Assembly: GCA_965246715.1 (NCBI GenBank)
Contig: CBDFFH010000012.1
Span: forward strand, 32,001 to 96,000
Length of the DNA stretch: 64,000 bases
Source: Chamaesiphon sp.
GTDB lineage: Bacteria > Cyanobacteriota > Cyanobacteriia > Cyanobacteriales > Chamaesiphonaceae
Direction of reading: 5' to 3'
Shown here: positions 1-64,000 of the stretch, one piece after another
How positions within the stretch are numbered: the stretch's first letter is position 1
How the letters are laid out: every line of letters starts with the position of its first letter
The notes under the pieces: generated by a model
Seen by the model: the letters and a program-made list of their open reading frames with translations, nothing else
What the model was told of the DNA's origin: nothing
Database searches by the model: none
Translations under genes and position numbers: made by a program

Positions 1-531
1 GGCATAGAGATCGGTCAATCCGATTTTAACGATCTGTTCGTCACTCCGGCGATCGGGGCCGATTGCCGCCAGACAGAAATCGCGTTCTTTACTATGAGGA
101 TTTGGATCTGTAGTCTTTTCGTAAATATTTAGTACGACTGCTGTTTTGAGTTCGATTCGCCCCGTTTTATCCCACGGAAAATTTCGCACGATATGTTCCA
201 TTCGTACCAATCTGAGATCGCGCTCGAAGTCGCTACGTCCGCGAGCTGTTAACCGACTGAGTAAAGATGGTGGAGGCTCGGTAAATTGACACTCAATTTG
301 CCGATTTGACAATCCTTGCGCGATGCGCTGCAATCGTTCTCGCTCGCGGACTGGATCGATTGGTGCTGGTAATTTCCAGCCTTCAGTATCGATCGATTGG
401 TGGCGCGATCTCAATTCATGGACTAATTTTTGTTCGGCACCTGCTAGTCCACCCAGGACAACAGCATCTCTGGCTGGCGAATTTTGCCCGCCAAGTACGG
501 CATCAGATCGATCGGGTGTAGGAGAAGACAT
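1..531 (-). CDS. Hypothetical protein, 5' part (runs off window start)
   Basis: Manual translation from ATG 531: MSSPTPDRSDAVLGGQNSPARDAVVLGGLAG..., open for 177 codons to position 1. The DAVLGG..VLGG N-terminus is a recurrent cyanobacterial motif. Confidence 0.7.
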   Translation of the reverse strand, partial: MSSPTPDRSDAVLGGQNSPARDAVVLGGLAGAEQKLVHELRSRHQSIDTEGWKLPAPIDPVRERERLQRIAQGLSNRQIECQFTEPPPSLLSRLTARGRSDFERDLRLVRMEHIVRNFPWDKTGRIELKTAVVLNIYEKTTDPNPHSKERDFCLAAIGPDRRSDEQIVKIGLTDLYA

Positions 532-1499
532 ATTAGACAATGTTTAGATCTGGGATTGTTTTATTGTTCCCAATATCTTCTCGAATTTGACTTGTCGCGC
601 CAACAGATACATTGGCAACGTTACATAGCAACAACTTCGGCTTTGGAGACTCGATCTCAATCGGTTAGATTCAATCGTGATGTTTAGATCGCTCAGATGT
701 TAATGATACCCGATCGGTTAAACCGCTCGTCGATTGATAATGAGGAATTTCGTAAGTAATATAAACTTTCAATACAAAATGGAATAACTATTTTGAGTAA
801 AAGCCTTTGAGACTCGAAGCAGTATCTTCGGGTTTACCTGCGAGTGGGAAAATGAGAATACTTTTGAGCTTATTATTAGCAACTAACTCCTTCAATCGTG
901 GTAGTTGCTTGTCGGTAATCGAGATACCTGCATATGTTGTGGCATATTCCAACTCTGTTTGAAAATTGGCATCATTATATGCCTGAATGAATACTCGATC
1001 GACCTTCCATTTTTCCCAGTCGGCGGCAAAATATTTTTTCGCCCAATAGGGATTATGATGACAGAGATCGAAGCTGACATTCGGGTTAGCTTTTTTCATG
1101 TCGGATATCGTTTGTTGGACGAACGTAGTCAGATGAGCTGTTCTGTCTACTTTGCCAGGGAGTTCGGCATTGTAGCCGAGATAGTCATCCCATTGGACAG
1201 CGTTAATTTTGGGATATTTAGTAACGAATTCAGTGACGATTTTGCGGAAGAAAGTTGCTACTTCTGGTACTTCGACATCGAGGACATAATGCTCGACTTT
1301 ATCATAAGTGCGATCGACTCCAGGTACCAACCATTTTTTGGAGATTGCCAGATCGAAGATCGGACTATTTTTATCGATTTTAATCCCTTTTTCAAAGTAG
1401 GCGTGAACCTGCATTCCCTGTTTGTGAGCTTCATCGATCGTCCAATCTAGCCATTTATCTTGGAACTGATTGGGACAACTTTTATAACCTAAAAATTGT

Positions 1500-2914
1500 G
1501 GTTCTACCGAACTTACTATGCTAAATCAAGGATTGAAATGCCATGCTAGCAAACTTCTGATCTGAAAATTCTCAAAATTTCTAAACCCATATCCCATTCT
1601 TTTTATTAGCTTGAGTTTATTGTTAATTCCTTCGACGACTCCTTGAGTTGTTCTATTATCAAAATAGGCAATTATTTCACCAATCCATCTTTTAATAGTT
1701 CCACAACTCTTGGGGAATTTCCCACAAGCATTCTTGAGCCAGTCACACAAGCTTATTAGCCCATTTCCCCAATCTGTTTTTGATTCAAATATATCTCTAA
1801 ATAACTCTTTTGTTTTGTGCATTGCTGCTAATTCTGGAAAAACGTCTCCAATCTCTTTCAACTTCTCTTTTTGCAATTCATTCAAATCCGCTTCGTTTTT
1901 GAGTATTGCATATTTACTGTGAGTTAATGCTGCTAATTTCTTGTTCTTTTCATCTTTGTTCTTCACCCTCTCAGCCTCTCTTTTGATTTTAATTCTCTCT
2001 CGATCTAACTCTTCATTTATCTGTTTCATTACATGAAATCTGTCTCCAACCACTTCAGCATTTGGTATCAATTCATTTACCAGACTTTTGTATGATGAAA
2101 ATAGATCGATACTTACTTCTGTAATTTGGTTCAAAACCTCCGAACCCCAAGACTTCAAGCACTCACCAATACATTCTTGAGTCCTTTTTGGTAAGATGGC
2201 TATTAACTCTCTTTTTTCTAGATCTACTAACACCGCACAATAGTTTTTTTGCCCTTTAACAAAGGCAATTTCATCAATTCCTAGTCTGGTTAAATTCTCT
2301 GGCTTTTTTTGCACTAGATTTACCCCAGCTTTTTTGATTATTGTCTCCACTTCTTGCTCACTTAATCCATTTCTTTTGGCAACACTTTTAATATCACTAG
2401 CTAGACTCTCTTCGACAATCTTCTGCTTCATTCGCTCGGTGAAATGACTTCTCTTTTTGATGAAATTTAATTCCTCACTGAATTTTCGACCACAACTCAT
2501 ACACTTGAATTGACGACGATTAATTTTAAGGTAAACATCATGTTCACCGAATGGTAGATCTCTCACTGTTAATTAGTGATTCTCATGAAGTTTATTACTT
2601 TCAGTTCCACAATGAGGACACACTGCTTTTAATTGCTGATTTTCTAGATAAATAAAATAACCGATTTCATCTAAGATCTTATAAGCAGTGACGGTCATTC
2701 CGTCGATATTAAGAATTTCATTAATGGTTTTTAGTTGCGATTTGGATGACATAATGCAATTCAAGCTTATTTGTTGCCAGAAATCAAGATCTTACTATTC
2801 TATAATAAAATCTGTCATTTATGCTGCACCAAGCTTCCATAACTCAAAATTATCAATTTTGTCAATTAAACTTGATTCTTATCCACTACTTAGCATAGCA
2901 AGTTCGGTAGAGCC
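1500..2914 (-). mobile_element. ISL3-family insertion sequence, 1415 bp
   Basis: Terminal IRs GGTTCTACCGAACTTACTATGCTA / GGCTCTACCGAACTTGCTATGCTA (22/24). 8-bp TSD AAAATTGT at 1492-1499 and 2915-2922. Confidence 0.95.
1526..2764 (-). pseudogene. ISL3 transposase with one in-frame premature stop
   Basis: CPHCG zinc finger, LGIDE, SIDL, DRFHV and EGINNKLK motifs. The two ORFs share a frame: ...HENH-TAA(2573-2575)-LTVRDLP. Confidence 0.9.
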
Positions 2915-3561
2915 AAAATTGTTGCATCACTTCGCTATTATACATCGTGCAACCGTTACCCCAAACACCGTGAATGATGGTGTTGATACCTTGGCTATGG
3001 TAATAACGTACTCGTTTACGAATCGTCTCTTCGTCGGCATTATTAGTGATTTGATAGCGACTTAAATAGATGCCCCTAATTACTTTTTTATCCCAAGGAG
3101 TTTGGGGGACGGCGGTAGTTGCGATCGGGGTAGTAGGAGTAGGGGAAATTGCGCTCGAAGGTGAGGGACTGACTGATGGTTTTAGTTTGGGGGGATTTAA
3201 TACTTTGGTATCTGAAGGTAGTGTCGCGATCGGTTCTGGTTTGATGGCAACTACTGGCGATTGAGTTGCAATTGGTTTGGGTGAGGCTAAAAAAGGGATC
3301 GGTAATTTTTGAGCGACTGCTAATAATGGCTTGATATTTCCTTGGGGAATCAACCACCAATAGCCGCCACCTAACATGAGGAGAACTACCGAGATGGGAA
3401 TGTTGGAGCAACCGCAGCCTTTGTTTTTTTTGTCTGGCATGGGGGATAGGGGGTAGTGAACAGTGAGTAGGGATTTGTAGGAGCAGGTTTAGCCAGCAAT
3501 TTTTGCAGATCGTCAATAACATCTAAACAAAACCTGCCCTCATCTGAGTATTATGGATCTT

Positions 3562-5169
3562 CTAAATATCTAAACCTCGAATATACAGATGTTCGGGGTG
3601 TTCGATCGAGAATTGATAGTAGATTTTGGTTTTGGCGTTGGCGGGGAGATCTAGTTCCCAGGTTAGTTTACCCAATTCTCCAAGTTGAATTTGGGGGGAG
3701 ATTTTGAGTACTTTGACTTTGATTTGTTCGTTGCGGCTATGGGGGAGCTGGTCTTCGATTTGGATGCGATTGGGGGTGGCAAGTAAATTAGTTATTGTCA
3801 GGCGATAGGCGAAGGTAATCCGGCGATTGCCGCCGATAAATTTTTTATCGACTTGGCGTTCGATTAATTCACGATCGATCTTGATGCCTTCATCTACACC
3901 TAAATTGAGTTTGAATTCTTGTCCAGGGGCAATATTTTCTAAATTAGTCTTACCAACAAACATATCGTCGCGGAAAATATTTGCGGCTCCTGGCAAGAGT
4001 GTCGCTCCGTCGGGGAGATTTTTGGCTCTGGCTTGGAGGTAGGCAAAACTTACCAAGCGCGGCATGGCGATATATTCTAACCTACAGGGAAATCGATCGT
4101 GTAAAATCGTGACTTTATGTGGGTTGCCGTCGCTGGGGATATTTCCACCACCTGCTAGTTGAAATGTCACCACGCTTCCCTGCTGTGAGACGTCAGCGAC
4201 AACGGTTTCGGCTGTATAGTTCAGTGTGGGGATGTCTGTGTCATCTGCTTCGCTAAATGCGCCGCCTGCGGGAGCTGCGGCGACCGCAAAATCCATGTCT
4301 GCATTTCTTCGCATCCTCATCATTGGCGCAGACGGAACGGGTGCGGGTACGTCGATGTACCAGGGGTTGAGTTTGGGTGGGAGCGTTCCTAGTCCTGGTT
4401 TGGCGGTGGAGAGGATGAGGTTGACATGCGACCAATCTTCGCCGGTGGTTTGGGTAATTTCGGCGAGGTAATTGAGTTGGATGGTATCGCTGGCACTTTG
4501 GACGCGCAGATCGTAGAGGGGTGTCCAACTGGCTCGATCGATAACGTAGACTACCTCTAATTGAAATTCGCCTGCGCCTGTGGGTTCGATGCCGACTCTG
4601 AGTTCTAGGCTTTCTTTACTATAGGGGGTTTGCACTTCCCGTAATTGCAGTTGGAGACTTTTGAGTCGCTTGTCGATTTGGCGTTGCTGGTGCTGCAAAT
4701 CTTCGGTTGCGAGGGCGTATTCGGAGTTTTTGGTGCCGATGAAGGTGAGGAGATTTTGGGTGTCTTCTAGCCCGATTTGTTGGCTGGCGAGGCTGCGGGA
4801 GAAGGTGGTTTCGGTTTTTTCGCGCAAGCCGTAGATGAAGCTCGATTGGAGGGCGAGGGTGTTAATTTGATATTGCAGATGGCGTTTTTCGGTTTCTAAG
4901 CGATCGATTTCGGCGGTGAGTTCGGCGATCCGCTCGACGACTGGCTCGATGGTGTATTGGCGATCGGTTGTGACTCCTTGCAATTTGACGGGGATTTGTC
5001 CTTTGCCGCTGATGCGGATCGATTCGGGGTCGAGGGTGGGTGGGAGGTCGAGGAGGATGAGTTGGCGTTCGGTTCCGGTGAGGTTGATGGTTCCTTGGCG
5101 GGTAATTAGGGCGCGATCGGTGTAGACTGTCACTGCGGTAATTTGAGTGGCGATCGATGGCGATGTCAT
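3562..5169 (-). CDS. Mucoidy inhibitor MuiA family protein (DUF4140/DUF4139)
   Basis: ITAVTVYTDRALITR N-terminus, coiled coil, ASWTPLYDLR and QTTGEDW motifs. Confidence 0.85.
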   Translation of the reverse strand: MTSPSIATQITAVTVYTDRALITRQGTINLTGTERQLILLDLPPTLDPESIRISGKGQIPVKLQGVTTDRQYTIEPVVERIAELTAEIDRLETEKRHLQYQINTLALQSSFIYGLREKTETTFSRSLASQQIGLEDTQNLLTFIGTKNSEYALATEDLQHQQRQIDKRLKSLQLQLREVQTPYSKESLELRVGIEPTGAGEFQLEVVYVIDRASWTPLYDLRVQSASDTIQLNYLAEITQTTGEDWSHVNLILSTAKPGLGTLPPKLNPWYIDVPAPVPSAPMMRMRRNADMDFAVAAAPAGGAFSEADDTDIPTLNYTAETVVADVSQQGSVVTFQLAGGGNIPSDGNPHKVTILHDRFPCRLEYIAMPRLVSFAYLQARAKNLPDGATLLPGAANIFRDDMFVGKTNLENIAPGQEFKLNLGVDEGIKIDRELIERQVDKKFIGGNRRITFAYRLTITNLLATPNRIQIEDQLPHSRNEQIKVKVLKISPQIQLGELGKLTWELDLPANAKTKIYYQFSIEHPEHLYIRGLDI

Positions 5170-5271
5170 GGTAATTTTGGGGGGATTTTGGGGATTGATA
5201 TAGTTAAGTAGATATTAATCTAAAGTTTGGACGGGTGCTTTCCTGGGGGGTGTTAGTGGGTGGAACCCGGA

Positions 5272-5329
5272 TCTGGGGGGTGGCCTCCCCCCAGACCCCC
5301 CCGTTGAAGGGCGGAGTGCCGCCCCTCAA
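5272..5329. repeat. GC-rich double-hairpin intergenic element (REP-like)
   Basis: TCTGGGGGG(5272-80) pairs with CCCCCCAGA(5287-95); TTGAAGGGCGG(5304-14) pairs with CCGCCCCTCAA(5319-29). Confidence 0.55.
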
Positions 5330-5504
5330 ACTCCCCTGCACAAGGGTTTGTTTGTTGGCAGCGGGGCGCGCTTCGCATTAGCTCTGCACTGTGGGTCGAT
5401 CTCTGGGTGAGGGATGGCTTGTTGAAAAAAAAACTTATAAAAATAGACTTCCAACTTACTTCTAGCCACTATCCCCTATCCCCTAAAACACCAGTAACTT
5501 TGTT

Positions 5505-7154
5505 TTGATGCAAGATGTGAAAGCGATGTATTCTGCCCCATTGTCAGAAATTACTACTGTCGCAGCAGAGCGCGGAACGATCGAGCAATTGCTGGCGATT
5601 GGTACTGCGCTATCTGATTGTCTGAATTTAACCGAATTGCTCGACTTGATTTTAACCAAGAGTCGAGAAATTACTTGTAGTGATGCGGGTAGTGTCTATT
5701 TGATCGATCGGAGTGGGAGCGAACCAAAATTAATCTTTAAAGCCGCTCAAACTGATTCCCTCCCGAATATTTCGTTTCAGTTGGCAAGTATTCCCCTCGA
5801 TCTCGAGAGTCTCGCTGGCTATGTAGCAACTACAGGGGAGAGTCTGAATATTCCGGATGCTTACGCGCTACCGCAGAATGTGCCGTACAAGTTCGATCGC
5901 CATTTCGATCGCGAGTTTGCTTATCGCACGGTATCGGTGTTGGTATTACCGATGCAAAATCGCGATGGTGAGACAATTGGGGTACTGCAATTGATCGATC
6001 GCAAGCTTAATGCTGCACTGAGAATTACGCCAGATAATGCGCTGTCGATTACTCAGGCTTATTCTGATTGGGAGCAACAGATCGTCCGCTCGCTGGCTTC
6101 TCAAGCGGCGATTTCGATCGAGCGCAATTATTTATTGGAAAGTATCGAGGAACTTTTTGCTGGGTTTGTGACTGCATCCGTCCAAGTCATCGAAAGTCGC
6201 GATCCCAGTACGGCGGGACATTCGGAGCGAGTTGCCCAATTGAGCGTGCGGCTGAGTCGGGAAGTCAGTGCCGTGACGATGGGGGTGTTTGAGTCAGTGC
6301 GATTTAGCGATCGCCAAATCCAAGAAATCCGCTATGCAGCGATTCTACATGATTTTGGTAAGATTAGTATCCCCGAAGCGATCGTCCAAAAAGGACAAAA
6401 ACTCTATCCGCATCAACTAGCGGAACTCAGCTACCGCTTCAATCTCGTCCGTCGCACCTGGGAACTGGAGTGTGCCGAGCGCAAGTTTACTTATTTGTTC
6501 GATTTGCAGCATCAGCACCAGTCAAAAGCAGATTGTCCACACTGTAATTATCTCAGCCAACTCGATCGCGATTTGGTTGTCAAACTCGATCGATTACAAG
6601 CCTACTGGGAGTTATTAAACAAGCTCAATCGACCTGATGTGGTGCTAGATCGAGAATTTTCCGAAACGCTGGACACGATTGCCCTCGATCTCCAACAACT
6701 CTCGGAGTATACCTATCGCGATCTTGCTGGCAATTTACAACCCCTGCTTACTACCGCTGAGATCCAGCAACTGCTGATTCCACGCGGTTCGCTCACTCCC
6801 GCCGAACGGTTGGTAGTAGAGTCACATGTTAGTCATACTTATGACTTCCTCAAAAAAATTCCCTGGACGAAACACCTCCAAAATGTCCCCAAAATTGCTG
6901 GCGCGCATCATGAAAAATTAGATGGTAGCGGTTATCCTCACGGACTAACTGCGAGCGAAATTCCGCTCCAATCACAGATTATGACGATCTCGGATATCTA
7001 CGATGCGCTCACTGCTGGAGATCGACCATACAAGCCACGGTTGTCGATCGATCGCGCATTGGCGATTTTGCATCAAGAGGTAGCCACCGGCAAAATCGAT
7101 GGCGAGCTATTAGCGCTGTTCGAGCAGCGAGAAGTGTATATACTTTCAAATTAA
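5505..7154 (+). CDS. GAF + HD-GYP cyclic-nucleotide phosphodiesterase
   Basis: N-terminal GAF domain; GHSERV, LHDFGK, HHEKLDGSGYPHGL, DIYDALT and RPYK motifs. Confidence 0.9.
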   Translation: MMQDVKAMYSAPLSEITTVAAERGTIEQLLAIGTALSDCLNLTELLDLILTKSREITCSDAGSVYLIDRSGSEPKLIFKAAQTDSLPNISFQLASIPLDLESLAGYVATTGESLNIPDAYALPQNVPYKFDRHFDREFAYRTVSVLVLPMQNRDGETIGVLQLIDRKLNAALRITPDNALSITQAYSDWEQQIVRSLASQAAISIERNYLLESIEELFAGFVTASVQVIESRDPSTAGHSERVAQLSVRLSREVSAVTMGVFESVRFSDRQIQEIRYAAILHDFGKISIPEAIVQKGQKLYPHQLAELSYRFNLVRRTWELECAERKFTYLFDLQHQHQSKADCPHCNYLSQLDRDLVVKLDRLQAYWELLNKLNRPDVVLDREFSETLDTIALDLQQLSEYTYRDLAGNLQPLLTTAEIQQLLIPRGSLTPAERLVVESHVSHTYDFLKKIPWTKHLQNVPKIAGAHHEKLDGSGYPHGLTASEIPLQSQIMTISDIYDALTAGDRPYKPRLSIDRALAILHQEVATGKIDGELLALFEQREVYILSN

Positions 7155-7512
7155 TATTAACTCGGTCTAGCGCAGAATCGCTGTTGCGATTTAATACCAA
7201 TTAAAAAACGATCCGGACAGATCGATCGACTCCAGAGACAGCCTGACTTCCCCAATCCAAAATCCAAACAAGTATTACATGATTTTATTGATAAATCACC
7301 TTGGTCTTGGGTAGAATATGGCTTTGTTTCTCACTGGTTTAAGCCGATCTCGTCTGGTACGGAGCATTGAAGCGATCGAATAACTCGACCGTGGTAATCC
7401 CTGTTACTTGCTGGCGTTTCTTTGGTGGATTGTCAATAAGACAAACGAAAAGAGTTCCAACAAAGCCTAAACACCTTGCCGAAACCCTTTTCTAGTGCTG
7501 TTTTTACCCTAG

Positions 7513-7586
7513 TCGGAATGAGAGGATTCGAACCTCCGACCCCTGCTTCCCGAAAGCAGTGCGCTACCAAGCTGCGCTACATTCCG
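7513..7586 (-). tRNA. trnP: tRNA-Pro (anticodon CGG), CCA not encoded
   Basis: Reverse complement CGGAATGTAGCGCAGCTTGGTAGCGCACTGCTTTCGGGAAGCAGGGGTCGGAGGTTCGAATCCTCTCATTCCGA folds as a cloverleaf with a GTTCGAATC T-arm. Confidence 0.97.
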
Positions 7587-7778
7587 ATGTTAATGATATC
7601 AGCATAGTATTGTATCACTAAAGTTTTGGTTCTGCGTAAAAATGCTCGAAATCTTTGGCGCAGCATCGCTGCTGGCGACATGGAATGAGAATCGACTTTA
7701 AATCATTCTCGAGCTAAGTAGGCTAGAATGTTCATCTGGAAACGATCTTTACAAAAAATATCTTGAGAGGCTTGTAAG

Positions 7779-7916
7779 ATGCGAATCGATCGATTGTTGA
7801 TAGTCGGTGTTCTGACTGGATGTGTCATGACGGGCTGCAAAGGCAAAAAAGAAAACACAAAACCTGCCGCAACACAAATTAATAATGTTTCTGGTCAGAT
7901 CTACAATAAGCGCTAG
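7779..7916 (+). CDS. Putative 45-aa small lipoprotein
   Basis: MRIDRLLIVGVLTGCVMTGCKGKKENTKPAATQINNVSGQIYNKR; GAGAGG RBS at 7765-7770, lipobox-like xTGC, terminator just downstream. Confidence 0.5.
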   Translation: MRIDRLLIVGVLTGCVMTGCKGKKENTKPAATQINNVSGQIYNKR

Positions 7917-7940
7917 CTCGGCTCCGCCCATATATTAAAA

Positions 7941-7973
7941 GGAAAGCTCCCCGGATCGTCACGGGAGCTTTTT
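7941..7973. terminator. Probable bidirectional intrinsic terminator
   Basis: AAAGCTCCC(7943-51) / GGGAGCTTT(7963-71) stem with A/T flanks, between the small ORF and ndhD. Confidence 0.7.
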
Positions 7974-7991
7974 AGACGAACACTTGCAGAT

Positions 7992-9572
7992 TTAATTAAC
8001 GATCTTTGGTGCTTGGTGAAACTGGCCGATTGCAGCAATCGGATCGGCCTTTTTGTGTGCGATCGTGGGAACGGAATCGCGTAGATGTGCGGTTAATGTC
8101 GTAGTTGTCGAATCATAAATCTGCGTCAGTAGCTTGGGATATAAACCCACACCGATAATCGGAATCAGCAGACAGGCAATAATAAATACCTCTCTGGGTT
8201 CCGCATCGACTAACTCTTCATGTTCGACCAATTCTTTGTTTTCCGTACCGTAGAAAATTTCCCGTAGCATCGACAGCAGATAAATCGGTGTGAGGATCAC
8301 CCCAACAGCAGCAACGAGTGTCATGATGACCTTAAATTGGAGATTGTAGGCATCGCTGGTTACAAAACCGACAAATACCATCAACTCAGCAACGAAGCCG
8401 CTCATTCCCGGCAACGCGAGGGATGCCATCGAGCACACCGTAAACATCGCGAAGATTTTCTTCATTTTTTGCCCGACACCACCCATCTCATCTAGCATCA
8501 GCGTGTGCGTGCGATCGTAAGTAGAGCCAACGAGGAAGAATAAACTCGCCCCAATCAGTCCATGCGATACCATTTGCAGCATTGCACCGCTCAAACCGAG
8601 ATCGGTGAAGGAGGCAATCCCAATCAACACGAATCCCATATGCGAAATTGAGGAATAGGCAATCTTGCGTTTGAGATTCCGCTGGGCGAATGAAGTCAAG
8701 GCTGCATAGATAATATTTACCACTCCCAAGACAATTAACACGGGTGCAAATGCGGCATGAGCGTCGGGTAACATTCCAGCATTCATCCGAATCAGGGCAT
8801 AACCGCCCATTTTCAATAGAATTCCGGCCAGCAACATGTGGACGGGTGCGGTAGCTTCACCGTGTGCATCGGGGAGCCAAGTGTGCAATGGAATAATTGG
8901 TAACTTGACTCCATAGGCAATCAATAATCCCGCATACATCCAGAGCTGGAAATTTTGGGCATAATCTTTTGCCGCCAATGTGCGCATATCGAAGCTGACG
9001 GTATCGCCATAAAATCCCATCGATAAGGCAGCGACCAGGATGAAGAGGGAGCCGCCAGCGGTATAAAGGATAAATTTGGTCGAAGCGTACAATCGCTTCT
9101 TCCCGCCCCAAATCGACAGGAACAGGTAAATCGGTAATAGTTCTAACTCCCAAACCAGGAAAAATAGCAACATATCTTGAACGGCGAAGACAGCAATCTG
9201 TCCACCGTACATGACTAACATCAAAAAGTAGAAGAGTTTGGGTTTGAACGTGACTGGCCAAGCCGCTAAAATTGCCAAGGTGGTAATGAATCCCGTCAGC
9301 AACACGAGTGGCATCGAGAGACCATCTACCCCAACCGACCATCTTAAATCTAGTTGTGGCACCCAGGTATAACTCTCTACCAATTGCAACTGGTCGCTAT
9401 GAATGTCATAACCGTTGCAGAAGGCATAAACAATCAGGGCAAAATCTAGCAATCCGACAATCAGAGCATACCAGCGAACTGTCCGCCCATTTTTGTCCGG
9501 GATGAAGGGAATTGCAAGTGAGGCTAAGACTGGAAATAAAATAATCGTCGTCAGCCAGGGAAAGTTAGTCAT
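7992..9572 (-). CDS. ndhD: NAD(P)H-quinone oxidoreductase subunit 4 (NdhD1/D2 type)
   Basis: [30 protein letters not shown] and [10 protein letters not shown] motifs; highly hydrophobic. Confidence 0.97.
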
Positions 9573-9579
9573 AGGCGTA

Positions 9580-9614
9580 ATGAATTATGAATTATGAATT
9601 ATGAATTATGAATT
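9580..9614. repeat. Short tandem heptamer repeat (ATGAATT)n, STRR-type
   Basis: About five consecutive ATGAATT units immediately upstream of the ndhD start. Confidence 0.85.
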
Positions 9615-9858
9615 CATTAAATTATGTAGCCAGACATAATTAATTATAAAACTCTATTAAGGCTGGCTGCACTCAGCAGCTAGTCTCGAGTCTATTAATC
9701 TGTCAGAGAATATTTTTTTCGCGCTACTTATCTGGAATAAAGATAATTTTAGGCACTACTTTTTAGCGTTGAGCTGCAAGTACCCATACCTTTTAGCCAC
9801 TATAGGCGATCCCCAGAAAGTGAGCGGAGGATCTCACAATTCCTTAACAAACAATCAG

Positions 9859-10220
9859 CTAATATTTTGGCGGGGGTCGGTGCAGTTGGCCGATAATTCG
9901 TGGCGGTTGCTGGCTGGGTTTGTCGCTTTCCAAACTCGGTGTCTGACTTACGATCGGACTCGGTTGCGGGGGGGAGATTATCCACCGGAACTTGGCGGGG
10001 TTTTGGTTGTAAGGGTTTGAGATCGGCAAGTTCGGCCTCTGTACCCGCACGATGTTCTTTGGCCGCAATCGTGAGATTTAGCGCCGATTTGAGTCAATTT
10101 TGTCGATCGGGTATGAGATCGATTGACTCAGTAGCGTGACTGAATTGTTATACGTATTGTAGTGGCTCGATTCAGGTTTGACATTAATTAATAGTTGCTA
10201 GAATAGTCTCGATGCTAAGA
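9859..10220 (-). pseudogene. Decayed paralogue of the repeat protein at 10764-11168
   Basis: Frame-shifted pieces NVKPES, SVTLLSQSI, LIPDRQN*LKSALNLTIAAKEH, PQPSPIV and PPRIIGQLHRP align in order with NVVRAES, SVDNLSQTI, LDPAHQDLVTSALHRAIASKEN, PQPSPSPII and PRPMINGRIRNP. Confidence 0.65.
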
Positions 10221-10222
10221 TC

Positions 10223-10675
10223 TCAGTTTTGATATCCAGAAACATCGATCGCCTGATACAACTGTTCAGACACATTGTAGTTGTCTCTTACTACCTGTAA
10301 ACAGCGTCGGCAAGCTTCCTTTCCTTCTTGATGCCACCATCGACAGTTAGCCCGAATCGGACAAGGTGGCAAGCTTTCGGTAACGGTTGGCAATCCATCG
10401 ACGATGCGCCCGATTAGGCGACACTGCTTACCATCGAAATGCTGGCAATCATGTTCGATACAGGTAGCTGCAATCCGAAAAATTTCAGTTGGTTTAACAG
10501 GTGATTCGAGCGTCAATAGTTCGGGCGGAATTTGCTTGGTTTGCGGTAGATGCACGAGTTCGGGTCGATCTGGAGTTCCCGTCACGATTCCGAAGATTAC
10601 GCTGTCATCCATCTCTGGCTCAGCACTCGGACACATCAAATATTTTGCTGGTTTTGACACTCGATCGCCTGTCAT
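10223..10675 (-). CDS. Cys-rich (8 Cys) cytoplasmic protein, putative metal-binding; family often labelled 'nitrogen fixation protein' without evidence (from recall)
   Basis: CPSA...C-x4-C-x-HF-x4-C...C-x5-CRWW-x-QEG-x3-C-x2-C pattern; AGAGG RBS; no signal peptide. Confidence 0.8.
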   Translation of the reverse strand: MTGDRVSKPAKYLMCPSAEPEMDDSVIFGIVTGTPDRPELVHLPQTKQIPPELLTLESPVKPTEIFRIAATCIEHDCQHFDGKQCRLIGRIVDGLPTVTESLPPCPIRANCRWWHQEGKEACRRCLQVVRDNYNVSEQLYQAIDVSGYQN

Positions 10676-10763
10676 TAATTTACCTCTAGGGGATATTCTT
10701 GATAATTATTTGTAAATGTCTGGAAACTCCATCGCGTTCTGAACGAACGATCGACTTTGCACC

Positions 10764-11168
10764 CTATCGTTCTGGTTTCACGATAATTCCATTAATCATC
10801 GGACTGGGAGTGGGTTTTGGGTTACTAACCTTGCCATTAATAATCGGACTTGGGCTAGGCTGTGGATTCCGAATCCTGCCATTAATCATCGGGCGCGGTT
10901 CGGTGCTGGCTGCGGGGACACCAGCAGTTACAGGTTGTCTAACGCTATTTTCCTTAGATGCGATCGCGCGATGTAGCGCGGATGTGACTAAATCTTGGTG
11001 GGCGGGATCGAGCGCGATTAATTTGGAGATCGTTTGACTGAGATTGTCTACTGAGGCGCGATTGGTACGAGCGGACTCTGCTCGTACGACATTAGCGACC
11101 AAACAACTCGCGATCGTCAAACTTAATGTCAGCCATAAGCGAGTACCCAGCGTGAAGTTACTTTTCAT
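10764..11168 (-). CDS. Secreted 134-aa protein with three C-terminal P[MI]ING repeats (candidate RiPP-like precursor)
   Basis: Likely start MKSNFTLG at 11168; signal peptide ending VRA|ES; PRPMINGRIRNP, PSPIINGKVSNP and PSPMINGIIVKP at 15-aa period. Confidence 0.8.
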   Translation of the reverse strand: MKSNFTLGTRLWLTLSLTIASCLVANVVRAESARTNRASVDNLSQTISKLIALDPAHQDLVTSALHRAIASKENSVRQPVTAGVPAASTEPRPMINGRIRNPQPSPSPIINGKVSNPKPTPSPMINGIIVKPER

Positions 11169-11411
11169 TGAGAATTTGCGATAATTAGAGAAGCTGACAA
11201 CTATTAGCTTCAATTGACGATCGCGAAATTACGGAAATAAGTTAGGCGGCAATTTCTGGTAGCTACCATCGCCAGTCCAACGATCGTCTAGATGATTCAA
11301 GTGCTTATTTGATAATCGAGCAGTCGGAGTTAAGTAAAAACTTCAAACTTGTCGCTCGGGATCGATCTAGCGCAAGCATCCAAGCAAATCGATCGAAAGC
11401 TCTAATTATTT

Positions 11412-11963
11412 TCAAGGTTTGTTCTTAGAAATATTCTCTTTCTTGAATTGCTGTTTGCGGAGACTTTCGATGCGCTCGTTAACTTGTTTTTGGAGTTCTA
11501 CTCGATCGACTCGCTTACTATAAATTTTTAAATACTTAACAGCTTCGTCAGTATTACCATCATTTTCCTTTAGTCTAGCTAGCGAGAGATAATCCTGCGT
11601 AGCAACCATCGGAGCGATCTCGTTATAGCTTCTAATGAGTTGCGGAATTACAATCGTGGCTAAGAAAGTTAAAATTATAAAAGATATTTTTGCATCTGCC
11701 TTGGTTGATTCGACTATGTACATCGTCAAAGCAAATAATAAGATCAGTACTAATAAAATAAATAGTAAATGCGGGTCTTGAAGTAAAATGCTGGATACCT
11801 GTTCGACCTCACTATTGTGACTACCGATGGTAAACCCGACTAGTGCCGTTGTCGTAGGCAATGTAAATTGTCGTAAGGAAGACCCTTTGCCACTAAGATG
11901 AAAAATCAGTGAGACGATACTGGCAATAATCGCCACGCTATTCCAAGTATTCATGATTAGCAC
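11412..11963 (-). CDS. Hypothetical membrane protein with C-terminal TPR-like helices
   Basis: About four hydrophobic segments, then YLSLARL..GNTDEAVKYL; AT-rich. Confidence 0.65.
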   Translation of the reverse strand: MLIMNTWNSVAIIASIVSLIFHLSGKGSSLRQFTLPTTTALVGFTIGSHNSEVEQVSSILLQDPHLLFILLVLILLFALTMYIVESTKADAKISFIILTFLATIVIPQLIRSYNEIAPMVATQDYLSLARLKENDGNTDEAVKYLKIYSKRVDRVELQKQVNERIESLRKQQFKKENISKNKP

Positions 11964-12000
11964 CCCAGTTTTTTGTTAACTGTTAAATAGCAACAGTTAT

Positions 12001-12052
12001 GCGTTCGCGTTCGCGAAGCATCTGCCTCAGCAGCGCCTTAGAACGAGAATCG
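12001..12052. repeat. Nested SDR5-like micro-elements in a HIP1-like site
   Basis: GCG|TTCGCG[TTCGCGAAGCATCTGCCTCAG]CAGCGCCTTAGAACGAGA|ATCG: a 24-nt outer element containing a 21-nt inner element. Confidence 0.6.
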
Positions 12053-12127
12053 ATATCGCGGGTAATACTAGCATGCCTAGGGGTTGAATTGTTGTCAGAG
12101 TTTTAGCTTTTTTCCGCCACCTAATTT

Positions 12128-13786
12128 TTAGCCTTGCTTTGCCAATAGGGGCGCAGCCGCAAGTAATGCCTTGGTATAGTCTTCTTGAGGATTGCTGAAT
12201 ATTTGTTGAGTTTCACCCATTTCGACAATTCGACCTCGATTCATCACAGCAATCCGATCGCACAAAAACCTTGCCAGCCATAGGTCGTGAGTGATAAAGA
12301 GATAGGTGAGATTGTCTTCGCGTTTGAGTTCGAGCATCAGATCCAAGACCTCTGCCTGAATCGTCGCATCCAGCATACTCACTGGTTCGTCACAAATTAC
12401 CAGTTTGGGTTTGGTAATTAGCGCGCGCGCGATGCCGACGCGTTGCTGTTGTCCGCCAGAGAGTTGATTGGGATAGCGATCGTAATATTCCTCGGCGGGA
12501 TTGAGTCCCACCCGTTCCAGCATCGCCAAAACTTGCGCTCTCGTCTCAGCCTCGGTAGCATTCAGCTGGTGGATCTGCAACGGATCGGCAATACTTTCGC
12601 CAATCGTCATCATCGGATTGAGTGAAGCACTCGGATCTTGGAAGATCATTTGCATGTCGCGACGTTTGGCGCGAATGGCGGTCGGCGAGAGCTGAGTTAA
12701 TTCTTCACCACAGAATGTCACCGTGCCGCTCGTCGCCGGAATCAATTGTAGGATCGTGCGGGAGAGCGTACTTTTACCGCAGCCAGATTCGCCAACCAAA
12801 CCGAAGATTTCGCCCTGATATAAATCCAAGCGTACGTTATCAACAGCTTTAATCGTTTCGGTCTTGGCTTGTGTAAATAGCCGCTGGAGGAAGCTAGTTT
12901 CGATCGTGTAGTATTTATGCAGATTTTCGAGCCTGAGAATCGGTTGCTCGTCTGACTGTGGATCTGGTACGAGTTGGGCGATCTCGTCATTTGCCTGAAT
13001 ATGTAGCGCCGATTTGAGTAAGATTTGGGTGTATTCAGCTTGAGGGTTGCCAAAAATCTGTTCGACGGTACCTTCTTCCTCTTTACGCCCTTTATTCATC
13101 ACGACAATCCGATCGCAATAAGTCGCGATCGTGGCAAGATCGTGAGAAATCAGTAATAGTCCCATCTGACGCTCATCACACAGCCGGGTTAATTCTTTCA
13201 AAATTTCCGCCGACACCCGCACATCCAAACTCGTAGTCGGTTCGTCGGCGATAATCAGCTTGGGATCGAGTAATAAAGCTAACGCGATCGCTACCCGTTG
13301 GCGCATGCCACCGCTGAATTCATGCGGATACTGATTCCACCTCGTTTCAGGAATTTTGACGGCTGCTAGGGTGTCTAGAGCGCGCTGTTTGGCTGCTTGG
13401 TTGGTTAGATTCGGTTCGTGAGCTTGAAGGGTCTCTAGGCAGTGGTTGCCGATTGTCATTAGCGGATCCAATCGCGTCATCGGATCTTGAAAGATCAACC
13501 CCACCGATTCTCCCCTAAAGCGGCGAATTGCCTCTGGATTGAGATCTGGCACCGATTGCCCCTCAAATAGAATTTTCCCCTGAATGCTAGAGCCGTCAGG
13601 AAGTAGCCGCATCACTGCTTTACCGAGAGTCGATTTACCGCATCCTGACTCCCCCACAAAGCCAATTTTCTCCCCAGCAGCCAATTGAAAGGATACATCC
13701 TCAACTGCATTTACCAAGTGCTGGCTCGATTCTTTCTGTGGATAAGTCACCCAGAGGTTTTGGACACTTAGAAGTGGGTTTGTCAT
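12128..13786 (-). CDS. Dipeptide/oligopeptide-type ABC ATP-binding protein with two fused NBDs
   Basis: GESGCGKS twice; SGGMRQR and SGGQQQR signatures; ADEPT and CDEPV. True start is probably MTNPLL at 13786; the upstream extension is repeat-derived. Confidence 0.92.
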   Translation of the reverse strand: MTNPLLSVQNLWVTYPQKESSQHLVNAVEDVSFQLAAGEKIGFVGESGCGKSTLGKAVMRLLPDGSSIQGKILFEGQSVPDLNPEAIRRFRGESVGLIFQDPMTRLDPLMTIGNHCLETLQAHEPNLTNQAAKQRALDTLAAVKIPETRWNQYPHEFSGGMRQRVAIALALLLDPKLIIADEPTTSLDVRVSAEILKELTRLCDERQMGLLLISHDLATIATYCDRIVVMNKGRKEEEGTVEQIFGNPQAEYTQILLKSALHIQANDEIAQLVPDPQSDEQPILRLENLHKYYTIETSFLQRLFTQAKTETIKAVDNVRLDLYQGEIFGLVGESGCGKSTLSRTILQLIPATSGTVTFCGEELTQLSPTAIRAKRRDMQMIFQDPSASLNPMMTIGESIADPLQIHQLNATEAETRAQVLAMLERVGLNPAEEYYDRYPNQLSGGQQQRVGIARALITKPKLVICDEPVSMLDATIQAEVLDLMLELKREDNLTYLFITHDLWLARFLCDRIAVMNRGRIVEMGETQQIFSNPQEDYTKALLAAAPLLAKQG

Positions 13787-13952
13787 GGGGAAGGGGGAAA
13801 GGGAGAAAGGGGGAAAGGGGGAAAGGGGAAGGGGAAAGGGGAAAGGGGAAGAATTAATAGTTAGATGCGGAGATTTTACCCACCCCGCCACTTCGTGGCA
13901 CCCCTCCTAGGAGGGGAATTTAACAGCCACTAGCCACTAGCCACTAGTCACT
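13787..13952. repeat. STRR-type (GGGGAAA)n tract, REP-like hairpins and (AGCCACT)n
   Basis: Purine tract 13787-13851; hairpins GCCAC-TTC-GTGGC and CCCCTCC-TA-GGAGGGG at 13887-13916; four AGYCACT units at 13925-13952. Confidence 0.8.
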
Positions 13953-13970
13953 ATCTCCTTTCCCCTTAAT

Positions 13971-14537
13971 TTACTTCTTCTCTCGCTCGAATCGCCGCAT
14001 CAAATAAGCCGCAGCAAAATCGCCATTGGGATGCTTAGAAAGAATATCAGCGAGATCGAAGACGCGCTGTGCCATTTCTACGCCTACCTTATCGATGATG
14101 GCTTGACGTTCGAGTTCGTTCATGTGACTGGCACGCGCGCTGGCTTGCCAAGAGCCGGAGAAAAGTTGGGGGATATTCGTATGGAAATTCAAGCGCTCGA
14201 GAATTTCCCACTCCCCCCTATCGCACCAGATCCCGCCGCAAGTGAGACAATGTTCGAGATAAAATGGTTCTCTAAGCGAAATTTTCCCGCGTGCCATCAG
14301 TCGCCCACATTCGGGACAAGGTGCTGTTTTGGCATCTAACGGGCCAGGGGTGTAAGCAAGATGATAGTTTTTAGCTAGAACATCAGGATTGGGCGTAGTA
14401 TTTTGACGCTGCGATCTCCAGGTTTGATAGTTGTGTCCGGGAATCCATTCACCCGCACACTCCGGACAATGTTTTGTTAAGAGCATATCGCTAAGAATTC
14501 CGTTCGCTAGCTCAGACCTACATTTAGGACAATGCAT
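13971..14537 (-). CDS. zf-TFIIB-like zinc-ribbon protein (two ribbons)
   Basis: CPKC...CPECAGEW and CPEC...CLTCGGIWCDRGE. Confidence 0.85.
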   Translation of the reverse strand: MHCPKCRSELANGILSDMLLTKHCPECAGEWIPGHNYQTWRSQRQNTTPNPDVLAKNYHLAYTPGPLDAKTAPCPECGRLMARGKISLREPFYLEHCLTCGGIWCDRGEWEILERLNFHTNIPQLFSGSWQASARASHMNELERQAIIDKVGVEMAQRVFDLADILSKHPNGDFAAAYLMRRFEREKK

Positions 14538-14658
14538 CTTTTGAATTATGTAATGATGAATTATAAATTGTGAATGACCGATCGTCGGTTAAAGGTAACG
14601 GCGCGACAGCTTTAATCTATGTCGAGCAGTTGCGCTAAATGTTGCATCTATTTTTCAA

Positions 14659-15003
14659 TTATGAATTACAGATAATATCTTGACAGTATTTGAGTAATAG
14701 ATTCAGTTTATCTCGATACGCTTGACGGCGCTGTGCGGCGGTTGCTGGATTCCGAGCGGCAGCGATAAACATCACATCCATTGGGAGTAGCCGCAATAGC
14801 CGATGGCTTTCGGTCAAATACGATCGCATTTTACCAGCGATGGGATCTGGAAGTTCGTCGTAACTCTGAGTGAGGATCTCGGACTCGAAAACCCCAATCG
14901 CGTTACTGAGAGCAACTTTGAGGTCGGGAATCGAATCCTCAGGCAAGTTGGAGAGCTGATTAAATAATTGTTGCCACAAAAAAATCTGGTGGTTTGGCAA
15001 CAT
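14659..15003 (-). CDS. patD: PatD family protein
   Basis: SYLTESHRLLRLLPMDVMF..AARNPATA..R...L.YC matches my recollection of the cyanobacterial PatD family; divergent from relA/spoT. Confidence 0.75.
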   Translation of the reverse strand: MLPNHQIFLWQQLFNQLSNLPEDSIPDLKVALSNAIGVFESEILTQSYDELPDPIAGKMRSYLTESHRLLRLLPMDVMFIAAARNPATAAQRRQAYRDKLNLLLKYCQDIICNS

Positions 15004-15272
15004 AAATAACTTAGTTAGAATAGAATATATGTAAATAATTTTACACTTTTCTAATACATCGCGCGCTACATCCGCACCCCGATTGTTACTAAATTTAGCG
15101 CTGTAGAGCCAGATCCAACCGAACTATCGATCGGGTAGATAACTGGCTCGATCGAGTGCATAATAAATTACTTCCGCTCCAAGAACTAGATATAAATAAG
15201 TGGTACCGATGCTGGCAGTTCGTCCCATGATGATGCCACAAGCTGTCAGTTTTAAAGCAGTCGGTGCCAAGT

Positions 15273-15499
15273 CAATACTTCTCGGTTAATCTAAAAACTA
15301 GTTAGTCCGCGTAGGCAGGCTTTTGCCGCGAGCGGCAACAACCGGACTTTGTTTTACTAGCGGCGACTTGCGGCTCGCGCTCCTCGGGTTCCCCGAGGGT
15401 TTAGCGAGACAGCGACCGAAATCGCGCTGAGGTTCCCTCAGCGTGCGTTTCGGTCAAGACAAGACACAGTCGCTAGCAGTTCTTAACCAAGAAGTATTG
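15273..15499. mobile_element. 227-bp MITE with IS4-like CAATAC termini and 10-bp TSD
   Basis: TIRs CAATACTTCTCGGTTAA / CAATACTTCTTGGTTAA (16/17); TSD GGTGCCAAGT at 15263-72 and 15500-09; many internal hairpins. Confidence 0.9.
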
Positions 15500-15572
15500 G
15501 GTGCCAAGTTTCCGCTTCTAATTATCTTTATTAAAGTTATTCCTAGATTTATTTATCTTATCTTCTTCAGCT

Positions 15573-17915
15573 ATGACTACTCCAATCTCTGTTCCTGCTA
15601 ACAATGTTGCTGTCATCGACGCTTCTAGCGAATCTCCAGATGGTGTTAAGACATATAACTGCGATATTCCGGCATGGCTGAAACAATGTTTGGATGAGGC
15701 CCAAAATCTTGATGTAACAGCAAGCGATCCGACAAGTAATTTGTCTAGAAGCGATCGGTTGTTAATCGCCGATGCCTTTCAGCTGGCCTACGATCTACAT
15801 GGCGAACAAAAGCGTAAATCTGGAGAACTTTATATCTGTCACCCGATTGCAGTAGCGGGATTGCTCAGAGATTTGGGTGGTGGTGCGGCGATGATTGCGG
15901 CGGGATTTTTACATGATGTCGTTGAAGATACGGAAGTGAAGATCGCTGAAATAGAATCTCGATTTGGCCAGGAAACCGCACATTTAGTTGAAGGTGTCAC
16001 CAAGCTATCTAAGTTTGAATTCTCTAGCAAAAAAGAACAACAAGCTGAGAATTTTCGGCGAATGTTTATCGCGATGGCACAGGATATTCGCGTGATCGTA
16101 GTCAAGTTGGCTGACCGGATTCATAATATGCAAACGCTCGATCATTTACGCGCCGATCGACAACTCGCGATCGCCCAAGAAACTCGCGATATTTTTGCCC
16201 CATTAGCCGATCGATTGGGCTTGGGACAGATCAAATGGGAATTAGAAGATTTAGCTTTTAAATACATCGAAGCTGAAGATTATCGACGCATTCAGGATTT
16301 AGTTGCCGAGAAGCGGACGGCAAGAGAGGCGAGGATTGCCAATGTTACCGAAATGATTCGCCATCGTCTCGATCGCGCGAATATTAAATACATCGATATC
16401 AGTGGCCGACCGAAACATTTATACAGCATCTATCAAAAGATGCGTTATCAGAAAAAAGAATTTAGCGAAATCTATGATTTGACAGCAATTCGCATTATCG
16501 TCGAATCAAATCAAGAATGCTATCTAGCTTTAGCCGAAATTCACGATGCTTTTAAACCAATTCCTGGTAGGTTCAAAGATTATATCGGTTTGCCAAAAAA
16601 TAACCGCTACCAATCCTTGCATACCACAGTAGTCGGATTTACAGGTACGCCCCTAGAAGTCCAAATTCGGACGATAGAAATGCATCACGTCGCTGAATAT
16701 GGCATTGCGGCGCATTGGATTTATAAATCAAACTCTAAATCCGAACAAAGTAAACCAGAACCGGGCAAAGTACCATCCACCAGACGCACCGAAGTCGATG
16801 AAAAATTTTCTTGGTTACGGCAACTACTTGAATGGCAGAATGATGTCAAAGATGCGATCGAATTTGACGACCATCTCAAAGATCATCTGCTCGAACGCGA
16901 TGTCTACGTCTTTACGCCCAAAGGTGAAGTAGTCTCGCTCCGTCAAGATTCGACACCTGTAGACTTTGCCTATCGAATTCATACCGAAGTGGGCAACCAC
17001 TGCGCTGGTGCTAAAGTAAACGATCGGATCGTCCCGCTCTCGAGGACGCTAAAAAATGGTGATATCGTCGAGATTATCACGCGAGAAAATAGTCGTCCTA
17101 GCCTCGACTGGCTGAATTTTGTCGTCAGTCCTGGCGCGCGCAACCGCATCACCCAATGGTACAAGCGATCGCATCGCGATGAAAATATCGCCAGAGGGCG
17201 GGAATTACTCGAACGGGAACTGGGCAAAAATGGGCTGGAATCCCTACTCAAGTCAGAGCCAATGCTATCTGTCGCCCAACGCTGTAACTACGTTACTGTC
17301 GAGGATTTACTCGCTGGTTTGGGCTATGGGGAAGTTACCCAGAAAATGGTAGTCAACCGGATTCGCGAGCTAGTAAAAGATCGTCAAGAACCCAGCGTCG
17401 AGCTACCACCAACTACCGCGCCAAAACAAACTACCTCAAATAGTAGTAGTGACTTCCCAATTTTAGGCATCGAAGGGCTGTTACATCACCTAGCAGGTTG
17501 TTGTAGCCCGATTCCTGGCGAACCAATTATCGGTTTAGTTACCCGCAACAGCGGCATTTCGATCCATCGCCAAGGTTGCGTGAATGTCGAACAGATGGAC
17601 GGCAATCGCCTACTACCCGTAAGCTGGAATACCCAGACTACAAATGAGAAACCACGTACCTATCCAGTCAGCGTTCAATTAGAAGTGCTCGATCGAGTGG
17701 GGGTACTCAAAGATGTCTTGTCCCGTTTGACGGATAATAGAATCAACGTGCGATCGGCGAATGTGATTACGCATTATGCCAAACCCGCAATAATCGATCT
17801 CTCGATCGAAGTCAGCGACAAAACCCAATTAGAACGCTGTTTCTCCCAAATCAAACAGATGAGCGATGTGCTCAATATTCGCCGTCTATCCCAAACTGAA
17901 GATAAAGTATTATGA
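15573..17915 (+). CDS. relA: Bifunctional (p)ppGpp synthetase/hydrolase (long RSH)
   Basis: LHDVVED hydrolase motif, RFKDY and YQSLHT synthetase motifs, TGS domain (VFTPKG..DFAY), CC zinc finger, ACT domain. Confidence 0.97.
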   Translation: MTTPISVPANNVAVIDASSESPDGVKTYNCDIPAWLKQCLDEAQNLDVTASDPTSNLSRSDRLLIADAFQLAYDLHGEQKRKSGELYICHPIAVAGLLRDLGGGAAMIAAGFLHDVVEDTEVKIAEIESRFGQETAHLVEGVTKLSKFEFSSKKEQQAENFRRMFIAMAQDIRVIVVKLADRIHNMQTLDHLRADRQLAIAQETRDIFAPLADRLGLGQIKWELEDLAFKYIEAEDYRRIQDLVAEKRTAREARIANVTEMIRHRLDRANIKYIDISGRPKHLYSIYQKMRYQKKEFSEIYDLTAIRIIVESNQECYLALAEIHDAFKPIPGRFKDYIGLPKNNRYQSLHTTVVGFTGTPLEVQIRTIEMHHVAEYGIAAHWIYKSNSKSEQSKPEPGKVPSTRRTEVDEKFSWLRQLLEWQNDVKDAIEFDDHLKDHLLERDVYVFTPKGEVVSLRQDSTPVDFAYRIHTEVGNHCAGAKVNDRIVPLSRTLKNGDIVEIITRENSRPSLDWLNFVVSPGARNRITQWYKRSHRDENIARGRELLERELGKNGLESLLKSEPMLSVAQRCNYVTVEDLLAGLGYGEVTQKMVVNRIRELVKDRQEPSVELPPTTAPKQTTSNSSSDFPILGIEGLLHHLAGCCSPIPGEPIIGLVTRNSGISIHRQGCVNVEQMDGNRLLPVSWNTQTTNEKPRTYPVSVQLEVLDRVGVLKDVLSRLTDNRINVRSANVITHYAKPAIIDLSIEVSDKTQLERCFSQIKQMSDVLNIRRLSQTEDKVL

Positions 17916-18034
17916 CCTTTGATATTACGAATGAAGCAACCCAAAATGCGATCGCTGGCGGACTCGCGATCGTGATTATTTTGGGTGCAATGACGATGAT
18001 GTTTACCAATCTCTGGACGACTAAAAAGAAGTAG
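17912..18034 (+). CDS. Putative 40-aa single-pass membrane protein coupled to relA
   Basis: ATGA overlap with the relA stop; MTFDITNEATQNAIAGGLAIVIILGAMTMMFTNLWTTKKK. Confidence 0.6.
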   Translation: MTFDITNEATQNAIAGGLAIVIILGAMTMMFTNLWTTKKK

Positions 18035-18148
18035 CTAAATTCAAATATGACATTGCTAGATACATAGAATCGATCTAAATATATTTACAAAGTTTAAAAA
18101 TTTTCATCCTCAACATCCTTTCCACACTTCCCCTTAAGGACGATCTCG

Positions 18149-18793
18149 ATGTTATCGGTATCTTCATCGCCAATCCCTGCGGAACAGCGTACCTGTTTGC
18201 ATGATATTAGCTGGGAATTATTTGAAAATCTCCTTAGCGAAATCGGTAATGATGGCTCAACGCGACTTGCTTATTATCAGGGTACGCTAGAATTTATGAC
18301 TCCGTTACCGGAACACGAGCGCCCGATTAGAAGGATCGATACGCTAATTGTGGAATTAGCAACCGCCCTAAATTTACCATTAGATTTACTCGGCTCGACT
18401 ACTATCAAACGTCCCGAACTCAAAGCTGGAAAAGAGCCAGATGCTTGTTACTATCTTCAGAATGAGTATCTAATTAGGAATAAGTCCCAACTAGATTTCA
18501 CTCAAGATCCACCACCAGATTTGGCACTAGAAGTCGATATTACAAATAGCTCGATCGACAAGCTATCTCTCTACGCAACTTTAGGTATCCCCGAACTCTG
18601 GCGATATGATGGTAAAGTGCTAACTTTTTATAGTTTAGAGAATGGAACTTATCAAATAGTCGATCGATCTGTCAGTTTTCCAATCCTATCTTCGGCAAAA
18701 GTTTTGGAGTTTTTAGATGATTGTCAATCGCTAGGTGTAAGTAACGCTGTTCGATCTTTACGTGAGTGGATTAAAATCCAGATCGATAGCTAA
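18149..18793 (+). CDS. Uma2 family endonuclease
   Basis: ISWE..E, LEFMTPLPEHE, EPDACYY, PPPDLALEVD and LGIPELWRYD motifs. Confidence 0.92.
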   Translation: MLSVSSSPIPAEQRTCLHDISWELFENLLSEIGNDGSTRLAYYQGTLEFMTPLPEHERPIRRIDTLIVELATALNLPLDLLGSTTIKRPELKAGKEPDACYYLQNEYLIRNKSQLDFTQDPPPDLALEVDITNSSIDKLSLYATLGIPELWRYDGKVLTFYSLENGTYQIVDRSVSFPILSSAKVLEFLDDCQSLGVSNAVRSLREWIKIQIDS

Positions 18794-18796
18794 GAG

Positions 18797-19561
18797 ATGA
18801 AGATTTCCAGAGCATTTATCCAGGAGCAGGGGAATGGAAAACTGCGACATGAAGAAAAATTGGTAGTAGAAGAACTAAAGCATCGAGGAATCCCGATCGA
18901 GTTTTACACCGAAAAACGCATCCGTCGTCGCCAATTGCCGCTGGATTTAGAATCGTTAGTCGTTGGCGATATGCCTTGTATTGCTGGCGCGCTACAACAA
19001 TTATCAATTCCCGAACCAGCGCCAAATGATTATCCAGCATCGCTGAATGAATTCTTGTATCGCCGGATTTGGAGATCGACACTCGGAGCATTAGAATTGG
19101 GGCTGCGAGATGGTAGATATCCCGCAATTTTTGCCAAGCCAGCTAACCGCTGTAAACGGTTTACGGGTTGTGTGTTTGAAACTGAATACGATCTATTCAA
19201 AGTCTCTGGCGTTTCGCGGCGGGAAGAATTATGGTGTTCTGAAGTTATTACTTGGCTGAGTGAATACCGTGTTTATGTGGTGAATTCGGAAATTAGAAGC
19301 ATCGATTTTTACGCTGGGAATCCAGCAATTACGATCGATCTGACAGAAATCGATCGGGCGATCGAATTATTAGATCGGGCGGGTGAATCTTATGCAGGAT
19401 ATGCGATCGATTTTGGTGTATTAGCTACTGGTGAAACTGCTTTAGTCGAGATGAATGATGGCTTCTCTGTTGGTGCCTATAAAATTGATGCCAAAAATTA
19501 TACTGAGATGTTATTAGCTAGATGGCAACAACTTTTGAATCTCCGCCCGATAGCTAAATAA
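18797..19561 (+). CDS. ATP-grasp domain protein (DUF4343/R2K-like)
   Basis: DYP..L..FL.R, IFAKP...K.FTG, SEYRVYV, AIDFGV and LVEMNDG motifs. Confidence 0.75.
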   Translation: MKISRAFIQEQGNGKLRHEEKLVVEELKHRGIPIEFYTEKRIRRRQLPLDLESLVVGDMPCIAGALQQLSIPEPAPNDYPASLNEFLYRRIWRSTLGALELGLRDGRYPAIFAKPANRCKRFTGCVFETEYDLFKVSGVSRREELWCSEVITWLSEYRVYVVNSEIRSIDFYAGNPAITIDLTEIDRAIELLDRAGESYAGYAIDFGVLATGETALVEMNDGFSVGAYKIDAKNYTEMLLARWQQLLNLRPIAK

Positions 19562-19595
19562 ATATAAATTGCTCGCTCTCTTGACATCACATCTT

Positions 19596-19714
19596 CTTAT
19601 CCCAAACTGACGTTAATTAGTTAGTCCGCGAAGGCGGACTTTGCAACACTAGCCACGATTTCAATCGTTGGCGGTATTAGGACGAATCGAAAATTCTTAA
19701 CCCGAACTCACGTT
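19596..19714. repeat. Partial MITE: two right ends in direct orientation around a REP-like core
   Basis: CTTATCCCAAACTGACGTT (19596-614) and CTTAACCCGAACTCACGTT (19696-714); core AGTCCGCGAAGGCGGACT as in 47258-47432. Confidence 0.75.
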
Positions 19715-20777
19715 AGTTAATGCGCTTGAGTGAGACTGGCACAAACCTTTGACCTGTAGGTGTCGGGATGCGGAGCGTAATGTTATCGCGATCGATACAA
19801 CTATAAGATAACTTGACTGGTGGTGCATCGCGATCTCCAAAAATGAGAAATAGTCGCTCGCCCGTCAGCTTGAGATTTGCACCAAGATTTAATTTATTAG
19901 TCAATCGTTGATAGCCTTGCGAATTAAACGTTAAAGTACTGTCCGAGTTACTTTGAAATCTCGCCGAGGCATTACCAGTCAAACCGACACCGATCCGATC
20001 GAGTTTCGCTCCCGTCTGTTTGACTCTTAAGGTATATCTTTGCTCGAAATCGAACGCTTCAAATGAGGCATTGCCATCACGGTTGAGGGTGACTTTTGCA
20101 TAACCGATCGTTTGCGGATCGGTAACTTTCGCCTGAGTAAAAGTTTGGATCGTTGGCAGCCAATAAGCACTTAAACTAGCAACTTGCCAAGTCCCGACAT
20201 AGCAATATGGCTCGCCAGTGGGCGGTGGTGGCGCATCGACAGTGGGGGCGGCGGATGGCTTGGGGATGGGCTGCGCCTGAGCCGTTAATTTATTAACAGA
20301 AGTGGGGCGGAGGACGAGCGTCGGCTTATTGGTAGGGCTGGGTTTGCCAGTGACAGTCAGGTCGTACTGTTGGCCGTTACTCGGATTGCTAGTAGTCAGG
20401 CAGAGCTGCGAGGCATCGCTGAGAATCGGGAAACTAAACCGCGATGTGCCAGGATTATCCCCATTACCAGACTGGGGATTGTTGACATCGTTGTGGAAAA
20501 ATCTTAAGGCTTTGGTTTTGTCATAGACGGCAAACTTCAGAATGCCCACGCCGTCAGTTTTGACATTTAGCGTAATCCGCGTGTTTGGTTTGACTGCTAA
20601 TTTATAACAGATTTCTCCCTGGGGATTGGTCGGCGACGACGATAGCTTACCAGAATAGGTTTTGCCTAATGTCATTGGCAACAGTGGTGTCGCATCGACA
20701 GCAATTGCCGCGATGGGACGAGCGACCAGAACGAACAGCGGCAAGATCCGCAGGAGAGATAATGGAAATTTAGGCAT
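19713..20777 (-). CDS. Hypothetical secreted two-domain protein with Pro-rich linker
   Basis: Likely start MPKF at 20777; signal peptide ending AIA; beta-rich domains; PPPP linker. Confidence 0.7.
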   Translation of the reverse strand: MPKFPLSLLRILPLFVLVARPIAAIAVDATPLLPMTLGKTYSGKLSSSPTNPQGEICYKLAVKPNTRITLNVKTDGVGILKFAVYDKTKALRFFHNDVNNPQSGNGDNPGTSRFSFPILSDASQLCLTTSNPSNGQQYDLTVTGKPSPTNKPTLVLRPTSVNKLTAQAQPIPKPSAAPTVDAPPPPTGEPYCYVGTWQVASLSAYWLPTIQTFTQAKVTDPQTIGYAKVTLNRDGNASFEAFDFEQRYTLRVKQTGAKLDRIGVGLTGNASARFQSNSDSTLTFNSQGYQRLTNKLNLGANLKLTGERLFLIFGDRDAPPVKLSYSCIDRDNITLRIPTPTGQRFVPVSLKRIN

Positions 20778-20936
20778 AGATTGCACCCGATCGTAAGATT
20801 GAGTTCGCCAGCTTAGCTTTAAACCGAGCTGGAGTATAGACAAACAAGTCGATCGATTGCCAGCAACGACACGACCGCATAATTACATATTTCCCAATTT
20901 CAACTACAAACTAACCGCTAATTTACAAAAAATTTA

Positions 20937-21809
20937 CTATATCGGTTGACTCAGATCGCTCGCAGCCAATGAAATTTCCATGCCTTCCCATGCTACTACC
21001 GATCGGGGAAAGGCTTGCGATGCCGCAATCCCGATCTCATCCATAAAGCAATCATCATGACTGGGATCGTGATGAAAAATGACCAACTGCTTGACGTTAG
21101 CAGCTTGGGCGAGTTTGACCCCTTCTTGCCAGGTCGAATGACCCCAGCCGATCTTCGAAGTTTGGGGATCGTAATACTCTTCATCGGTGTAAGTAGAGTC
21201 ATAAATCAGTACGTCAGCACGATCTGCTAATGTCAAAACATTGCGATCGAGTTCGTCCTTAAAATGCTCGGTATCGGTAATATACGCTACTGCTCGATCC
21301 TGCCAACTTACCCGATAACCCATCGCTTTGCCGGGATGATTTAATAATCCCGTCTGGATGGTGACATCACCCAACTTTGTGCTGCTACCATATTCTAAAT
21401 TGTGAAACCGGAGATTGGCACCCATTACCTGTAACGGTACCGGAAAATTAGGCTGCATCATTTGCTCGCGCAGCCGTTGCTCGATTGTCATGCCATTGGG
21501 AATTACCCCACCATAAATATCAAACTCATTTCCTTCCATAAATGCTGGCGAAAAGAACGGAAAGCCCTGAATGTGATCCCAATGCGAATGCGAGAAAAAT
21601 AAATGACCGCTGACGGGCAGATAATCTAATAATGCTTGGCCTAAAACATGAATCCCCGTGCCCGCATCAAAAATCAAGCGATGACCCCCCACTAACATTT
21701 CCACACAGGGCGTATTGCCACCGTATCTTACGGTAGCGGCTCCCGGACAGGCAATACTACCGCGTACCCCCCAGAAATGAATTTTGAATTGGTCTGCCAG
21801 TATGGACAT
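20937..21809 (-). CDS. MBL-fold metallo-hydrolase (RNase Z/phosphodiesterase-like)
   Basis: FWGVRGS, YGGNTPC, DAGTG, SHSHWDHIQG, WGHS and FHHDP motifs. Confidence 0.9.
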   Translation of the reverse strand: MSILADQFKIHFWGVRGSIACPGAATVRYGGNTPCVEMLVGGHRLIFDAGTGIHVLGQALLDYLPVSGHLFFSHSHWDHIQGFPFFSPAFMEGNEFDIYGGVIPNGMTIEQRLREQMMQPNFPVPLQVMGANLRFHNLEYGSSTKLGDVTIQTGLLNHPGKAMGYRVSWQDRAVAYITDTEHFKDELDRNVLTLADRADVLIYDSTYTDEEYYDPQTSKIGWGHSTWQEGVKLAQAANVKQLVIFHHDPSHDDCFMDEIGIAASQAFPRSVVAWEGMEISLAASDLSQPI

Positions 21810-22076
21810 GGATGAAAAGATGAATAATTTCTGATGGGACGGTTTGACGTTCGTCAGTCAGGACTTAGGCCGATACTGTTTAGTGATGCGCTCGCAACAT
21901 TTTAGCCAAGGCGCCACTCTACTCGATCGAGATGGTAGTTTGGGTGCGGGGTTACTTCATCAAGCTGTGACAGCCAGAGCGCTAATTATGTGTCACCACA
22001 CGCGCAATCTCTGCAGTATCAGTTATTATGCCCAAAAAATAAACAGCGATCGTGAGTCATTCCACGCCAATTGCAA

Positions 22077-23423
22077 TTAGAGCGTGTAGGTAAAATCCTC
22101 AATCAGCAAGCCAGGTACCCAACTACCACCTAATTGCCGACTGCCATAGGTATCGACATCGGCAATAAATTCGAGCCAGGTTGTGAGTGCGGTCAGATTT
22201 TCTCCCCAGCAACGGTAGAGACTTTCATCAAAGCGTAAATTGGCGATCGGTGCAACGATCTCACCCCGTTCGACCCAGAAACAGGCATAGCGAGTCATCC
22301 CCGTTACCCGACCAGTCGGCCGATCGCTCCAATTGAGATAATGTAAATTGGATAAATACAATCCGGTATCCAAACTCGCCAAAATTCGATCGGTCGTCAG
22401 CTCGCCAGCCGCAATTTCTGCCGAGCGCAATGATTCGCTGCGATTTGCACCATTAGCTGGCTTTTGATACTCTTTAGCCGTGCGGGCATTAACCAGTGTA
22501 TTCGCCAAGCGACCGCGATCGATTAACGTGAGATTAGCTGGCGCGATTTCCCCCAGTTCGTTAAATCGCGGTACCAATCCCCGTTGGAAATTTTCCGAGA
22601 TCGTTAATTTAGGCGATAGTTGCTGCTCGCCGCGTTGCAGTGCCCCAAAACAGCTCCGCCCTTGCTGCAATGCTGCCTCGCTAATCCCCCCCCACGACAA
22701 CATCCCTAACAAGTCAGCAGTTGCCGCTGGAGCCAGATAGGTACGATATTTGCCCCGCTCGATCGTCTTGAGGGGTTGTGCCAATCGCGTCAGTTGCGTT
22801 TTGGACTCAGCGATTTTGGCTTGATAAGCATCCCGATCCCAGTGACTGCCAGCGAGCGTCCCTTTCACTGCTTGTCCGGTACTCGTAAATAGCGAATAAT
22901 CCAGGGTATAAGAATCAGTCGCAAACCAGTGTTTTTGACCGCTACTATCGGCATAGCCGCGCATCATCATCCCCGCTGCATACAAACCAGTAAAATCTAG
23001 TCCATGAACTATCGGTAATAGTGCACCAACAACCTCCGCATCTGGCAATAATTCCCCGCCATGAATTTCTCGGCTGGTAGCAGTTCCAGTCGGTAGTACT
23101 AGATAAGGATCGATCGGCAACTGTGGCACTTCTGCACGCAATGATGTCAACGCCGCGAATGCTTGTGGCAGGTCGAGATCGACATCGCCAGTAAAGGGAA
23201 ATTCGATCGAACTACTCCGCTGCTGCGCGATCAGTTTCAACTGCAGGCTGCCATCGCGCACGATCCCAGTCTGGCGGACTTTGGCATGATTGAACCGCGT
23301 AAACTGACTGACTTCTCCCTGTAGCCGGAGAGTAAATTGCTCGTCAGAGTGTAAACTCTGGAGCAAGCCAGCCAACACTCGATCGAAACTAGCTTCGATA
23401 TGGTCGATCGCGGAATTTAACAT
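22077..23423 (-). CDS. TldD/PmbA family protein (PmbA/TldE-like subunit)
   Basis: RFNHAKVRQ, G.YRTYLAP.A, LHYLNWSD, TGMTR and NLRFDES motifs; no HExxH. Confidence 0.85.
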   Translation of the reverse strand: MLNSAIDHIEASFDRVLAGLLQSLHSDEQFTLRLQGEVSQFTRFNHAKVRQTGIVRDGSLQLKLIAQQRSSSIEFPFTGDVDLDLPQAFAALTSLRAEVPQLPIDPYLVLPTGTATSREIHGGELLPDAEVVGALLPIVHGLDFTGLYAAGMMMRGYADSSGQKHWFATDSYTLDYSLFTSTGQAVKGTLAGSHWDRDAYQAKIAESKTQLTRLAQPLKTIERGKYRTYLAPAATADLLGMLSWGGISEAALQQGRSCFGALQRGEQQLSPKLTISENFQRGLVPRFNELGEIAPANLTLIDRGRLANTLVNARTAKEYQKPANGANRSESLRSAEIAAGELTTDRILASLDTGLYLSNLHYLNWSDRPTGRVTGMTRYACFWVERGEIVAPIANLRFDESLYRCWGENLTALTTWLEFIADVDTYGSRQLGGSWVPGLLIEDFTYTL

Positions 23424-23689
23424 GAAATTGATGAAGATCGGACGCAGTGACTACCAGCAGCAAATTAGCTACCTACCCATTAGTTTACAATAGTTCACTG
23501 TTTGTTAATTATATCTATCAATACTCAGAAGCTACTCTCAATCTTATCAACATTGTTTGCAATTGCTAGACACGCAGAATTTAGGTGATAAATTAATAGA
23601 TAGGAAGCAATAGAGCTTCGCTCGATAGATCGTTACAGTTCAGTCTAGATCTTAATCTAAGAGGAAAGAAAAATCTGTTTTCAATTACT

Positions 23690-23870
23690 TTCTGTACATC
23701 TGTCTCATCTCAACTGCAAAAGCAACACCAATACCCAGCCTAAATATCTCTAATCCTGTCAATTCGGGAGCCATCCACTACAAGGCTAGTGCAACTCCAC
23801 ATTTTGTCACTAAGAGTAAAGAGATCCCTTAACGGTTGCCATCGAGGTGTTGCTTTTGCTATGTAAGTAG
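23690..23870 (-). ncRNA. ssrS: Probable 6S RNA; ends approximate
   Basis: Perfect 14-bp closing stem GCAAAAGCAACACC (23716-29 / 23846-59). Internal minus-strand GATGGCAACCGT..CTCTTTACTCT..GGAGTTGCACTAGCC..GGCTCCCGAA resembles cyanobacterial 6S RNA as I recall it. Confidence 0.75.
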
Positions 23871-24007
23871 ATTGCAATAGAGCTAGATCGAGTTAAGATC
23901 GGTAAGATATTTCGATCGCCAACAGTAATTGATGTAAAAAGTTTCAAGTATTAATTTTGGGACACTGGCTGGTCTAATTTCATAATTTATAATTCATAAT
24001 TCACCCG

Positions 24008-24979
24008 ATGTCTGTAATTTGTTTGGGAGAAACTCTCATCGATCTGTTGGCAAATCAACTCGGGCTGCCACTTGCCGCAGTAACTAGCTGGACACCTTAT
24101 CCTGGCGGCGCACCGACGAATGTTGCTTGTGGCTTGGTAAAATTAGGCACGCCTACTGCTTTAATCGGTTGTTTGGGTAGTGATGCGGTCGGTACGAATT
24201 TAACAAGATTATTGACTGAGATCGGTGTCGATCTGACTGGATTAGAACAGCACCCAACCGCACCAACCAGACAAATATATGTGACGAGATCGATCGATGG
24301 CGATCGCACTTTTGCTGGATTTATTGATGATATCCCCACCGAGCTATTTGCCGATGCCCTCTTAAATGCCGATCGGATTGCCGAATCATTGTTTATTAAC
24401 GCGAAGTTACTGGCGATCGGGACGATTAGTTTAGCTTATCCAGCAAGCTATCAAGCTACTTATCGAGCCTTAGAATTAGCGCGTAAATATCAGCTGCAAG
24501 TATTTGTCGATGTCAATTGGCGATCGATGTTTTGGGACGATTTCGATCGCGCTAAATTTGAAATTTATGATGTTTTAGATCGGGCTGATTTTATCAAGAT
24601 GTCCGATGAAGAAGCACAATGGTTGTATGGATCGATCGAACCACGGATAATTCGCGATCGACTGCCAAATTGTCAAGGGATTTTTATTACGGCTGGAGCT
24701 AAGGGCTGCGATTATTTATTGGCCGATCGATCGGGTTTTATCCCCTCTTTCGATGTACCGGCGATCGATACAACTGGTGCAGGGGACAGTTTTGTAGCAG
24801 CTTGTATCGATCGATTAGTCAGACTCGGGCGCGAGGGCGTTCAAAGTGCCGAGACAGCAGCTAATTTAGTTAAATATGCCTCTGCCGCCGGAGCTTTAAC
24901 AACCCTCGCCCCAGGTGCGATCGATGCGCAACCTACACCTGCAGAAGTAGTAAAATTTCTAGCAGCAAATATTACTTGA
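24008..24979 (+). CDS. PfkB family carbohydrate kinase (fructokinase-like)
   Basis: PGGAPTNVA, DVNWR and DTTGAGDSF signatures. Confidence 0.92.
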   Translation: MSVICLGETLIDLLANQLGLPLAAVTSWTPYPGGAPTNVACGLVKLGTPTALIGCLGSDAVGTNLTRLLTEIGVDLTGLEQHPTAPTRQIYVTRSIDGDRTFAGFIDDIPTELFADALLNADRIAESLFINAKLLAIGTISLAYPASYQATYRALELARKYQLQVFVDVNWRSMFWDDFDRAKFEIYDVLDRADFIKMSDEEAQWLYGSIEPRIIRDRLPNCQGIFITAGAKGCDYLLADRSGFIPSFDVPAIDTTGAGDSFVAACIDRLVRLGREGVQSAETAANLVKYASAAGALTTLAPGAIDAQPTPAEVVKFLAANIT

Positions 24980-25152
24980 GATAGACATATCCCCGATTGT
25001 CTTGTCGAAATTGGATGACGCGGAAATCTTCCCACATTGCGTCTCTTCTTCGAGAAATTCGTAAGATGCCCAGACCGATCTAATAGTTATTAGCTTCAAG
25101 AAAAAAAGCGATTTAACATGGAGCGAACCGCAGCAAAAAAGTAAATTTATAT

Positions 25153-25551
25153 TTATCGATCGCTGTTAAAATTATTAATCTCGCAACTAGCTAAAGGCTT
25201 GCCATTAATAAAATGACTGTCAACAATTGCTGGAATATCGGTAGGTTTGAGCTGGCAGTATAAATAACGACTGGGAAAAAACTTGCGGCGAATTTTTAGC
25301 CGGAAATCGATCGGGAGCCAGCGCAGATCGACGAGATGCGGTTGATATACTAGTGCTACAGCACCAGCAGCACAATGATTTAGGCAACCCGACTGGCGAA
25401 CTTCAACGCGATCGGTTAATTGTCGAGCGGTAATTTCAGCTTGCAAGGCATGATAAATCTCGATCGCGCCGACACTCCCACAACAGCCCTGGGGCGCAGC
25501 GACAGTCGGCTGCTTGGTACAAACAAAAACACAATATTTGGTTGAATTCAT
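25153..25551 (-). CDS. Thioredoxin-like (2Fe-2S) ferredoxin
   Basis: VFVC..GCC..SGCLNHC..G and IVDSHF..GKP motifs; likely start MNSTK at 25551. Confidence 0.8.
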   Translation of the reverse strand: MNSTKYCVFVCTKQPTVAAPQGCCGSVGAIEIYHALQAEITARQLTDRVEVRQSGCLNHCAAGAVALVYQPHLVDLRWLPIDFRLKIRRKFFPSRYLYCQLKPTDIPAIVDSHFINGKPLASCEINNFNSDR

Positions 25552-25659
25552 GGATTTTGACAACCTTAGGAATGATGGCAATCGTTTGGATGAGTGTTGA
25601 CCTCGAACCGCTACTATCTATCCTACTGCTAGAAAACGTTTCCACAATGGAGAAGATCG

Positions 25660-25888
25660 GTGATATCCATCGTCGGACGTGACTCCGAAATATTCCACAC
25701 TCGCAGCATTAGTCCTCCCTTGAGCACGAACTGTCTGGCATAGGGAGATTGTGACAAGCGGTACAAGAACCGTTCCATCCCATAGTACTGAAGGAGTTCG
25801 TTAAACGGACGGCGATGCAAGCTTTGGCTTGATTCAGGAGCCGTTGCCGCACTGAAGCTGCAATATTCTTCATCGGTTGCTCGGTCAT
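25660..25888 (-). pseudogene. AbiEii-type nucleotidyltransferase toxin, frameshifted 5' fragment
   Basis: MKNIAASVRQRLLNQAK, frameshift, then RPFNELLQYYGMERFLYRLSQS..FVLKGG..RPTMDI, then truncated. Confidence 0.8.
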
Positions 25889-26024
25889 AGCATCACTTCT
25901 AGGTAAGGTTTAATTACCGTTCCCACGCGGCAAATTTGGGCATATTCTAAAATCAGCGCAAAGTTAGCCCGTTTCCGCTCCTTGTAGAGTTCTAAAGCCT
26001 CCAAAAACACATCCATCCCGATTT
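25885..26024 (-). pseudogene. AbiEi-type antitoxin, 3' fragment
   Basis: IGMDVFLEALELYKERKRANFALILEYAQICRVGTVIKPYLEVML*, with ATGA overlap into abiEii. Confidence 0.75.
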
Positions 26025-26027
26025 AAA

Positions 26028-26235
26028 GCTTTCTTCCAATCTCTGATAAAACTTTTACTTACGCCTAATATTTGGGTTATTATTCGATAATAAATGAAAC
26101 ACTTGACCGTGCATCTCTAGGTAAATGTTTGAGGATTTGAGCTTCTACATCCATTACTCTAACTCCTTTTCAGGGATTTTTAACGGGTCTCATGGGTATT
26201 TGGTGATAAGCGTTACTTGTATTAAGTCGTGTAAC
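26028..26235 (-). mobile_element. Transposase remnants (IS701-like N-terminus plus IS630-like HTH fragment)
   Basis: MDVEAQILKHLPRDARSSV from ATG 26154, then QILGVSKSFIRDWKKA. Family calls are from recall. Confidence 0.5.
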
Positions 26236-26426
26236 GCTTTCAAGACCGATCGCTGCCGAAAACCGTAGCCTAAGATACATTTTCTACCACAAACCCAGGA
26301 GAGCCGGTGAATCAAATTGGTCGCGCAGTTCGGTCATCAGTGTCATAAGTAGAGATGGCTGTAATAACTTTACCATCGCTGGTGAAAGGAGCGATCGACA
26401 GCAATTAAATTATACTCGATCGATAT

Positions 26427-26660
26427 TTAAGTTTGAGCACCAACGCGACCATCTTTATGCTGGCATTCACAGGTCGATCCAGTTTCGCTCGGCCAAGCAG
26501 ACCAGCGCATCAGGTCTTTTTGAAACCGAATATGGTCGTAAACTTGCGTGACAGCAGCATCGATCGTAATTTCTTCTCTGTACTTAACAAACTTGGGAGT
26601 AAGAAAAACAACAACTGCGATCGCCACCGCAATGACTAGGGTAATGGTTAATAACTCCAT
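26427..26660 (-). pseudogene. Truncated SRPBCC (polyketide cyclase-like) protein
   Basis: TM helix, then REEITIDA...VYD...WSAW...DG.VGA; stops after 77 aa. Confidence 0.6.
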
Positions 26661-26715
26661 GACTGATTCCTTAAATGATGAGTTGCATAACAAATCTCGT
26701 TCATCTAGAATATAG

Positions 26716-27060
26716 GTGAATGATTTACGCTGCCTCAATTTGCTCGAACATGGTTCGATTACTCCGACTTATATTGCCACAGCTCTGGACTTGACCAGTG
26801 GTAGTGTTACGGCACCGATCGATCGTCTGGAAACAAAAGGAGTAGTCGAGCGGATGCGCGATCCAAATGACAGCCGCAGCATCTTTGTCGCTGCGACTCC
26901 CAAAGTATTTCAAAATCTTGGCGCAATCTACGGTTTATTTGCTAGCGAGCTACGCCTTACCATTTGTAATTACTCAGACACCGATCGAGCTTTCGCAATT
27001 CGGCACGTACTAGATTTGACTCAAACCTGTTTGAATGTGGTCGATCGGATCGAAGGATAA
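26716..27060 (+). pseudogene. MarR family regulator, probably 5'-truncated
   Basis: DLRCLNLL..G.ITP..IA....LTSGSVT..IDRLE.KG.V.R..DP.D.R; lacks the first helix and starts only about 55 bp from the divergent SRPBCC start. Confidence 0.7.
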
Positions 27061-27410
27061 AATTTACCACAATTATTTACTAGTAAATTAATTTGAGATC
27101 GATCTGCTTGAGTTATGGGTGATAGCGGGGCGGAATTCTTGAGTATCGATCGATAGGTGGTTAGTTATAATTTGAAGTATGACATGGCGATTGAGTGCGA
27201 AAGGGCAAATTTACTCGGCTCTGTGTTGGCGATCTCTATTAGAAATTTATCATCGGATTGCGATGTCGGCTTTGAATCTGCACCAAAAAATACTTGTTTT
27301 TCAGTGCAATTGCTAATTATATCGATCAACCCGATCTCACCACGATTGGCACGCCACCGCCCGATTCGATTCACTGCCAGATCCCATACAATCTCCGAAA
27401 TCCTGGAGAT

Positions 27411-28802
27411 TTAGTGGATGGGGTGGTGAGAAGTAATGCTCAGACTCGTACTTAATACCCGCAAAAGAATACGCGGGTGAAATAGACTCCTGGGAGGAGC
27501 GATAAGATTGGCTACCCTAAAAAATTCCGCACAGACAATGCGATCGCGCAGAGTTGCCCGATGAACTAGTGCTATATATCGATTAATTAAATCGATGCCA
27601 AAAGGTTTTGGTCCGGTTGTTTGGGGAAAGCGAAAATCTTCGCCCACGGCTAGCTGCCAAGGAATATCGATAAATTTAGCAATCCGTCGGAAAAAAGTCC
27701 GCGCCAATCGCTCTGGGGGTAAATTTTCTGCCAACAGTCGATCGAGTTCTACTGCTTCTAGCGCTGCTACCGTCATGCCCTGTCCGTAGGTGGGGTTAAA
27801 ACTACAGGCAGCATCGCCCACAACTAGATAGCCTGCGGGAAATTGACTTAGGCGTTCGTAGTGCCGTCGCATGCTAAAGGGAAACTTAAAGGGGATAATA
27901 TCTGAAAGCGGTTCGGACTGACCGATCAGATCGTAGATATCCGAAGCTGGGAGGCTATGGGCAAATTCGAGAAAATCATTTTCATCGGTTGGGGCGCTAT
28001 CGCTATGCCAACCACCTAGCACTACCATCCACCGATCTCCTTCGATCGGCACTATGCCACCAAAATGATGTTCCTGCGGTGCTTCAGGCGTACAAAAGAA
28101 CAACGTTTGGCTGCTGGGATCGTTTGGATTGCGGCGGTACAGGCGCGTGGAATAGCCCACATTTACCTCTACCTTACTTTCTGGGGGCGATTCGTAGCCC
28201 AAATCTTTCAACCACTGCGGCGTGTGCGAGTTCCGCCCAGTTGCATCGACTACCAGATCGGCTGTCAGGGACACAGTAACAGGTTCGGATTGGTATTGTG
28301 CGATTATTACCCCGATGACGCGTTCGCAAAGCGTCTTCTTTGCAGAATCGCCTTCGGATGTAGTTACCAATTGTTTGACAGTAGCTCGATCGATTAGTTC
28401 GACTTGAGGTAATGCGAGCACGCGCTGGCGGAGGAGATATTCTAAGAGGGGACGACTCATGCTCGCTCCACGCAAACTACTAGCAAATCTCTGGCGATAA
28501 CCTCCATATGTATACCAGTGCAGATCCTCGATGAGATCGATCGACACTGCCCCATTATCAGCTAGAGCTTGGGGTAGGTCAGGGAAGTAATCGGTCATAA
28601 TTTTTAGCCCCGTAGCTAGTAGCAAGTGTAAATGACGGGTTTGGGGCTGTCCGGGACGCGATTCGGGTTGGTGGTTGACTCGATCCTTTTCAATTATGGT
28701 TACGCGATCGAAGTACTTACTCAATACGCAGGCGGTTAACAATCCACCCATACTACCGCCCAAGACAATAGCGTGCTGACGATTGGCTGTGACTAGAGAC
28801 AT
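27411..28802 (-). CDS. FAD-dependent oxidoreductase/monooxygenase
   Basis: AIVLGGSMGGL, DLVVDATGR and GDAACSFNPTYGQGMT motifs. Confidence 0.9.
   Translation of the reverse strand: MSLVTANRQHAIVLGGSMGGLLTACVLSKYFDRVTIIEKDRVNHQPESRPGQPQTRHLHLLLATGLKIMTDYFPDLPQALADNGAVSIDLIEDLHWYTYGGYRQRFASSLRGASMSRPLLEYLLRQRVLALPQVELIDRATVKQLVTTSEGDSAKKTLCERVIGVIIAQYQSEPVTVSLTADLVVDATGRNSHTPQWLKDLGYESPPESKVEVNVGYSTRLYRRNPNDPSSQTLFFCTPEAPQEHHFGGIVPIEGDRWMVVLGGWHSDSAPTDENDFLEFAHSLPASDIYDLIGQSEPLSDIIPFKFPFSMRRHYERLSQFPAGYLVVGDAACSFNPTYGQGMTVAALEAVELDRLLAENLPPERLARTFFRRIAKFIDIPWQLAVGEDFRFPQTTGPKPFGIDLINRYIALVHRATLRDRIVCAEFFRVANLIAPPRSLFHPRILLRVLSTSLSITSHHPIH
28323..28346. repeat. 24-nt SDR5-like element inside a HIP1 site, in frame
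   Basis: GCG|TTCGCAAAGCGTCTTCTTTGCAGA|ATCGC; removal restores GCGATCGC and EGDRVIG. Confidence 0.8.
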
Positions 28803-28913
28803 AGAACACCTTCCAGATCGAATAAAATTGCTATAGATCGTCTACTTACTGTTCGACTATTCCATCGAGATTCAGCAACGCCCAATTTTACTAGTAACTC
28901 GATTTACGCCAAG

Positions 28914-29303
28914 CTAGCTTGGTTCGGATTTCCATTGGCAAGCTGCTGTAATTTGCCCTGGTAAGATTAGACAATCGAATGGTTTCAAGATTGTTTCCAC
29001 CACCCCTTGTTTGAATAGCCATTCTCGATTTAGTCGCGAAGCGAGTGCCGAGAGAATGATGACTGGAATAGTTTGTGTAGATCGATCGGCTTGAAGCTGC
29101 CGCAATACTTCCATTCCATCCATTTGTGGCATAGATAGATCGAGCACGATCGCATCTGGATGCTCTTGAACTGCTTTATCCAATCCTTCTTTACCCGATC
29201 CTGCTTCGATCGCATCGAATTTGCCCAGTTCGCACAAACAAATACAGACAATTTCCCTAACATAAGGGTCGTCGTCGATAACTAGAATGCGTTTATTCGA
29301 CAC
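28914..29303 (-). CDS. Single-domain response regulator
   Basis: ILVIDDD, LDLSMPQMDG, ILSA and KPF motifs. Confidence 0.92.
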   Translation of the reverse strand: MSNKRILVIDDDPYVREIVCICLCELGKFDAIEAGSGKEGLDKAVQEHPDAIVLDLSMPQMDGMEVLRQLQADRSTQTIPVIILSALASRLNREWLFKQGVVETILKPFDCLILPGQITAACQWKSEPS

Positions 29304-29777
29304 CTCTTTTCCTCACAACCGACAAGAATAACTTAAAAATAAATAATCAGTTATCTATTTCTACTTTTATTTTGAATCAAGAGTGTGAGGAAGTTGTGAG
29401 GGGTTAAATTTATAAGTAGAAAATAGTTCAACTAAATAATTATTTTATAATTCGATCGACTCTGAAGTACACCAGACCTGGCAGTTGGATCTGTTCTAAT
29501 CGAGCCTAGTGAATTATACTCAACTACTGATATTACTTTGATTCGATCCGGCGATCGGTATTTGACCAGATCGATCGATACAATAATTTATATTTCGATA
29601 AGTTTGAATAACAAGACATTCGCGTCAGTAAATCTGCTGGAATTTTGGGGTCGCTAGACACCGAATCGAGAAACCCGTAAACTACTTATATCAGACAGAT
29701 TCAATCTATTTAATCTTTCGATCGAGCCGGAGAATTTACAGGACTTTTAAAGATCGCCCTTCATTCCCAAGTCATGT

Positions 29778-32700
29778 ATGTCGCTTGCCAATAACCCTAT
29801 TGCCATCCCCTCACTTGCAGAAATCATCGATCGATCGCCACTCACCGTCGATGCCGATCTGCCAGTTGCGGCGGCGCTGGCATTGATGAGTCAAGCGCAA
29901 GGCAATCATTGTGAATCAATAGCTGCGGGGACTGCTGCGCTGGCGGAGCCAAACTATATTCGGCGGCATAGCTGTGTACTGGTGACTGAGGGCAGGGAAT
30001 TATGTGGCATCCTCACCGAGCGAGATATTGTTAGAATGACTGCCCAGCAGCAAGATTTAACAACCACCCGCGTGGGCGAGGTGATGACGCGACAACTCGT
30101 GACGCTGACTCAATCGCCAGCCCAATCGGCATTAACAGTCCTACCGCTATTTCTTCAATATCGGATTCGACACCTGCCCATTGTCGATGAATTGGGTCAT
30201 CTGGTCGGCATCATTACAGCAGATTTGCTTCGCCAGATTTTACAACCTGCGAATCTGCTCAAGCTGAGATCGATTGAAGAGGTAATGACTAGATCCGTCA
30301 TTCATGCCCCTGCAACTGCTTCGGCATTCACCATCGCTTGCCAAATGGCAACTCACCGCGTTAGTTGTGTGGTCGTTACGGCTGAAACTCCGGGAGCGTC
30401 ATCGACGCTCCAACCGATTGGCATGATTACCGAGCGCGATATCGTCCAGTTTCAAGCATTAGGCATCGATCTCGATCGCACACTGGCTATTGAGGTGATG
30501 AGTTCGCCCGCTTTCTGCTTGCAACCGGAAGAATCGCTGTGGCGCGCCCAACAGGAAATGAATGCGCGCCAGATCGGTCGCATCGTTGTCACCGATCTCC
30601 AAGGGCAAATGTTGGGCATCGTAACTCAAACAAGTTTATTACAACCGCTCGATCCGATCGAAATGTTAGGGATGGTCGAGATTTTACATCAGCAAGTGCA
30701 AGTGCAAACTGCCACTTTAGAGCAGACCAATCGGGAATTACGCGCCGCGATCGAACGTCAGCAGCAAACTGAGGACGAACTGCGTCGCGCGAACCAGCGC
30801 CTAGAGCAAGTTATTACCGAGCGTACTGGGGCATTATCACAATCCGGCATCCAGCAACAGCAAGTTGAAGGTGCGTTGCAAAGCATGCTCAAATTATTAG
30901 AGTTTCAAAAATATGCACTCGATCGGGCGGCGATTGTAGCAATTACAGATCGAGCTGGCCTAATCACCTATGTTAACGACCAATTCTGTCAGATTTCCCA
31001 ATATACTTCAGCAGAATTAGTCGGACAAACTCACCAGATTATTAATTCCGGCTATCACCCACCCGAATTTTTTCAAACTCTCTGGCAGACGATTACGCGC
31101 GGTGAAGTGTGGCGCGGTGAAATTTGCAATCGGGCTAAAGATGGCAGCTTATATTGGGTTGCTACGACGATCGTGCCCTATTTAGACGAGCGGGGGGTTC
31201 CGTTCCAATATTTGACAATTCGCTTTGATATTACCACTCGTAAGTCTACCGAAAATGCCCTCCGGCGGAGCGAACAGAAATTTCGGGCAATTTTTGACGG
31301 TACCTTTCAGTTTGTCGGACTGCTCGATACTAATGGGATTTTGCTAGAAGGCAATCGCACCGCCTTAAATGCGATCGGTGTTACTAGTGAAGAGGTCATG
31401 GGTCAACTCTTCTGGGAAACGCCCTGGTGGACTCATTCGCCCGCGCTCCAACTTCAACTCAAGCAAGCCATTGCCCAAGCCGCCACCGGTCAGCTTGTCA
31501 GGTTTGAAGCCAAACATTTCTTAGCCGACGGCAGCTACATTACCGTCGATTTTTCGCTCAGTCCGATTTTCGATGAAACTGGCAAAGTTGTCATGTTGAT
31601 TCCCGAAGGACGGGATATCAGCGATCGCAAAGCCGCCGAACTGCAAATCCGCGAGCAAGCGACATTACTCGATATCTCTACCGATGCCATTTTTGTGCGC
31701 GATCTGGACGCTCGAATTCGGTTTTGGAACAAGGGTGCAGAACGGATCTATGGCTGGAGCGCTGCCGAAGCAATCGATCGAGATGCTAACTTGCTATTAT
31801 ATTTAGACCCACCACCAGTCGCCGCCACCGCATTAGCAACGGTGCTACAACAAGGCGAATGGCAAGGCGAATTACAAAAAGTTACCAAACAGGGGCAAAT
31901 AGCGATCGCTTACAGCCGGTGGACGCTGGTGCGCGACGAGGACGGTAATCCCAAAGAAATCTTGATTGTCGATACCGACATCACAGATCGGAAGCAACTC
32001 GAGGCGCAGTTTCTCCGCGCCCAACGCTTAGAAAGTCTCGGTACCCTTGCCAGTGGCATCGCCCACGATATGAATAATATCTTGACACCGATTTTGGCTG
32101 CTGCGCAACTGTTACCCTTACGACTGAAAAATCTCGACGATCGCACCAAATCACTGTTACAAATGTTGGAAGAGAGCGCCAAGCGCGGTACCCATTTAGT
32201 CGGGCAGATTTTGTCGTTCGCCCGTGGTTCGGATGGTGCCCGCACTTCAGTTCAAATCCGACATATTCTGTCGGAAGTGGTACGGGTAGCACGCCAAACT
32301 TTTCCGAAATCGATCGAGATTTCGCTCAATCTAGCAACAGTCGATCTGTGGCCGATCTCTGGCGATGCCACCCAGTTACAACAAGTGTTGATGAACCTCA
32401 TGGTCAATGCCCGCGATGCAATGCCAGCTGGTGGCACCCTAAGTATTGCTGCGGAAAATCTCATCCTCGATGAGCACTACCTCACGCTGAATATCGACGC
32501 AAGAGTCAGTCCCTATGTCATGCTGACGATCTCCGACACTGGCACTGGGATCCCGCCAGAGATTTTAGAACGCATTTTCGAGCCTTTTTTCACCACCAAA
32601 GAACCAGGGAAAGGAACGGGGTTAGGATTATCGACAACTTTGGGGATCGTCAAAAGTCATGGCGGTTTTGTAAATACTTATAGCGATCTCGGCAAAGGCA

Positions 32701-33167
32701 CTTGCTTTAAGATTTATCTCCCAGCCGAAGCCACCGCTGAAACCGAAATCGCCATCGATACTCGAGAATTACCGCTCGGCAATGGTGAATTAGTGCTGGT
32801 AGCGGATGATGAAATATCGGTGCGTGAAATTATTAAGGCATCGCTCGAAGCTTATAATTATCAAGTAATTACCGCCACCGATGGGATCGAAGCAATCGCG
32901 ATCTACGCTCAACGTCAAGCTGAGATTAAAGTCGTGCTGCTCGACTTAATGATGCCAGTATTAGATAGTGCCTCTACCATTCGGGCGCTGCAAAGAATCG
33001 ATCCAGATATATCGATTGTAGTTATGAGCGGACTTGCTGAAAACGAGCCGATTAAAAACATGAGCGATGTCAACGTGCAAGCATTTTTGGCTAAACCATT
33101 TACCTCTCAAGCATTACTCCAGACTTTACATCGGTTACAAACTACTTTACCTGGTAGAGCGAATTGA
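29778..33167 (+). CDS. Hybrid histidine kinase: 4xCBS - coiled coil - 3xPAS - HisKA - HATPase - REC
   Basis: GILTERD and GMITERD (CBS), PAS/PAC motifs, GIAHDMNN, NARDAM, GKGTGLGL, LDLMMP. Confidence 0.93.
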   Translation: MSLANNPIAIPSLAEIIDRSPLTVDADLPVAAALALMSQAQGNHCESIAAGTAALAEPNYIRRHSCVLVTEGRELCGILTERDIVRMTAQQQDLTTTRVGEVMTRQLVTLTQSPAQSALTVLPLFLQYRIRHLPIVDELGHLVGIITADLLRQILQPANLLKLRSIEEVMTRSVIHAPATASAFTIACQMATHRVSCVVVTAETPGASSTLQPIGMITERDIVQFQALGIDLDRTLAIEVMSSPAFCLQPEESLWRAQQEMNARQIGRIVVTDLQGQMLGIVTQTSLLQPLDPIEMLGMVEILHQQVQVQTATLEQTNRELRAAIERQQQTEDELRRANQRLEQVITERTGALSQSGIQQQQVEGALQSMLKLLEFQKYALDRAAIVAITDRAGLITYVNDQFCQISQYTSAELVGQTHQIINSGYHPPEFFQTLWQTITRGEVWRGEICNRAKDGSLYWVATTIVPYLDERGVPFQYLTIRFDITTRKSTENALRRSEQKFRAIFDGTFQFVGLLDTNGILLEGNRTALNAIGVTSEEVMGQLFWETPWWTHSPALQLQLKQAIAQAATGQLVRFEAKHFLADGSYITVDFSLSPIFDETGKVVMLIPEGRDISDRKAAELQIREQATLLDISTDAIFVRDLDARIRFWNKGAERIYGWSAAEAIDRDANLLLYLDPPPVAATALATVLQQGEWQGELQKVTKQGQIAIAYSRWTLVRDEDGNPKEILIVDTDITDRKQLEAQFLRAQRLESLGTLASGIAHDMNNILTPILAAAQLLPLRLKNLDDRTKSLLQMLEESAKRGTHLVGQILSFARGSDGARTSVQIRHILSEVVRVARQTFPKSIEISLNLATVDLWPISGDATQLQQVLMNLMVNARDAMPAGGTLSIAAENLILDEHYLTLNIDARVSPYVMLTISDTGTGIPPEILERIFEPFFTTKEPGKGTGLGLSTTLGIVKSHGGFVNTYSDLGKGTCFKIYLPAEATAETEIAIDTRELPLGNGELVLVADDEISVREIIKASLEAYNYQVITATDGIEAIAIYAQRQAEIKVVLLDLMMPVLDSASTIRALQRIDPDISIVVMSGLAENEPIKNMSDVNVQAFLAKPFTSQALLQTLHRLQTTLPGRAN

Positions 33168-33335
33168 GTTAAGCTAAATAAGTACCGGATCGCACCGATC
33201 GAATAGTAAGATAAATGTCGATATATTTTAGATGAATATATTTACCCGATCGCTCAGCCTCAAGCTTTTTAAACGGTAGAATTAAGATTTCATCGATTTA
33301 ATATAATTTAATATTATTGAGCTTATACTTTAGTC

Positions 33336-33938
33336 ATGACAGTAGATTCAGGTCGATGGAAAACTGCTAGCTTTAAGATCGAAGAAACCCGCTGGAATGA
33401 TTTTGTCAGAGCAGCTCATCAAAACGGATCGACTGCTACCAGTGTGCTTGAAGCATTAATCGAACGGTATATTGCTGGCGAGTATCCACTTATTATACCC
33501 GATCGAGCCAAAGTACCTGCATCAACAGATGTTGATGCACCAGAGAGTCTACCAAACTTAATGGGTATTCACGTCCTCGTGCTCGATGATGAAATTAATA
33601 TTCGGACATCGATTTCTTCGATTCTCGAACATTTTGGGGCAGAAGTCACAGCAGTTGCTGCTCCGTCGATCGCACTGCAAACATTGCAAGCCGCTCCGCA
33701 AAAGTATCAGGCGCTAATCTCAGACATTGGGATGCCAGAGCAAGATGGTTGGTCGTTTATTCGCCAAGTCAGAGCATTGAGTCCCGAACTCGGCGGCGAA
33801 ATTCCCGCCGCTGCGCTGACGACTTACTCCAGCCCCAGAGAAATCGATATCGCTAAACGCCTCGGATTTCAAGTCCATATTGCCAAACCGATCGATGCTA
33901 CTCTATTGGCATCGATCGTGGCGGATCTGGTCAAGTAA
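33336..33938 (+). CDS. Response regulator with N-terminal ribbon-helix-helix-like segment
   Basis: TASFKIEETRWNDFVRAAHQNGSTATSVLEALIERYI, then a receiver domain (VLDDE, SDIGMP, AKP). Confidence 0.8.
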   Translation: MTVDSGRWKTASFKIEETRWNDFVRAAHQNGSTATSVLEALIERYIAGEYPLIIPDRAKVPASTDVDAPESLPNLMGIHVLVLDDEINIRTSISSILEHFGAEVTAVAAPSIALQTLQAAPQKYQALISDIGMPEQDGWSFIRQVRALSPELGGEIPAAALTTYSSPREIDIAKRLGFQVHIAKPIDATLLASIVADLVK

Positions 33939-34125
33939 TGAGAGTAGCACTGACACTGTGCCGGAGGATAGCGATCTCGAACAAAGAGTGACAAGCTAGG
34001 GATACTCTCTCCAAACTACCGATCGATCGATTTTTTATCCCGACAGCCTGTATTTATCCTTGAATTTATAAGGTGATACTCGATCTGTAATAGATAGATC
34101 GAAAGCTTGTGCGATAGGCTGGGCA

Positions 34126-36405
34126 ATGAAACCACAAGAACTAGACCAGTTAATTATCAAAGTCAAACGAGAAGGCGGAACAAAGCTCGACCTCAAAAAT
34201 AAGAAGCTAAAAGTTCTACCAGAAAGCATTGGAGATCTCACAGATCTGACTGAGTTGGATCTGAGTAATAATCAACTGACTGCCTTACCAAAAAGTATCT
34301 GTCGGTTGACTAATCTTACTGTTTTAAATCTATATAAAAATAAACTAACCTTTCTCCCGCATCATATTGGCAACCTAAACAAACTCAAGGTTCTGAATTT
34401 ATATATAAATCCCCTAATAACTTTACCAGACAGCATCGGCGATCTAATTTTATTGACAAAGCTCGAATTAGGGCAAGATCGCGGAAGTCTATCGAGCTTA
34501 CCAGATAGTATCGGGAACTTGACTAATCTAACTAAGCTGAATTTAAGTAGAGGAAAGCTCACTAAGTTACCCAGAAGTATTGGCAATCTTGTCAATCTCC
34601 AATTTCTAGATCTTAGTAAAAATAGATTGACTGAACTACCAGAGAGCATCGGTAATCTTGTCAATCTCCAATTTCTAGATCTTAGTAAAAATAGATTGAC
34701 TGAACTACCAGAGAGCATCGGTAATCTTGTCAAATTGCACTACCTAGATCTTCGCAAAAATCGATTGACTAAGCTACCGAAAAGCATCGCCAACCTTCGC
34801 GAACTATATATGCTATTTTTGACAAATAACAATTTAACAGATCTTTCTGTCTTTAAAGGATTATCTGATTTAACAAGAATATGGTTTTTTGGAGAACAAA
34901 TTTCAGGCTATCATCTAACCAAGTTGAGTGACTGGGGATCTAAATGGCCGCTTCATAATAATTGTATTGTTGTCAAACGTTATCTACTCAAGCAACTAGG
35001 ACTCGATCGTATCTTGCATGACTTAGCATCAGTTTCAGTACCGTTTGAACTAGATTTGAGTAAGCTCGATCTAACTACTATTTCAGATTGCATCGGCAAC
35101 TTAACTAACATAACTCATCTGGATTTAAGTCAGAATAAGTTAGTTAGACTACCAGACAGCATTGGCAAATTAGCGAATCTAACTCGGCTCGATCTAAAAT
35201 ACAATAAATTAACCTCTTTGCCAGATGGTATTGGCTCTCTCATTAATTTAACCGATCTAAATACCGATTACAATCATCTAAAAACTTTGCCAGACAGTAT
35301 TACCAATCTTATTGATTTAGTATCGCTAACTCTGGGTAATAATCAGATTTACGAGCTACCAGTTGAATTTGGCAATCTCACAAAATTAACCGAACTTAAT
35401 TTGTATAATAATAATTTGACTATATTACCCGAACGATTTGGCAATCTCACAAATTTAAGAAAATTAGATCTTAGATATAATAAGTTAACTGAGCTACCAG
35501 ATAGTATTAGCGATCTGACCGATCTAAGCACACTAGAGCTACGTCATAATCTACTGAATTGTCTACCTGAAACGCTAGGTAGCATGACTAAACTAGAAAA
35601 GATAGATCTTGGAGAGAATAATATAGCTTTTCTTCCGCATACTATTGGAAATATGAGCAGCCTGAGTGAATTGATTCTTTGGAATAATAAGTTGAGTGCA
35701 TTGCCAGATAGTATTGGTGGTATGTCTATGCTGTCTAAACTATATCTTGGCGGAAATAACCTAACTTGTTTGCCAAATTACATTAGTAACTTGATCGATT
35801 TAAATAAATTATATCTTGGAAACAATGCTTTTACTTTCTTTCCAGATTGTATTAGTAATCTAATTAATTTGAACGATTTAGATCTTAGAAATAATCAATT
35901 GACATGTCTGCCAACTAGCTTGGCGAGAAATACAAACCTTCATGTAATTGACCTAGCGGGTAATCCATTAACAGACTTATCAACATTGAAATTAATTCCT
36001 GGATTAACAAGAGTTAGTTTTAGAGGTGCATTCGATCTCCCTCATAAATTCTGGACTAAATTTAGTGAGTGGGAGCCTAAATGGTTATTGGAGGAGATTA
36101 ACGTAGAGATTAGGCGCATATTAATTCAAGAGGTAGGTTATGAGAAAATTTGCCAAGAACTAAATGCGATCGAACTCGATTGCTGGCGAGAATATACACT
36201 GCTAAAAATCGAGGATGCCGATCGAGTATTCGAGCGAGATTTGCGCGAAAATATCTGGCAACCGCTGGTATTACTCAAGATGACTTGTCCATCGACGGGA
36301 CACATTCATATTCTGCGCGTACCGCCAGAGATGACGAGTGCAGAGGCGGCGATTACTTGGGTAAATCATGGCATTCATCCCGATGAATTTGCGATCGCAA
36401 CTTAA
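34126..36405 (+). CDS. Leucine-rich repeat protein with C-terminal DUF6745-like domain
   Basis: 23-aa LRR units LP.SIG.L..L..L.L..N.L; C-terminal LLKMTCPSTG..H.LRVPP...SA..AI.W. Confidence 0.9.
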   Translation: MKPQELDQLIIKVKREGGTKLDLKNKKLKVLPESIGDLTDLTELDLSNNQLTALPKSICRLTNLTVLNLYKNKLTFLPHHIGNLNKLKVLNLYINPLITLPDSIGDLILLTKLELGQDRGSLSSLPDSIGNLTNLTKLNLSRGKLTKLPRSIGNLVNLQFLDLSKNRLTELPESIGNLVNLQFLDLSKNRLTELPESIGNLVKLHYLDLRKNRLTKLPKSIANLRELYMLFLTNNNLTDLSVFKGLSDLTRIWFFGEQISGYHLTKLSDWGSKWPLHNNCIVVKRYLLKQLGLDRILHDLASVSVPFELDLSKLDLTTISDCIGNLTNITHLDLSQNKLVRLPDSIGKLANLTRLDLKYNKLTSLPDGIGSLINLTDLNTDYNHLKTLPDSITNLIDLVSLTLGNNQIYELPVEFGNLTKLTELNLYNNNLTILPERFGNLTNLRKLDLRYNKLTELPDSISDLTDLSTLELRHNLLNCLPETLGSMTKLEKIDLGENNIAFLPHTIGNMSSLSELILWNNKLSALPDSIGGMSMLSKLYLGGNNLTCLPNYISNLIDLNKLYLGNNAFTFFPDCISNLINLNDLDLRNNQLTCLPTSLARNTNLHVIDLAGNPLTDLSTLKLIPGLTRVSFRGAFDLPHKFWTKFSEWEPKWLLEEINVEIRRILIQEVGYEKICQELNAIELDCWREYTLLKIEDADRVFERDLRENIWQPLVLLKMTCPSTGHIHILRVPPEMTSAEAAITWVNHGIHPDEFAIAT
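34585..34722 (+). repeat. Exact 69-bp tandem duplication (one LRR unit)
   Basis: 34585-34653 is identical to 34654-34722. Confidence 0.9.
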
Positions 36406-36473
36406 GCCAGATATAGACTTGTCACACTGCTGGATCGATCGCTTATGATGGTAATCATCGAATCGCCACATAA

Positions 36474-37109
36474 ATGGGCATAGTTTCTATGGTTTCGGTC
36501 ATTAATCCCGCATCACTCTCTGTAGATAGTTTTATTGCTACTTATTTAGAAGACGATCGCTATGAATTAATCGATGGAGAATTAATTGATTTGGAGCCAA
36601 CAGGTTTACACGAGCAAGTGGCGGGGTTTGTTGCGAGGAAGCTAAATGTTGAGATCGATAGGCTCGATTTACCGTGGTTGATTCCAATGAAATGTTTGAT
36701 TAGACCTGCGAGTCTCAATTCAGCCTTTAGACCGGATCTTATCGTCTTAGATAGCGATGCTTTAGCTACAGAACCCCGTTGGATTAGTGAGCCTGTTATC
36801 AGCTCTGGGAATTCGATAAAATTAGTAGTAGAGGTAGTCAGTACCAATTGGCAAAATGACTACGCTCGGAAAGTGGAAGAGTATGAAGCGGTAGGAATTC
36901 CGGAATATTGGATTGTAGACTATCTGGGCTTGGGTGGAAAACGCTATATCGGTACGCCCAAACAGCCAATAATAACGATTTATAATGCGATCGATGGTGA
37001 ATATCAAGGCAAACAATATCGCGATGACGATCGATTAATTTCAAAGATTTTCCCCGATTTAGTTCTATCAGCTAGCCAAGTATTTGCCGCAGGTAAAGTG
37101 AAAAATTAG
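36474..37109 (+). CDS. Uma2 family endonuclease
   Basis: RYELIDGEL, RPDLIVLD, VVEVVSTNW and GIPEYWIVD motifs. Confidence 0.92.
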   Translation: MGIVSMVSVINPASLSVDSFIATYLEDDRYELIDGELIDLEPTGLHEQVAGFVARKLNVEIDRLDLPWLIPMKCLIRPASLNSAFRPDLIVLDSDALATEPRWISEPVISSGNSIKLVVEVVSTNWQNDYARKVEEYEAVGIPEYWIVDYLGLGGKRYIGTPKQPIITIYNAIDGEYQGKQYRDDDRLISKIFPDLVLSASQVFAAGKVKN

Positions 37110-37192
37110 TTGTTACTCTAGCGATCGGGAGATCTGCGATCGAGTGATTCAGTGTTAGCTTAGTTGCAAGTCTAGCCAATAAGACTAATCTC

Positions 37193-38434
37193 ATGAAAAT
37201 CCTCATATTAAATGCTGGCTCTAGCAGTCAGAAAAGTTGTCTGTACGAAATAGAAGGCGATAATCTACCCGTCGATCCACCAGAACCCTTGTGGCAAGCG
37301 CAGATCGACTGGAACGAGCGGGAAGGATCTGCCGATCTCAAGGTAACAACCGATCGTGGTGAAACACGGCACGAAACCTTTCCCTCCACCTCAAAATTAG
37401 ACGATACGATTAAGGCTGTAGAAACCCTGTGGAGCGGTCGCACGGGATCGATCGAAAATCCGGATGAAATCGATATCGTCGGGCATCGTGTAGTGCATGG
37501 GGGCGAGAAATATCGACAGAGTACTTGGATAACTGCTGATGTCAAAGCAGAGATCGATCGATCGGCGACGTTTGCACCCGCACACAATCCGGTAAATCTG
37601 GCCGGAATCAATGCGATCGAGCGGGTTTTGGGTGCGGATATGCCGCAAGTTGCGATGTTCGATACGGCTTTTCATGCCACTTTACCGCCTGCGGCGTATG
37701 TGTACCCAGGAGCTTATGAATGGTTGGAGCAGGGAATTCGGCGGTATGGGTTTCATGGGATCGGACAGCAATATTCGGCAGGACGCGCGGCGCGGATTTT
37801 AGGGCGAGATTTAACATCGCTCAAAACGATCGTCTGTCACTTGGGCAATGGTTGCTCGTTGGCGGCGATTCGCGATGGGGTGAGTATCGATACGACGATG
37901 GGGTTTACGCCGCTAGAAGGCTTGATGATGGGCAGTAGATCGGGTTCGATCGATCCGGGGATTTTAGTTCACTTGCTGCGGCATACAGGCATCACTGTAG
38001 ATGAGTTGGATCGGCTGCTCAACAAGGAGTCCGGGCTACTAGGGATTTCGGGGGTATCGAATGACATGCGAAAGGTTGTAGCGGCAATGGAGCAGGGCAA
38101 CGAGCGCGCTAAACTAGCGTTCGATATCTTTGTGCATCGATTGCGATCGGGAATTGGGGCGATGTTGGCGAGTTTGGGTGGGTTGGATGTGTTGGTATTT
38201 GGTGCGGGAATTGGGGAGCATTCAGCAGCAATTCGATCGGCTGCATGTGCGGGGTTCGAGTTTTTGGGATTAGCGATCGATGAGGAAAAGAATCATGCCG
38301 ATCCGATCGATCTGGATATTTCGACACCTGAGTCGCAGGTACGGGTGATGGTAATTCATGTCGAAGAGGATTGGGCGATCGCGCGCGAATGTTATCAGAT
38401 TGCAGTCGATCGCCATTTCTTAACTCAATCATAG
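37193..38434 (+). CDS. ackA: Acetate kinase
   Basis: ILNAGSSS, GHRVVHGG, DTAFH, RRYGFHG, HLGNGCS and DTTMGFTPLEG motifs. Confidence 0.96.
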   Translation: MKILILNAGSSSQKSCLYEIEGDNLPVDPPEPLWQAQIDWNEREGSADLKVTTDRGETRHETFPSTSKLDDTIKAVETLWSGRTGSIENPDEIDIVGHRVVHGGEKYRQSTWITADVKAEIDRSATFAPAHNPVNLAGINAIERVLGADMPQVAMFDTAFHATLPPAAYVYPGAYEWLEQGIRRYGFHGIGQQYSAGRAARILGRDLTSLKTIVCHLGNGCSLAAIRDGVSIDTTMGFTPLEGLMMGSRSGSIDPGILVHLLRHTGITVDELDRLLNKESGLLGISGVSNDMRKVVAAMEQGNERAKLAFDIFVHRLRSGIGAMLASLGGLDVLVFGAGIGEHSAAIRSAACAGFEFLGLAIDEEKNHADPIDLDISTPESQVRVMVIHVEEDWAIARECYQIAVDRHFLTQS

Positions 38435-38448
38435 TTATTCCTTAAATT
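38419..38448 (+). promoter_or_regulatory. Possible SphR (Pho) box upstream of the alkaline phosphatase gene
   Basis: CTTAACTC, CATAGTTA and CTTAAATT at 11-bp spacing (38419, 38430, 38441), compared with the YTTAAYYW consensus. Confidence 0.35.
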
Positions 38449-38735
38449 AACGATCGTCTGAAATTCATTTGTTTCTAGTAGACTTGCAAACTATCTAGGT
38501 AAAAATTCATCATTTGTGAATTTTCAGTGAATAACTACCGATCTTTGCCTCAAATCCCTGGTTTCAGCCAGAGTTTGGGGGCAAAGAATGCGATCGAATC
38601 AGCCACATAGCTAAATTTCGATCGACTGTTGTTACAGTTTCATGTTACGGGTCGGCGTTCCGATCGAGTCCGTATGTTCGCTGAAAATATCTCAAAACTG
38701 TATACAACAAACTCAAGATAGAGGAGCAATCGATC

Positions 38736-41700
38736 GTGGCAAAGAATACAATTCTAATGATCGGTGACGGGATGGGCTGGGAAGTAGCTCGTGCTGCCGC
38801 CATTCAAGCACAGATTAACGCTGGTAATAAAGGTAATAAACTCAGTGATTTCTACACCAGCGGCGTAGGTACTGGCTTAAACCTTCAGACCTTAACTGGA
38901 TACGGTTTGGCTACTACTTACGGGACGACAATCGCGGGTGATACTGGGGTATATAGTGATGGGATTAGTGCCTTAACAGGTGGTAACACTACCTCGATTC
39001 CCACGAATAGCACTGCCGAGCGGGCTGGCTTTAGCTTCGATCCGACCTTCAACCCAGGAATTAATGCTAGTGGTGGAGCTAAGGTGGCTGATGGTGTCAA
39101 GGGTAACTTAGTCGGTTACGATCCAGTCAAAGGTGGTGCGACTCCTTGGACACCTGGAACTGACAAAGAATATATCAAATACAGTTATCCAGATTCTGCC
39201 AACACTGCGACAACTCTCTATACGGGCGTAAAAAGTTACAACGGCGCGATCGGGGTAGACATTTTCGAGCAGCCATTAGACGGTGTTTTAGCTCAAGCTG
39301 CAAGATTGGGTAAAGCGACTGGATTGGTAACTTCAGTACCGATCGATCACGCGACTCCGGCTGCTGCTGCTGCCAATGTCAGCAATCGCAATAAATTCGA
39401 CGTTGCTTACCCCGCTCTGGATAATATCCTCCAGCAAGAACTCCGAATCTACCAACCTAACGTTCTCCTCGGTGGCGGGCACCCGCTGTCTAACTCTCCC
39501 ACGCTACTACCTGTAGGTGTCGAGCCAATTCGGGACAATACTTACATCAAACCTGAGACTTACACCGAGCTGAGTACCAAACCAAATGCGACTGGTACCA
39601 ATAGTAATCTCTATGGCTACACCTTCCTAGAGCGGGGCAAGGATGCTGCATCGGTGCTAGCAGCAACAGCCAAAACGATCGATCCCGACAAAGACGGTCA
39701 CTTGCTGGGATTGTATGGTGCCAGAGGTCAAGATGGTAACTTACCAGTCAGCTCGGCAAATGGTGACTACAGCACTACTGGGTTGGGGATGTTCACGATC
39801 AATACCAGCAAAGGGTTGGCACAAGACTTCATTCGTCCGCTGTTACCAGGTGAAACCAATGACTCTTTCATCGCCAAAGAACGTAACGAAAACCCCACCC
39901 TCGACGATCTGACCAAAGCTGCACTGGAAGTCTTGGGCAAAGACAAAGATGGGATGTGGTTGATGATCGAAGGTGGCGATATCGACTGGGCAGAACATGA
40001 CAATAGTATCGATAATGCGATCGGTACCATGTTTGATTTCGACAGAGCAGTCGGTTCGGTGCTCGACTGGATTAGCAAAAATGGTGGCTGGGAGCAGAAC
40101 GAACTGATCGTTACCGCCGACCACGATCACTACTTGACTCTAAATGACAATTTCCCTGAGTTACTACGGACAAAAGGTGCCGAAGCACTGACTGCGGTAG
40201 ATACTACGGCTGAAGCCGGACACTACTGGGGTTCTAAGCCAGATATCATCAAAGTTACCAATGCCACAACTGGTGCAGTAACCGACGATCCCGAATCTGG
40301 TAAATACGGCTGGGGTAATCACTCCAACCGCCCCGTCCCCGTTTACTATCAAGGTGCCAATACTTCAGTATTGTCCACTGATATCGGTAAAGGCTATACC
40401 AACTATGGTGTTAACGTGCCTGGTATCCCTGGTCTAATCGACCAAACGACGATCTACCGCGCTCAAGCTGCTGGTGTCAATAACCTCGCTACCGATACTG
40501 GTGTGTTGACTAACTATGATTGGAGCGATCGTCCGATCTTGGGTACTACGCCTAAATTCAATCCCAAAGATACTAAAGTCACCGTCCCTGGTCAAGATAT
40601 CAAACTGGGTGGATTCTCTGGCTTGCAATTTGAAGGTGTTGCAGCTAACGGTAACTTGAAATTTATCACGCATACCGATCGCGGTCCCAATGCAGCTAAC
40701 GTCGATCTCCTCAAAGATGTCGCTGGCGATGAAAAACCATTTGCCTTACCTAACTTCCAACCAGAGATCGATCGGTTTGAATTAAATGCTGCTACTGGTA
40801 AATTTGCTCTCACCCAACGCATCAAATTAACCGCTCCCGATGGTAAAGCCTTAACTGGTCTACCAAATATTCAAAGTGCAGCTCAAGGTCTAGCTTACAC
40901 CGACGAGGTACCTGTAGACCTATTCGGCAATCGCCTTGCTAACGACCCTCTCGGTGCCGACTTAGAAGGGATCGCCGTTGCGAAAGATGGTACATTCTGG
41001 ATGGTCGATGAATATCGTCCCTCGATCTACCACTTCGATGCCAATGGTAAAATGCTCGAACGGTTGATTCCCAAAGGTACACCCACCGATAACAATAGTT
41101 TCGGTACGCGAGTGTTGCCCGATGTCTACGCTCAACGTCGTGCCAATCGTGGCTTTGAAGGGATCGCATTGGAAGGTACTAAAATCTATGCATTCATGCA
41201 AAGCGGTTTAGACAATCCCGATGTCGCTAACGATGCCAACTCCAAAGCTAGTAGCAACTTGCGGATTTTAGAATACGATACTGCTACCAAAGCAGTCACT
41301 GGCGAGTACATCTACCAACTCAAAGATGTCAAAATCGCTGATAAAATCGGCGATGCTACATCTCTAGGTAATGGCAAATTCCTCGTCGTCGAGCGTGATG
41401 CCGATGCGACTGTCGATTCTTTCAAAGGGATTTTTGAAATCGACATCAGTAAGGCAACTAATGTCAACAATGCCGCTAATCTCACCAAAGTCCCCGCAGG
41501 TAAAACGATCGACCAACTCACCGCTGCTGAGTTAACCACTGCTGGGATTACGACTGTAGACAAGAAGTTAGTCGCTAATGCTTCTACTCTAGGCTATACA
41601 GGTGTTGAGAAGCTCGAAGGTCTGGCATTGCTCGATAGCAAAACGCTAGCGATTATCAACGATAACGATTTTGGTGTGGGTAACGCTACTACTACAGGTG

Positions 41701-42308
41701 ACGGGAAACTCATCGGTGTGGATGACAATGCGCCAGTTAAATTGGGTCTGATCTCGCTCAATAATCCAGTGGGATTAGCAGGAGCGAACAACGCGTTGAA
41801 ATTCGATGCCGCCAATCGTCTCGATCTCAGCGACGAAAAAGGTCGGACGAATATCAAATTCACCGCTAGTCACGACGCTGCTTATAACAACTATGTCGGC
41901 TTGTACCAAATCGACAAAGCTGATGGCTCGATCGGTAGCGTGAAGCCAGGGGATAAAGGATACATCGAAGCTGCACTCAATCGCAGCTTGTTAAATATCC
42001 TCAAGACAGACAACAAAACTACCTACCTATCTGGTGGTGCGTTGTATGCTCCTTACTTGATTGCCAATAGTTCGATCGTCAATGGTGCGCCAGACGCGGT
42101 GATTAAGGACTTCCTCGCCAAGAATCCGCTCAGTGATGAGAAGAATCGCATGACTGACGTTCATGCTTATTTTGCCTTCAAAGGTGCGAATACCGACGGT
42201 GTAGATCATATCAAGTCCCTCGGTAGTGATAAGTTCGGTTTCGAGGATATGTTTGGTGGCGGTGACAATGACTTTAACGATGCGATCTTACAGATCAAGC
42301 GCGTCTAG
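38736..42308 (+). CDS. Alkaline phosphatase (PhoA-type) + phytase-like esterase domain + DUF4114-like tail
   Basis: GDGMG, PDSA, HATPA, IEGGDIDW.EH and TADH; then TDRGPN, DLEGI, DEYRP, NRGFEG and INDNDF; tail FGFEDMFGGGDNDFND. Confidence 0.88.
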   Translation: MAKNTILMIGDGMGWEVARAAAIQAQINAGNKGNKLSDFYTSGVGTGLNLQTLTGYGLATTYGTTIAGDTGVYSDGISALTGGNTTSIPTNSTAERAGFSFDPTFNPGINASGGAKVADGVKGNLVGYDPVKGGATPWTPGTDKEYIKYSYPDSANTATTLYTGVKSYNGAIGVDIFEQPLDGVLAQAARLGKATGLVTSVPIDHATPAAAAANVSNRNKFDVAYPALDNILQQELRIYQPNVLLGGGHPLSNSPTLLPVGVEPIRDNTYIKPETYTELSTKPNATGTNSNLYGYTFLERGKDAASVLAATAKTIDPDKDGHLLGLYGARGQDGNLPVSSANGDYSTTGLGMFTINTSKGLAQDFIRPLLPGETNDSFIAKERNENPTLDDLTKAALEVLGKDKDGMWLMIEGGDIDWAEHDNSIDNAIGTMFDFDRAVGSVLDWISKNGGWEQNELIVTADHDHYLTLNDNFPELLRTKGAEALTAVDTTAEAGHYWGSKPDIIKVTNATTGAVTDDPESGKYGWGNHSNRPVPVYYQGANTSVLSTDIGKGYTNYGVNVPGIPGLIDQTTIYRAQAAGVNNLATDTGVLTNYDWSDRPILGTTPKFNPKDTKVTVPGQDIKLGGFSGLQFEGVAANGNLKFITHTDRGPNAANVDLLKDVAGDEKPFALPNFQPEIDRFELNAATGKFALTQRIKLTAPDGKALTGLPNIQSAAQGLAYTDEVPVDLFGNRLANDPLGADLEGIAVAKDGTFWMVDEYRPSIYHFDANGKMLERLIPKGTPTDNNSFGTRVLPDVYAQRRANRGFEGIALEGTKIYAFMQSGLDNPDVANDANSKASSNLRILEYDTATKAVTGEYIYQLKDVKIADKIGDATSLGNGKFLVVERDADATVDSFKGIFEIDISKATNVNNAANLTKVPAGKTIDQLTAAELTTAGITTVDKKLVANASTLGYTGVEKLEGLALLDSKTLAIINDNDFGVGNATTTGDGKLIGVDDNAPVKLGLISLNNPVGLAGANNALKFDAANRLDLSDEKGRTNIKFTASHDAAYNNYVGLYQIDKADGSIGSVKPGDKGYIEAALNRSLLNILKTDNKTTYLSGGALYAPYLIANSSIVNGAPDAVIKDFLAKNPLSDEKNRMTDVHAYFAFKGANTDGVDHIKSLGSDKFGFEDMFGGGDNDFNDAILQIKRV

Positions 42309-42367
42309 GTTGTCACTCTCAAATAGTTAGCTCTGTTGGCAATTGCCAAAGATTTATTAAAATATAT

Positions 42368-42403
42368 TGCCAAATGTCAGTTTTTTGACATTTGGCATTT
42401 TTT
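42368..42403 (+). terminator. Intrinsic terminator
   Basis: Perfect 12-bp stem TGCCAAATGTCA / TGACATTTGGCA followed by a T-run. Confidence 0.85.
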
Positions 42404-42481
42404 ATTGCAACGATCTCTAGGCGATCGAAGTATTGAGAAAAGTTTACATAATCATAAAAAATAATAATAGATCGGCAGCAC

Positions 42482-42612
42482 CATAACCTTTGCTGTGCTT
42501 GTCTTTAGATCGTTTCTTAATTTTGGGTCTATGTTGTCTTAACTTAGCGATCGCCTGACCTTGATGTGTCTACTGTAGACTCTGCTCTTGGCATTATCAA
42601 TACTCTTAACCT
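42482..42612 (+). promoter_or_regulatory. Possible Pho-box half-sites
   Basis: CATAACCT (42482); CTTAATTT (42516) and CTTAACTT (42538), 22 bp apart; CTTAACCT (42605). Confidence 0.4.
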
Positions 42613-42644
42613 CTCGATCGCTCAGATTGAAAACCTAAAAACTC

Positions 42645-45600
42645 ATGGCTACCAACAGAAACGTCATTATTTTCGTTGCGGATGGATTACGTGCGGGTTC
42701 TGTTACTGCGACAGATACACCAACTCTATACAGCGTTCAGAAAGATGGAGTTAACTTCGCAAATAGCCACTCATTATTTCCTACATTTACTACCCCAAAT
42801 GCTTCGGCGATCGCGACCGGACATTATCTTGGCGATACTGGCGACTTTAGTAATACAGTTTACACTGGCTATCCAGTGATTAATGCCAACGGCAGCGTTA
42901 CGCCATTCATCGAAAACGACCCGATCTTGGCAGATCTCAATGCCAATGCCAATCTGGCCGATCCCGATACTGGCTTCAACAAAAATAACTTCCTCACTGA
43001 AGAATCACTACTAGCTTACGCTAGGCTCAATGGCTACTCTACCGCCGCGATCGGTAAACTCGGCCCCGTAGCGATTTTTGATGTCACTCAGGATACGCGG
43101 ACTGGGAACTCAACCACCGCAAATATCATTCCCAAAACCGTCATTCTCGATGACAGTACTTATATCAACTCAGTTGCTAATGCGACGACTCCTCCAGTTA
43201 CCAATGCTAACTCTGGTTCGCAAAGTGCGATTCCGCTTCCCAAGACGATCGCCGATGCGCTAGATGCCGCTAAACTAATCGGCACCAGCGTTCCAGGAAC
43301 GGCAACAGTAGCAACAACGATCGGTAGTATCCGCAACAACCAGCCAGCAGGTAACTTAACCACGGCGGGAACGCTCAATGCCAACACTCAACAACAGCAA
43401 TATTTCGCGGATGCTACCACCAAGGCGATTTTGCCGCAGTTTGTGGCTGATATTAAAGCAGGTACTTCCAAAGCATTTGCGACAGTCTACTGGTCGCGCG
43501 ATCCAGATGGGACGCAGCACAACAACGGCGATGCCTTTAATGCTGCCGATCCTGGTAATAACTCGCTGACGATCGGGATTAATGGCCCGACTGCCAAGAA
43601 GGGCGTTCAAGATGCCGATGCGAACTTGAAGCAGCTCATCGACTACCTCAAAGCTACCGACGACCCCGCCAATCCTGGGAAAAAGCTCTATGACAATACC
43701 GATATCTTTGTCACTGCGGATCACGGCTTCTCCACGATTAGTCGCCAAGCGGTAGGGATTAAGAGTTTTGATGCTAATGGCGTTCCGACTTACATCAATA
43801 CCACCAGCTATGCAGCTTCGTTAGATTACTACACGACCGATGCGACTACTGGAGTCAAGACTCCCACCGTACATAAAGGATTTTTACCAACTGGTTTCGT
43901 CGCGATCGATCTTGCTAAAGACTTGGGTACAACATTATACGATCCGAATTCACCTTCAGCCCCAGTTACTACTGCCAATATCAACAACATTCAATACAAT
44001 GTCGTCGATCCCACCAAAGGTCAATCACCAGCGAGTGGTAATGGTGTAATTGGCGGTACTGGTAAAGTCACCAATGGGGTCATCGACAAAGACACTAAAG
44101 TGGTAGTTGCGGCTAATGGTGGTTCCGATCTCCTCTACGTTCCGAGCAACGACCCCGCTCTAGTCAAGCAGATCGTGGCATTGTTGGCACAGAAAGATTA
44201 TATCAGCGGCATCTTTACCGATGATAAATTTGGCGATGTCCCTGGCGCGCTGAAGATGAGTACGATCGGGCTAATCGGTACAGCCGAATTGCCAACTCCA
44301 TCGATCGCGATTAACTTCAAAACCTTTAGCACCAATCCGAAAGACCCCAACGATCCGCAAGCCACAGTAGAAGTCGCCGATACTCCGCTCCAACAAGGAC
44401 AAGGGATGCACGGTAGTTTCGGTCGTGGCGATACCTTCAATAATATGGCCGCGATCGGCCCAGACTTCAAAACTGCCTATGTCGATACTGCACCTGTCAG
44501 CAATGCTGATGTCGTCCCCACCTTAGCCAGTATCCTCGGTTGGAAATTGCCAGATACTAGTGGTGGTGCTAATTTAGTCGGACGTGCTGCGACTGAAGCA
44601 TTAGTCGGTGGCCCAGCTACCACCCCTTCGACTACTGGAGTCATCCAATCGGCGAAGACCGCGAATGGCTCGGCAACCACGCTAGACTATCAAACCGTCG
44701 GTGGTACTAAATACTTCGATGCCGCCGGAGTCGTTGGCGGCACGGTCGGTCTGACCGCTTCCGTCCCCGCCGGACAAGGTGCGACTGGCCCCTTCAAACA
44801 TGTTCTGGTCATCTCGGTTGACGGTCTGCACAACTCCGACCTCAATGCGGCCAGCCTGCAATCTTCCTTGACTAATATCAAACGATTGCAGAAACAGGGG
44901 ATTACTTATACCAATTCCTTCTCCGCTGCACCTTCCGACTCGTTCCCTGGCGAACTGAACTATATCACTGGTGCCGACCCTGGCACCACTGGCGTATTCT
45001 ACGATAAATCCTACAGTCGTGCGCTCTACGCTCCTGGTACTACTCTGGCACAAATCAAAGCCGGAACTGTTAAACCAGGTACCGACGTAGAATTTGCGGA
45101 AAACGTGGATGCAACTTGGGCTGGTGGTGGTACCTTAACTGGTTTAGACGCTAGCGGTAAAGCCTTCGATCTGAGCCAATTACCCGTCGATAGCAATGGA
45201 AACCCCGTCTACCCCAACCAGTACATCAAACCTGGCGTTAACACCATTTTCGATGTTGCGAGTCAAGCTGGGTTGGCGACTGCCTGGTCGGACAAACACC
45301 CCGCCGCTTACACGATCCTGGCTGGCCCCAACTCTGACCCCACCAAGTTCGATCTCAAATCGGGCAAAGTCGGCAGTATTAACGATTACTACTCGTTAGA
45401 AATCAACGCACCAGTCGCGATCGACACCACCAAGAAAAATCCGCTCGCTGACAAGAGCGATTACTTCAAAAATCTACCTGGTTTGGTTGATAAATCGACT
45501 GGAACTTCCTTCTCCAACACCAATCCCGCGATCGCTACAAACTTCTTTAACGACGCGACCAAGGGTAATGCTACGCTGTTCAAAGCTCCACCTGCGGGAA

Positions 45601-47096
45601 CTACGGCTCAACAATTCAGCAGTTATGCGACCACTTCGACCTATGATGACTACAAAGTCAAGGCGATCCTCAACGAGATCGATGGTTTCGACCATTCCGG
45701 TACCGTCAATAATGGTGATGCTCCGGCATTATTCGGCCTAAACCTCCAAGCTGTCAGCGTCGCTGAAAAAGAACCCGGCACATTATTTAACGGTGGTGGT
45801 TTTGATGCCAATGGTAACGCGCGTCCCGACCTCATTGCCGCAGTCAATCACGTAGACCAAAGTGTCGGCCTCATCCTCGACGAACTCAAAGCCAAAGGCT
45901 TAGACAGTTCGACCCTGGTAGTTTTAACCGCCAAACACGGTCAAAACCCCACTCAAGACCCCACAGTCGGCTTGAGTAGCGTCTTCAATGAAGCGGATGG
46001 GGCAGTGGGTGGTGATGGTAACTTAACCGCGATCGGTGCCCTTCTAGCCCGCAACGGCATCAAGATCGCTTCCGAGCGCGGTGGCGATACTTCTTCGCTG
46101 ATTTACTTGCAAAATCCAGCCGATACTGCCAAAGCAGTCGCACTGCTCAACAGTACCGACCCCAATAAGTATTCCTTTGACTCGGCGATCGATTCGATTA
46201 CCAATAAATCCTTCGGATCTGAAGACTTTTTGGCTCAAGGTACGGTCATCTCCGGTCAAGGCTTGATAAATGCCGGATTGGGCGACCCGACTAAAAACGA
46301 GCGTTCCCCCGACATCGCCGTCGCCCTCAACACTGGGTACTTCTTCGGTAACGCAGCCAAGAAACGCTCCGAGCATGGTGGTTTCACCGACCAGGATACG
46401 CATGTTGCCACGATCGTCGGAAGTGCGGGTTTACCCGACTATGCTAAGGGTACGGTCAACGATACCACCGTTTCCACTCAGCAAATCGCCGTCACCGCGC
46501 TCAAGGCACTCGGACTCGATGCTAACAAACTCACGGGTGCGGTAGCAGACGGTACGCAAGCTTTACCTGGTGTGCCCAACGTCGCACCAGACAAATTGGT
46601 TTTTGCTGGCAAGAGCTTACTCGATTTACGCGATAAAACTGGTGCTTCGAGCATCCAGTTTACAGCGACTCAAGATGCTGCTTACAAAAACTACATCGGG
46701 ATCTACCGCGTCGATAACGCCGTTGGTGACATCGACGGTATTAAAGTCGGCGATGCTAAGTACATTAAAGCTGCACTCGATCGCAGCGTAGCAAATCTGT
46801 ACAAAACCGACGACAAAACTATCACTGTTACTGGTAACGCGCTATATGCGTCCTACCTCATCTCCAATGGCACGATCGAAGAATTCAATGCCAAAAACCC
46901 CACCAACCTGGAGAAAGCGGCTGGTAGTGATGTCACCACGACACCGCATGTGTTCTTCAGCTTTGCCGGAGCTAATGCTGACGGTTTCGACCATGTGAAA
47001 TCGCTCGGTAACAATATGTTCGGCTTTGAAGACCAATGGGGCGGCGGCGATAAGGACTTCAACGATGCCATGTTGAAGGTATCTTACAAAGCTTAA
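42645..47096 (+). CDS. Tandem type I phosphodiesterase/nucleotide pyrophosphatase domains + DUF4114-like tail
   Basis: Domain 1: ADGLR, FPTFTTPN, TADHG, MHG. Domain 2: VDGLH, PSDSFPG, TAKHG, EHGG. Tail: FGFEDQWGGGDKDFND. Confidence 0.85.
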   Translation: MATNRNVIIFVADGLRAGSVTATDTPTLYSVQKDGVNFANSHSLFPTFTTPNASAIATGHYLGDTGDFSNTVYTGYPVINANGSVTPFIENDPILADLNANANLADPDTGFNKNNFLTEESLLAYARLNGYSTAAIGKLGPVAIFDVTQDTRTGNSTTANIIPKTVILDDSTYINSVANATTPPVTNANSGSQSAIPLPKTIADALDAAKLIGTSVPGTATVATTIGSIRNNQPAGNLTTAGTLNANTQQQQYFADATTKAILPQFVADIKAGTSKAFATVYWSRDPDGTQHNNGDAFNAADPGNNSLTIGINGPTAKKGVQDADANLKQLIDYLKATDDPANPGKKLYDNTDIFVTADHGFSTISRQAVGIKSFDANGVPTYINTTSYAASLDYYTTDATTGVKTPTVHKGFLPTGFVAIDLAKDLGTTLYDPNSPSAPVTTANINNIQYNVVDPTKGQSPASGNGVIGGTGKVTNGVIDKDTKVVVAANGGSDLLYVPSNDPALVKQIVALLAQKDYISGIFTDDKFGDVPGALKMSTIGLIGTAELPTPSIAINFKTFSTNPKDPNDPQATVEVADTPLQQGQGMHGSFGRGDTFNNMAAIGPDFKTAYVDTAPVSNADVVPTLASILGWKLPDTSGGANLVGRAATEALVGGPATTPSTTGVIQSAKTANGSATTLDYQTVGGTKYFDAAGVVGGTVGLTASVPAGQGATGPFKHVLVISVDGLHNSDLNAASLQSSLTNIKRLQKQGITYTNSFSAAPSDSFPGELNYITGADPGTTGVFYDKSYSRALYAPGTTLAQIKAGTVKPGTDVEFAENVDATWAGGGTLTGLDASGKAFDLSQLPVDSNGNPVYPNQYIKPGVNTIFDVASQAGLATAWSDKHPAAYTILAGPNSDPTKFDLKSGKVGSINDYYSLEINAPVAIDTTKKNPLADKSDYFKNLPGLVDKSTGTSFSNTNPAIATNFFNDATKGNATLFKAPPAGTTAQQFSSYATTSTYDDYKVKAILNEIDGFDHSGTVNNGDAPALFGLNLQAVSVAEKEPGTLFNGGGFDANGNARPDLIAAVNHVDQSVGLILDELKAKGLDSSTLVVLTAKHGQNPTQDPTVGLSSVFNEADGAVGGDGNLTAIGALLARNGIKIASERGGDTSSLIYLQNPADTAKAVALLNSTDPNKYSFDSAIDSITNKSFGSEDFLAQGTVISGQGLINAGLGDPTKNERSPDIAVALNTGYFFGNAAKKRSEHGGFTDQDTHVATIVGSAGLPDYAKGTVNDTTVSTQQIAVTALKALGLDANKLTGAVADGTQALPGVPNVAPDKLVFAGKSLLDLRDKTGASSIQFTATQDAAYKNYIGIYRVDNAVGDIDGIKVGDAKYIKAALDRSVANLYKTDDKTITVTGNALYASYLISNGTIEEFNAKNPTNLEKAAGSDVTTTPHVFFSFAGANADGFDHVKSLGNNMFGFEDQWGGGDKDFNDAMLKVSYKA

Positions 47097-47117
47097 TTAG
47101 CTTAATTTATTAATGGT

Positions 47118-47158
47118 AAAAGGGGAGGGATCGAAATATTTCGATCGCTCCCTTTTTT
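47118..47158 (+). terminator. Intrinsic terminator
   Basis: GGGAGGGATCGAAA-TA-TTTCGATCGCTCCC followed by TTTTTT. Confidence 0.8.
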
Positions 47159-47257
47159 ATCTCGATTCTGATTGACTAGGTCGCAGCTACTATCTATGGT
47201 TGAAACTTACCAATATGCAACAAGAAAACTCAGGCACCTTGAACATAATGCTAAATT

Positions 47258-47432
47258 AACGTCAGTTCGGGATAAGAATAGCCTAGAGACTGGAAGTCTC
47301 CGCTTGTGATATAAAGTCCGCGCAGGCGGACTGATTAACTAGTCCGCGCAGGCGGACTTCGTATCGTTAGCCCCGATTTCAATCGGCGGCGTTACTAGAA
47401 CGAAGCTAATATCCTTAACCCGAACTGACGTT
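47258..47432. mobile_element. 175-bp MITE with AACGTCAGTTCGGG termini
   Basis: TIRs AACGTCAGTTCGGGATAAG / AACGTCAGTTCGGGTTAAG; AAATT direct repeat at 47253-57 and 47433-37; two internal AGTCCGCGCAGGCGGACT hairpins. Confidence 0.85.
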
Positions 47433-47460
47433 AAATTAAGTTGTTTCTCCAGGGAAATAG

Positions 47461-48567
47461 CTAGATATTTGCCAATGGCAGTAAGATACTAATCCCCATA
47501 ATACTCATATAGACAACTAACACTAACCATTGTAGCGGTATACCTCTCCAAGATTTAATCTCAACCGTGCCAGGAGGAGCGAACACAACTTGAAACTTGG
47601 CAAGTGCTGTCAAACCATCGACCGATCCAGCTACATAATTAGAACTTTCAACTAGTTCGGGTAATGGGGTAAGAGCAACATTATCTAATGAATTTCGATC
47701 CATTGGTTCGTAAGCTGTCTGCGTACAATTGCGATCGACTCCAACTAAATATGTCAGTTTTCCATCGGCTGGCTCTAAATCTGTTTTCCAGATCCGCGAA
47801 ATCCTGATGTCTAGAGTTTTCTTTATCCGTTCGATCTCCCAATAACTAGTAATGTCAGTAGCAATAGCTAGCGGAGTTTGTAAAATCGGTCGTTCGTCTG
47901 ACGATTTTTTCTTCAGCGCACAGAACCCAATTGCTTGAATTGCTGGTAGCATTGTTAAGATAATAAAAGCTGAATTAAAGGGTGTCAGCAGCAGCGATAA
48001 ATTTGGAGATAATAGTGGTATCAAAGATCTCAGTGCGATCGGAACTCCGCCCACGACCGTAGCAATAAACGGCACTAAAATCCACCACCGCGCCTGCATA
48101 ACAGATGGACGCAACACATACCACTGTAGGTACCCACCAATAAAAATTGCAATAATTAAGACTACAATAGAAATAATTGATGGTAACACGATCGCATTCA
48201 TGCCTTCAGGTCTGGATAAATTAGCAGCGAACGACGAACTCATCCACATAGTTGAAGCGGCTCGATATATCGACAAGATCGCGAAACCCATACTTAAAGC
48301 CAAGATCCATTTCCAACTCACTAGATACCTCCGTAAAACTAGCCATTGAATGAATCCAACCACCGTGCCGGTAATTATTTCCGAGCCGATCGAAAATCCG
48401 ATTTTATTCTGCTCCCAAACTAGATCGAAGATTGGCTGAGACCAACATAGATCGGCAATCACTCGACATATAGCTGTCATTGAAACAAAAATAACGATAA
48501 ACCAAATGCGATCGAATGGTTTAATTAGCAACCTTTGAGCATCGACAAAATTATATAAAGTAGACAT
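47461..48567 (-). CDS. Hypothetical polytopic membrane protein
   Basis: About seven hydrophobic segments with a repeated G..QW.VLR....W motif. Confidence 0.75.
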   Translation of the reverse strand: MSTLYNFVDAQRLLIKPFDRIWFIVIFVSMTAICRVIADLCWSQPIFDLVWEQNKIGFSIGSEIITGTVVGFIQWLVLRRYLVSWKWILALSMGFAILSIYRAASTMWMSSSFAANLSRPEGMNAIVLPSIISIVVLIIAIFIGGYLQWYVLRPSVMQARWWILVPFIATVVGGVPIALRSLIPLLSPNLSLLLTPFNSAFIILTMLPAIQAIGFCALKKKSSDERPILQTPLAIATDITSYWEIERIKKTLDIRISRIWKTDLEPADGKLTYLVGVDRNCTQTAYEPMDRNSLDNVALTPLPELVESSNYVAGSVDGLTALAKFQVVFAPPGTVEIKSWRGIPLQWLVLVVYMSIMGISILLPLANI

Positions 48568-48759
48568 ATTAATTTAGGAGAGCTGAATAAGATAGTATGA
48601 TTTTAGTCAGCAAGTTACCAAAAAAATTGCAGCGTCGATATGCTCGTTAGATCGACACTGAATGCTCAACCGCTTACACGCGGCTAGACGCAAAAAGTCA
48701 CTAGCCGAATTAGTGGATACACCTTAATTGGGCTGGATTTCGACAAATTATGCTGGAAT

Positions 48760-49821
48760 CTATAATAATCGATCGAATTCAGGATTTTTCTTGATTTCGC
48801 CCAATACTTGCTTGATTTCTTGAGTGCGATTTTTTGCCACGATTAACGTCACATTCCCATCGCGGACGACGACGACATCTTCTAGTCCGATGGTGACCAC
48901 CACTTCTTCAGGATTGCTCGCATAGACGATTGCCCCCTGAGTATCCAGGCAGACATGTTTGGCTAAATCTACATTGATGCTATCGCCTTTTAATAACCGT
49001 TCGATCGCATTCCAATCCCCCAAGTCATCCCAACCAAACTCTGCTGGAATTACATGAGTTAATTTCGTTTTCTCCATCAATGCATAATCGACACTCAGTT
49101 TCGGCAATGTTGGATAACAACTTACGCCTTGCTCGCACAGTAATGTCATGATTTCTGGAGCGTGCAAATGTAGCTCTTGAATCACTGTTTTTGCGGTGAA
49201 AATAAACATTCCGCTATTCCAGGTATAATCGCCACTAGCGATAAAGCTCTCAGCTTTGGCAGTATCCGGTTTCTCAGCAAATCGATCGACTCGATAAGTC
49301 TGTAACTGCTGATACTCGCCACTAGGTTTGCCTTGCTGAATGTAACCGTAACCAGTCGAGGGAAAAGTTGGCGTAATCCCTAAAGTGACGATCGCCTGTT
49401 GCGTTTGCGCCAATTCTACCGCCGAAGCAAGCGTTTGGGCAAACGCCTTCACATCCCCGATCCAATGATCCGCTGGAAAAAAGCCAATCGTCACATCTTC
49501 CCCATACCTTTTGGCGACTTCCAAACTCGCCCAAGCAACCGCCGCCGCCGTATCTCTACCCTCTGGTTCGACTAAGAGATTGTCTGCTGGGAGGTCTGGT
49601 AATTGCTCCTCTACCCCTGCTGCCAACATTCCCGACGTTATCACCCAAATGTCCTCCCAGCCGCCGACAATCGGTAATAATCTGGTAGCTGTGGCTTGCA
49701 TCAGACTTTCCCCACTACCGTCGAGACAGAGAAACTGTTTGGGACGATGTTTGCGGCTGAGCGGCCAAAACCGTTCGCCTTTACCACCAGCAAGAATTAC
49801 AGGAACAAATTTTGGTTGCAT
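48760..49821 (-). CDS. manC: Mannose-1-phosphate guanylyltransferase
   Basis: ILAGGKGERFWPLSR..PKQF, EPEGRDTA, PADH, GYGYI, WNSGMF and GWDDLG motifs. Confidence 0.95.
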   Translation of the reverse strand: MQPKFVPVILAGGKGERFWPLSRKHRPKQFLCLDGSGESLMQATATRLLPIVGGWEDIWVITSGMLAAGVEEQLPDLPADNLLVEPEGRDTAAAVAWASLEVAKRYGEDVTIGFFPADHWIGDVKAFAQTLASAVELAQTQQAIVTLGITPTFPSTGYGYIQQGKPSGEYQQLQTYRVDRFAEKPDTAKAESFIASGDYTWNSGMFIFTAKTVIQELHLHAPEIMTLLCEQGVSCYPTLPKLSVDYALMEKTKLTHVIPAEFGWDDLGDWNAIERLLKGDSINVDLAKHVCLDTQGAIVYASNPEEVVVTIGLEDVVVVRDGNVTLIVAKNRTQEIKQVLGEIKKNPEFDRLL

Positions 49822-50294
49822 GGGATTGATGTGGAGTAACTAAATATTTGTGAGCGATCGTTAACTTGGTTTATATAATACCGATTAACTTACCCCAAAT
49901 TGCCCGATCGTAAAATTTATCCGCTATTTGGGATGGTTGCTGTCTTCGCGCTAACATCGGCTGAAGATCCGCTCAGGTGAAAGATCGGCGATCTACTGAA
50001 AATTAGCGATTAACTCGATCGATATTAGCATTCGCCCTGCAAATCGGTAGTAACGAATTGACACTTTATTGACTATTTTCGATCGTCATCCAGCCGTAAA
50101 ATTTACACAAAATCGGGGCATAGTTATTATGCCCCAGCATTTATGGAATTCGATCGGTCACAGCAGATCTTGGCTAACTGGTAATTTTTATCCGCTGTCT
50201 GCAAGTTAGACACCTATCCGATTAGCTACACTTCATTCAACCCTAATCCGCTTATCTAAATATTGACCGATCGTTATAGGTATCGATCGTAACC

Positions 50295-51137
50295 CGATCG
50301 AATCTAGCCGGATGCCTGCGATTGGGTGGACATTTGACTGTGATGGCGGTTAGTGGCTATTTATGGGCAATGAATCCATTGGCGATTCCGTGCCTAATCA
50401 TTTATGGATTTAGCTTGGCGGCAATGTTTGCCACTATGCATGAGTGCTGTCACCGAACAGCATTTGCGAATAATCAAGTTAACGATCTCGTGGCTTGGTG
50501 GGCGGGGGTACTATCTTTTTACAACGGTACCTTCTATCGTCGCTATCACAAATGGCATCATCGCTACACCCGCATTCCTGGTAAAGATCCAGAATTGACC
50601 GATCGCACCCCAGATAGTCTATTGAGCTATGGATTGGATTTGAGTGGTGTGTATTGGTGGTGGTGCAAATTGCGGGGGCATAGTCGAATTGCTTTGGGTA
50701 TTATCGATGAATGCGAATATATTCCCGAAACGGCGCGGGTGGAAACAATTCGATCGATTAGGTTACAGTTGTTGGTGTACGCCATCGCGATCGGGGTTTC
50801 TGTAGGATTTGCTCAACCTTGGTTCATTACCTATTGGCTCCTACCACCGATCGTCGGTCAACCAATCCTGCGCTTTATCCTCTTGGCAGAACATACTGGC
50901 TGTAGCCTGGATGATAATTCTTTGACCAATACGCGGACAACTCTCACCTTTGCACCGCTGCGCTTTTTGATGTGGAATATGCCATTCCATGCCGAGCATC
51001 ACTTGTATGCCTCGATTCCGTTCCATGCTTTGCCTGCGGCACACGAACGATTAAACAGTCATTTTACTAACGTCGATCCTGGCTATGTATCGGTCAATCT
51101 GGGTATTATTAGCCAATTGGAATCATTGTGGTATTGA
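50295..51137 (+). CDS. Fatty-acid-desaturase-family membrane diiron enzyme, possibly 5'-truncated
   Basis: His boxes HECCH, HKWHH and HAEHH. Family-like RSNLAGCLRLGGH precedes the TTG at 50322, but an in-frame TAG (50277) lies upstream and there is no ATG. Confidence 0.8.
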   Translation, partial: RSNLAGCLRLGGHLTVMAVSGYLWAMNPLAIPCLIIYGFSLAAMFATMHECCHRTAFANNQVNDLVAWWAGVLSFYNGTFYRRYHKWHHRYTRIPGKDPELTDRTPDSLLSYGLDLSGVYWWWCKLRGHSRIALGIIDECEYIPETARVETIRSIRLQLLVYAIAIGVSVGFAQPWFITYWLLPPIVGQPILRFILLAEHTGCSLDDNSLTNTRTTLTFAPLRFLMWNMPFHAEHHLYASIPFHALPAAHERLNSHFTNVDPGYVSVNLGIISQLESLWY

Positions 51138-52171
51138 GTAATGCAAAATGTTTGACATTGCCAAACTTTGAGTTGCAATGTGGCGTAACCTTGCCCCAGG
51201 CTGAATTAGTCTATCAAACCTATGGCGAGCTGAATGTCGATCGATCGAATGTCATTATCTACCCGACTTCCTATGGTGCCCAACACACGGATATTGATTG
51301 GCTGATTCGACCCGACGGCATTCTCGATCCGACGAAATGGTTTATTATCATCCCCAATATGTTTGGCAATGGTCTCTCGACCTCACCCAGTAATAATCCG
51401 GCTTGTAGATTGGCCGAGCAGGGTTTTTGGTTTACACATGTAGATAATGTTCGCGCTCAGGCGCAGTTATTAACTCAGGTTTTTGGGATCGATCGATTGG
51501 CAGCGATCTATGGTTGGTCGATGGGAGCGCAGCAAGCATATCATTGGGGAGCGATGTTCCCCGTTGGCGGAGCCGCTGAGAATGAGATTCGAGTGGAACG
51601 GATTGTGGCATTGTGTGGCACGGCGAGAACTACCGACCACAATCGAATTTTTCTCGAAAGCCTACGTTGTGCCCTTACTGCCGATCGAACCTGGACGGGT
51701 CATGGGTTTGACGGGATACCAGAACAGGGCTTTCGGACATTTGCGAGGATCTACGCGAGTTGGGCGGCTTCTCAGGCATTTTATCGAGTAAAAATCTATC
51801 TCCAACTGGGCTATGCATCGCTGGATGATTATCTGTGGCGGGGTTGGGAAGTGGGCTACCGCAAGCGCGATCCGCATAATCTGGTAGCAATGCTGGATAC
51901 CTGGTTGCGCTGCGACATCAGCAATAATTCTATTTATCAAAGCGATATCGATCGAGCATTAGCCTCGATTACAGCCAAAACTCTGGTCATGCCCTCTGCA
52001 ACGGATCTATATTTCACGCCAGCAGACTGCGCTGCTGAAGCTGCGAAGATTCCCGCTGCTCGATATCTGCCCATCCCCTCGATCTGGGGACATCGGGCGG
52101 GCAATCCTTATCAAAATCCTGAAGATGCGGCTTTTATTCGCACTGCGGTGCAAGAGTTGCTAAGCGAATAA
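51128..52171 (+). CDS. MetX (homoserine acetyltransferase)-like alpha/beta hydrolase
   Basis: L.YQTYG.LN, NMFGNGLS.SPSN, GWSMG elbow, DLYF and WGH motifs; lacks the HALTG of true MetX. Confidence 0.85.
   Translation: MVLSNAKCLTLPNFELQCGVTLPQAELVYQTYGELNVDRSNVIIYPTSYGAQHTDIDWLIRPDGILDPTKWFIIIPNMFGNGLSTSPSNNPACRLAEQGFWFTHVDNVRAQAQLLTQVFGIDRLAAIYGWSMGAQQAYHWGAMFPVGGAAENEIRVERIVALCGTARTTDHNRIFLESLRCALTADRTWTGHGFDGIPEQGFRTFARIYASWAASQAFYRVKIYLQLGYASLDDYLWRGWEVGYRKRDPHNLVAMLDTWLRCDISNNSIYQSDIDRALASITAKTLVMPSATDLYFTPADCAAEAAKIPAARYLPIPSIWGHRAGNPYQNPEDAAFIRTAVQELLSE
51564..51587. repeat. 24-nt SDR5-like in-frame insertion
   Basis: TTGGCGGAGCCGCTGAGAATGAGA is 18/24 identical to the reconstructed outer element at 12004-12048 and adds 8 aa between FP and RVERI. 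Confidence 0.6.
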
Positions 52172-52186
52172 CTCGATCGACTGACT

Positions 52187-53038
52187 TTACTTGTTGGACG
52201 ATGGAGAAAGGGTTACACCTGTCGCGTAGGGACTAATTCCTTTTTCAGCAAGAGTTGCTTCGATCTCTAAGCGTTTGACTTTGAGCTGGTAATCCCGAAC
52301 TAGAGGATCGATTGCTTTGATGTTGATTGCTTCTGCTTCAAGTGTGGCTTTTTTTGCTTGGATTAGTTTGAGCTTAGATGCTTCGTTTGCGGTTGCTGCT
52401 TTAAGGGCAGATTGTTGTGCTAATTGGTCATTAAAGGATTTGCCGAAGTCTGCAATGCCAGTAATTCTCACCTCTTGAATACGAACCATTTTGCCATATT
52501 CTTTTTGGAGAGCTGCCTTTACTTTTTCCGCAACATCAGGGAGGTTAGAGTTGAAAGTTGCAGGATCTAAACCTGCACCAACTTGGATAATTGCATTTTG
52601 AGTCGAAGCATATAAGTTTTGAGATTTAAAATGCTCTTCATCAACTCTCAAGACTTTAGCAACTGTACCAATAGATTCTTGAGTTGGTTCAAATGTAATA
52701 ATCACCTGAATATTAATTGCACCTTTGATATTTTGGGCTGCGAAGTGAATTGATTGATCGATTTCTTTGCCCTGATCTGTTCTTGAAGAATAGTCTACTA
52801 ATTGTTGACCAGTTGAATAAATCAAAACTTTATCAAATGGGCCATAGTTAAATTTACCAGAATAAATATCTACTTTGTCTTTTTCCCCGCCCGAAGCATG
52901 ATAAACTGCTGCAACCTGTCCCGCACTAAGTGTTTCCCAGCTTGTAACTCCGAAAATCGCACCAGAGGAACAAGATGTTGAACTTGTCGCAACTGCTACA
53001 ACTAAAGTTAAAAAACCAATTTTTTTGAAATCAAACAT
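52187..53038 (-). CDS. SPFH/Band-7-like protein with possible lipoprotein signal
   Basis: Start MFDFKK at 53038; hydrophobic stretch then STSC; AGQVAAVY..GG; C-terminal coiled coil; AT-rich. Confidence 0.55.
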   Translation of the reverse strand: MFDFKKIGFLTLVVAVATSSTSCSSGAIFGVTSWETLSAGQVAAVYHASGGEKDKVDIYSGKFNYGPFDKVLIYSTGQQLVDYSSRTDQGKEIDQSIHFAAQNIKGAINIQVIITFEPTQESIGTVAKVLRVDEEHFKSQNLYASTQNAIIQVGAGLDPATFNSNLPDVAEKVKAALQKEYGKMVRIQEVRITGIADFGKSFNDQLAQQSALKAATANEASKLKLIQAKKATLEAEAINIKAIDPLVRDYQLKVKRLEIEATLAEKGISPYATGVTLSPSSNK

Positions 53039-53444
53039 TTTTGTTCGTTCTTTGTAGATAATGTTGAAGTGATTCAAATGGAAAATTTGCACCAAAAATT
53101 AAGTCGTCACTACTATTTTTAAAAGCAAGCTCAATTGAACTTATCTGTTTTGACGTAAGATTTATAAAATAGATTGAATCGATCGATTCATATTCGACAT
53201 GATTACTAGCATCTATAAATTGCTTCAAATATATTTTTTTGCGTTTCCCAGTTTTCAATAATTTTAGCGACAAAAATACATCGCCAACAGGAATACCGAA
53301 CAATAAAGCAATTCTTCCAAAATCTATTATGGGTGCATACCATGTAGCACCATTAACAATATTATTAGGAAGACTAAAGCTACCGATAATTATTCCAAGT
53401 TGGATCGAGGCAATTATTGCCCAATTTTTAGGACTATGCTTCAT
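53031..53444 (-). CDS. Hypothetical two-TM protein
   Basis: Two hydrophobic segments; its stop overlaps the start of the next gene; very AT-rich. Confidence 0.55.
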   Translation of the reverse strand: MKHSPKNWAIIASIQLGIIIGSFSLPNNIVNGATWYAPIIDFGRIALLFGIPVGDVFLSLKLLKTGKRKKIYLKQFIDASNHVEYESIDSIYFINLTSKQISSIELAFKNSSDDLIFGANFPFESLQHYLQRTNKNV

Positions 53445-53705
53445 AGATATTTATCGTCAACGAAAGCACAGACAAATTGTATGTTGCATGTTATCTAAAT
53501 GATTTCCTCTGGTTTTGCTAACAATATTATTATGCCCAAAATCATTGAAAGATATCATCTATTTTATCTAAACAGCAATTGTGTAATATAGGATTGAGCC
53601 ACATAGCTCCGCTATCACTAAGCTAACCAGCTATACACGTCTCTAAATCACTTACCTGCTTAAAATCTCATTTCTTTGCCGTTTTATTCAAATCGTTTGA
53701 TTTCG

Positions 53706-53797
53706 ATCGCTCGAGGTATCCGTTACTTTCTGACTTCCTGCACCGATCTATTTGGTACTCAACGCGCCAAGATGGTGCCAGCCCAAGCGCTCGATCT
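53706..53797 (+). pseudogene. Diverged duplicate of the glnT 5' end
   Basis: 53718-53797 matches 54010-54089 with 7 mismatches in 80 nt. Confidence 0.85.
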
Positions 53798-53976
53798 CTA
53801 AATATCAAGCTACCACAGCAAATCTACATCGTACATCTCCAATATCCCATCTGCGTACACAGCACCATTCTAACATTCTTAACAGAGTAAGTATTTCAGT
53901 TCATAGCGATCGAATTAGATCGGCGCAGTCACTTATTCTAGAAATTTGACCCGATCGTCGTCTACACCCATCACCT

Positions 53977-54507
53977 ATGCTGCTATCTGAAATCGCTCGC
54001 GATCGCGGGATCCGTTACTTTCTGATTTCCTTCACCGATCTATTTGGCACCCAACGAGCCAAGATGGTGCCAGCCCAGGCGATCGATCTGATGGCAGTGG
54101 ATGGTGCGGGTTTTGCGGGTTTTGCTGCTTGGTTGGACATGACTCCCGCCGATCCCGATATTTTGGCGATGCCCGAGGCCAGTCAAATGATTCAATTGCC
54201 CTGGCAGCCGGATGTAGCTTGGTTGCCAGCGGATGTACTGACGATCGATAGACAACCGCTCAGACAAACACCTCGCTTAGTGCTCAAACGGGTGTTAGAG
54301 CAAGCCGCAGCACGGGGATATCGCGTGAACACAGGGGTAGAGTGCGAGTATTTTTTACTGAGTGCGGATGGGGAAAGGATTTTTGACGGGTTGGATCGAT
54401 CGAGTAAACCTTGCTACGACCAACAAGCATTGATGCGTCGCTTCGATATTATTGTGGGTAACTACATCCGATCGATTACTGCGTGCCTGTTCAATCTAAT
54501 TAATTAG
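53977..54507 (+). pseudogene. glnT: GmaS-like type III glutamate-ammonia ligase, 3'-truncated
   Basis: YFLISFTDLFG.QRAK.VPA.AI..M..DGAGFAGFA, GVECEYFL and KPCYDQQALMRR; homology ends near aa 160 of an expected about 440. Confidence 0.85.
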
Positions 54508-54605
54508 GTTTGAGATCCTGATATAGTATAAGATGTGCTCATTCTAAATTCGATCGCGGCAAGTTTTGGATCTGTAGAATTAAAGAGAAAAACTGGCAAG
54601 CAGAT

Positions 54606-54884
54606 ATGCGTCTAATTGCTATCAAAAATCTCCGCAATGAGGCTAGTCGATATCCAGATGCAAAGAAAGCGATTGAAACTTGGTATCTGATTGTAAAGAG
54701 TGCTGATTGGTCTAGTTTAGAAGATGTCCGGCAAGTGTACCGAGATGCTGAATCTGCTGGTAATTTTACTGTTTTCAATATTAAAGACAATAATTATCGC
54801 TTGATTGTGGGAATTAATTATGTAAAAGGGCGAATCTATTTTAAGTACTTTTTGACTCACGCTGAATACGATAAGGATTTTTGA
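54606..54884 (+). CDS. higB: HigB-family toxin
   Basis: MRLIA.K.L, W....DV, VFNIK.NNYRLIV.I.Y and FLTHAEYDK motifs. Confidence 0.9.
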   Translation: MRLIAIKNLRNEASRYPDAKKAIETWYLIVKSADWSSLEDVRQVYRDAESAGNFTVFNIKDNNYRLIVGINYVKGRIYFKYFLTHAEYDKDF

Positions 54885-54888
54885 AAAA

Positions 54889-55293
54889 ATGACCCAAATT
54901 ATTGATTTGAAAGTGTACGGTCAACTCGTTGCCGAAGTAAGCCCAAAGGTAATTGAAACTGAGGATGAGTATGAGCAATTTCTAGCTGTGGCAGAAAGGC
55001 TGACTTTCAAGCAGGTTCAAACACCTGAAGAGTTGGCATTATATGATTTAGTAACGATGTTGGTGGAAACATACGAGGCGAAACATTACCCGATCGATCG
55101 ATCGTCGCCTGTGGAAGTTTTGGAGCATATCATTGAAGCTAGTGGGATCGATCGATCCGATCTATCTGAGATTTTTGGCTCTGGTGATGCTGTGGATCGA
55201 GTTTTGGCGGGACAGGAGTTAATTAATCCCAGTCAGGCGAATGCTTTGGCACACAGATTTAAGTTGTCTCCAGAGATATTCTTGAATACCTGA
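54889..55293 (+). CDS. higA: HigA-family antitoxin (XRE HTH)
   Basis: PKVIETEDEYE, LVETYE..HYP, then an HTH; 4 bp after higB. Confidence 0.88.
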   Translation: MTQIIDLKVYGQLVAEVSPKVIETEDEYEQFLAVAERLTFKQVQTPEELALYDLVTMLVETYEAKHYPIDRSSPVEVLEHIIEASGIDRSDLSEIFGSGDAVDRVLAGQELINPSQANALAHRFKLSPEIFLNT

Positions 55294-56013
55294 AACCATC
55301 CGATCGATTAAAGGTATTCAGCAAGTAAGATCGAGAAATACTATTATTAAGGTACTATAAAAAAATCTATCTATGGCTATTAACACGCTTCCAGAAATAG
55401 TCAATCTACTCAAGGATACACTTCTTGCTGATGCTCAGGTGATGGAGCTAGAAATTCCTGAATCAGAAGATCGAGCTTTTGCCATCCAAATCAATCCTGA
55501 CAATGGGTATGCTGCATGGGATTTAATGTATTGCCAGATTGCTATAACTGGAAGATATCCTGTTATCGTTCAAGCTGATAGTTACTATCCAGTGATGACT
55601 AATGATGGCAAGTATGAGATGTTATTGAAAAATTGGGAAGAGGGTACTAGAGATAGTGATTTTTTTAGTCGCACTTATTATGAAGAAGATCGAAATAGAG
55701 AAGGTGGCGTTGCACCCAATCAAATCATAGAGCGATCGAAATCATTTGACGTAGATAAGTATATTGAAGCAGAAGACGAAGAATTTTTATTATGGCAGTT
55801 TAACGAAGAAGAAATAGAAGATATATTAATAGGAGAGATTGAAAGTCTGGAAGAAAAATATGGTAAAGCACCAGAGATAGAAGAGATGCTAGCAGCACTT
55901 GGATTAACTGACAAAGAATTGGGTGTAACTATTACAGGGGAGGATATCCATGAAGAAAAACTTGAGAGGTGGCTATTTGAATGGGAATTAGCTAATGGAG
56001 ATTACGAAAAAGC

Positions 56014-56840
56014 GGCGTTGCTGGATTAGGATATGATCTAAGGCGATCGAGAGAAGTAACAAGAGCAAATATCTAAATGGAATGTCCTGAATGTAGATCG
56101 TCTAATATCAATAAAAATGGGCGAATAAAGGGAAAGCAGAACCATATTTGTAAAGACTGCGGACGGCAATTTATAGATTGTTATGAAGCACACAGAGGAT
56201 ATTCACCACAAATCAAGCAGAAATGTTTGTCAATGTATGTTAATGGGATGGGATTTCGAGCAATAGAAAGAGTAATGGGTGTGCATAATACAACTGTCAT
56301 GGATTGGGTGAAGCAAGTAGGGGGAAATCTCCCAGATTACTATAATTCAGACCAAATACCAGAAGTTGGTGAGTTGGATGAGTTAGAGACGTTTGTTGGC
56401 TCAAAAAAAACAAGATCTGGCTCTGGACGGCAGTAAATCACTTTCAGATGGGTATTTTAGGATGGGTATTAGGCGACCACAGTGCTAAGACATTTAGACC
56501 GCTATGGGAGAATTTGGTAAGTACATGGAAATGTTATTTTTATGTGACGGATGGGTGGAGGGTCTATCCAATATTTATTCCAGATGGTGACCAAATCGTG
56601 AGTAAAACTTATATGACAAGAGTTGAGGGTGAAAACACTAGGCTCAGACATTACTTAGCTCGATTAAAAAGAAAAACATTATGTTATTCTAAGTGCGAAC
56701 AAATGCTAAAGCATTCTATTAGATTGTTAATTCATTATCTTAAATTTGGTGAAGTACCAACTCCTAATTCAGTTAGTTCTGGCGATCGACGGCACAGATT
56801 ACCTCTCGATCGCCAAATCATATCTTAATCCAGCAACGCC
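56014..56840 (+). mobile_element. IS1-family element, 827 bp
   Basis: IRs GGCGTTGCTGGATTA(G/A)GATATGAT; 8-bp TSD GAAAAAGC at 56006-13 and 56841-48. Confidence 0.93.
56077..56828 (+). CDS. IS1 transposase expressed by -1 frameshift
   Basis: CPEC..CKDC zinc finger, HTH and ELDE. A -1 shift at the A8 run (56403-56410) gives GSKKNKIWLWTAVNH...TDGW...VEGENTRLRHYL. Confidence 0.9.
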
Positions 56841-57424
56841 GAAAAAGCTAGTAGTTATGAAGGTACGATTTACGAAAGAGATTGGTTAGGTGGATATTAT
56901 CAACGTCATGGACTTCCTGATTATAGTGAATATGCAATTATTCTATTCCCAACTCAAAATAGTTGGGAAGTCTTAGCTTACATGCATTGGTATGGTTCTT
57001 CAGGATCGGGTAGCGATGGGGCGATCGCTTTTCTCAAGAGATGGCATGATAAATATCAGGCGGAACTAGTATGTCATTTCGGGACAGTATTAAATCTCAA
57101 TGTTGGCAAACTTCCACAAACACCAATGGAAGCATTCAATCTAATGGTCGAGCAATATACACTTTCCGACTATGCAATGCGTCATAATTTTAATATGAGA
57201 GAATATGCTCGCTATCTAATGAAAGTCGATTATTGGTACTTTCACGATCGACCGTAAATCTTCCAGTCTAAATTAATTTGTGAGTTTTGCAGTGACCACG
57301 AGCAAAACCATGCAGAGAAATAACTTCAGTCAATTATTGTCCGATCTCAATCGATCGTTGATTTGGGATGGTTCGATCTGTGGGATGCTTCGATCGATTG
57401 CCCAAAACTTGCCCAATCTAAATG

Positions 57425-58783
57425 CTAGAAAAACTTGAGATATCGCTGAATTTCCCAATCGGAGACGTGACTGTGATACTCTTCCCACTCCTGGGTTTTA
57501 AAGTCGATATAAGTTTTGTACATCAACGATCCCATCACCTTTTCACTGAGTGGATCGGCAGCAAAAGACTCGATCGCACCTTCCAGATTCCGGGGTAAAC
57601 AGCTAATCCCCATCTTTTGCAAATCTGCCACCGAATGCTTATACATATTCTCCGTATGTGGCTCACCCGGATCGAGTCCTTCCCGAATGCCTTCGAGTCC
57701 AGCGGCTAACAGCATTGCGGCTCCTAGATAGGGATTGCTGGCAATATCCGCCGCTCGGCACTCTACCCTGCCCCCGGGTAACGGAATTCTCAGCATATTG
57801 GTGCGATTGTTATTGCCATAGCAGATGTACACGGGTGCCCAAGTAAATCCTGACATACTGCCTCTGGCGATCAGCCGCTTGTAGCTGTTGACTGTCGGTG
57901 CGATCGTCGCACAAATTGCTGGAGCATGGCGCAAAATGCCCGCAATAAACTGGTAGCCTAATTTTGACAAGCCGCAACCGCGCGGATCTTCAGATTCCTC
58001 AAATAGATTCTTGCCCGTCTCAATGTCGGCGAGGGACATATTGTAGTGGGCACCACTGCCTGTGCGATTGGCAAAGGGTTTGGGCATAAAGGTGGCGAAA
58101 AAGCCGTGTTTGCGAGCAATTTCCTTGACCATCAGCCGAAAAAACACCAGTCGATCGGCCATTTTTAGCGCATCGCAGTAAGCGAAATCGGTTTCAAACT
58201 GACCGTTGCCGTCCTCATGGTCGAAGGAATACACATCCCAGCCCATCTGATTCATCGCTTCGACGATCTCCGTCACCCAGGTGTAGTTGTCGAGTAACCC
58301 TTGGATGTCATAACAGGGTTTATCTAGGACATCTCGATCGCTAATCGGGAGCGGTTTCCCTTCAGTAGTCTCCTTGAGCATAAAGAACTCAGTTTCAATC
58401 CCTAAATTGAACTGGAAGCCCATAGCAGCCGCTTCTGCCAGTACCTTTTTCAAAATGCCGCGACAGCAAGCATCAAACGGTTTGCCCTCCAAATAGAGAT
58501 CGCTAGCAAACCACACCACTTCAGGCTTCCAAGGTAAAACGGTGGCAGTAGCCGGATCGGGCATGGCGGCAACTTCTTCATCGCTGACATCTTGCGGCAC
58601 GCCGTCTAAGGCTGCGCCTGTGAACAGTTCCGAGCCTTGCATCATCTGTCCAAAATGTGACAAGGGCACTGCTTTGGCTTTACACATCCCATGTATATCG
58701 ACAAAGCTGGCTAGCGCATACTTGATGCCTTGTGCTTCGAGGGTAGATTTGAGCGATTGGAGTTCGGGTGAGAGTTGAGTCAC
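57425..58783 (-). CDS. glnT: Type III glutamate-ammonia ligase / gamma-glutamyl-amine synthetase
   Basis: EDGNGQFE, MPKPF, TGSGAH, NSYKRL, NNRT and ECRAAD..NPYL. FTGAA replaces GSI FDGSS and TWAP replaces GSI YEAP. Confidence 0.9.
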   Translation of the reverse strand: MTQLSPELQSLKSTLEAQGIKYALASFVDIHGMCKAKAVPLSHFGQMMQGSELFTGAALDGVPQDVSDEEVAAMPDPATATVLPWKPEVVWFASDLYLEGKPFDACCRGILKKVLAEAAAMGFQFNLGIETEFFMLKETTEGKPLPISDRDVLDKPCYDIQGLLDNYTWVTEIVEAMNQMGWDVYSFDHEDGNGQFETDFAYCDALKMADRLVFFRLMVKEIARKHGFFATFMPKPFANRTGSGAHYNMSLADIETGKNLFEESEDPRGCGLSKLGYQFIAGILRHAPAICATIAPTVNSYKRLIARGSMSGFTWAPVYICYGNNNRTNMLRIPLPGGRVECRAADIASNPYLGAAMLLAAGLEGIREGLDPGEPHTENMYKHSVADLQKMGISCLPRNLEGAIESFAADPLSEKVMGSLMYKTYIDFKTQEWEEYHSHVSDWEIQRYLKFF

Positions 58784-58800
58784 GATCGTGCCAATGATGA

Positions 58801-59826
58801 TTATAGTGATTTGACGATCGAATCGTCATAGAGCGATTCTGACTTGAGTGGTTGCGGAATAATCTTAAATTCTTCTGCCGCCTTAGCCGTCAGTTCGAGA
58901 TTGCCAATTAGACTCTTTGGATTGCTCTTGTCAAACGCCATCGCCTTATTGGTTGCCAGATCGAACACCTTGACACCCGACAACTGTTCCTTAACTTCAG
59001 CAACAGTTACGCCCATTTTTCCACTAGCAATTTTTAGGGCTTCTGGATCTCCAGCATTAACTAGTTTGACGGCTTTATCCACAGCGCGGAAGTAGGCTTG
59101 CAGGTCTTTTTGGCGAGTTTGGATGAATTTGTCTCGCACGACCAGCACATCTGCAACCAAGTTGGTACCCTTAGTCGAAAAGACAACATTGCCGCCACCT
59201 AGCTTGGCATTTTTAGTCAGAAAAGGTTCGTAGGTAACAGCTAAATCCACCTGCTTGGCAGCAAAAGCCGTAGCCGATTCTGCTGCTGTCATATCCTTAA
59301 CCTTGAGGTCGGCTTCTGTTAAACCAGCCTGTTTTAAATAAGCTTGGAGCAAGACTTTTGTAAACAGTAAGTTTTCCCTAGCGAGACTTTTACCTTTGGC
59401 ATCTTTAGGGGTTGCAATATTCTTACCGATAATCCCGTCGGCACCATCGGAATAATCCACGAGATAAACGATCTTCAGTGAGGGATCTTTTGCTGCTGCC
59501 TGAATTGCATCACCAGAAGTCAACCAGGCAATATCCAACTTCCCGGCTAACATCGCCGTGATTTCTTCAGTGGCACTTTGAAAAAATATTTCCTGAACAT
59601 TCAAGCCTTCTTTGGTAAATAACTCCTGTTTCGTCGCTACATAGTGGCTAGAGTAACCGACCCAGCTATTGAGTCCTGAGGCGATCGGTTGGGATGAAGC
59701 TGCTGGCGTGGAACTAGCACTAGGAGCGGTAGTGGTTGTATTCGGTTGCTGTGTACAAGCAATAGTTAAGGTGAAAGCAATCAAAGCTAAAAAAGTCCAG
59801 CGCAGCCAAGAAGATAGTTTGAGCAT
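58801..59826 (-). CDS. NitT/TauT-family ABC substrate-binding lipoprotein
   Basis: Start MLKLSS; TIAC lipobox; SWVGY, DYSDGADGI and TYEPF motifs. Confidence 0.9.
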   Translation of the reverse strand: MLKLSSWLRWTFLALIAFTLTIACTQQPNTTTTAPSASSTPAASSQPIASGLNSWVGYSSHYVATKQELFTKEGLNVQEIFFQSATEEITAMLAGKLDIAWLTSGDAIQAAAKDPSLKIVYLVDYSDGADGIIGKNIATPKDAKGKSLARENLLFTKVLLQAYLKQAGLTEADLKVKDMTAAESATAFAAKQVDLAVTYEPFLTKNAKLGGGNVVFSTKGTNLVADVLVVRDKFIQTRQKDLQAYFRAVDKAVKLVNAGDPEALKIASGKMGVTVAEVKEQLSGVKVFDLATNKAMAFDKSNPKSLIGNLELTAKAAEEFKIIPQPLKSESLYDDSIVKSL

Positions 59827-59918
59827 GAAGATAGATAAATAATGGAGCAATTAAATAAATAAGATGCAGCTTAAATCCTGAAAATAGAGCTAAATACTGG
59901 ATCGATTTCAGTAATAAA

Positions 59919-60815
59919 TTAATGACGTACTTGGTCTGCCCAAGGTGTGAGTCTGCGGGATAACCATTTCAATCCATAGTCAATTGCTAAACCGATCGCA
60001 CCAATTAAGACAATACAAAATAGGACTTTATCAGTTTGTAAAAACCGTTGGGACTGGATAATCTTAAAACCCAGCCCATTTTGAGCAGCCAATAATTCGG
60101 CAATCACCACGAAGTTCCAAGCCCCAGAAATGTTCACGCGGAGCGTGTCGAGCACACTTGGAAAAGTAGCTGGTACAATCACCTTCCACAAAACATCCCA
60201 ACGACTGGCACCCATCGTATAGGCGACATTAATCATCTCGTTGGGAATGAACTTGACTGCATCAGCCACCATAATGATGTTGTAAAGCACTACTCCCAAA
60301 CTAATAATTAGAATTTTTGACGGTTCCCCCAATCCCACCCAGATGATAATCAGCGGTACAAAGCCCGTAATCGGCATATAGCGCACCGTGCCGACGATCG
60401 GCGAGAATAGGCTATCCATGCTGTAAAAAGTCCCGATCGCTAATCCCACGGGTACGCCAATTAAGGCCGCCAGCATAAAACCAGCAAACACCCGACCGCA
60501 ACTAGCTAACACATCTCCACCTAGGTCGTTTTCGGCGAACATGGTGAATCCGGCAGTTAGCACGGCTAAAGGAGTGGGTAAAAAAGTCGATGGCACGAGT
60601 TGGAGCGAACTGGCGATCGTCCACAGCGTCAGCGGTATGAGCAAAGACGAGGCTACAAGTAACACCGACAACCGTTTCGGAAATCCCTGGCGGATACTCC
60701 AAAAGATTGAAGGGGAAAGGTAGCGATGTTTGCGGGTCGGCGGTTTAGGAATAGGGACGGAAATGGATTCAATCACTACAATTAACTCTAATGAAGGACT
60801 TGTGGTTAGATGCAA
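59919..60815 (-). CDS. NitT/TauT-family ABC permease (start possibly GTG 60776)
   Basis: FLPTP..V, RYMP, AYTMGA, AELLAA..GLG motifs. Confidence 0.92.
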   Translation of the reverse strand: MHLTTSPSLELIVVIESISVPIPKPPTRKHRYLSPSIFWSIRQGFPKRLSVLLVASSLLIPLTLWTIASSLQLVPSTFLPTPLAVLTAGFTMFAENDLGGDVLASCGRVFAGFMLAALIGVPVGLAIGTFYSMDSLFSPIVGTVRYMPITGFVPLIIIWVGLGEPSKILIISLGVVLYNIIMVADAVKFIPNEMINVAYTMGASRWDVLWKVIVPATFPSVLDTLRVNISGAWNFVVIAELLAAQNGLGFKIIQSQRFLQTDKVLFCIVLIGAIGLAIDYGLKWLSRRLTPWADQVRH

Positions 60816-60881
60816 AATCGAGAACTGCTAATTTTTGTGAGGACATATAATAATATCTCAACTATTCAACTCGATATCCTT

Positions 60882-61658
60882 CTAAGATTTATGTTTGCGA
60901 TGAACTTCTTGTGGACATCCTGGCTGTCGGCGGCGATCGAGATATTCTCCTAAGATGTGCTGATACTTCTCTCGTCCAAAGGTTTGATAGTGTCCTGGAT
61001 AAACTATTTCAATCGGCAGCTTTTGCAGTCGTTCGTAAGTGCAGATATAGTCGGAAATATTGCTGCAATGCAGCTCGTCAAGCAATTCACCATCATAAAT
61101 TACGTCTCCAGAAAATAATGCTTGCGATCGATGGTCATATAGAGCGATACAACCCGTTGAATGTCCGGGTAAATGTAAGACTTCCAACACCCGATCGCCC
61201 AAATCTAATACGTCCCCATCTTGCAAAATTTGGGTAGGTTCGGCAGCTCGAAAAGTGTATTGTTCCACGCTAAAACCAGGATGAGGCACTCGATCGAAAT
61301 GGTCTGGATGAATCCAGCCTGGTTGAGCGCAGAGGGCTTCATGAGCATCTCCCTCCCGCAAGGCTTGCGCTTCTGCGGCATGGATGGCACGACGATCGAA
61401 TTCATGAATTCCCCCCGCATGGTCGAAATGGATATGGGAAGCGATCGCCAGTAATGGTTTATCGATTAATTCTGCGATATGTTCGCGCAGGCTGGCTACT
61501 CCCAAACCCGTATCCACCAACAAATCCCGATCGCGCCCTTTAATCAGCCACAGATTGGCGCGGTTGTACCAATAGTAATGAGGCTCGGTAATCAGATATA
61601 GTCCCTCTGCCATGCGTTGCGTTGCAAACCAACGATCGCAGACTTGTCTGGTTGCCAT
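60882..61658 (-). CDS. MBL-fold hydrolase (MBLAC2-like)
   Basis: Start MATRQV with AGGAG RBS; VDTGLG, SHIHFDHAGG, PGHSTG, FSGD and PGH motifs. Confidence 0.9.
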   Translation of the reverse strand: MATRQVCDRWFATQRMAEGLYLITEPHYYWYNRANLWLIKGRDRDLLVDTGLGVASLREHIAELIDKPLLAIASHIHFDHAGGIHEFDRRAIHAAEAQALREGDAHEALCAQPGWIHPDHFDRVPHPGFSVEQYTFRAAEPTQILQDGDVLDLGDRVLEVLHLPGHSTGCIALYDHRSQALFSGDVIYDGELLDELHCSNISDYICTYERLQKLPIEIVYPGHYQTFGREKYQHILGEYLDRRRQPGCPQEVHRKHKS

Positions 61659-61662
61659 CTCC

Positions 61663-62478
61663 TTACTCCTGGCGCATGACTTGCAGAACCTGTCGTTTAA
61701 TCTCGATAAACTCTGGTGACAACTTGATCTCAAGTTCGCGATGTTCGGGTAGATGGATGGGAATCTCGCTCTTAACCTGACCCGGACGACAACTCAATAC
61801 ATATATCCGTTGGGACAGATAGATAGCTTCCTCAACATCGTGAGTAATCATCAGTACCGTCACAGGGGTTTTCGACCAGAGTTCTAGTAAAAATTCTTGC
61901 ATCTGTTCTTTGGTTTGAGCGTCCAAGGCACCAAATGGTTCGTCCATCAATAGCACAGCAGGTTCGTTCGCTAAGGCTCTGGCGATCGCTACCCGCTGTT
62001 TCATCCCACCTGATAACTGCTTGGGATAACTATGGGCAAATTTTTCTAGCCCCACCACATTCAGGAAGTAACCAACCTTGTCCCGCCGATCTGCTTTAGA
62101 CATGTGCTGAAATTGCAACCCAAAGGCAATATTCTGGGCAACTGTCAACCAGGGATAGAGCGTATAACCTTGAAACACCATGCCGCGATCGGAACCAGGT
62201 TTACCCGTGACCGATCGACCATCAACTAATACCGCTCCAGATGAAGGTGGCGTAAGTCCAGCGATAATATTGAGCAAAGTTGATTTGCCACAACCAGATG
62301 CTCCGACTAGGCAAATAAATTCTCTGGGGAAGATTTCAAGATTGATATCTTGCAGCACTGTTAACTGCTGACTGTCTCGGATGAGATAGGATTTGGAAAG
62401 ATTCTCAACCGCTAGTTTTGGGGCTTGGCGATCGGGTAACTTGAGGGCAATATTTTGGGCGAGTGTGCTGCTGTTCAT
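61663..62478 (-). CDS. NitT/TauT-family ABC ATP-binding protein
   Basis: GASGCGKS, LSGGMKQR, DEPFGALD and ITHD motifs. Confidence 0.95.
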   Translation of the reverse strand: MNSSTLAQNIALKLPDRQAPKLAVENLSKSYLIRDSQQLTVLQDINLEIFPREFICLVGASGCGKSTLLNIIAGLTPPSSGAVLVDGRSVTGKPGSDRGMVFQGYTLYPWLTVAQNIAFGLQFQHMSKADRRDKVGYFLNVVGLEKFAHSYPKQLSGGMKQRVAIARALANEPAVLLMDEPFGALDAQTKEQMQEFLLELWSKTPVTVLMITHDVEEAIYLSQRIYVLSCRPGQVKSEIPIHLPEHRELEIKLSPEFIEIKRQVLQVMRQE

Positions 62479-62643
62479 TGCTTATGGATAGTGATAAATC
62501 GCTAACGATTCAGAGCGTAAATGTATGTTTTCGAGAATTTCATAGATCGATCTAGGCTCTAGAATTCTTAGCCGCTCTGCACTCTGCTTTTAGTCGATCT
62601 ACTAACCTACAACTTATTAAATATCAGGATGGGGATCGCAAAA

Positions 62644-62674
62644 TGTTCCGAACGAACAATGTTAGTGGCGAACA
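62644..62674. promoter_or_regulatory. Tandem palindromic operator candidates TGTTM-N5-GAACA
   Basis: TGTTCCGAACGAACA (62644-58) and TGTTAGTGGCGAACA (62660-74) in the divergent promoter region. Confidence 0.45.
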
Positions 62675-62731
62675 CTCTCGATCGAGCTTTACCTGCTATT
62701 TTTTAAGACATCAATTTGCAGTTGTAAACGA

Positions 62732-63709
62732 TTGAAAATGTCACCTAGTAACAAAAACACTGCGGCAATTGCCTATACCTTCACTGCATATGTTCTCGGC
62801 ATTCTGTCGATCTGCTCTCCATCCTGGCAACTGAATGCACTTGGAGTAATCGCGATCGTCCATAGTTTAGTCACCGCCACCAATTTGGCGCACGAATTTA
62901 TTCACGGCAACATTTTCAAAGATCGCACAGCCAACGCTTGGTGGGGGCAGTTGATGACCCATCTGAATGGAGCTTGTTATGCTCCCTGGGAAAACTTGAC
63001 CGATTATCACCTCAACCATCATCTAGATCGGGCGGATGTGGTGAGATTGGATGCGATCGATTACATGAAACAGCTCCATCCCGTGCAGCGATCGATTTAT
63101 GTGGCGTTGGAGTGGTTGTACTTTCCCATCCTAGAGATGGATCTGCGCTGGCAGATTATTCTCGACCCCTGGCTGGATGAGAGCAAGCGATCGCGATTAG
63201 GCCGAAATTTGTTGCTCATCAGCTATCGGACTCTGGCCTTTAGTATCTTGGCCTGGATCTCGTGGCAGGCTGTTTTACTTTATTTTCTCGCCTATATTTC
63301 GTTTGTAAATGTGATGCGATTTGTGGATGCATTCCAGCACACTTATGAGTATGCGTTACCAGGACAGGAGTTAATTAAACGCGATCGTACATACGAGCAA
63401 GCCAACACTTTTTCTAACTTAGTATCCGTTCGATCTCCGTGGCTGAATTTGCTCTTGCTCAATTTTGGCTATCACAATGCCCATCACCACAACATGAGTT
63501 GTCCGTGGCACGATTTACCAGAATTACATAACAAGCTTTATGGGGATAGCGATCGCAATGTAATACCTCTATCTCAGCTAGTTTTCAACTATCATCGCTT
63601 TCGGATCGATCGATTATTTAATGGCCAAGGTGAGGTAAATACAGCAGCAGGCATCGATTTAAATAATTTTATTGGTGGTGTCACCGTTTCATTTTTGACT
63701 CCGCCATAA
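62732..63709 (+). CDS. Fatty-acid-desaturase-family membrane diiron enzyme
   Basis: His boxes HEFIH, HLNHH and HNAHH; FQH motif. Confidence 0.88.
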   Translation: MKMSPSNKNTAAIAYTFTAYVLGILSICSPSWQLNALGVIAIVHSLVTATNLAHEFIHGNIFKDRTANAWWGQLMTHLNGACYAPWENLTDYHLNHHLDRADVVRLDAIDYMKQLHPVQRSIYVALEWLYFPILEMDLRWQIILDPWLDESKRSRLGRNLLLISYRTLAFSILAWISWQAVLLYFLAYISFVNVMRFVDAFQHTYEYALPGQELIKRDRTYEQANTFSNLVSVRSPWLNLLLLNFGYHNAHHHNMSCPWHDLPELHNKLYGDSDRNVIPLSQLVFNYHRFRIDRLFNGQGEVNTAAGIDLNNFIGGVTVSFLTPP

Positions 63710-63751
63710 TTTCAGCCGGAGGCTATTTCTTTCGCTCGACACAAGCTAATT

Positions 63752-63840
63752 AATGTTAATTCTAGTTAAGGCTATTTGCTTCGTTCTAGTATCGCCAACG
63801 ATTTCAGTGTCTAGGCTCTTCATTATCCCGAACTGATGTT
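63752..63840. repeat. Degenerate copy of the AACGTCAGTTCGGG-type MITE
   Basis: TTATCCCGAACTGATGTT end, plus the reverse complement of the CTAGAACGAAGC..CCTTAAC segment seen at 47395-47420. Confidence 0.6.
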
Positions 63841-64000
63841 AATTAGGTTTCAATGCAATTAATACTTGTCCGGTAGACACCATTTGTCCTGGCTGACAAT
63901 AAACAGCCTCGATCGATCCCGCTTCATTAGCCTCGATCGTCATTTCCATTTTCATCGCTTCGAGGATGACTAGTCGATCTCCTGACTTCACCACATCGCC
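63839..64000 (-). CDS. C-terminal biotinyl-carrier domain, probably of urea (guanidine) carboxylase; partial
   Basis: GDVVKSGDRLVILEAMKMEMTIEA...GQMVSTGQVL with the EAMKM biotinylation motif. Enzyme identity is inferred from context. Confidence 0.65.
   Translation of the reverse strand, partial: GDVVKSGDRLVILEAMKMEMTIEANEAGSIEAVYCQPGQMVSTGQVLIALKPN

Follow-up and report, generated by a model that had tools for sequence, protein, structure and literature searches.

A predicted Sec-exported multi-core precursor and its eight-cysteine partner in Chamaesiphon: a recurrent bacterial gene pair with a candidate role in RiPP maturation

Peptides with a double-glycine (GG) leader, among them multi-core precursors such as those of plesiocin-type graspetides, are exported by PCAT/C39 ABC transporters, and the isoAsp RiPPs known as pamtides and pimtides arise through a PIMT-type methyltransferase that acts at a conserved Asp/Asn-Gly. 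In the accessible parts of PMC11414181 and PMC11626197, type I spliceotides are described as products of the radical SAM spliceases PlpXY and PcpXY, which act on Nif11 precursors at an XYG target. Similarly, the accessible part of PMC11626156 describes bufferins as Sec-exported RiPPs modified by MNIO enzymes. The gene pair presented here, found in a window of 64,000 nucleotides (the whole stretch of Chamaesiphon sp. DNA that was analysed), fits the logic of a RiPP precursor and its maturase but was assigned to no known class by any of the tests run here.

The pair consists of a gene for the 134-aa precursor P0002 (10764..11168, minus strand) and a gene for the 150-aa eight-Cys partner P0001, the putative maturase (10223..10675, minus strand), with an intergenic spacer of 88 bp between them (10676..10763, minus strand). 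Two co-oriented genes at this distance had been proposed in a sequence-only reading of the window, and the coordinates agree. Each gene is single-copy in the genome, and a six-frame scan of the 6.1-Mb genome recovered P0002 as the sole ORF with three P-h-h-N-G units. No terminator-like site was found in the spacer or elsewhere in 9550-11450, and a promoter scan of six found versus 3.6 expected was uninformative. The neighbours, named by reading, are an ndhD-like gene 650 bp downstream and a 183-aa membrane protein upstream, neither of which recurs among the homologous loci, and the nearest named relatives of the locus belong to Chamaesiphon and allied genomes. Two further repeats were also observed in this genome. 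A 7-bp unit, ATGAATT, stands in five perfect copies at 9580-9614, immediately upstream of the ndhD-like gene, and short tandem repeats of this kind are typical of cyanobacteria. In addition, a dispersed repeat occurs at about 20 places in the genome (G000; for example C2:123056, C12:116397 and C51:14208), with a six-frame translation containing P-L-L-N-G-G-S-G-G, and is probably a small non-coding repeat or MITE.

The precursor was read from its ATG; an upstream TTG start (149 aa) was dismissed because the homologues, 20 proteins at E<=1e-3 with P0002 itself counted, begin at ATG. The N-terminus is hydrophobic (15-residue Kyte-Doolittle maximum of 1.99 at residue 11), and A30-E31 recurs unchanged in 20/20 homologues, which is consistent with a predicted Sec signal peptide at residues 1-30 (11079..11168, minus strand) that would be cleaved by signal peptidase I after Ala30; the signal peptide first proposed for this gene thus stands as a prediction. 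Processing by signal peptidase II is a possible alternative. Cys22, the sole cysteine of P0002, lies inside the predicted signal in a lipobox-like I-A-S-C found in 18/20 close homologues and missing in the wider clade, and the core is free of cysteine. The signal is followed by a leader region (residues 43-73; 10950..11042, minus strand) that ends in an A-x-x-R-A helix and is the presumed recognition sequence, in which A64, R67 and A68 are invariant across 16/16 Sec-type precursors.

Four x-Gly core units follow the leader. Three of them are the P[MI]ING repeats already described from the sequence, which start at residues 93, 108 and 123 with a period of exactly 15 (10773..10898, minus strand; cores P-h-I-N-G-[RKI]-[IV] with Gly97, Gly112 and Gly127) and which Tandem Repeats Finder reported at 10789-10892 as a 45-bp period with 2.3 copies and 77% matches. 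The fourth had been overlooked and comes first in the protein, as P79-V-T-A-G83-V-P (residues 79-85, x = Ala, Gly83; 10914..10934, minus strand), with T81 and G83 nearly invariant; Ala takes the x position in 24/137 motifs of the Sec clade. The ING once taken as invariant holds within P0002 itself, whereas close homologues carry IYG, IND, IDG or TDG.

As far as the accessible text on bufferins goes, the likeness would lie in a Sec signal on the precursor, a cytoplasmic partner encoded next door and a product that would be a small exported protein; in P0002 the signal is predicted from hydropathy and a conserved A-x-A/E. In contrast to bufferins and other MNIO RiPPs, this locus encodes no MNIO/DUF692 or DUF2063 protein, the core has no Cys, and P0002 carries a separate conserved leader helix after its signal.

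The partner P0001 belongs to a large family, with 1,162 clusters at 50% identity (E<=0.001) and, at 90% clustering, 124 candidates of which 108 are homologues, whose named loci lie in cyanobacteria, alpha- and gammaproteobacteria, Acidobacteria, Streptomyces and Spirosoma (Bacteroidota). Across 146 aligned homologues, C15, C72, C85 and C111 are invariant and C77, C105, C122 and C125 are found in 145/146, together with invariant P16, R67 and R108 and nearly invariant W113 (145/146) and S17 (142/146). From this pattern we infer two Cys4 sites, C15/72/77/85 and C105/111/122/125, which would hold Zn or Fe/Fe-S, and the conserved Arg67, Arg108, Ser17 and Trp113 suggest a functional site. The eight cysteines and the lack of a signal (hydropathy maximum 0.75) reported at the outset for this protein were confirmed, but the accompanying His79 is unlikely to be an essential ligand: it is kept in 125/146 homologues and replaced by N, Q, Y or a gap in the other 21 (N or Q in 18).

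The judgement that this partner lies outside described families was upheld. No Pfam or NCBIfam model of the family rose above noise, and P0001 had no sequence match in the PDB. An AlphaFold2 model from the 146-sequence alignment (pLDDT 92.8, pTM 0.84), used in place of one from 30 sequences (pLDDT 49.7), shows three strands (26-34, 37-48, 66-71) that form a sheet, after which come short Cys-bearing helices. Foldseek returned nothing at E<=0.001 for this model against the PDB and viral models, and VIA-align found 0/48,161 PDB representative chains at Z>=2, so that no PqqD/RRE winged-helix chain was recovered by either search, an absence that does not prove the folds to be different. No known catalytic, SAM-, ATP- or O2-binding motif was recognised in P0001, nor was any membrane segment or two-fold internal repeat detected, and no long fusions of the family were found at 341-2000 aa, which is weak evidence. 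A likeness of the Cys spacing to YkgJ/DUF1540 had no support in Pfam.

ESM Atlas matches to P0001 were confined to clusters named 'nitrogen fixation protein/hypothetical'. The first of these names is an automatic annotation on a few records, no nif neighbour family recurs, and a role in nitrogen fixation was accordingly rejected; in the accessible part of PMC8784127, 'nitrogen fixation protein' refers to Nif11, and unnamed flanking genes gave no additional products on KspA. No description of the family was found in literature lying mostly outside subscription journals, so that spliceotide cluster maps may mention it; the sources included the accessible parts of PMC8784127, PMC11626197, PMC11414181, PMC11626156 and bioRxiv 10.64898/2026.09.06.749771. 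A literature search with the core motif string gave unrelated word matches only, among the matches listed.

The association of the two genes was examined in 32 genome loci, the best 80 of 441 metagenome matches, 5 of 11 plasmid matches and, from relatives, 27 more loci. Of the 120 distinct loci with a full-length enzyme gene obtained in this way, 97 with >=500 bp upstream were used and 23 with shorter flanks excluded. A strict h-h-x-G-h-h or ING motif occurred in a short co-oriented upstream ORF at 52/97 loci against 21/665 random positions, and a relaxed core motif at 72/97 loci against 97/908. The remaining 25/97 loci lacked even the relaxed motif upstream, and some initial misses (L015-L017) had their precursors a few kb away. 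As both motifs had been defined after viewing the same loci, a held-out test was run on 301 evenly drawn cyanobacterial genomes, 21 of them with an enzyme match, which yielded 19 loci once our own locus and two fragments were left out. Among these 19, two of which are very similar to loci examined earlier, 16 adjoin a match to a profile of GG-type precursors selected by leader alone (14 upstream, 2 downstream). By eye, one of the other three has a variant precursor downstream, another an upstream ORF of 222 aa that opens with a leader and core, and the last an enzyme extended at its N-terminus by a leader-like stretch. A peptide neighbour is thus almost universal, and the refuting condition named in the sequence-only reading, homologues with no conserved peptide beside them, did not hold.

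Presence and absence of the two genes also largely coincide among 61 relatives, 20 of which have an enzyme match. Each of the 20 full-length matches to the Sec-type precursor has an enzyme gene no more than about 1.2 kb away; four other matches to this profile cover only the signal peptide of ORFs of 900-1060 aa. The 12 GG-type matches, too, all share a contig with an enzyme gene, at a distance of 8 kb in one case. No orphan precursor was found in any of the 61 relatives; since many of the matches were in the training alignments, the informative part is that the 41 genomes with no match to the enzyme contain no orphans either. Where the enzyme gene is intact (15 relatives), 14 have a precursor match and one has a leader-like N-terminus fused to the enzyme. 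Where it is damaged (5 relatives), namely G007 (Cys15 to Tyr), G019 (Cys15 to Tyr, Arg67 to Pro and an internal loss), G024, G046 and G035 (truncated), four have no normal precursor nearby and G035 keeps one; G007, G019 and G024 share a common locus and their losses may be one event. In G029, two enzyme paralogues each lie downstream of their own type of peptide. The dedicated leader-plus-core precursor and partner first proposed for this locus form a conserved pair, and the pair recurs across several bacterial phyla.

Other genes accompany the pair much less regularly. Among 121 loci, in which short flanks make the counts lower bounds, a splicease-type radical SAM gene was found in at least 15, Nif11 precursors in at least 15, an ABC exporter in at least 5 and a HlyD-like gene in at least 5, and none of these four occurred at the Sec-type loci. 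Genes for a RiPP radical SAM methyltransferase and for a kinase/HopA1-domain pair are also among the neighbours, and many precursor/eight-Cys pairs stand alone, with no exporter or protease. A role for the partner as a ferredoxin or splicease accessory was rejected, as a splicease is seen in only 15/121 loci, many with short flanks. Separately, in a Nif11 cluster, the 277-aa ORF at L011:6146-6979 (plus strand) has no Pfam or NCBIfam match and is possibly a further new maturase, and three related genomes (L002-L004, ~1500-4360) have a run of small secreted Asn/Gln/Thr-rich proteins with curli-like repeats (by reading) immediately ahead of the precursor.

Set against spliceotides, as these are portrayed in the accessible text of the cited sources, the pair shares a core context, P-h-h-x-G-h-h in the eight-Cys cores and P/A-x-Y-G-V-I or similar in the Nif11 precursors of the same clusters, a likeness that is no more than suggestive, and a leader helix that acts on an enzyme has precedent in the RhaA leader and the Y protein. 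However, no radical SAM/SPASM splicease occurs among the ORFs at 4000-18000 of the window, P0001 has no family match, and the partner is a 150-aa protein with an unrelated fold. P0002 likewise has neither a YG motif nor a Nif11/NHLP leader, and Tyr at x is rare, with 0/72 loci and single cases elsewhere. Likeness to GG-leader/PCAT-C39 peptides, as far as the sources at hand describe them, rests on homologous precursors that carry GG sites near NHLP-type exporters and on the use of one leader for several cores. In contrast, the P0002 lineage has a predicted Sec signal in place of GG, and this locus has no ATP-grasp or other known maturase and no GG leader or PCAT exporter, which are present at some homologous loci. 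The traits shared with RiPPs in general are a gene-encoded leader-plus-core precursor, with a GG site between helix and core in homologues, and a dedicated, genetically coupled partner protein.

The precursors take several export forms around a common plan. Double-Gly leaders, with the amphipathic helix consensus I-x-D-L-I-x-E-A-V-x-N-A-x-A-R-R, occur in cyanobacteria, alphaproteobacteria and Spirosoma; Sec-signal precursors comprise the P0002 clade and, by eye, two Streptomyces peptides with signal-like N-termini; and further forms are short and without an export signal or have a duplicated helix-strand. The leader helix is thus present across three export routes (GG/PCAT, Sec and none), while the core consensus P-h-h-x-G-h-h holds across precursor types and the core Gly is invariant in 21/21 precursors selected by their leader alone. 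Up to six Gly motifs follow one leader in Sec types and tandem cores occur in GG types, with 10-61 residues between helix and core Gly, and in the GG types the cleavage site lies between the two. In the P0002 lineage, no protease site that would free the leader was found, and no Pfam or NCBIfam model scored above cut-off for the precursors tested. In duplicated partners, a helix+Gly-strand unit occurs twice, and its first copy matches the short type at 95.8% probability, and one subgroup of helix-strand-helix-strand partners resembles a small folded domain.

Direct profile evidence for homology between the P0002 helix and the GG-type helix is weak: hhalign gave a probability of 12% (P=0.0025) and, in a second comparison, 2% (P=0.023), and a leader matrix trained on GG types did not score P0002 above shuffles (24% of which were as high). 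The comparison of P0002-type with short-type precursors gave P=5e-4. The link to GG leaders is drawn instead from the L005 precursor, which is 37% identical to P0002 (E=4e-11), lacks a signal peptide and carries a Gly-Gly directly behind its helix, features that make it a bridge between the two types; a quick tree groups the 14 Sec-type loci with L005 and L008 on a single branch (SH-aLRT 98).

Unusual arrangements were also observed. Enzyme homologues with long N-terminal extensions bearing leader-like helices (L033:5737-6438, L131 and L202; P0111, P0112, P0195, P0169 and P0251), in Nostoc-type loci beside NHLP precursors, are possible natural leader-enzyme fusions; the GG-trained matrix gave a strong score to only 1/18 long N-terminal extensions, P0195 scoring 16.2, and did not recognise the Nostoc-type P0111/P0112. 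A 267-aa LuxR/GerE-domain ORF with a leader-like helix at its start (L135:1656-2459, minus strand) lies directly upstream of a truncated eight-Cys gene, and a 222-aa ORF headed by a leader helix and Gly core (L186:635-1303, plus strand), upstream of an intact enzyme gene, is possibly a protein-sized substrate. In addition, the partner peptides of L082, L096, L102, L103 and L112 end in N-P-Q-P-L-P-P with an atypical Gly core, a motif that was not found in the literature searched.

The residue before the core Gly is far more variable than the Gly itself. Over 72 loci it is C (18), N (11), I (11), L (7), T (7), M (5), A (4), W (3), V (2), F (2), H (1) or P (1), while 69/72 have I, T, L or V at position -2. 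Within the Sec clade, x is N in 95/137 motifs, and 11/39 precursors have no NG in the core; GG-type precursors supply direct analogues of the core with residues other than Asn, tandem cores included. The conserved residues of P0001 stay the same whatever x is. As x varies and Gly is constant, a modification would be expected to involve the backbone or the beta-branched residues on either side.

Several explanations can be set against maturation. The one that fares best, although we regard it as unlikely, is a non-catalytic complex in which the helix-plus-strand peptide binds, or is a structural subunit of, a Zn-stapled protein acting as chaperone, export escort or regulator, with the Gly kept for packing. 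The want of a catalytic motif in P0001 and eight Cys that suit two structural sites are in keeping with such a complex, as are the many pairs without exporter or protease; if all eight Cys were to fill two structural Zn sites, no open metal site would remain, and these points, together with the resemblance of the duplicated partners to a folded domain, give this explanation some weight. However, GG cleavage parts the helix from the core and Sec export would part the two proteins, one helix serves several cores at widely differing spacings, and the invariant Arg67, Arg108, Ser17 and Trp113 resemble a functional site.

An unmodified bacteriocin or signalling peptide with its immunity protein is improbable. 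The gene order of precursor then partner, the GG leaders and PCAT-type exporters of some loci and the patchy distribution (21/301 cyanobacterial genomes) would suit it, but the partner, unlike the variable cores, is conserved between phyla, the discarded leader contains an extra conserved helix, many partner peptides have no export signal, and the eight-Cys protein has no membrane segment. A peptidase or transpeptidase that cuts at x-Gly to release or cyclise the cores, with Cys15 as nucleophile, is about as improbable: the invariant Cys15-Pro16-Ser17 with two Arg, Sec-type precursors whose repeated cores come with no further protease site, and a relative that has Cys15 changed to Tyr and no precursor are all compatible with it, but His79 is N or Q in 18/146 homologues, no peptidase matches the structure, and cutting in the cytoplasm would detach the cores from the Sec signal. 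The Asn-Gly succinimide/isoAsp chemistry favoured by the sequence-only reading, which in the sources at hand would point to pamtides, is least probable of all despite the predominance of Asn in the Sec clade, since x spans 12 residue types with N in just 11/72 loci, 11/39 clade precursors do without NG, the enzyme's conserved residues do not follow x, and, unlike pamtides, the pair has no methyltransferase and no conserved Asn/Asp at the site, so that isoAsp formation is not the chemistry of the family.

On balance, P0001 is somewhat more probably than otherwise a dedicated RiPP maturase of an undescribed class that acts on the backbone at x-Gly. The helix is discarded at GG, is kept in all export routes and has the eight-Cys protein as its only constant neighbour, and is therefore presumably the recognition site for that protein; a tethered substrate is compatible with leaders that serve several cores at variable spacing. 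This reading is further favoured by the genetic coupling, the lack of orphan precursors and the joint decay of the two genes, by the recurrence of the enzyme gene in RiPP clusters, by the leader-like helices on some enzyme homologues, which hint indirectly at leader binding, and by the bufferin precedent for Sec export. Weighing against it are the want of a catalytic motif, the replaceable His79, the weak profile link between the P0002 helix and the GG type, the domain-like subgroup of partners, the lack of a site that would free the leader in the P0002 lineage, the precursor kept in G035 and the 25/97 loci without the relaxed motif upstream. In the proposed sequence of events, P0001 would bind two metal centres through its eight Cys and dock on the leader helix of the precursor, and the core would then join its three-stranded sheet as an extra strand, where the invariant Arg residues may hold the core backbone carbonyls. 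A backbone reaction tolerant of side chains would follow at each hydrophobic-hydrophobic-x-Gly-hydrophobic core; a metal-dependent oxidation or rearrangement at the x-Gly amide or the Gly C-alpha is one specific and unlikely form that it could take. Modified P0002 would exit by Sec, and cleavage by signal peptidase after Ala30 would release a protein of 104 aa in which as many as four sites are modified.

More tentatively, the pair might represent a widespread RiPP class, a reading about which we remain somewhat doubtful, in which a 150-residue, two-metal-centre enzyme of new fold carries out an unprecedented SAM- and ATP-independent backbone transformation at x-Gly, in the sequence setting shared with spliceases, on precursors whose leaders take PCAT, Sec or non-exported routes, with the Chamaesiphonaceae form being secreted and bearing several modified sites. 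In either case, the pair is real, conserved and apparently undescribed, and the P0001 family is large, lacks a model or solved relative and carries a misleading database name. Were P0001 a maturase, it would be unusually small for a stand-alone enzyme that modifies peptides, its tolerance of the residue before Gly would make it attractive for peptide and protein engineering, and it would represent an overlooked module in many spliceotide and lanthipeptide clusters.

Follow-up and report, generated by a model that had tools for sequence, protein, structure and literature searches.

Three probable nitrogen-scavenging units, one of them broken, at a locus of a Chamaesiphon genome

Results

The window, the whole analysed stretch of 64,000 nucleotides, contains a group of minus-strand genes for an ABC ATPase (61663..62478; PF00005), a metallo-beta-lactamase-fold hydrolase (MBL; 60882..61733, probable start 61658; PF00753, HIHFDH motif), an ABC permease (59919..60815; PF00528), an NMT1/SsuA-type substrate-binding protein (SBP; 58801..59850; PF09084) and GlnT1 (57425..58783), a GmaS-like gamma-glutamyl ligase that is intact but altered in its amine pocket (YSFDHEDGNGQFETDF; TIGR03105 591 bits, cut-off 470). 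An earlier note on this DNA had read these genes, from 62478 to 57425, as an operon flanked by a divergent desaturase-fold gene and a convergent gene; the gene order and strand are borne out, as are the divergent gene, now placed at 62732..63709 on the plus strand, and the convergent gene ending at 63839. The divergent gene, des2, is intact; its product is a membrane protein of the diiron oxygenase fold that belongs to a second family (PF00487, no NCBIfam match) and has the His boxes HEFIH, HLNHH, QH and HNAHH. The SBP is the sole member of its family in the genome and is 56-80% identical to its closest partners in Des2/MBL loci; at 26-30% identity to GimA-type SBPs it was rejected as an orthologue of the gdmH/uca-linked SBP of GimABC.

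The best PDB matches of GlnT1 are 9qur (424 bits) and 7cql (339 bits), with GSI at most 265. It has Trp315 at the place of the Glu flap, no Asp50' and no FDGSS motif, and the catalytic Asp177 and Glu186 are present; the proposal that the GlnT ligases are of the GmaS type and not ammonia-using glutamine synthetases (GS) is supported. Because Ser186 and Asp199 replace Gln175 and Asn188 of RhGmaS, we regard GlnT1 as working like GmaS but do not file it as GmaS.

The convergent gene (63839..64000, minus strand) is the 3´ end, with the biotinyl domain, of a gene that continues beyond 64000 to G000:C12:99450 and encodes a urea/guanidine carboxylase of 1203 aa in a riboswitch-led operon of its own. 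The protein matches TIGR02712 at full length (1829 bits over positions 1-1200, cut-off 1304), which places it in the urea-carboxylase family; it is neither AccB nor pyruvate carboxylase. Outside the window and beyond this gene lie cgdB (C12:101335-101988), cgdA (C12:102129-102857), a guanidine-I riboswitch (C12:102945-103064; RF00442, 79.4 bits) and a GTA-N8-TAC box (C12:103119-103132) of what we take to be the NtcA consensus; TIGR03424 and TIGR03425 both score above cut-off in the operon. Asp711 (VDFTGD) stands where the K. lactis enzyme has Asn1330 (INFTGD), presumably the position that sets specificity. An Asp/Asn rule for specificity has been described (PMC12186494). With cgdA, cgdB, the riboswitch and the active-site Asp all present, the enzyme is assigned to the guanidine carboxylases. 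The amidase domain of allophanate hydrolase was not found in the genome (best amidase matches 32%), where a stand-alone C-terminal domain (PF21986) is the only part of that enzyme.

The second arm starts with des1 (50292..51137, plus strand; PF00487), which encodes a MocD-type membrane diiron oxygenase and is short of ~30 codons at its 5´ end: full-length homologues align only from their residue 30 onwards, at 50292, immediately preceded by an in-frame stop, the contigs of related strains part from the window at 50291/50292, and the sole start is a TTG at 50322. The His boxes of Des1 (HECCH, HKWHH, EH, HAEHH) are intact and fit the 'hydrocarbon oxygenase (MocD)' motifs (PMC2593844). A model of a full-length homologue (pLDDT 86) has AlkB and SCD1 among its top fold matches. 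By their His boxes both Des1 and Des2 belong to the membrane diiron desaturase/hydroxylase superfamily; neither fits the motif rows shown for the cyanobacterial acyl-lipid desaturases (delta 6, 9, 12, 15; PMC2593844), and Des1 reaches 33 bits with the DesA model and 27 with the DesB model, against 500.

Next to des1 is a MetX-like alpha/beta hydrolase gene of the PRK07581 family (51128..52171, plus strand; NF005757 474 bits, cut-off 332), whose catalytic Ser131-Asp293-His322 is intact and invariant across 18 sequences. Homoserine acetyltransferase MetX itself was rejected (94 bits, equivalog cut-off 500). The nearest PDB chains are 5e4y (E 4e-48) and 5d6o (3e-46), other chains being at 3e-10 or weaker; we take these solved relatives to be acetyl esterases and not lyases, which counts against the mechanism proposed below.

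The rest of the arm is disrupted. Two low-GC genes (52187..53444, minus strand; GC 0.39) for an SPFH/band-7 protein (PF01145) and a hypothetical protein are absent from the corresponding loci of other genomes and unrelated to the module, and 53700..53800 (plus strand) is a partial duplicate of the glnT2 5´ end (101 nt, 83/101 identical; tblastn 82% over 33 aa). The GmaS orthologue glnT2 (53977..54507, plus strand) is a pseudogene of 176 codons that matches TIGR03105 positions 2-160 only; it is truncated near codon 159, and similarity gives out around 54454 without reaching the residues that bind the amine (Gln175). The fragment is 67.5% identical to a full-length protein (L031) whose best PDB match is RhGmaS (7cql, 621 bits), and full-length relatives keep all seven methylamine-pocket residues of RhGmaS (Tyr147, Gln175, Asp177, Glu179, Glu186, Asn188, Lys30') together with the flap Trp300. 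An identical contig bridges the break (run X1, 54069-55068), and the missing half was not found anywhere in the 99.8% complete assembly. An unrelated, inserted cassette follows (54606..57258, plus strand) with a HigB toxin gene, a likely antitoxin gene, a hypothetical gene, IS1 (insA/insB) and a DUF4253 piece (PF09907; PF12759, below cut-off; PF03400; PF14062). Thus des1, the MetX-like gene and the glnT start at 53977, all named in the earlier note, are real, but with glnT2 a fragment and des1 truncated the arm is broken. For work on the intact unit this genome is well suited, for the des1-hydrolase-gmaS triad poorly so.

Distributions were taken from 300 cyanobacterial genomes (301 in the tdm-like count), whose related members are not independent data points. 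The two glnT arms behave as separate modules (16 against 6-7 of the 300 genomes). All 16 genomes with a GlnT2-type GmaS have des1, and 15 have the hydrolase, adjoining des1 each time, whereas an mgsC orthologue is found in none of the 16; among 22 GlnT genomes five carry one, and those five lack des1, an exact complementarity (16/0/0/5). No mgsC or mgsB orthologue was found in the present genome (G000). The families do co-occur elsewhere, as the earlier proposal implied. In G267 frmA and fghA lie on either side of the triad, a link to formaldehyde genes being seen in 1 of the 16 triad genomes; the present genome has frmA, and no fghA match was found in it. In G183 the triad sits after tmm and a tdm-like gene, the latter present in 3 of 301 genomes, all with the triad or mgsC. 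Against a functional triad, 8 of 24 genomes carry des1 without glnT2 or the hydrolase, and in Cupriavidus a des1-plus-hydrolase pair (37% and 46% identical) lies with an alcohol dehydrogenase and a rubredoxin and no GlnT. Three loci (G225, L153, L166) have des1 and glnT2 without the hydrolase, which fits an accessory accelerator role for it.

For the intact unit, a guanidine-I riboswitch lies directly upstream of the orthologous ABC genes at two loci, L040 and L245, and of des2 at a third, L047; des2 is inside the gdmH locus in L243 and beside uca genes in six proteobacterial loci. A marker of a guanidine route accompanies 10 of 33 des2 loci with ABC/MBL genes (23 of the 33 have none, and six of the ten positives are related proteobacteria) against 0 of 47 other des2 loci. 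Either gdmH or uca is present in every one of the eight further genomes sampled that carry des2 or MBL, compared with 12 of 30 same-class genomes, a figure for gdmH alone, and 6 of 10 other GlnT1-type loci sit in gdmH or riboswitch operons. MBL was found in 7 of 300 other genomes, five of which have des2 and five of which lack GlnT1. No riboswitch precedes the unit in the present genome, nor in 18 of 21 such loci scanned, and des2 relatives are also seen in terpene and signalling clusters. In G273, of the same genus, the unit lacks glnT1 and lies far from uca, and a separate GimA-type importer is present.

Discussion

We read the region as a patchwork in which three nitrogen-scavenging units are joined. 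Organic-nitrogen scavenging as its general theme is supported, but the single undescribed pathway put forward before is not: the carboxylase belongs to a described route, the two glnT arms are separate, and one of them is broken. The importer set and the triad are undescribed. Gene identities, breaks, co-occurrence, riboswitch links and pocket residues are established by the data, and from these we infer the substrates and all of the chemistry. As to what the parts do, we hold with about even confidence that a guanidine carboxylase operon adjoins an intact importer-Des2-MBL-GlnT1 set, likely for import and dealkylation of substituted guanidines, and the remains of a triad whose likely role in relatives is the conversion of methylamine into glutamine and formaldehyde.

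The triad is likely an oxygen-dependent replacement for the N-methylglutamate route. GmaS would make gamma-glutamylmethylamide and Des1, probably reduced by ferredoxin because no reductase is linked, would hydroxylate its N-methyl group; the hydrolase would speed the loss of the one-carbon unit (formaldehyde, or formate if a second oxidation intervenes), so that glutamine remains. The triad would then stand in for MgsABC and MgdABCD. Rather unlikely, in our view, is that Des1 and the hydrolase act upstream, on a larger N-methyl compound (dimethylamine, an N-methylamide, a carbamate or methylguanidine) from which they free methylamine, GmaS doing no more than trap it. The esterase-like hydrolase family and a picocyanobacterial triad at the end of riboswitch-led gdmH operons speak for this, as does G183, where tmm and the tdm-like gene adjoin the triad and no match was found to PF11927, presumably a dimethylamine monooxygenase alpha-like family, so that the dimethylamine step there has no gene assigned. 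However, glutamylmethylamide would be a dead end without mgsABC, and the mgsC complementarity points to a step downstream of GmaS.

The intact set likely imports and dealkylates a substituted guanidine and feeds the guanidine operon, a reading we hold less firmly than the triad mechanism. The ABC system would import an N-alkylguanidine such as methylguanidine, Des2 would hydroxylate the carbon adjoining nitrogen, as MgdH does with a different fold, and MBL would cleave the carbinolamine or amide-type product. Guanidine would pass to Gca and CgdAB, with allophanate probably decaying to urea for urease, and GlnT1 would be an optional ligase capturing a guanidino compound or an amine that is set free. 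It is possible, though doubtful, that the set handles a ureide, amide or polyamine-type compound that has nothing to do with guanidine, and lies near guanidine genes simply because nitrogen-starvation genes cluster: distant MBL relatives (39-45%) have as neighbours polyamine ABC systems, aldehyde dehydrogenases, agmatinase or a dimethylformamidase-like gene, among the partners at other loci are cysteine hydrolases of the BiuH/TrtA family and a PuuE-like deacetylase, and most des2-ABC loci lack the riboswitch. The three loci with the riboswitch directly upstream and the absence of any marker from the 47 other des2 loci argue otherwise, and one of five MBL contexts read also adjoins cgdAB-uca. 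That GlnT1 glutamylates guanidine itself for hydrolysis by MBL, a third route beside Gca and GdmH, is improbable. Its pocket, where Gln has given way to Ser (so too in 10 of 10 other loci) and Asn to Asp, has more room and greater acidity, its relatives frequent guanidine operons as counted above, and the genome, which bears Gca, has no other importer of the SBP's family; yet GlnT1 coexists with complete GdmH or Gca routes, most MBL genomes lack it, and guanidinium is a poor nucleophile. Least probable by far is that Des1 and Des2 are ordinary lipid desaturases and GlnT1 the glutamine synthetase of the cell. Both proteins carry PF00487, the Des1-family model finds desaturase-fold membrane proteins, and glnA was not found in the genome, but glnN is present (G273 has glnN only), GlnT1 has neither of the GS-defining features, the Glu flap and Asp50', and the motifs of Des1 are those of MocD, with scores to the desaturase models far below 500. 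The earlier suggestion that the desaturase-fold proteins act on small molecules is supported. Of the four outcomes that the earlier note had named as refuting its proposal, none came about within the reach of sequence analysis.

A wider reading, which we offer tentatively, is that desaturase-fold membrane diiron monooxygenases fed by photosynthetic ferredoxin are cyanobacterial N-dealkylases serving nitrogen scavenging, with Des1 converting gamma-glutamylmethylamide directly to glutamine, Des2 alkylguanidines to guanidine, and GlnT1 acting as a new gamma-glutamyl ligase of guanidino compounds; a two-enzyme methylamine route would then replace Mgs and Mgd. Methylamine and guanidines are common dissolved organic nitrogen, and if the triad works as proposed, phototrophs own a short, undescribed route to methylamine nitrogen. 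The gene gmaS serves as a marker for the N-methylglutamate route, yet of the other GlnT-bearing cyanobacteria in the sample 16 of 21 are without mgsC and have the triad instead. The Des2-MBL-GlnT1-ABC unit offers concrete proteins with which to ask what natural compounds guanidine comes from. In Synechococcus elongatus both a TIGR03105 gene and a gene of the MocD group (Synpcc7942_1713; PMC2593844) are present, which makes the idea testable in a model strain.

Comparison with known systems

The guanidine carboxylase pathway (riboswitch, Gca, CgdAB, AtzF; PMC12186494, PMC12508155) shares with this genome the riboswitch, cgdA, cgdB and a carboxylase with the active-site Asp. Here, in contrast, a GimABC-type importer and the amidase domain are missing, cgdB and gca are separated by two unrelated inserted genes, and urease is encoded elsewhere. 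In methylguanidine demethylation by MgdH/MgdL an oxygenase and a lyase within a guanidine carboxylase operon provide a precedent, N-methyl hydroxylation giving a stable carbinolamine that needs the lyase (PMC12508155). The present loci likewise tie an oxygenase and a partner enzyme to such an operon, but MgdH is a soluble 2-oxoglutarate dioxygenase whereas Des1 and Des2 are membrane diiron proteins of putative activity, partnered by an alpha/beta hydrolase or MBL. MocD, the rhizopine oxygenase credited with taking a methyl group off a heteroatom (PMC2593844, PMC10107442), shares with Des1 the three His-box motifs of the cyanobacterial MocD group; Des1, however, has GmaS and the hydrolase as partners, its closest homologues on rhizobial plasmids do not exceed 38% identity, and mocE/mocF or other moc genes are absent from the locus and were not seen in the triad neighbourhoods read. 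GlnT2 is the GmaS orthologue of the N-methylglutamate pathway (GmaS, MgsABC, MgdABCD; RhGmaS, PDB 7cql, PMC7948447), with the full pocket in intact relatives. Where mgsC is missing, the triad has a MocD-type oxygenase and a MetX-like hydrolase instead, and the copy here is truncated. In the Ipu, Atd/Tdn and Puu routes of gamma-glutamylation, oxidation and hydrolysis, a GS-like ligase likewise masks the amine and an oxygenase attacks the glutamyl amide; the locus differs from them in having no glutamine-amidotransferase-type hydrolase, P450 or Rieske dioxygenase, and in its predicted product, which is glutamine itself.

Results

The genes that the earlier note had named between 50295 and 64000 were found where it placed them; the window is C12:32001-96000 of an assembly of 6.1 Mb that is 99.8% complete, and the closest match of Des2 (87%) is in a Chamaesiphon genome. 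The single organic-nitrogen pathway proposed there for all of these genes was rejected on account of their differing distributions, and the genes are better divided into three units: a guanidine carboxylase (gca/uca) operon with cgdAB and a guanidine-I riboswitch (unit 1), a triad of des1 (MocD-type diiron oxygenase), a MetX-like hydrolase gene and the gmaS orthologue glnT2 (unit 2), and a set of ABC importer (ATPase, permease, SBP), MBL hydrolase, gmaS-like glnT1 and des2 genes (unit 3). Genes of the two arms of the proposed cluster, units 2 and 3, do occur together in loci L004, L005, L031, L194, L204 and L208 and in the genome of L132/L133, and are apart or alone in most others. Overall, what the note observed is partly confirmed and its interpretation partly supported.

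The convergent gene that runs past 64000 belongs to the urea carboxylase family. It continues to C12:99450, and its product of 1203 aa matches TIGR02712 with 1829 bits. Upstream of it are cgdB, cgdA and a guanidine-I riboswitch (79.4 bits), and 55 bases farther upstream is an NtcA-type box, scored against what we take to be the consensus. The carboxylase has Asp at the position of the specificity residue of the K. lactis urea enzyme, presumably Asn1330. Asp at this position is a mark of guanidine carboxylases (PMC12186494, in part). A search of the genome revealed no allophanate hydrolase amidase domain and no gdmH; urease is present. The allophanate hydrolase C-terminal domain (PF21986) stands alone without the amidase domain, at L001:13206-13631 (-) and in L008, L010 and L256, adjoining the SBP gene of the module in L008 and L010. 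Two unrelated genes on the opposite strand, without Pfam or NCBIfam matches, lie between cgdB and gca at L001:9579-11084 (+) and may represent a break in the operon.

The triad is damaged in this genome. glnT2 matches TIGR03105 over positions 2-160 only, and its second half was not found in the 99.8% complete assembly. The break is spanned by an identical contig from sequencing run X1, so that it is probably real and an assembly artefact unlikely, even though this run may be the source sample. des1 starts at residue 30 of its homologues, precisely where the contigs of related strains switch to other sequence, and the region carries inserted SPFH, HigB, IS1 and DUF4253 genes. The MetX-like hydrolase gene is intact in the window.

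Elsewhere the triad is widespread. A TIGR03105 gene with an E value of at most 1e-120 is present in 21 of 300 other genomes of cyanobacteria and is of the GlnT2 type in 16 of them (56-75% to the fragment in the window). All 16 have des1 (24 genomes in total) and 15 have the hydrolase (16 in total), in each of these 15 less than 1 kb from des1; glnT2 adjoins in 10 genomes and is unlinked in 6. In the best 80 of 501 metagenomic matches, des1 is followed by the hydrolase in 45 of the 64 loci with sufficient flank; 29 of these 45 also have glnT2. The triad is also found on a Leptolyngbya plasmid. A search of the 22 GlnT genomes for mgsC, leaving a 37% partial match in G253 out of the count, gave orthologues (68-100%) in 5, all without des1, and in 0 of the 16 GlnT2-type genomes. 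The triad has frmA and fghA as flanking genes in one genome (G267) and lies downstream of tmm and a tdm-like gene in another (G183); tdm-like genes occur in three genomes, two with the triad and one with mgsC.

Several related arrangements were seen. Two cyanobacterial loci (L122, L123) have the canonical mgd-gmaS-mgsABC cluster. Picocyanobacterial super-operons of the form gdmH-hypA-hypB-(glnT1)-ABC-(Rieske, TIM barrel)-des1-hydrolase-glnT2 occur in L194, L204, L208, L132/L133, L220 and L130; those of L130, L132 and L220 have a guanidine-I riboswitch at their head. A further GS-like family of 500 aa (IQGDHEDAPGQLELNF; L121:448-1950, L126:2298-3800, L246:12770-14272) adjoins tmm, tdm-like or PF11927 genes in cyanobacteria and is a candidate dimethylamine ligase.

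Among structures, those of GmaS match GlnT1 more closely than any GSI does, and GlnT1 has neither the Glu flap nor Asp50'. It has Asp at the Asn188 position and, like 10 of 10 other GlnT1-type loci, Ser at the Gln175 position. A housekeeping role was rejected: the genome has glnN (C29:146065 to the contig end and C16:370-726), and a second genome of the genus, G273, makes do with glnN. No glnA (GSI) was found in either genome, and glnN (GSIII) appears to be the sole ammonia GS in both. glnT1 is optional, the unit being present without it in G273 and G277. Plasmid searches gave one des2 relative; for GlnT1, the matches listed did not exceed 45%.

Of the 300 genomes surveyed, 6 have des2 and 7 the MBL gene; 5 have both, and in 4 the two lie within ~3 kb of each other. 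ABC or MBL genes are included in 33 of 80 des2 loci, and a riboswitch motif or uca/cgd/atzF parts occur in 10 of these 33 vs 0 of the other 47. Guanidine-I riboswitches (Rfam) lie just upstream of ATPase-SBP-MBL-glnT1-permease (L040), des2-SBP (L047) and ATPase-SBP-permease (L245); none was found in the other 18 such loci scanned, two of which are probably repeats of another locus. In L243 des2 is within a gdmH-hypAB-ABC locus, and in six proteobacterial loci, three with riboswitch motifs, it adjoins uca genes. gdmH or uca is present in 8 of 8 other genomes with des2 or MBL, against a gdmH background of 12/91 sampled genomes and 12/30 within the same class. A cysteine hydrolase of the BiuH/TrtA family, absent from this genome, is a frequent partner of unit 3; its Gln position is occupied by Glu, which we take to be the guanylurea hydrolase signature. 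The SBP has just 26-30% identity to GimA-type proteins and is the sole member of its family in this genome; G273 carries both types. An atlas search with the MBL protein returned generic names only. In L002, a Chamaesiphon assembly, unit 3 genes are in pieces, through decay or assembly error.

Strict NtcA boxes were not found upstream of des1 or glnT2 or in the ATPase-des2 gap of the window, and their excess in triad promoters is weak (4 of 16 vs 1.5 expected). Scans for sigma-70 promoters and terminators were at or below chance, and a guanidine-II pattern had no match. The divergent ATPase-des2 promoter (window 62645-62675) has two tandem TGT-N9-ACA palindromes, possible regulator sites. At 42645-47096 (+) the window encodes a GC-rich protein of 1483 aa with tandem phosphodiesterase/alkaline-phosphatase-type domains and DUF4114, which probably serves phosphorus scavenging.

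Discussion

The simplest reading of the triad is demethylation to glutamine, in which GmaS would form gamma-glutamylmethylamide and Des1 would take off the methyl group. A full-length GlnT2 has RhGmaS as its best structure match (621 bits) and retains every pocket residue given in PMC7948447 (in part). Des1 has the motifs of the MocD group, which includes Synpcc7942_1713 (PMC2593844, in part), and the predicted model of a full-length homologue has a membrane diiron fold. The hydrolase is absent from three des1-glnT2 loci, which fits an accessory role like that of MgdL (PMC12508155, in part). Counting against demethylation are the occurrence of des1 alone in 8 genomes and a distant des1-hydrolase pair in Cupriavidus, accompanied by alcohol dehydrogenase and rubredoxin and not by GlnT. 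A further point against it is that the nearest solved relatives of the hydrolase, 5e4y and 5d6o, are presumably acetyl esterases, which would fit an intermediate with an N-formyl group, or an ester further upstream, better than a lyase.

Unit 3 is read as taking up a substituted guanidine, dealkylating it oxidatively and so feeding unit 1. This reading is less secure than that of the triad, because relatives of des2 are also found in clusters for terpenes or signalling, the members linked to ABC genes are not monophyletic in a quick tree, where these contexts are interspersed among them, six of the ten marker-positive loci come from related organisms, and distant MBL relatives occur in polyamine and amide clusters. 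Twelve loci (L013, L021, L025, L027, L046 and seven more), mostly near histidine kinases, pair the des2 relative with a protein without Pfam match that we take to be heme-oxygenase-like, and six (L055, L058, L062, L067, L070, L073) are isoprenoid clusters; signal or meroterpenoid synthesis is possible in these.

In the sections consulted of PMC11420160, glnT is assigned to the NtcA-2 module and Synpcc7942_1712 is a supplement match in an unrelated small-gene module; in Synechococcus WH8020 a GS gene adjoins gdmH and is left uncharacterised (PMC12704784, in part). Neither the triad nor the Des2-MBL-ABC unit was described in the literature searched, which was mainly open-access. In conclusion, unit 1 is a known route, unit 2 is a triad that is widespread, though undescribed, and survives here as a decayed copy, and unit 3 is an intact, undescribed, guanidine-linked gene set.
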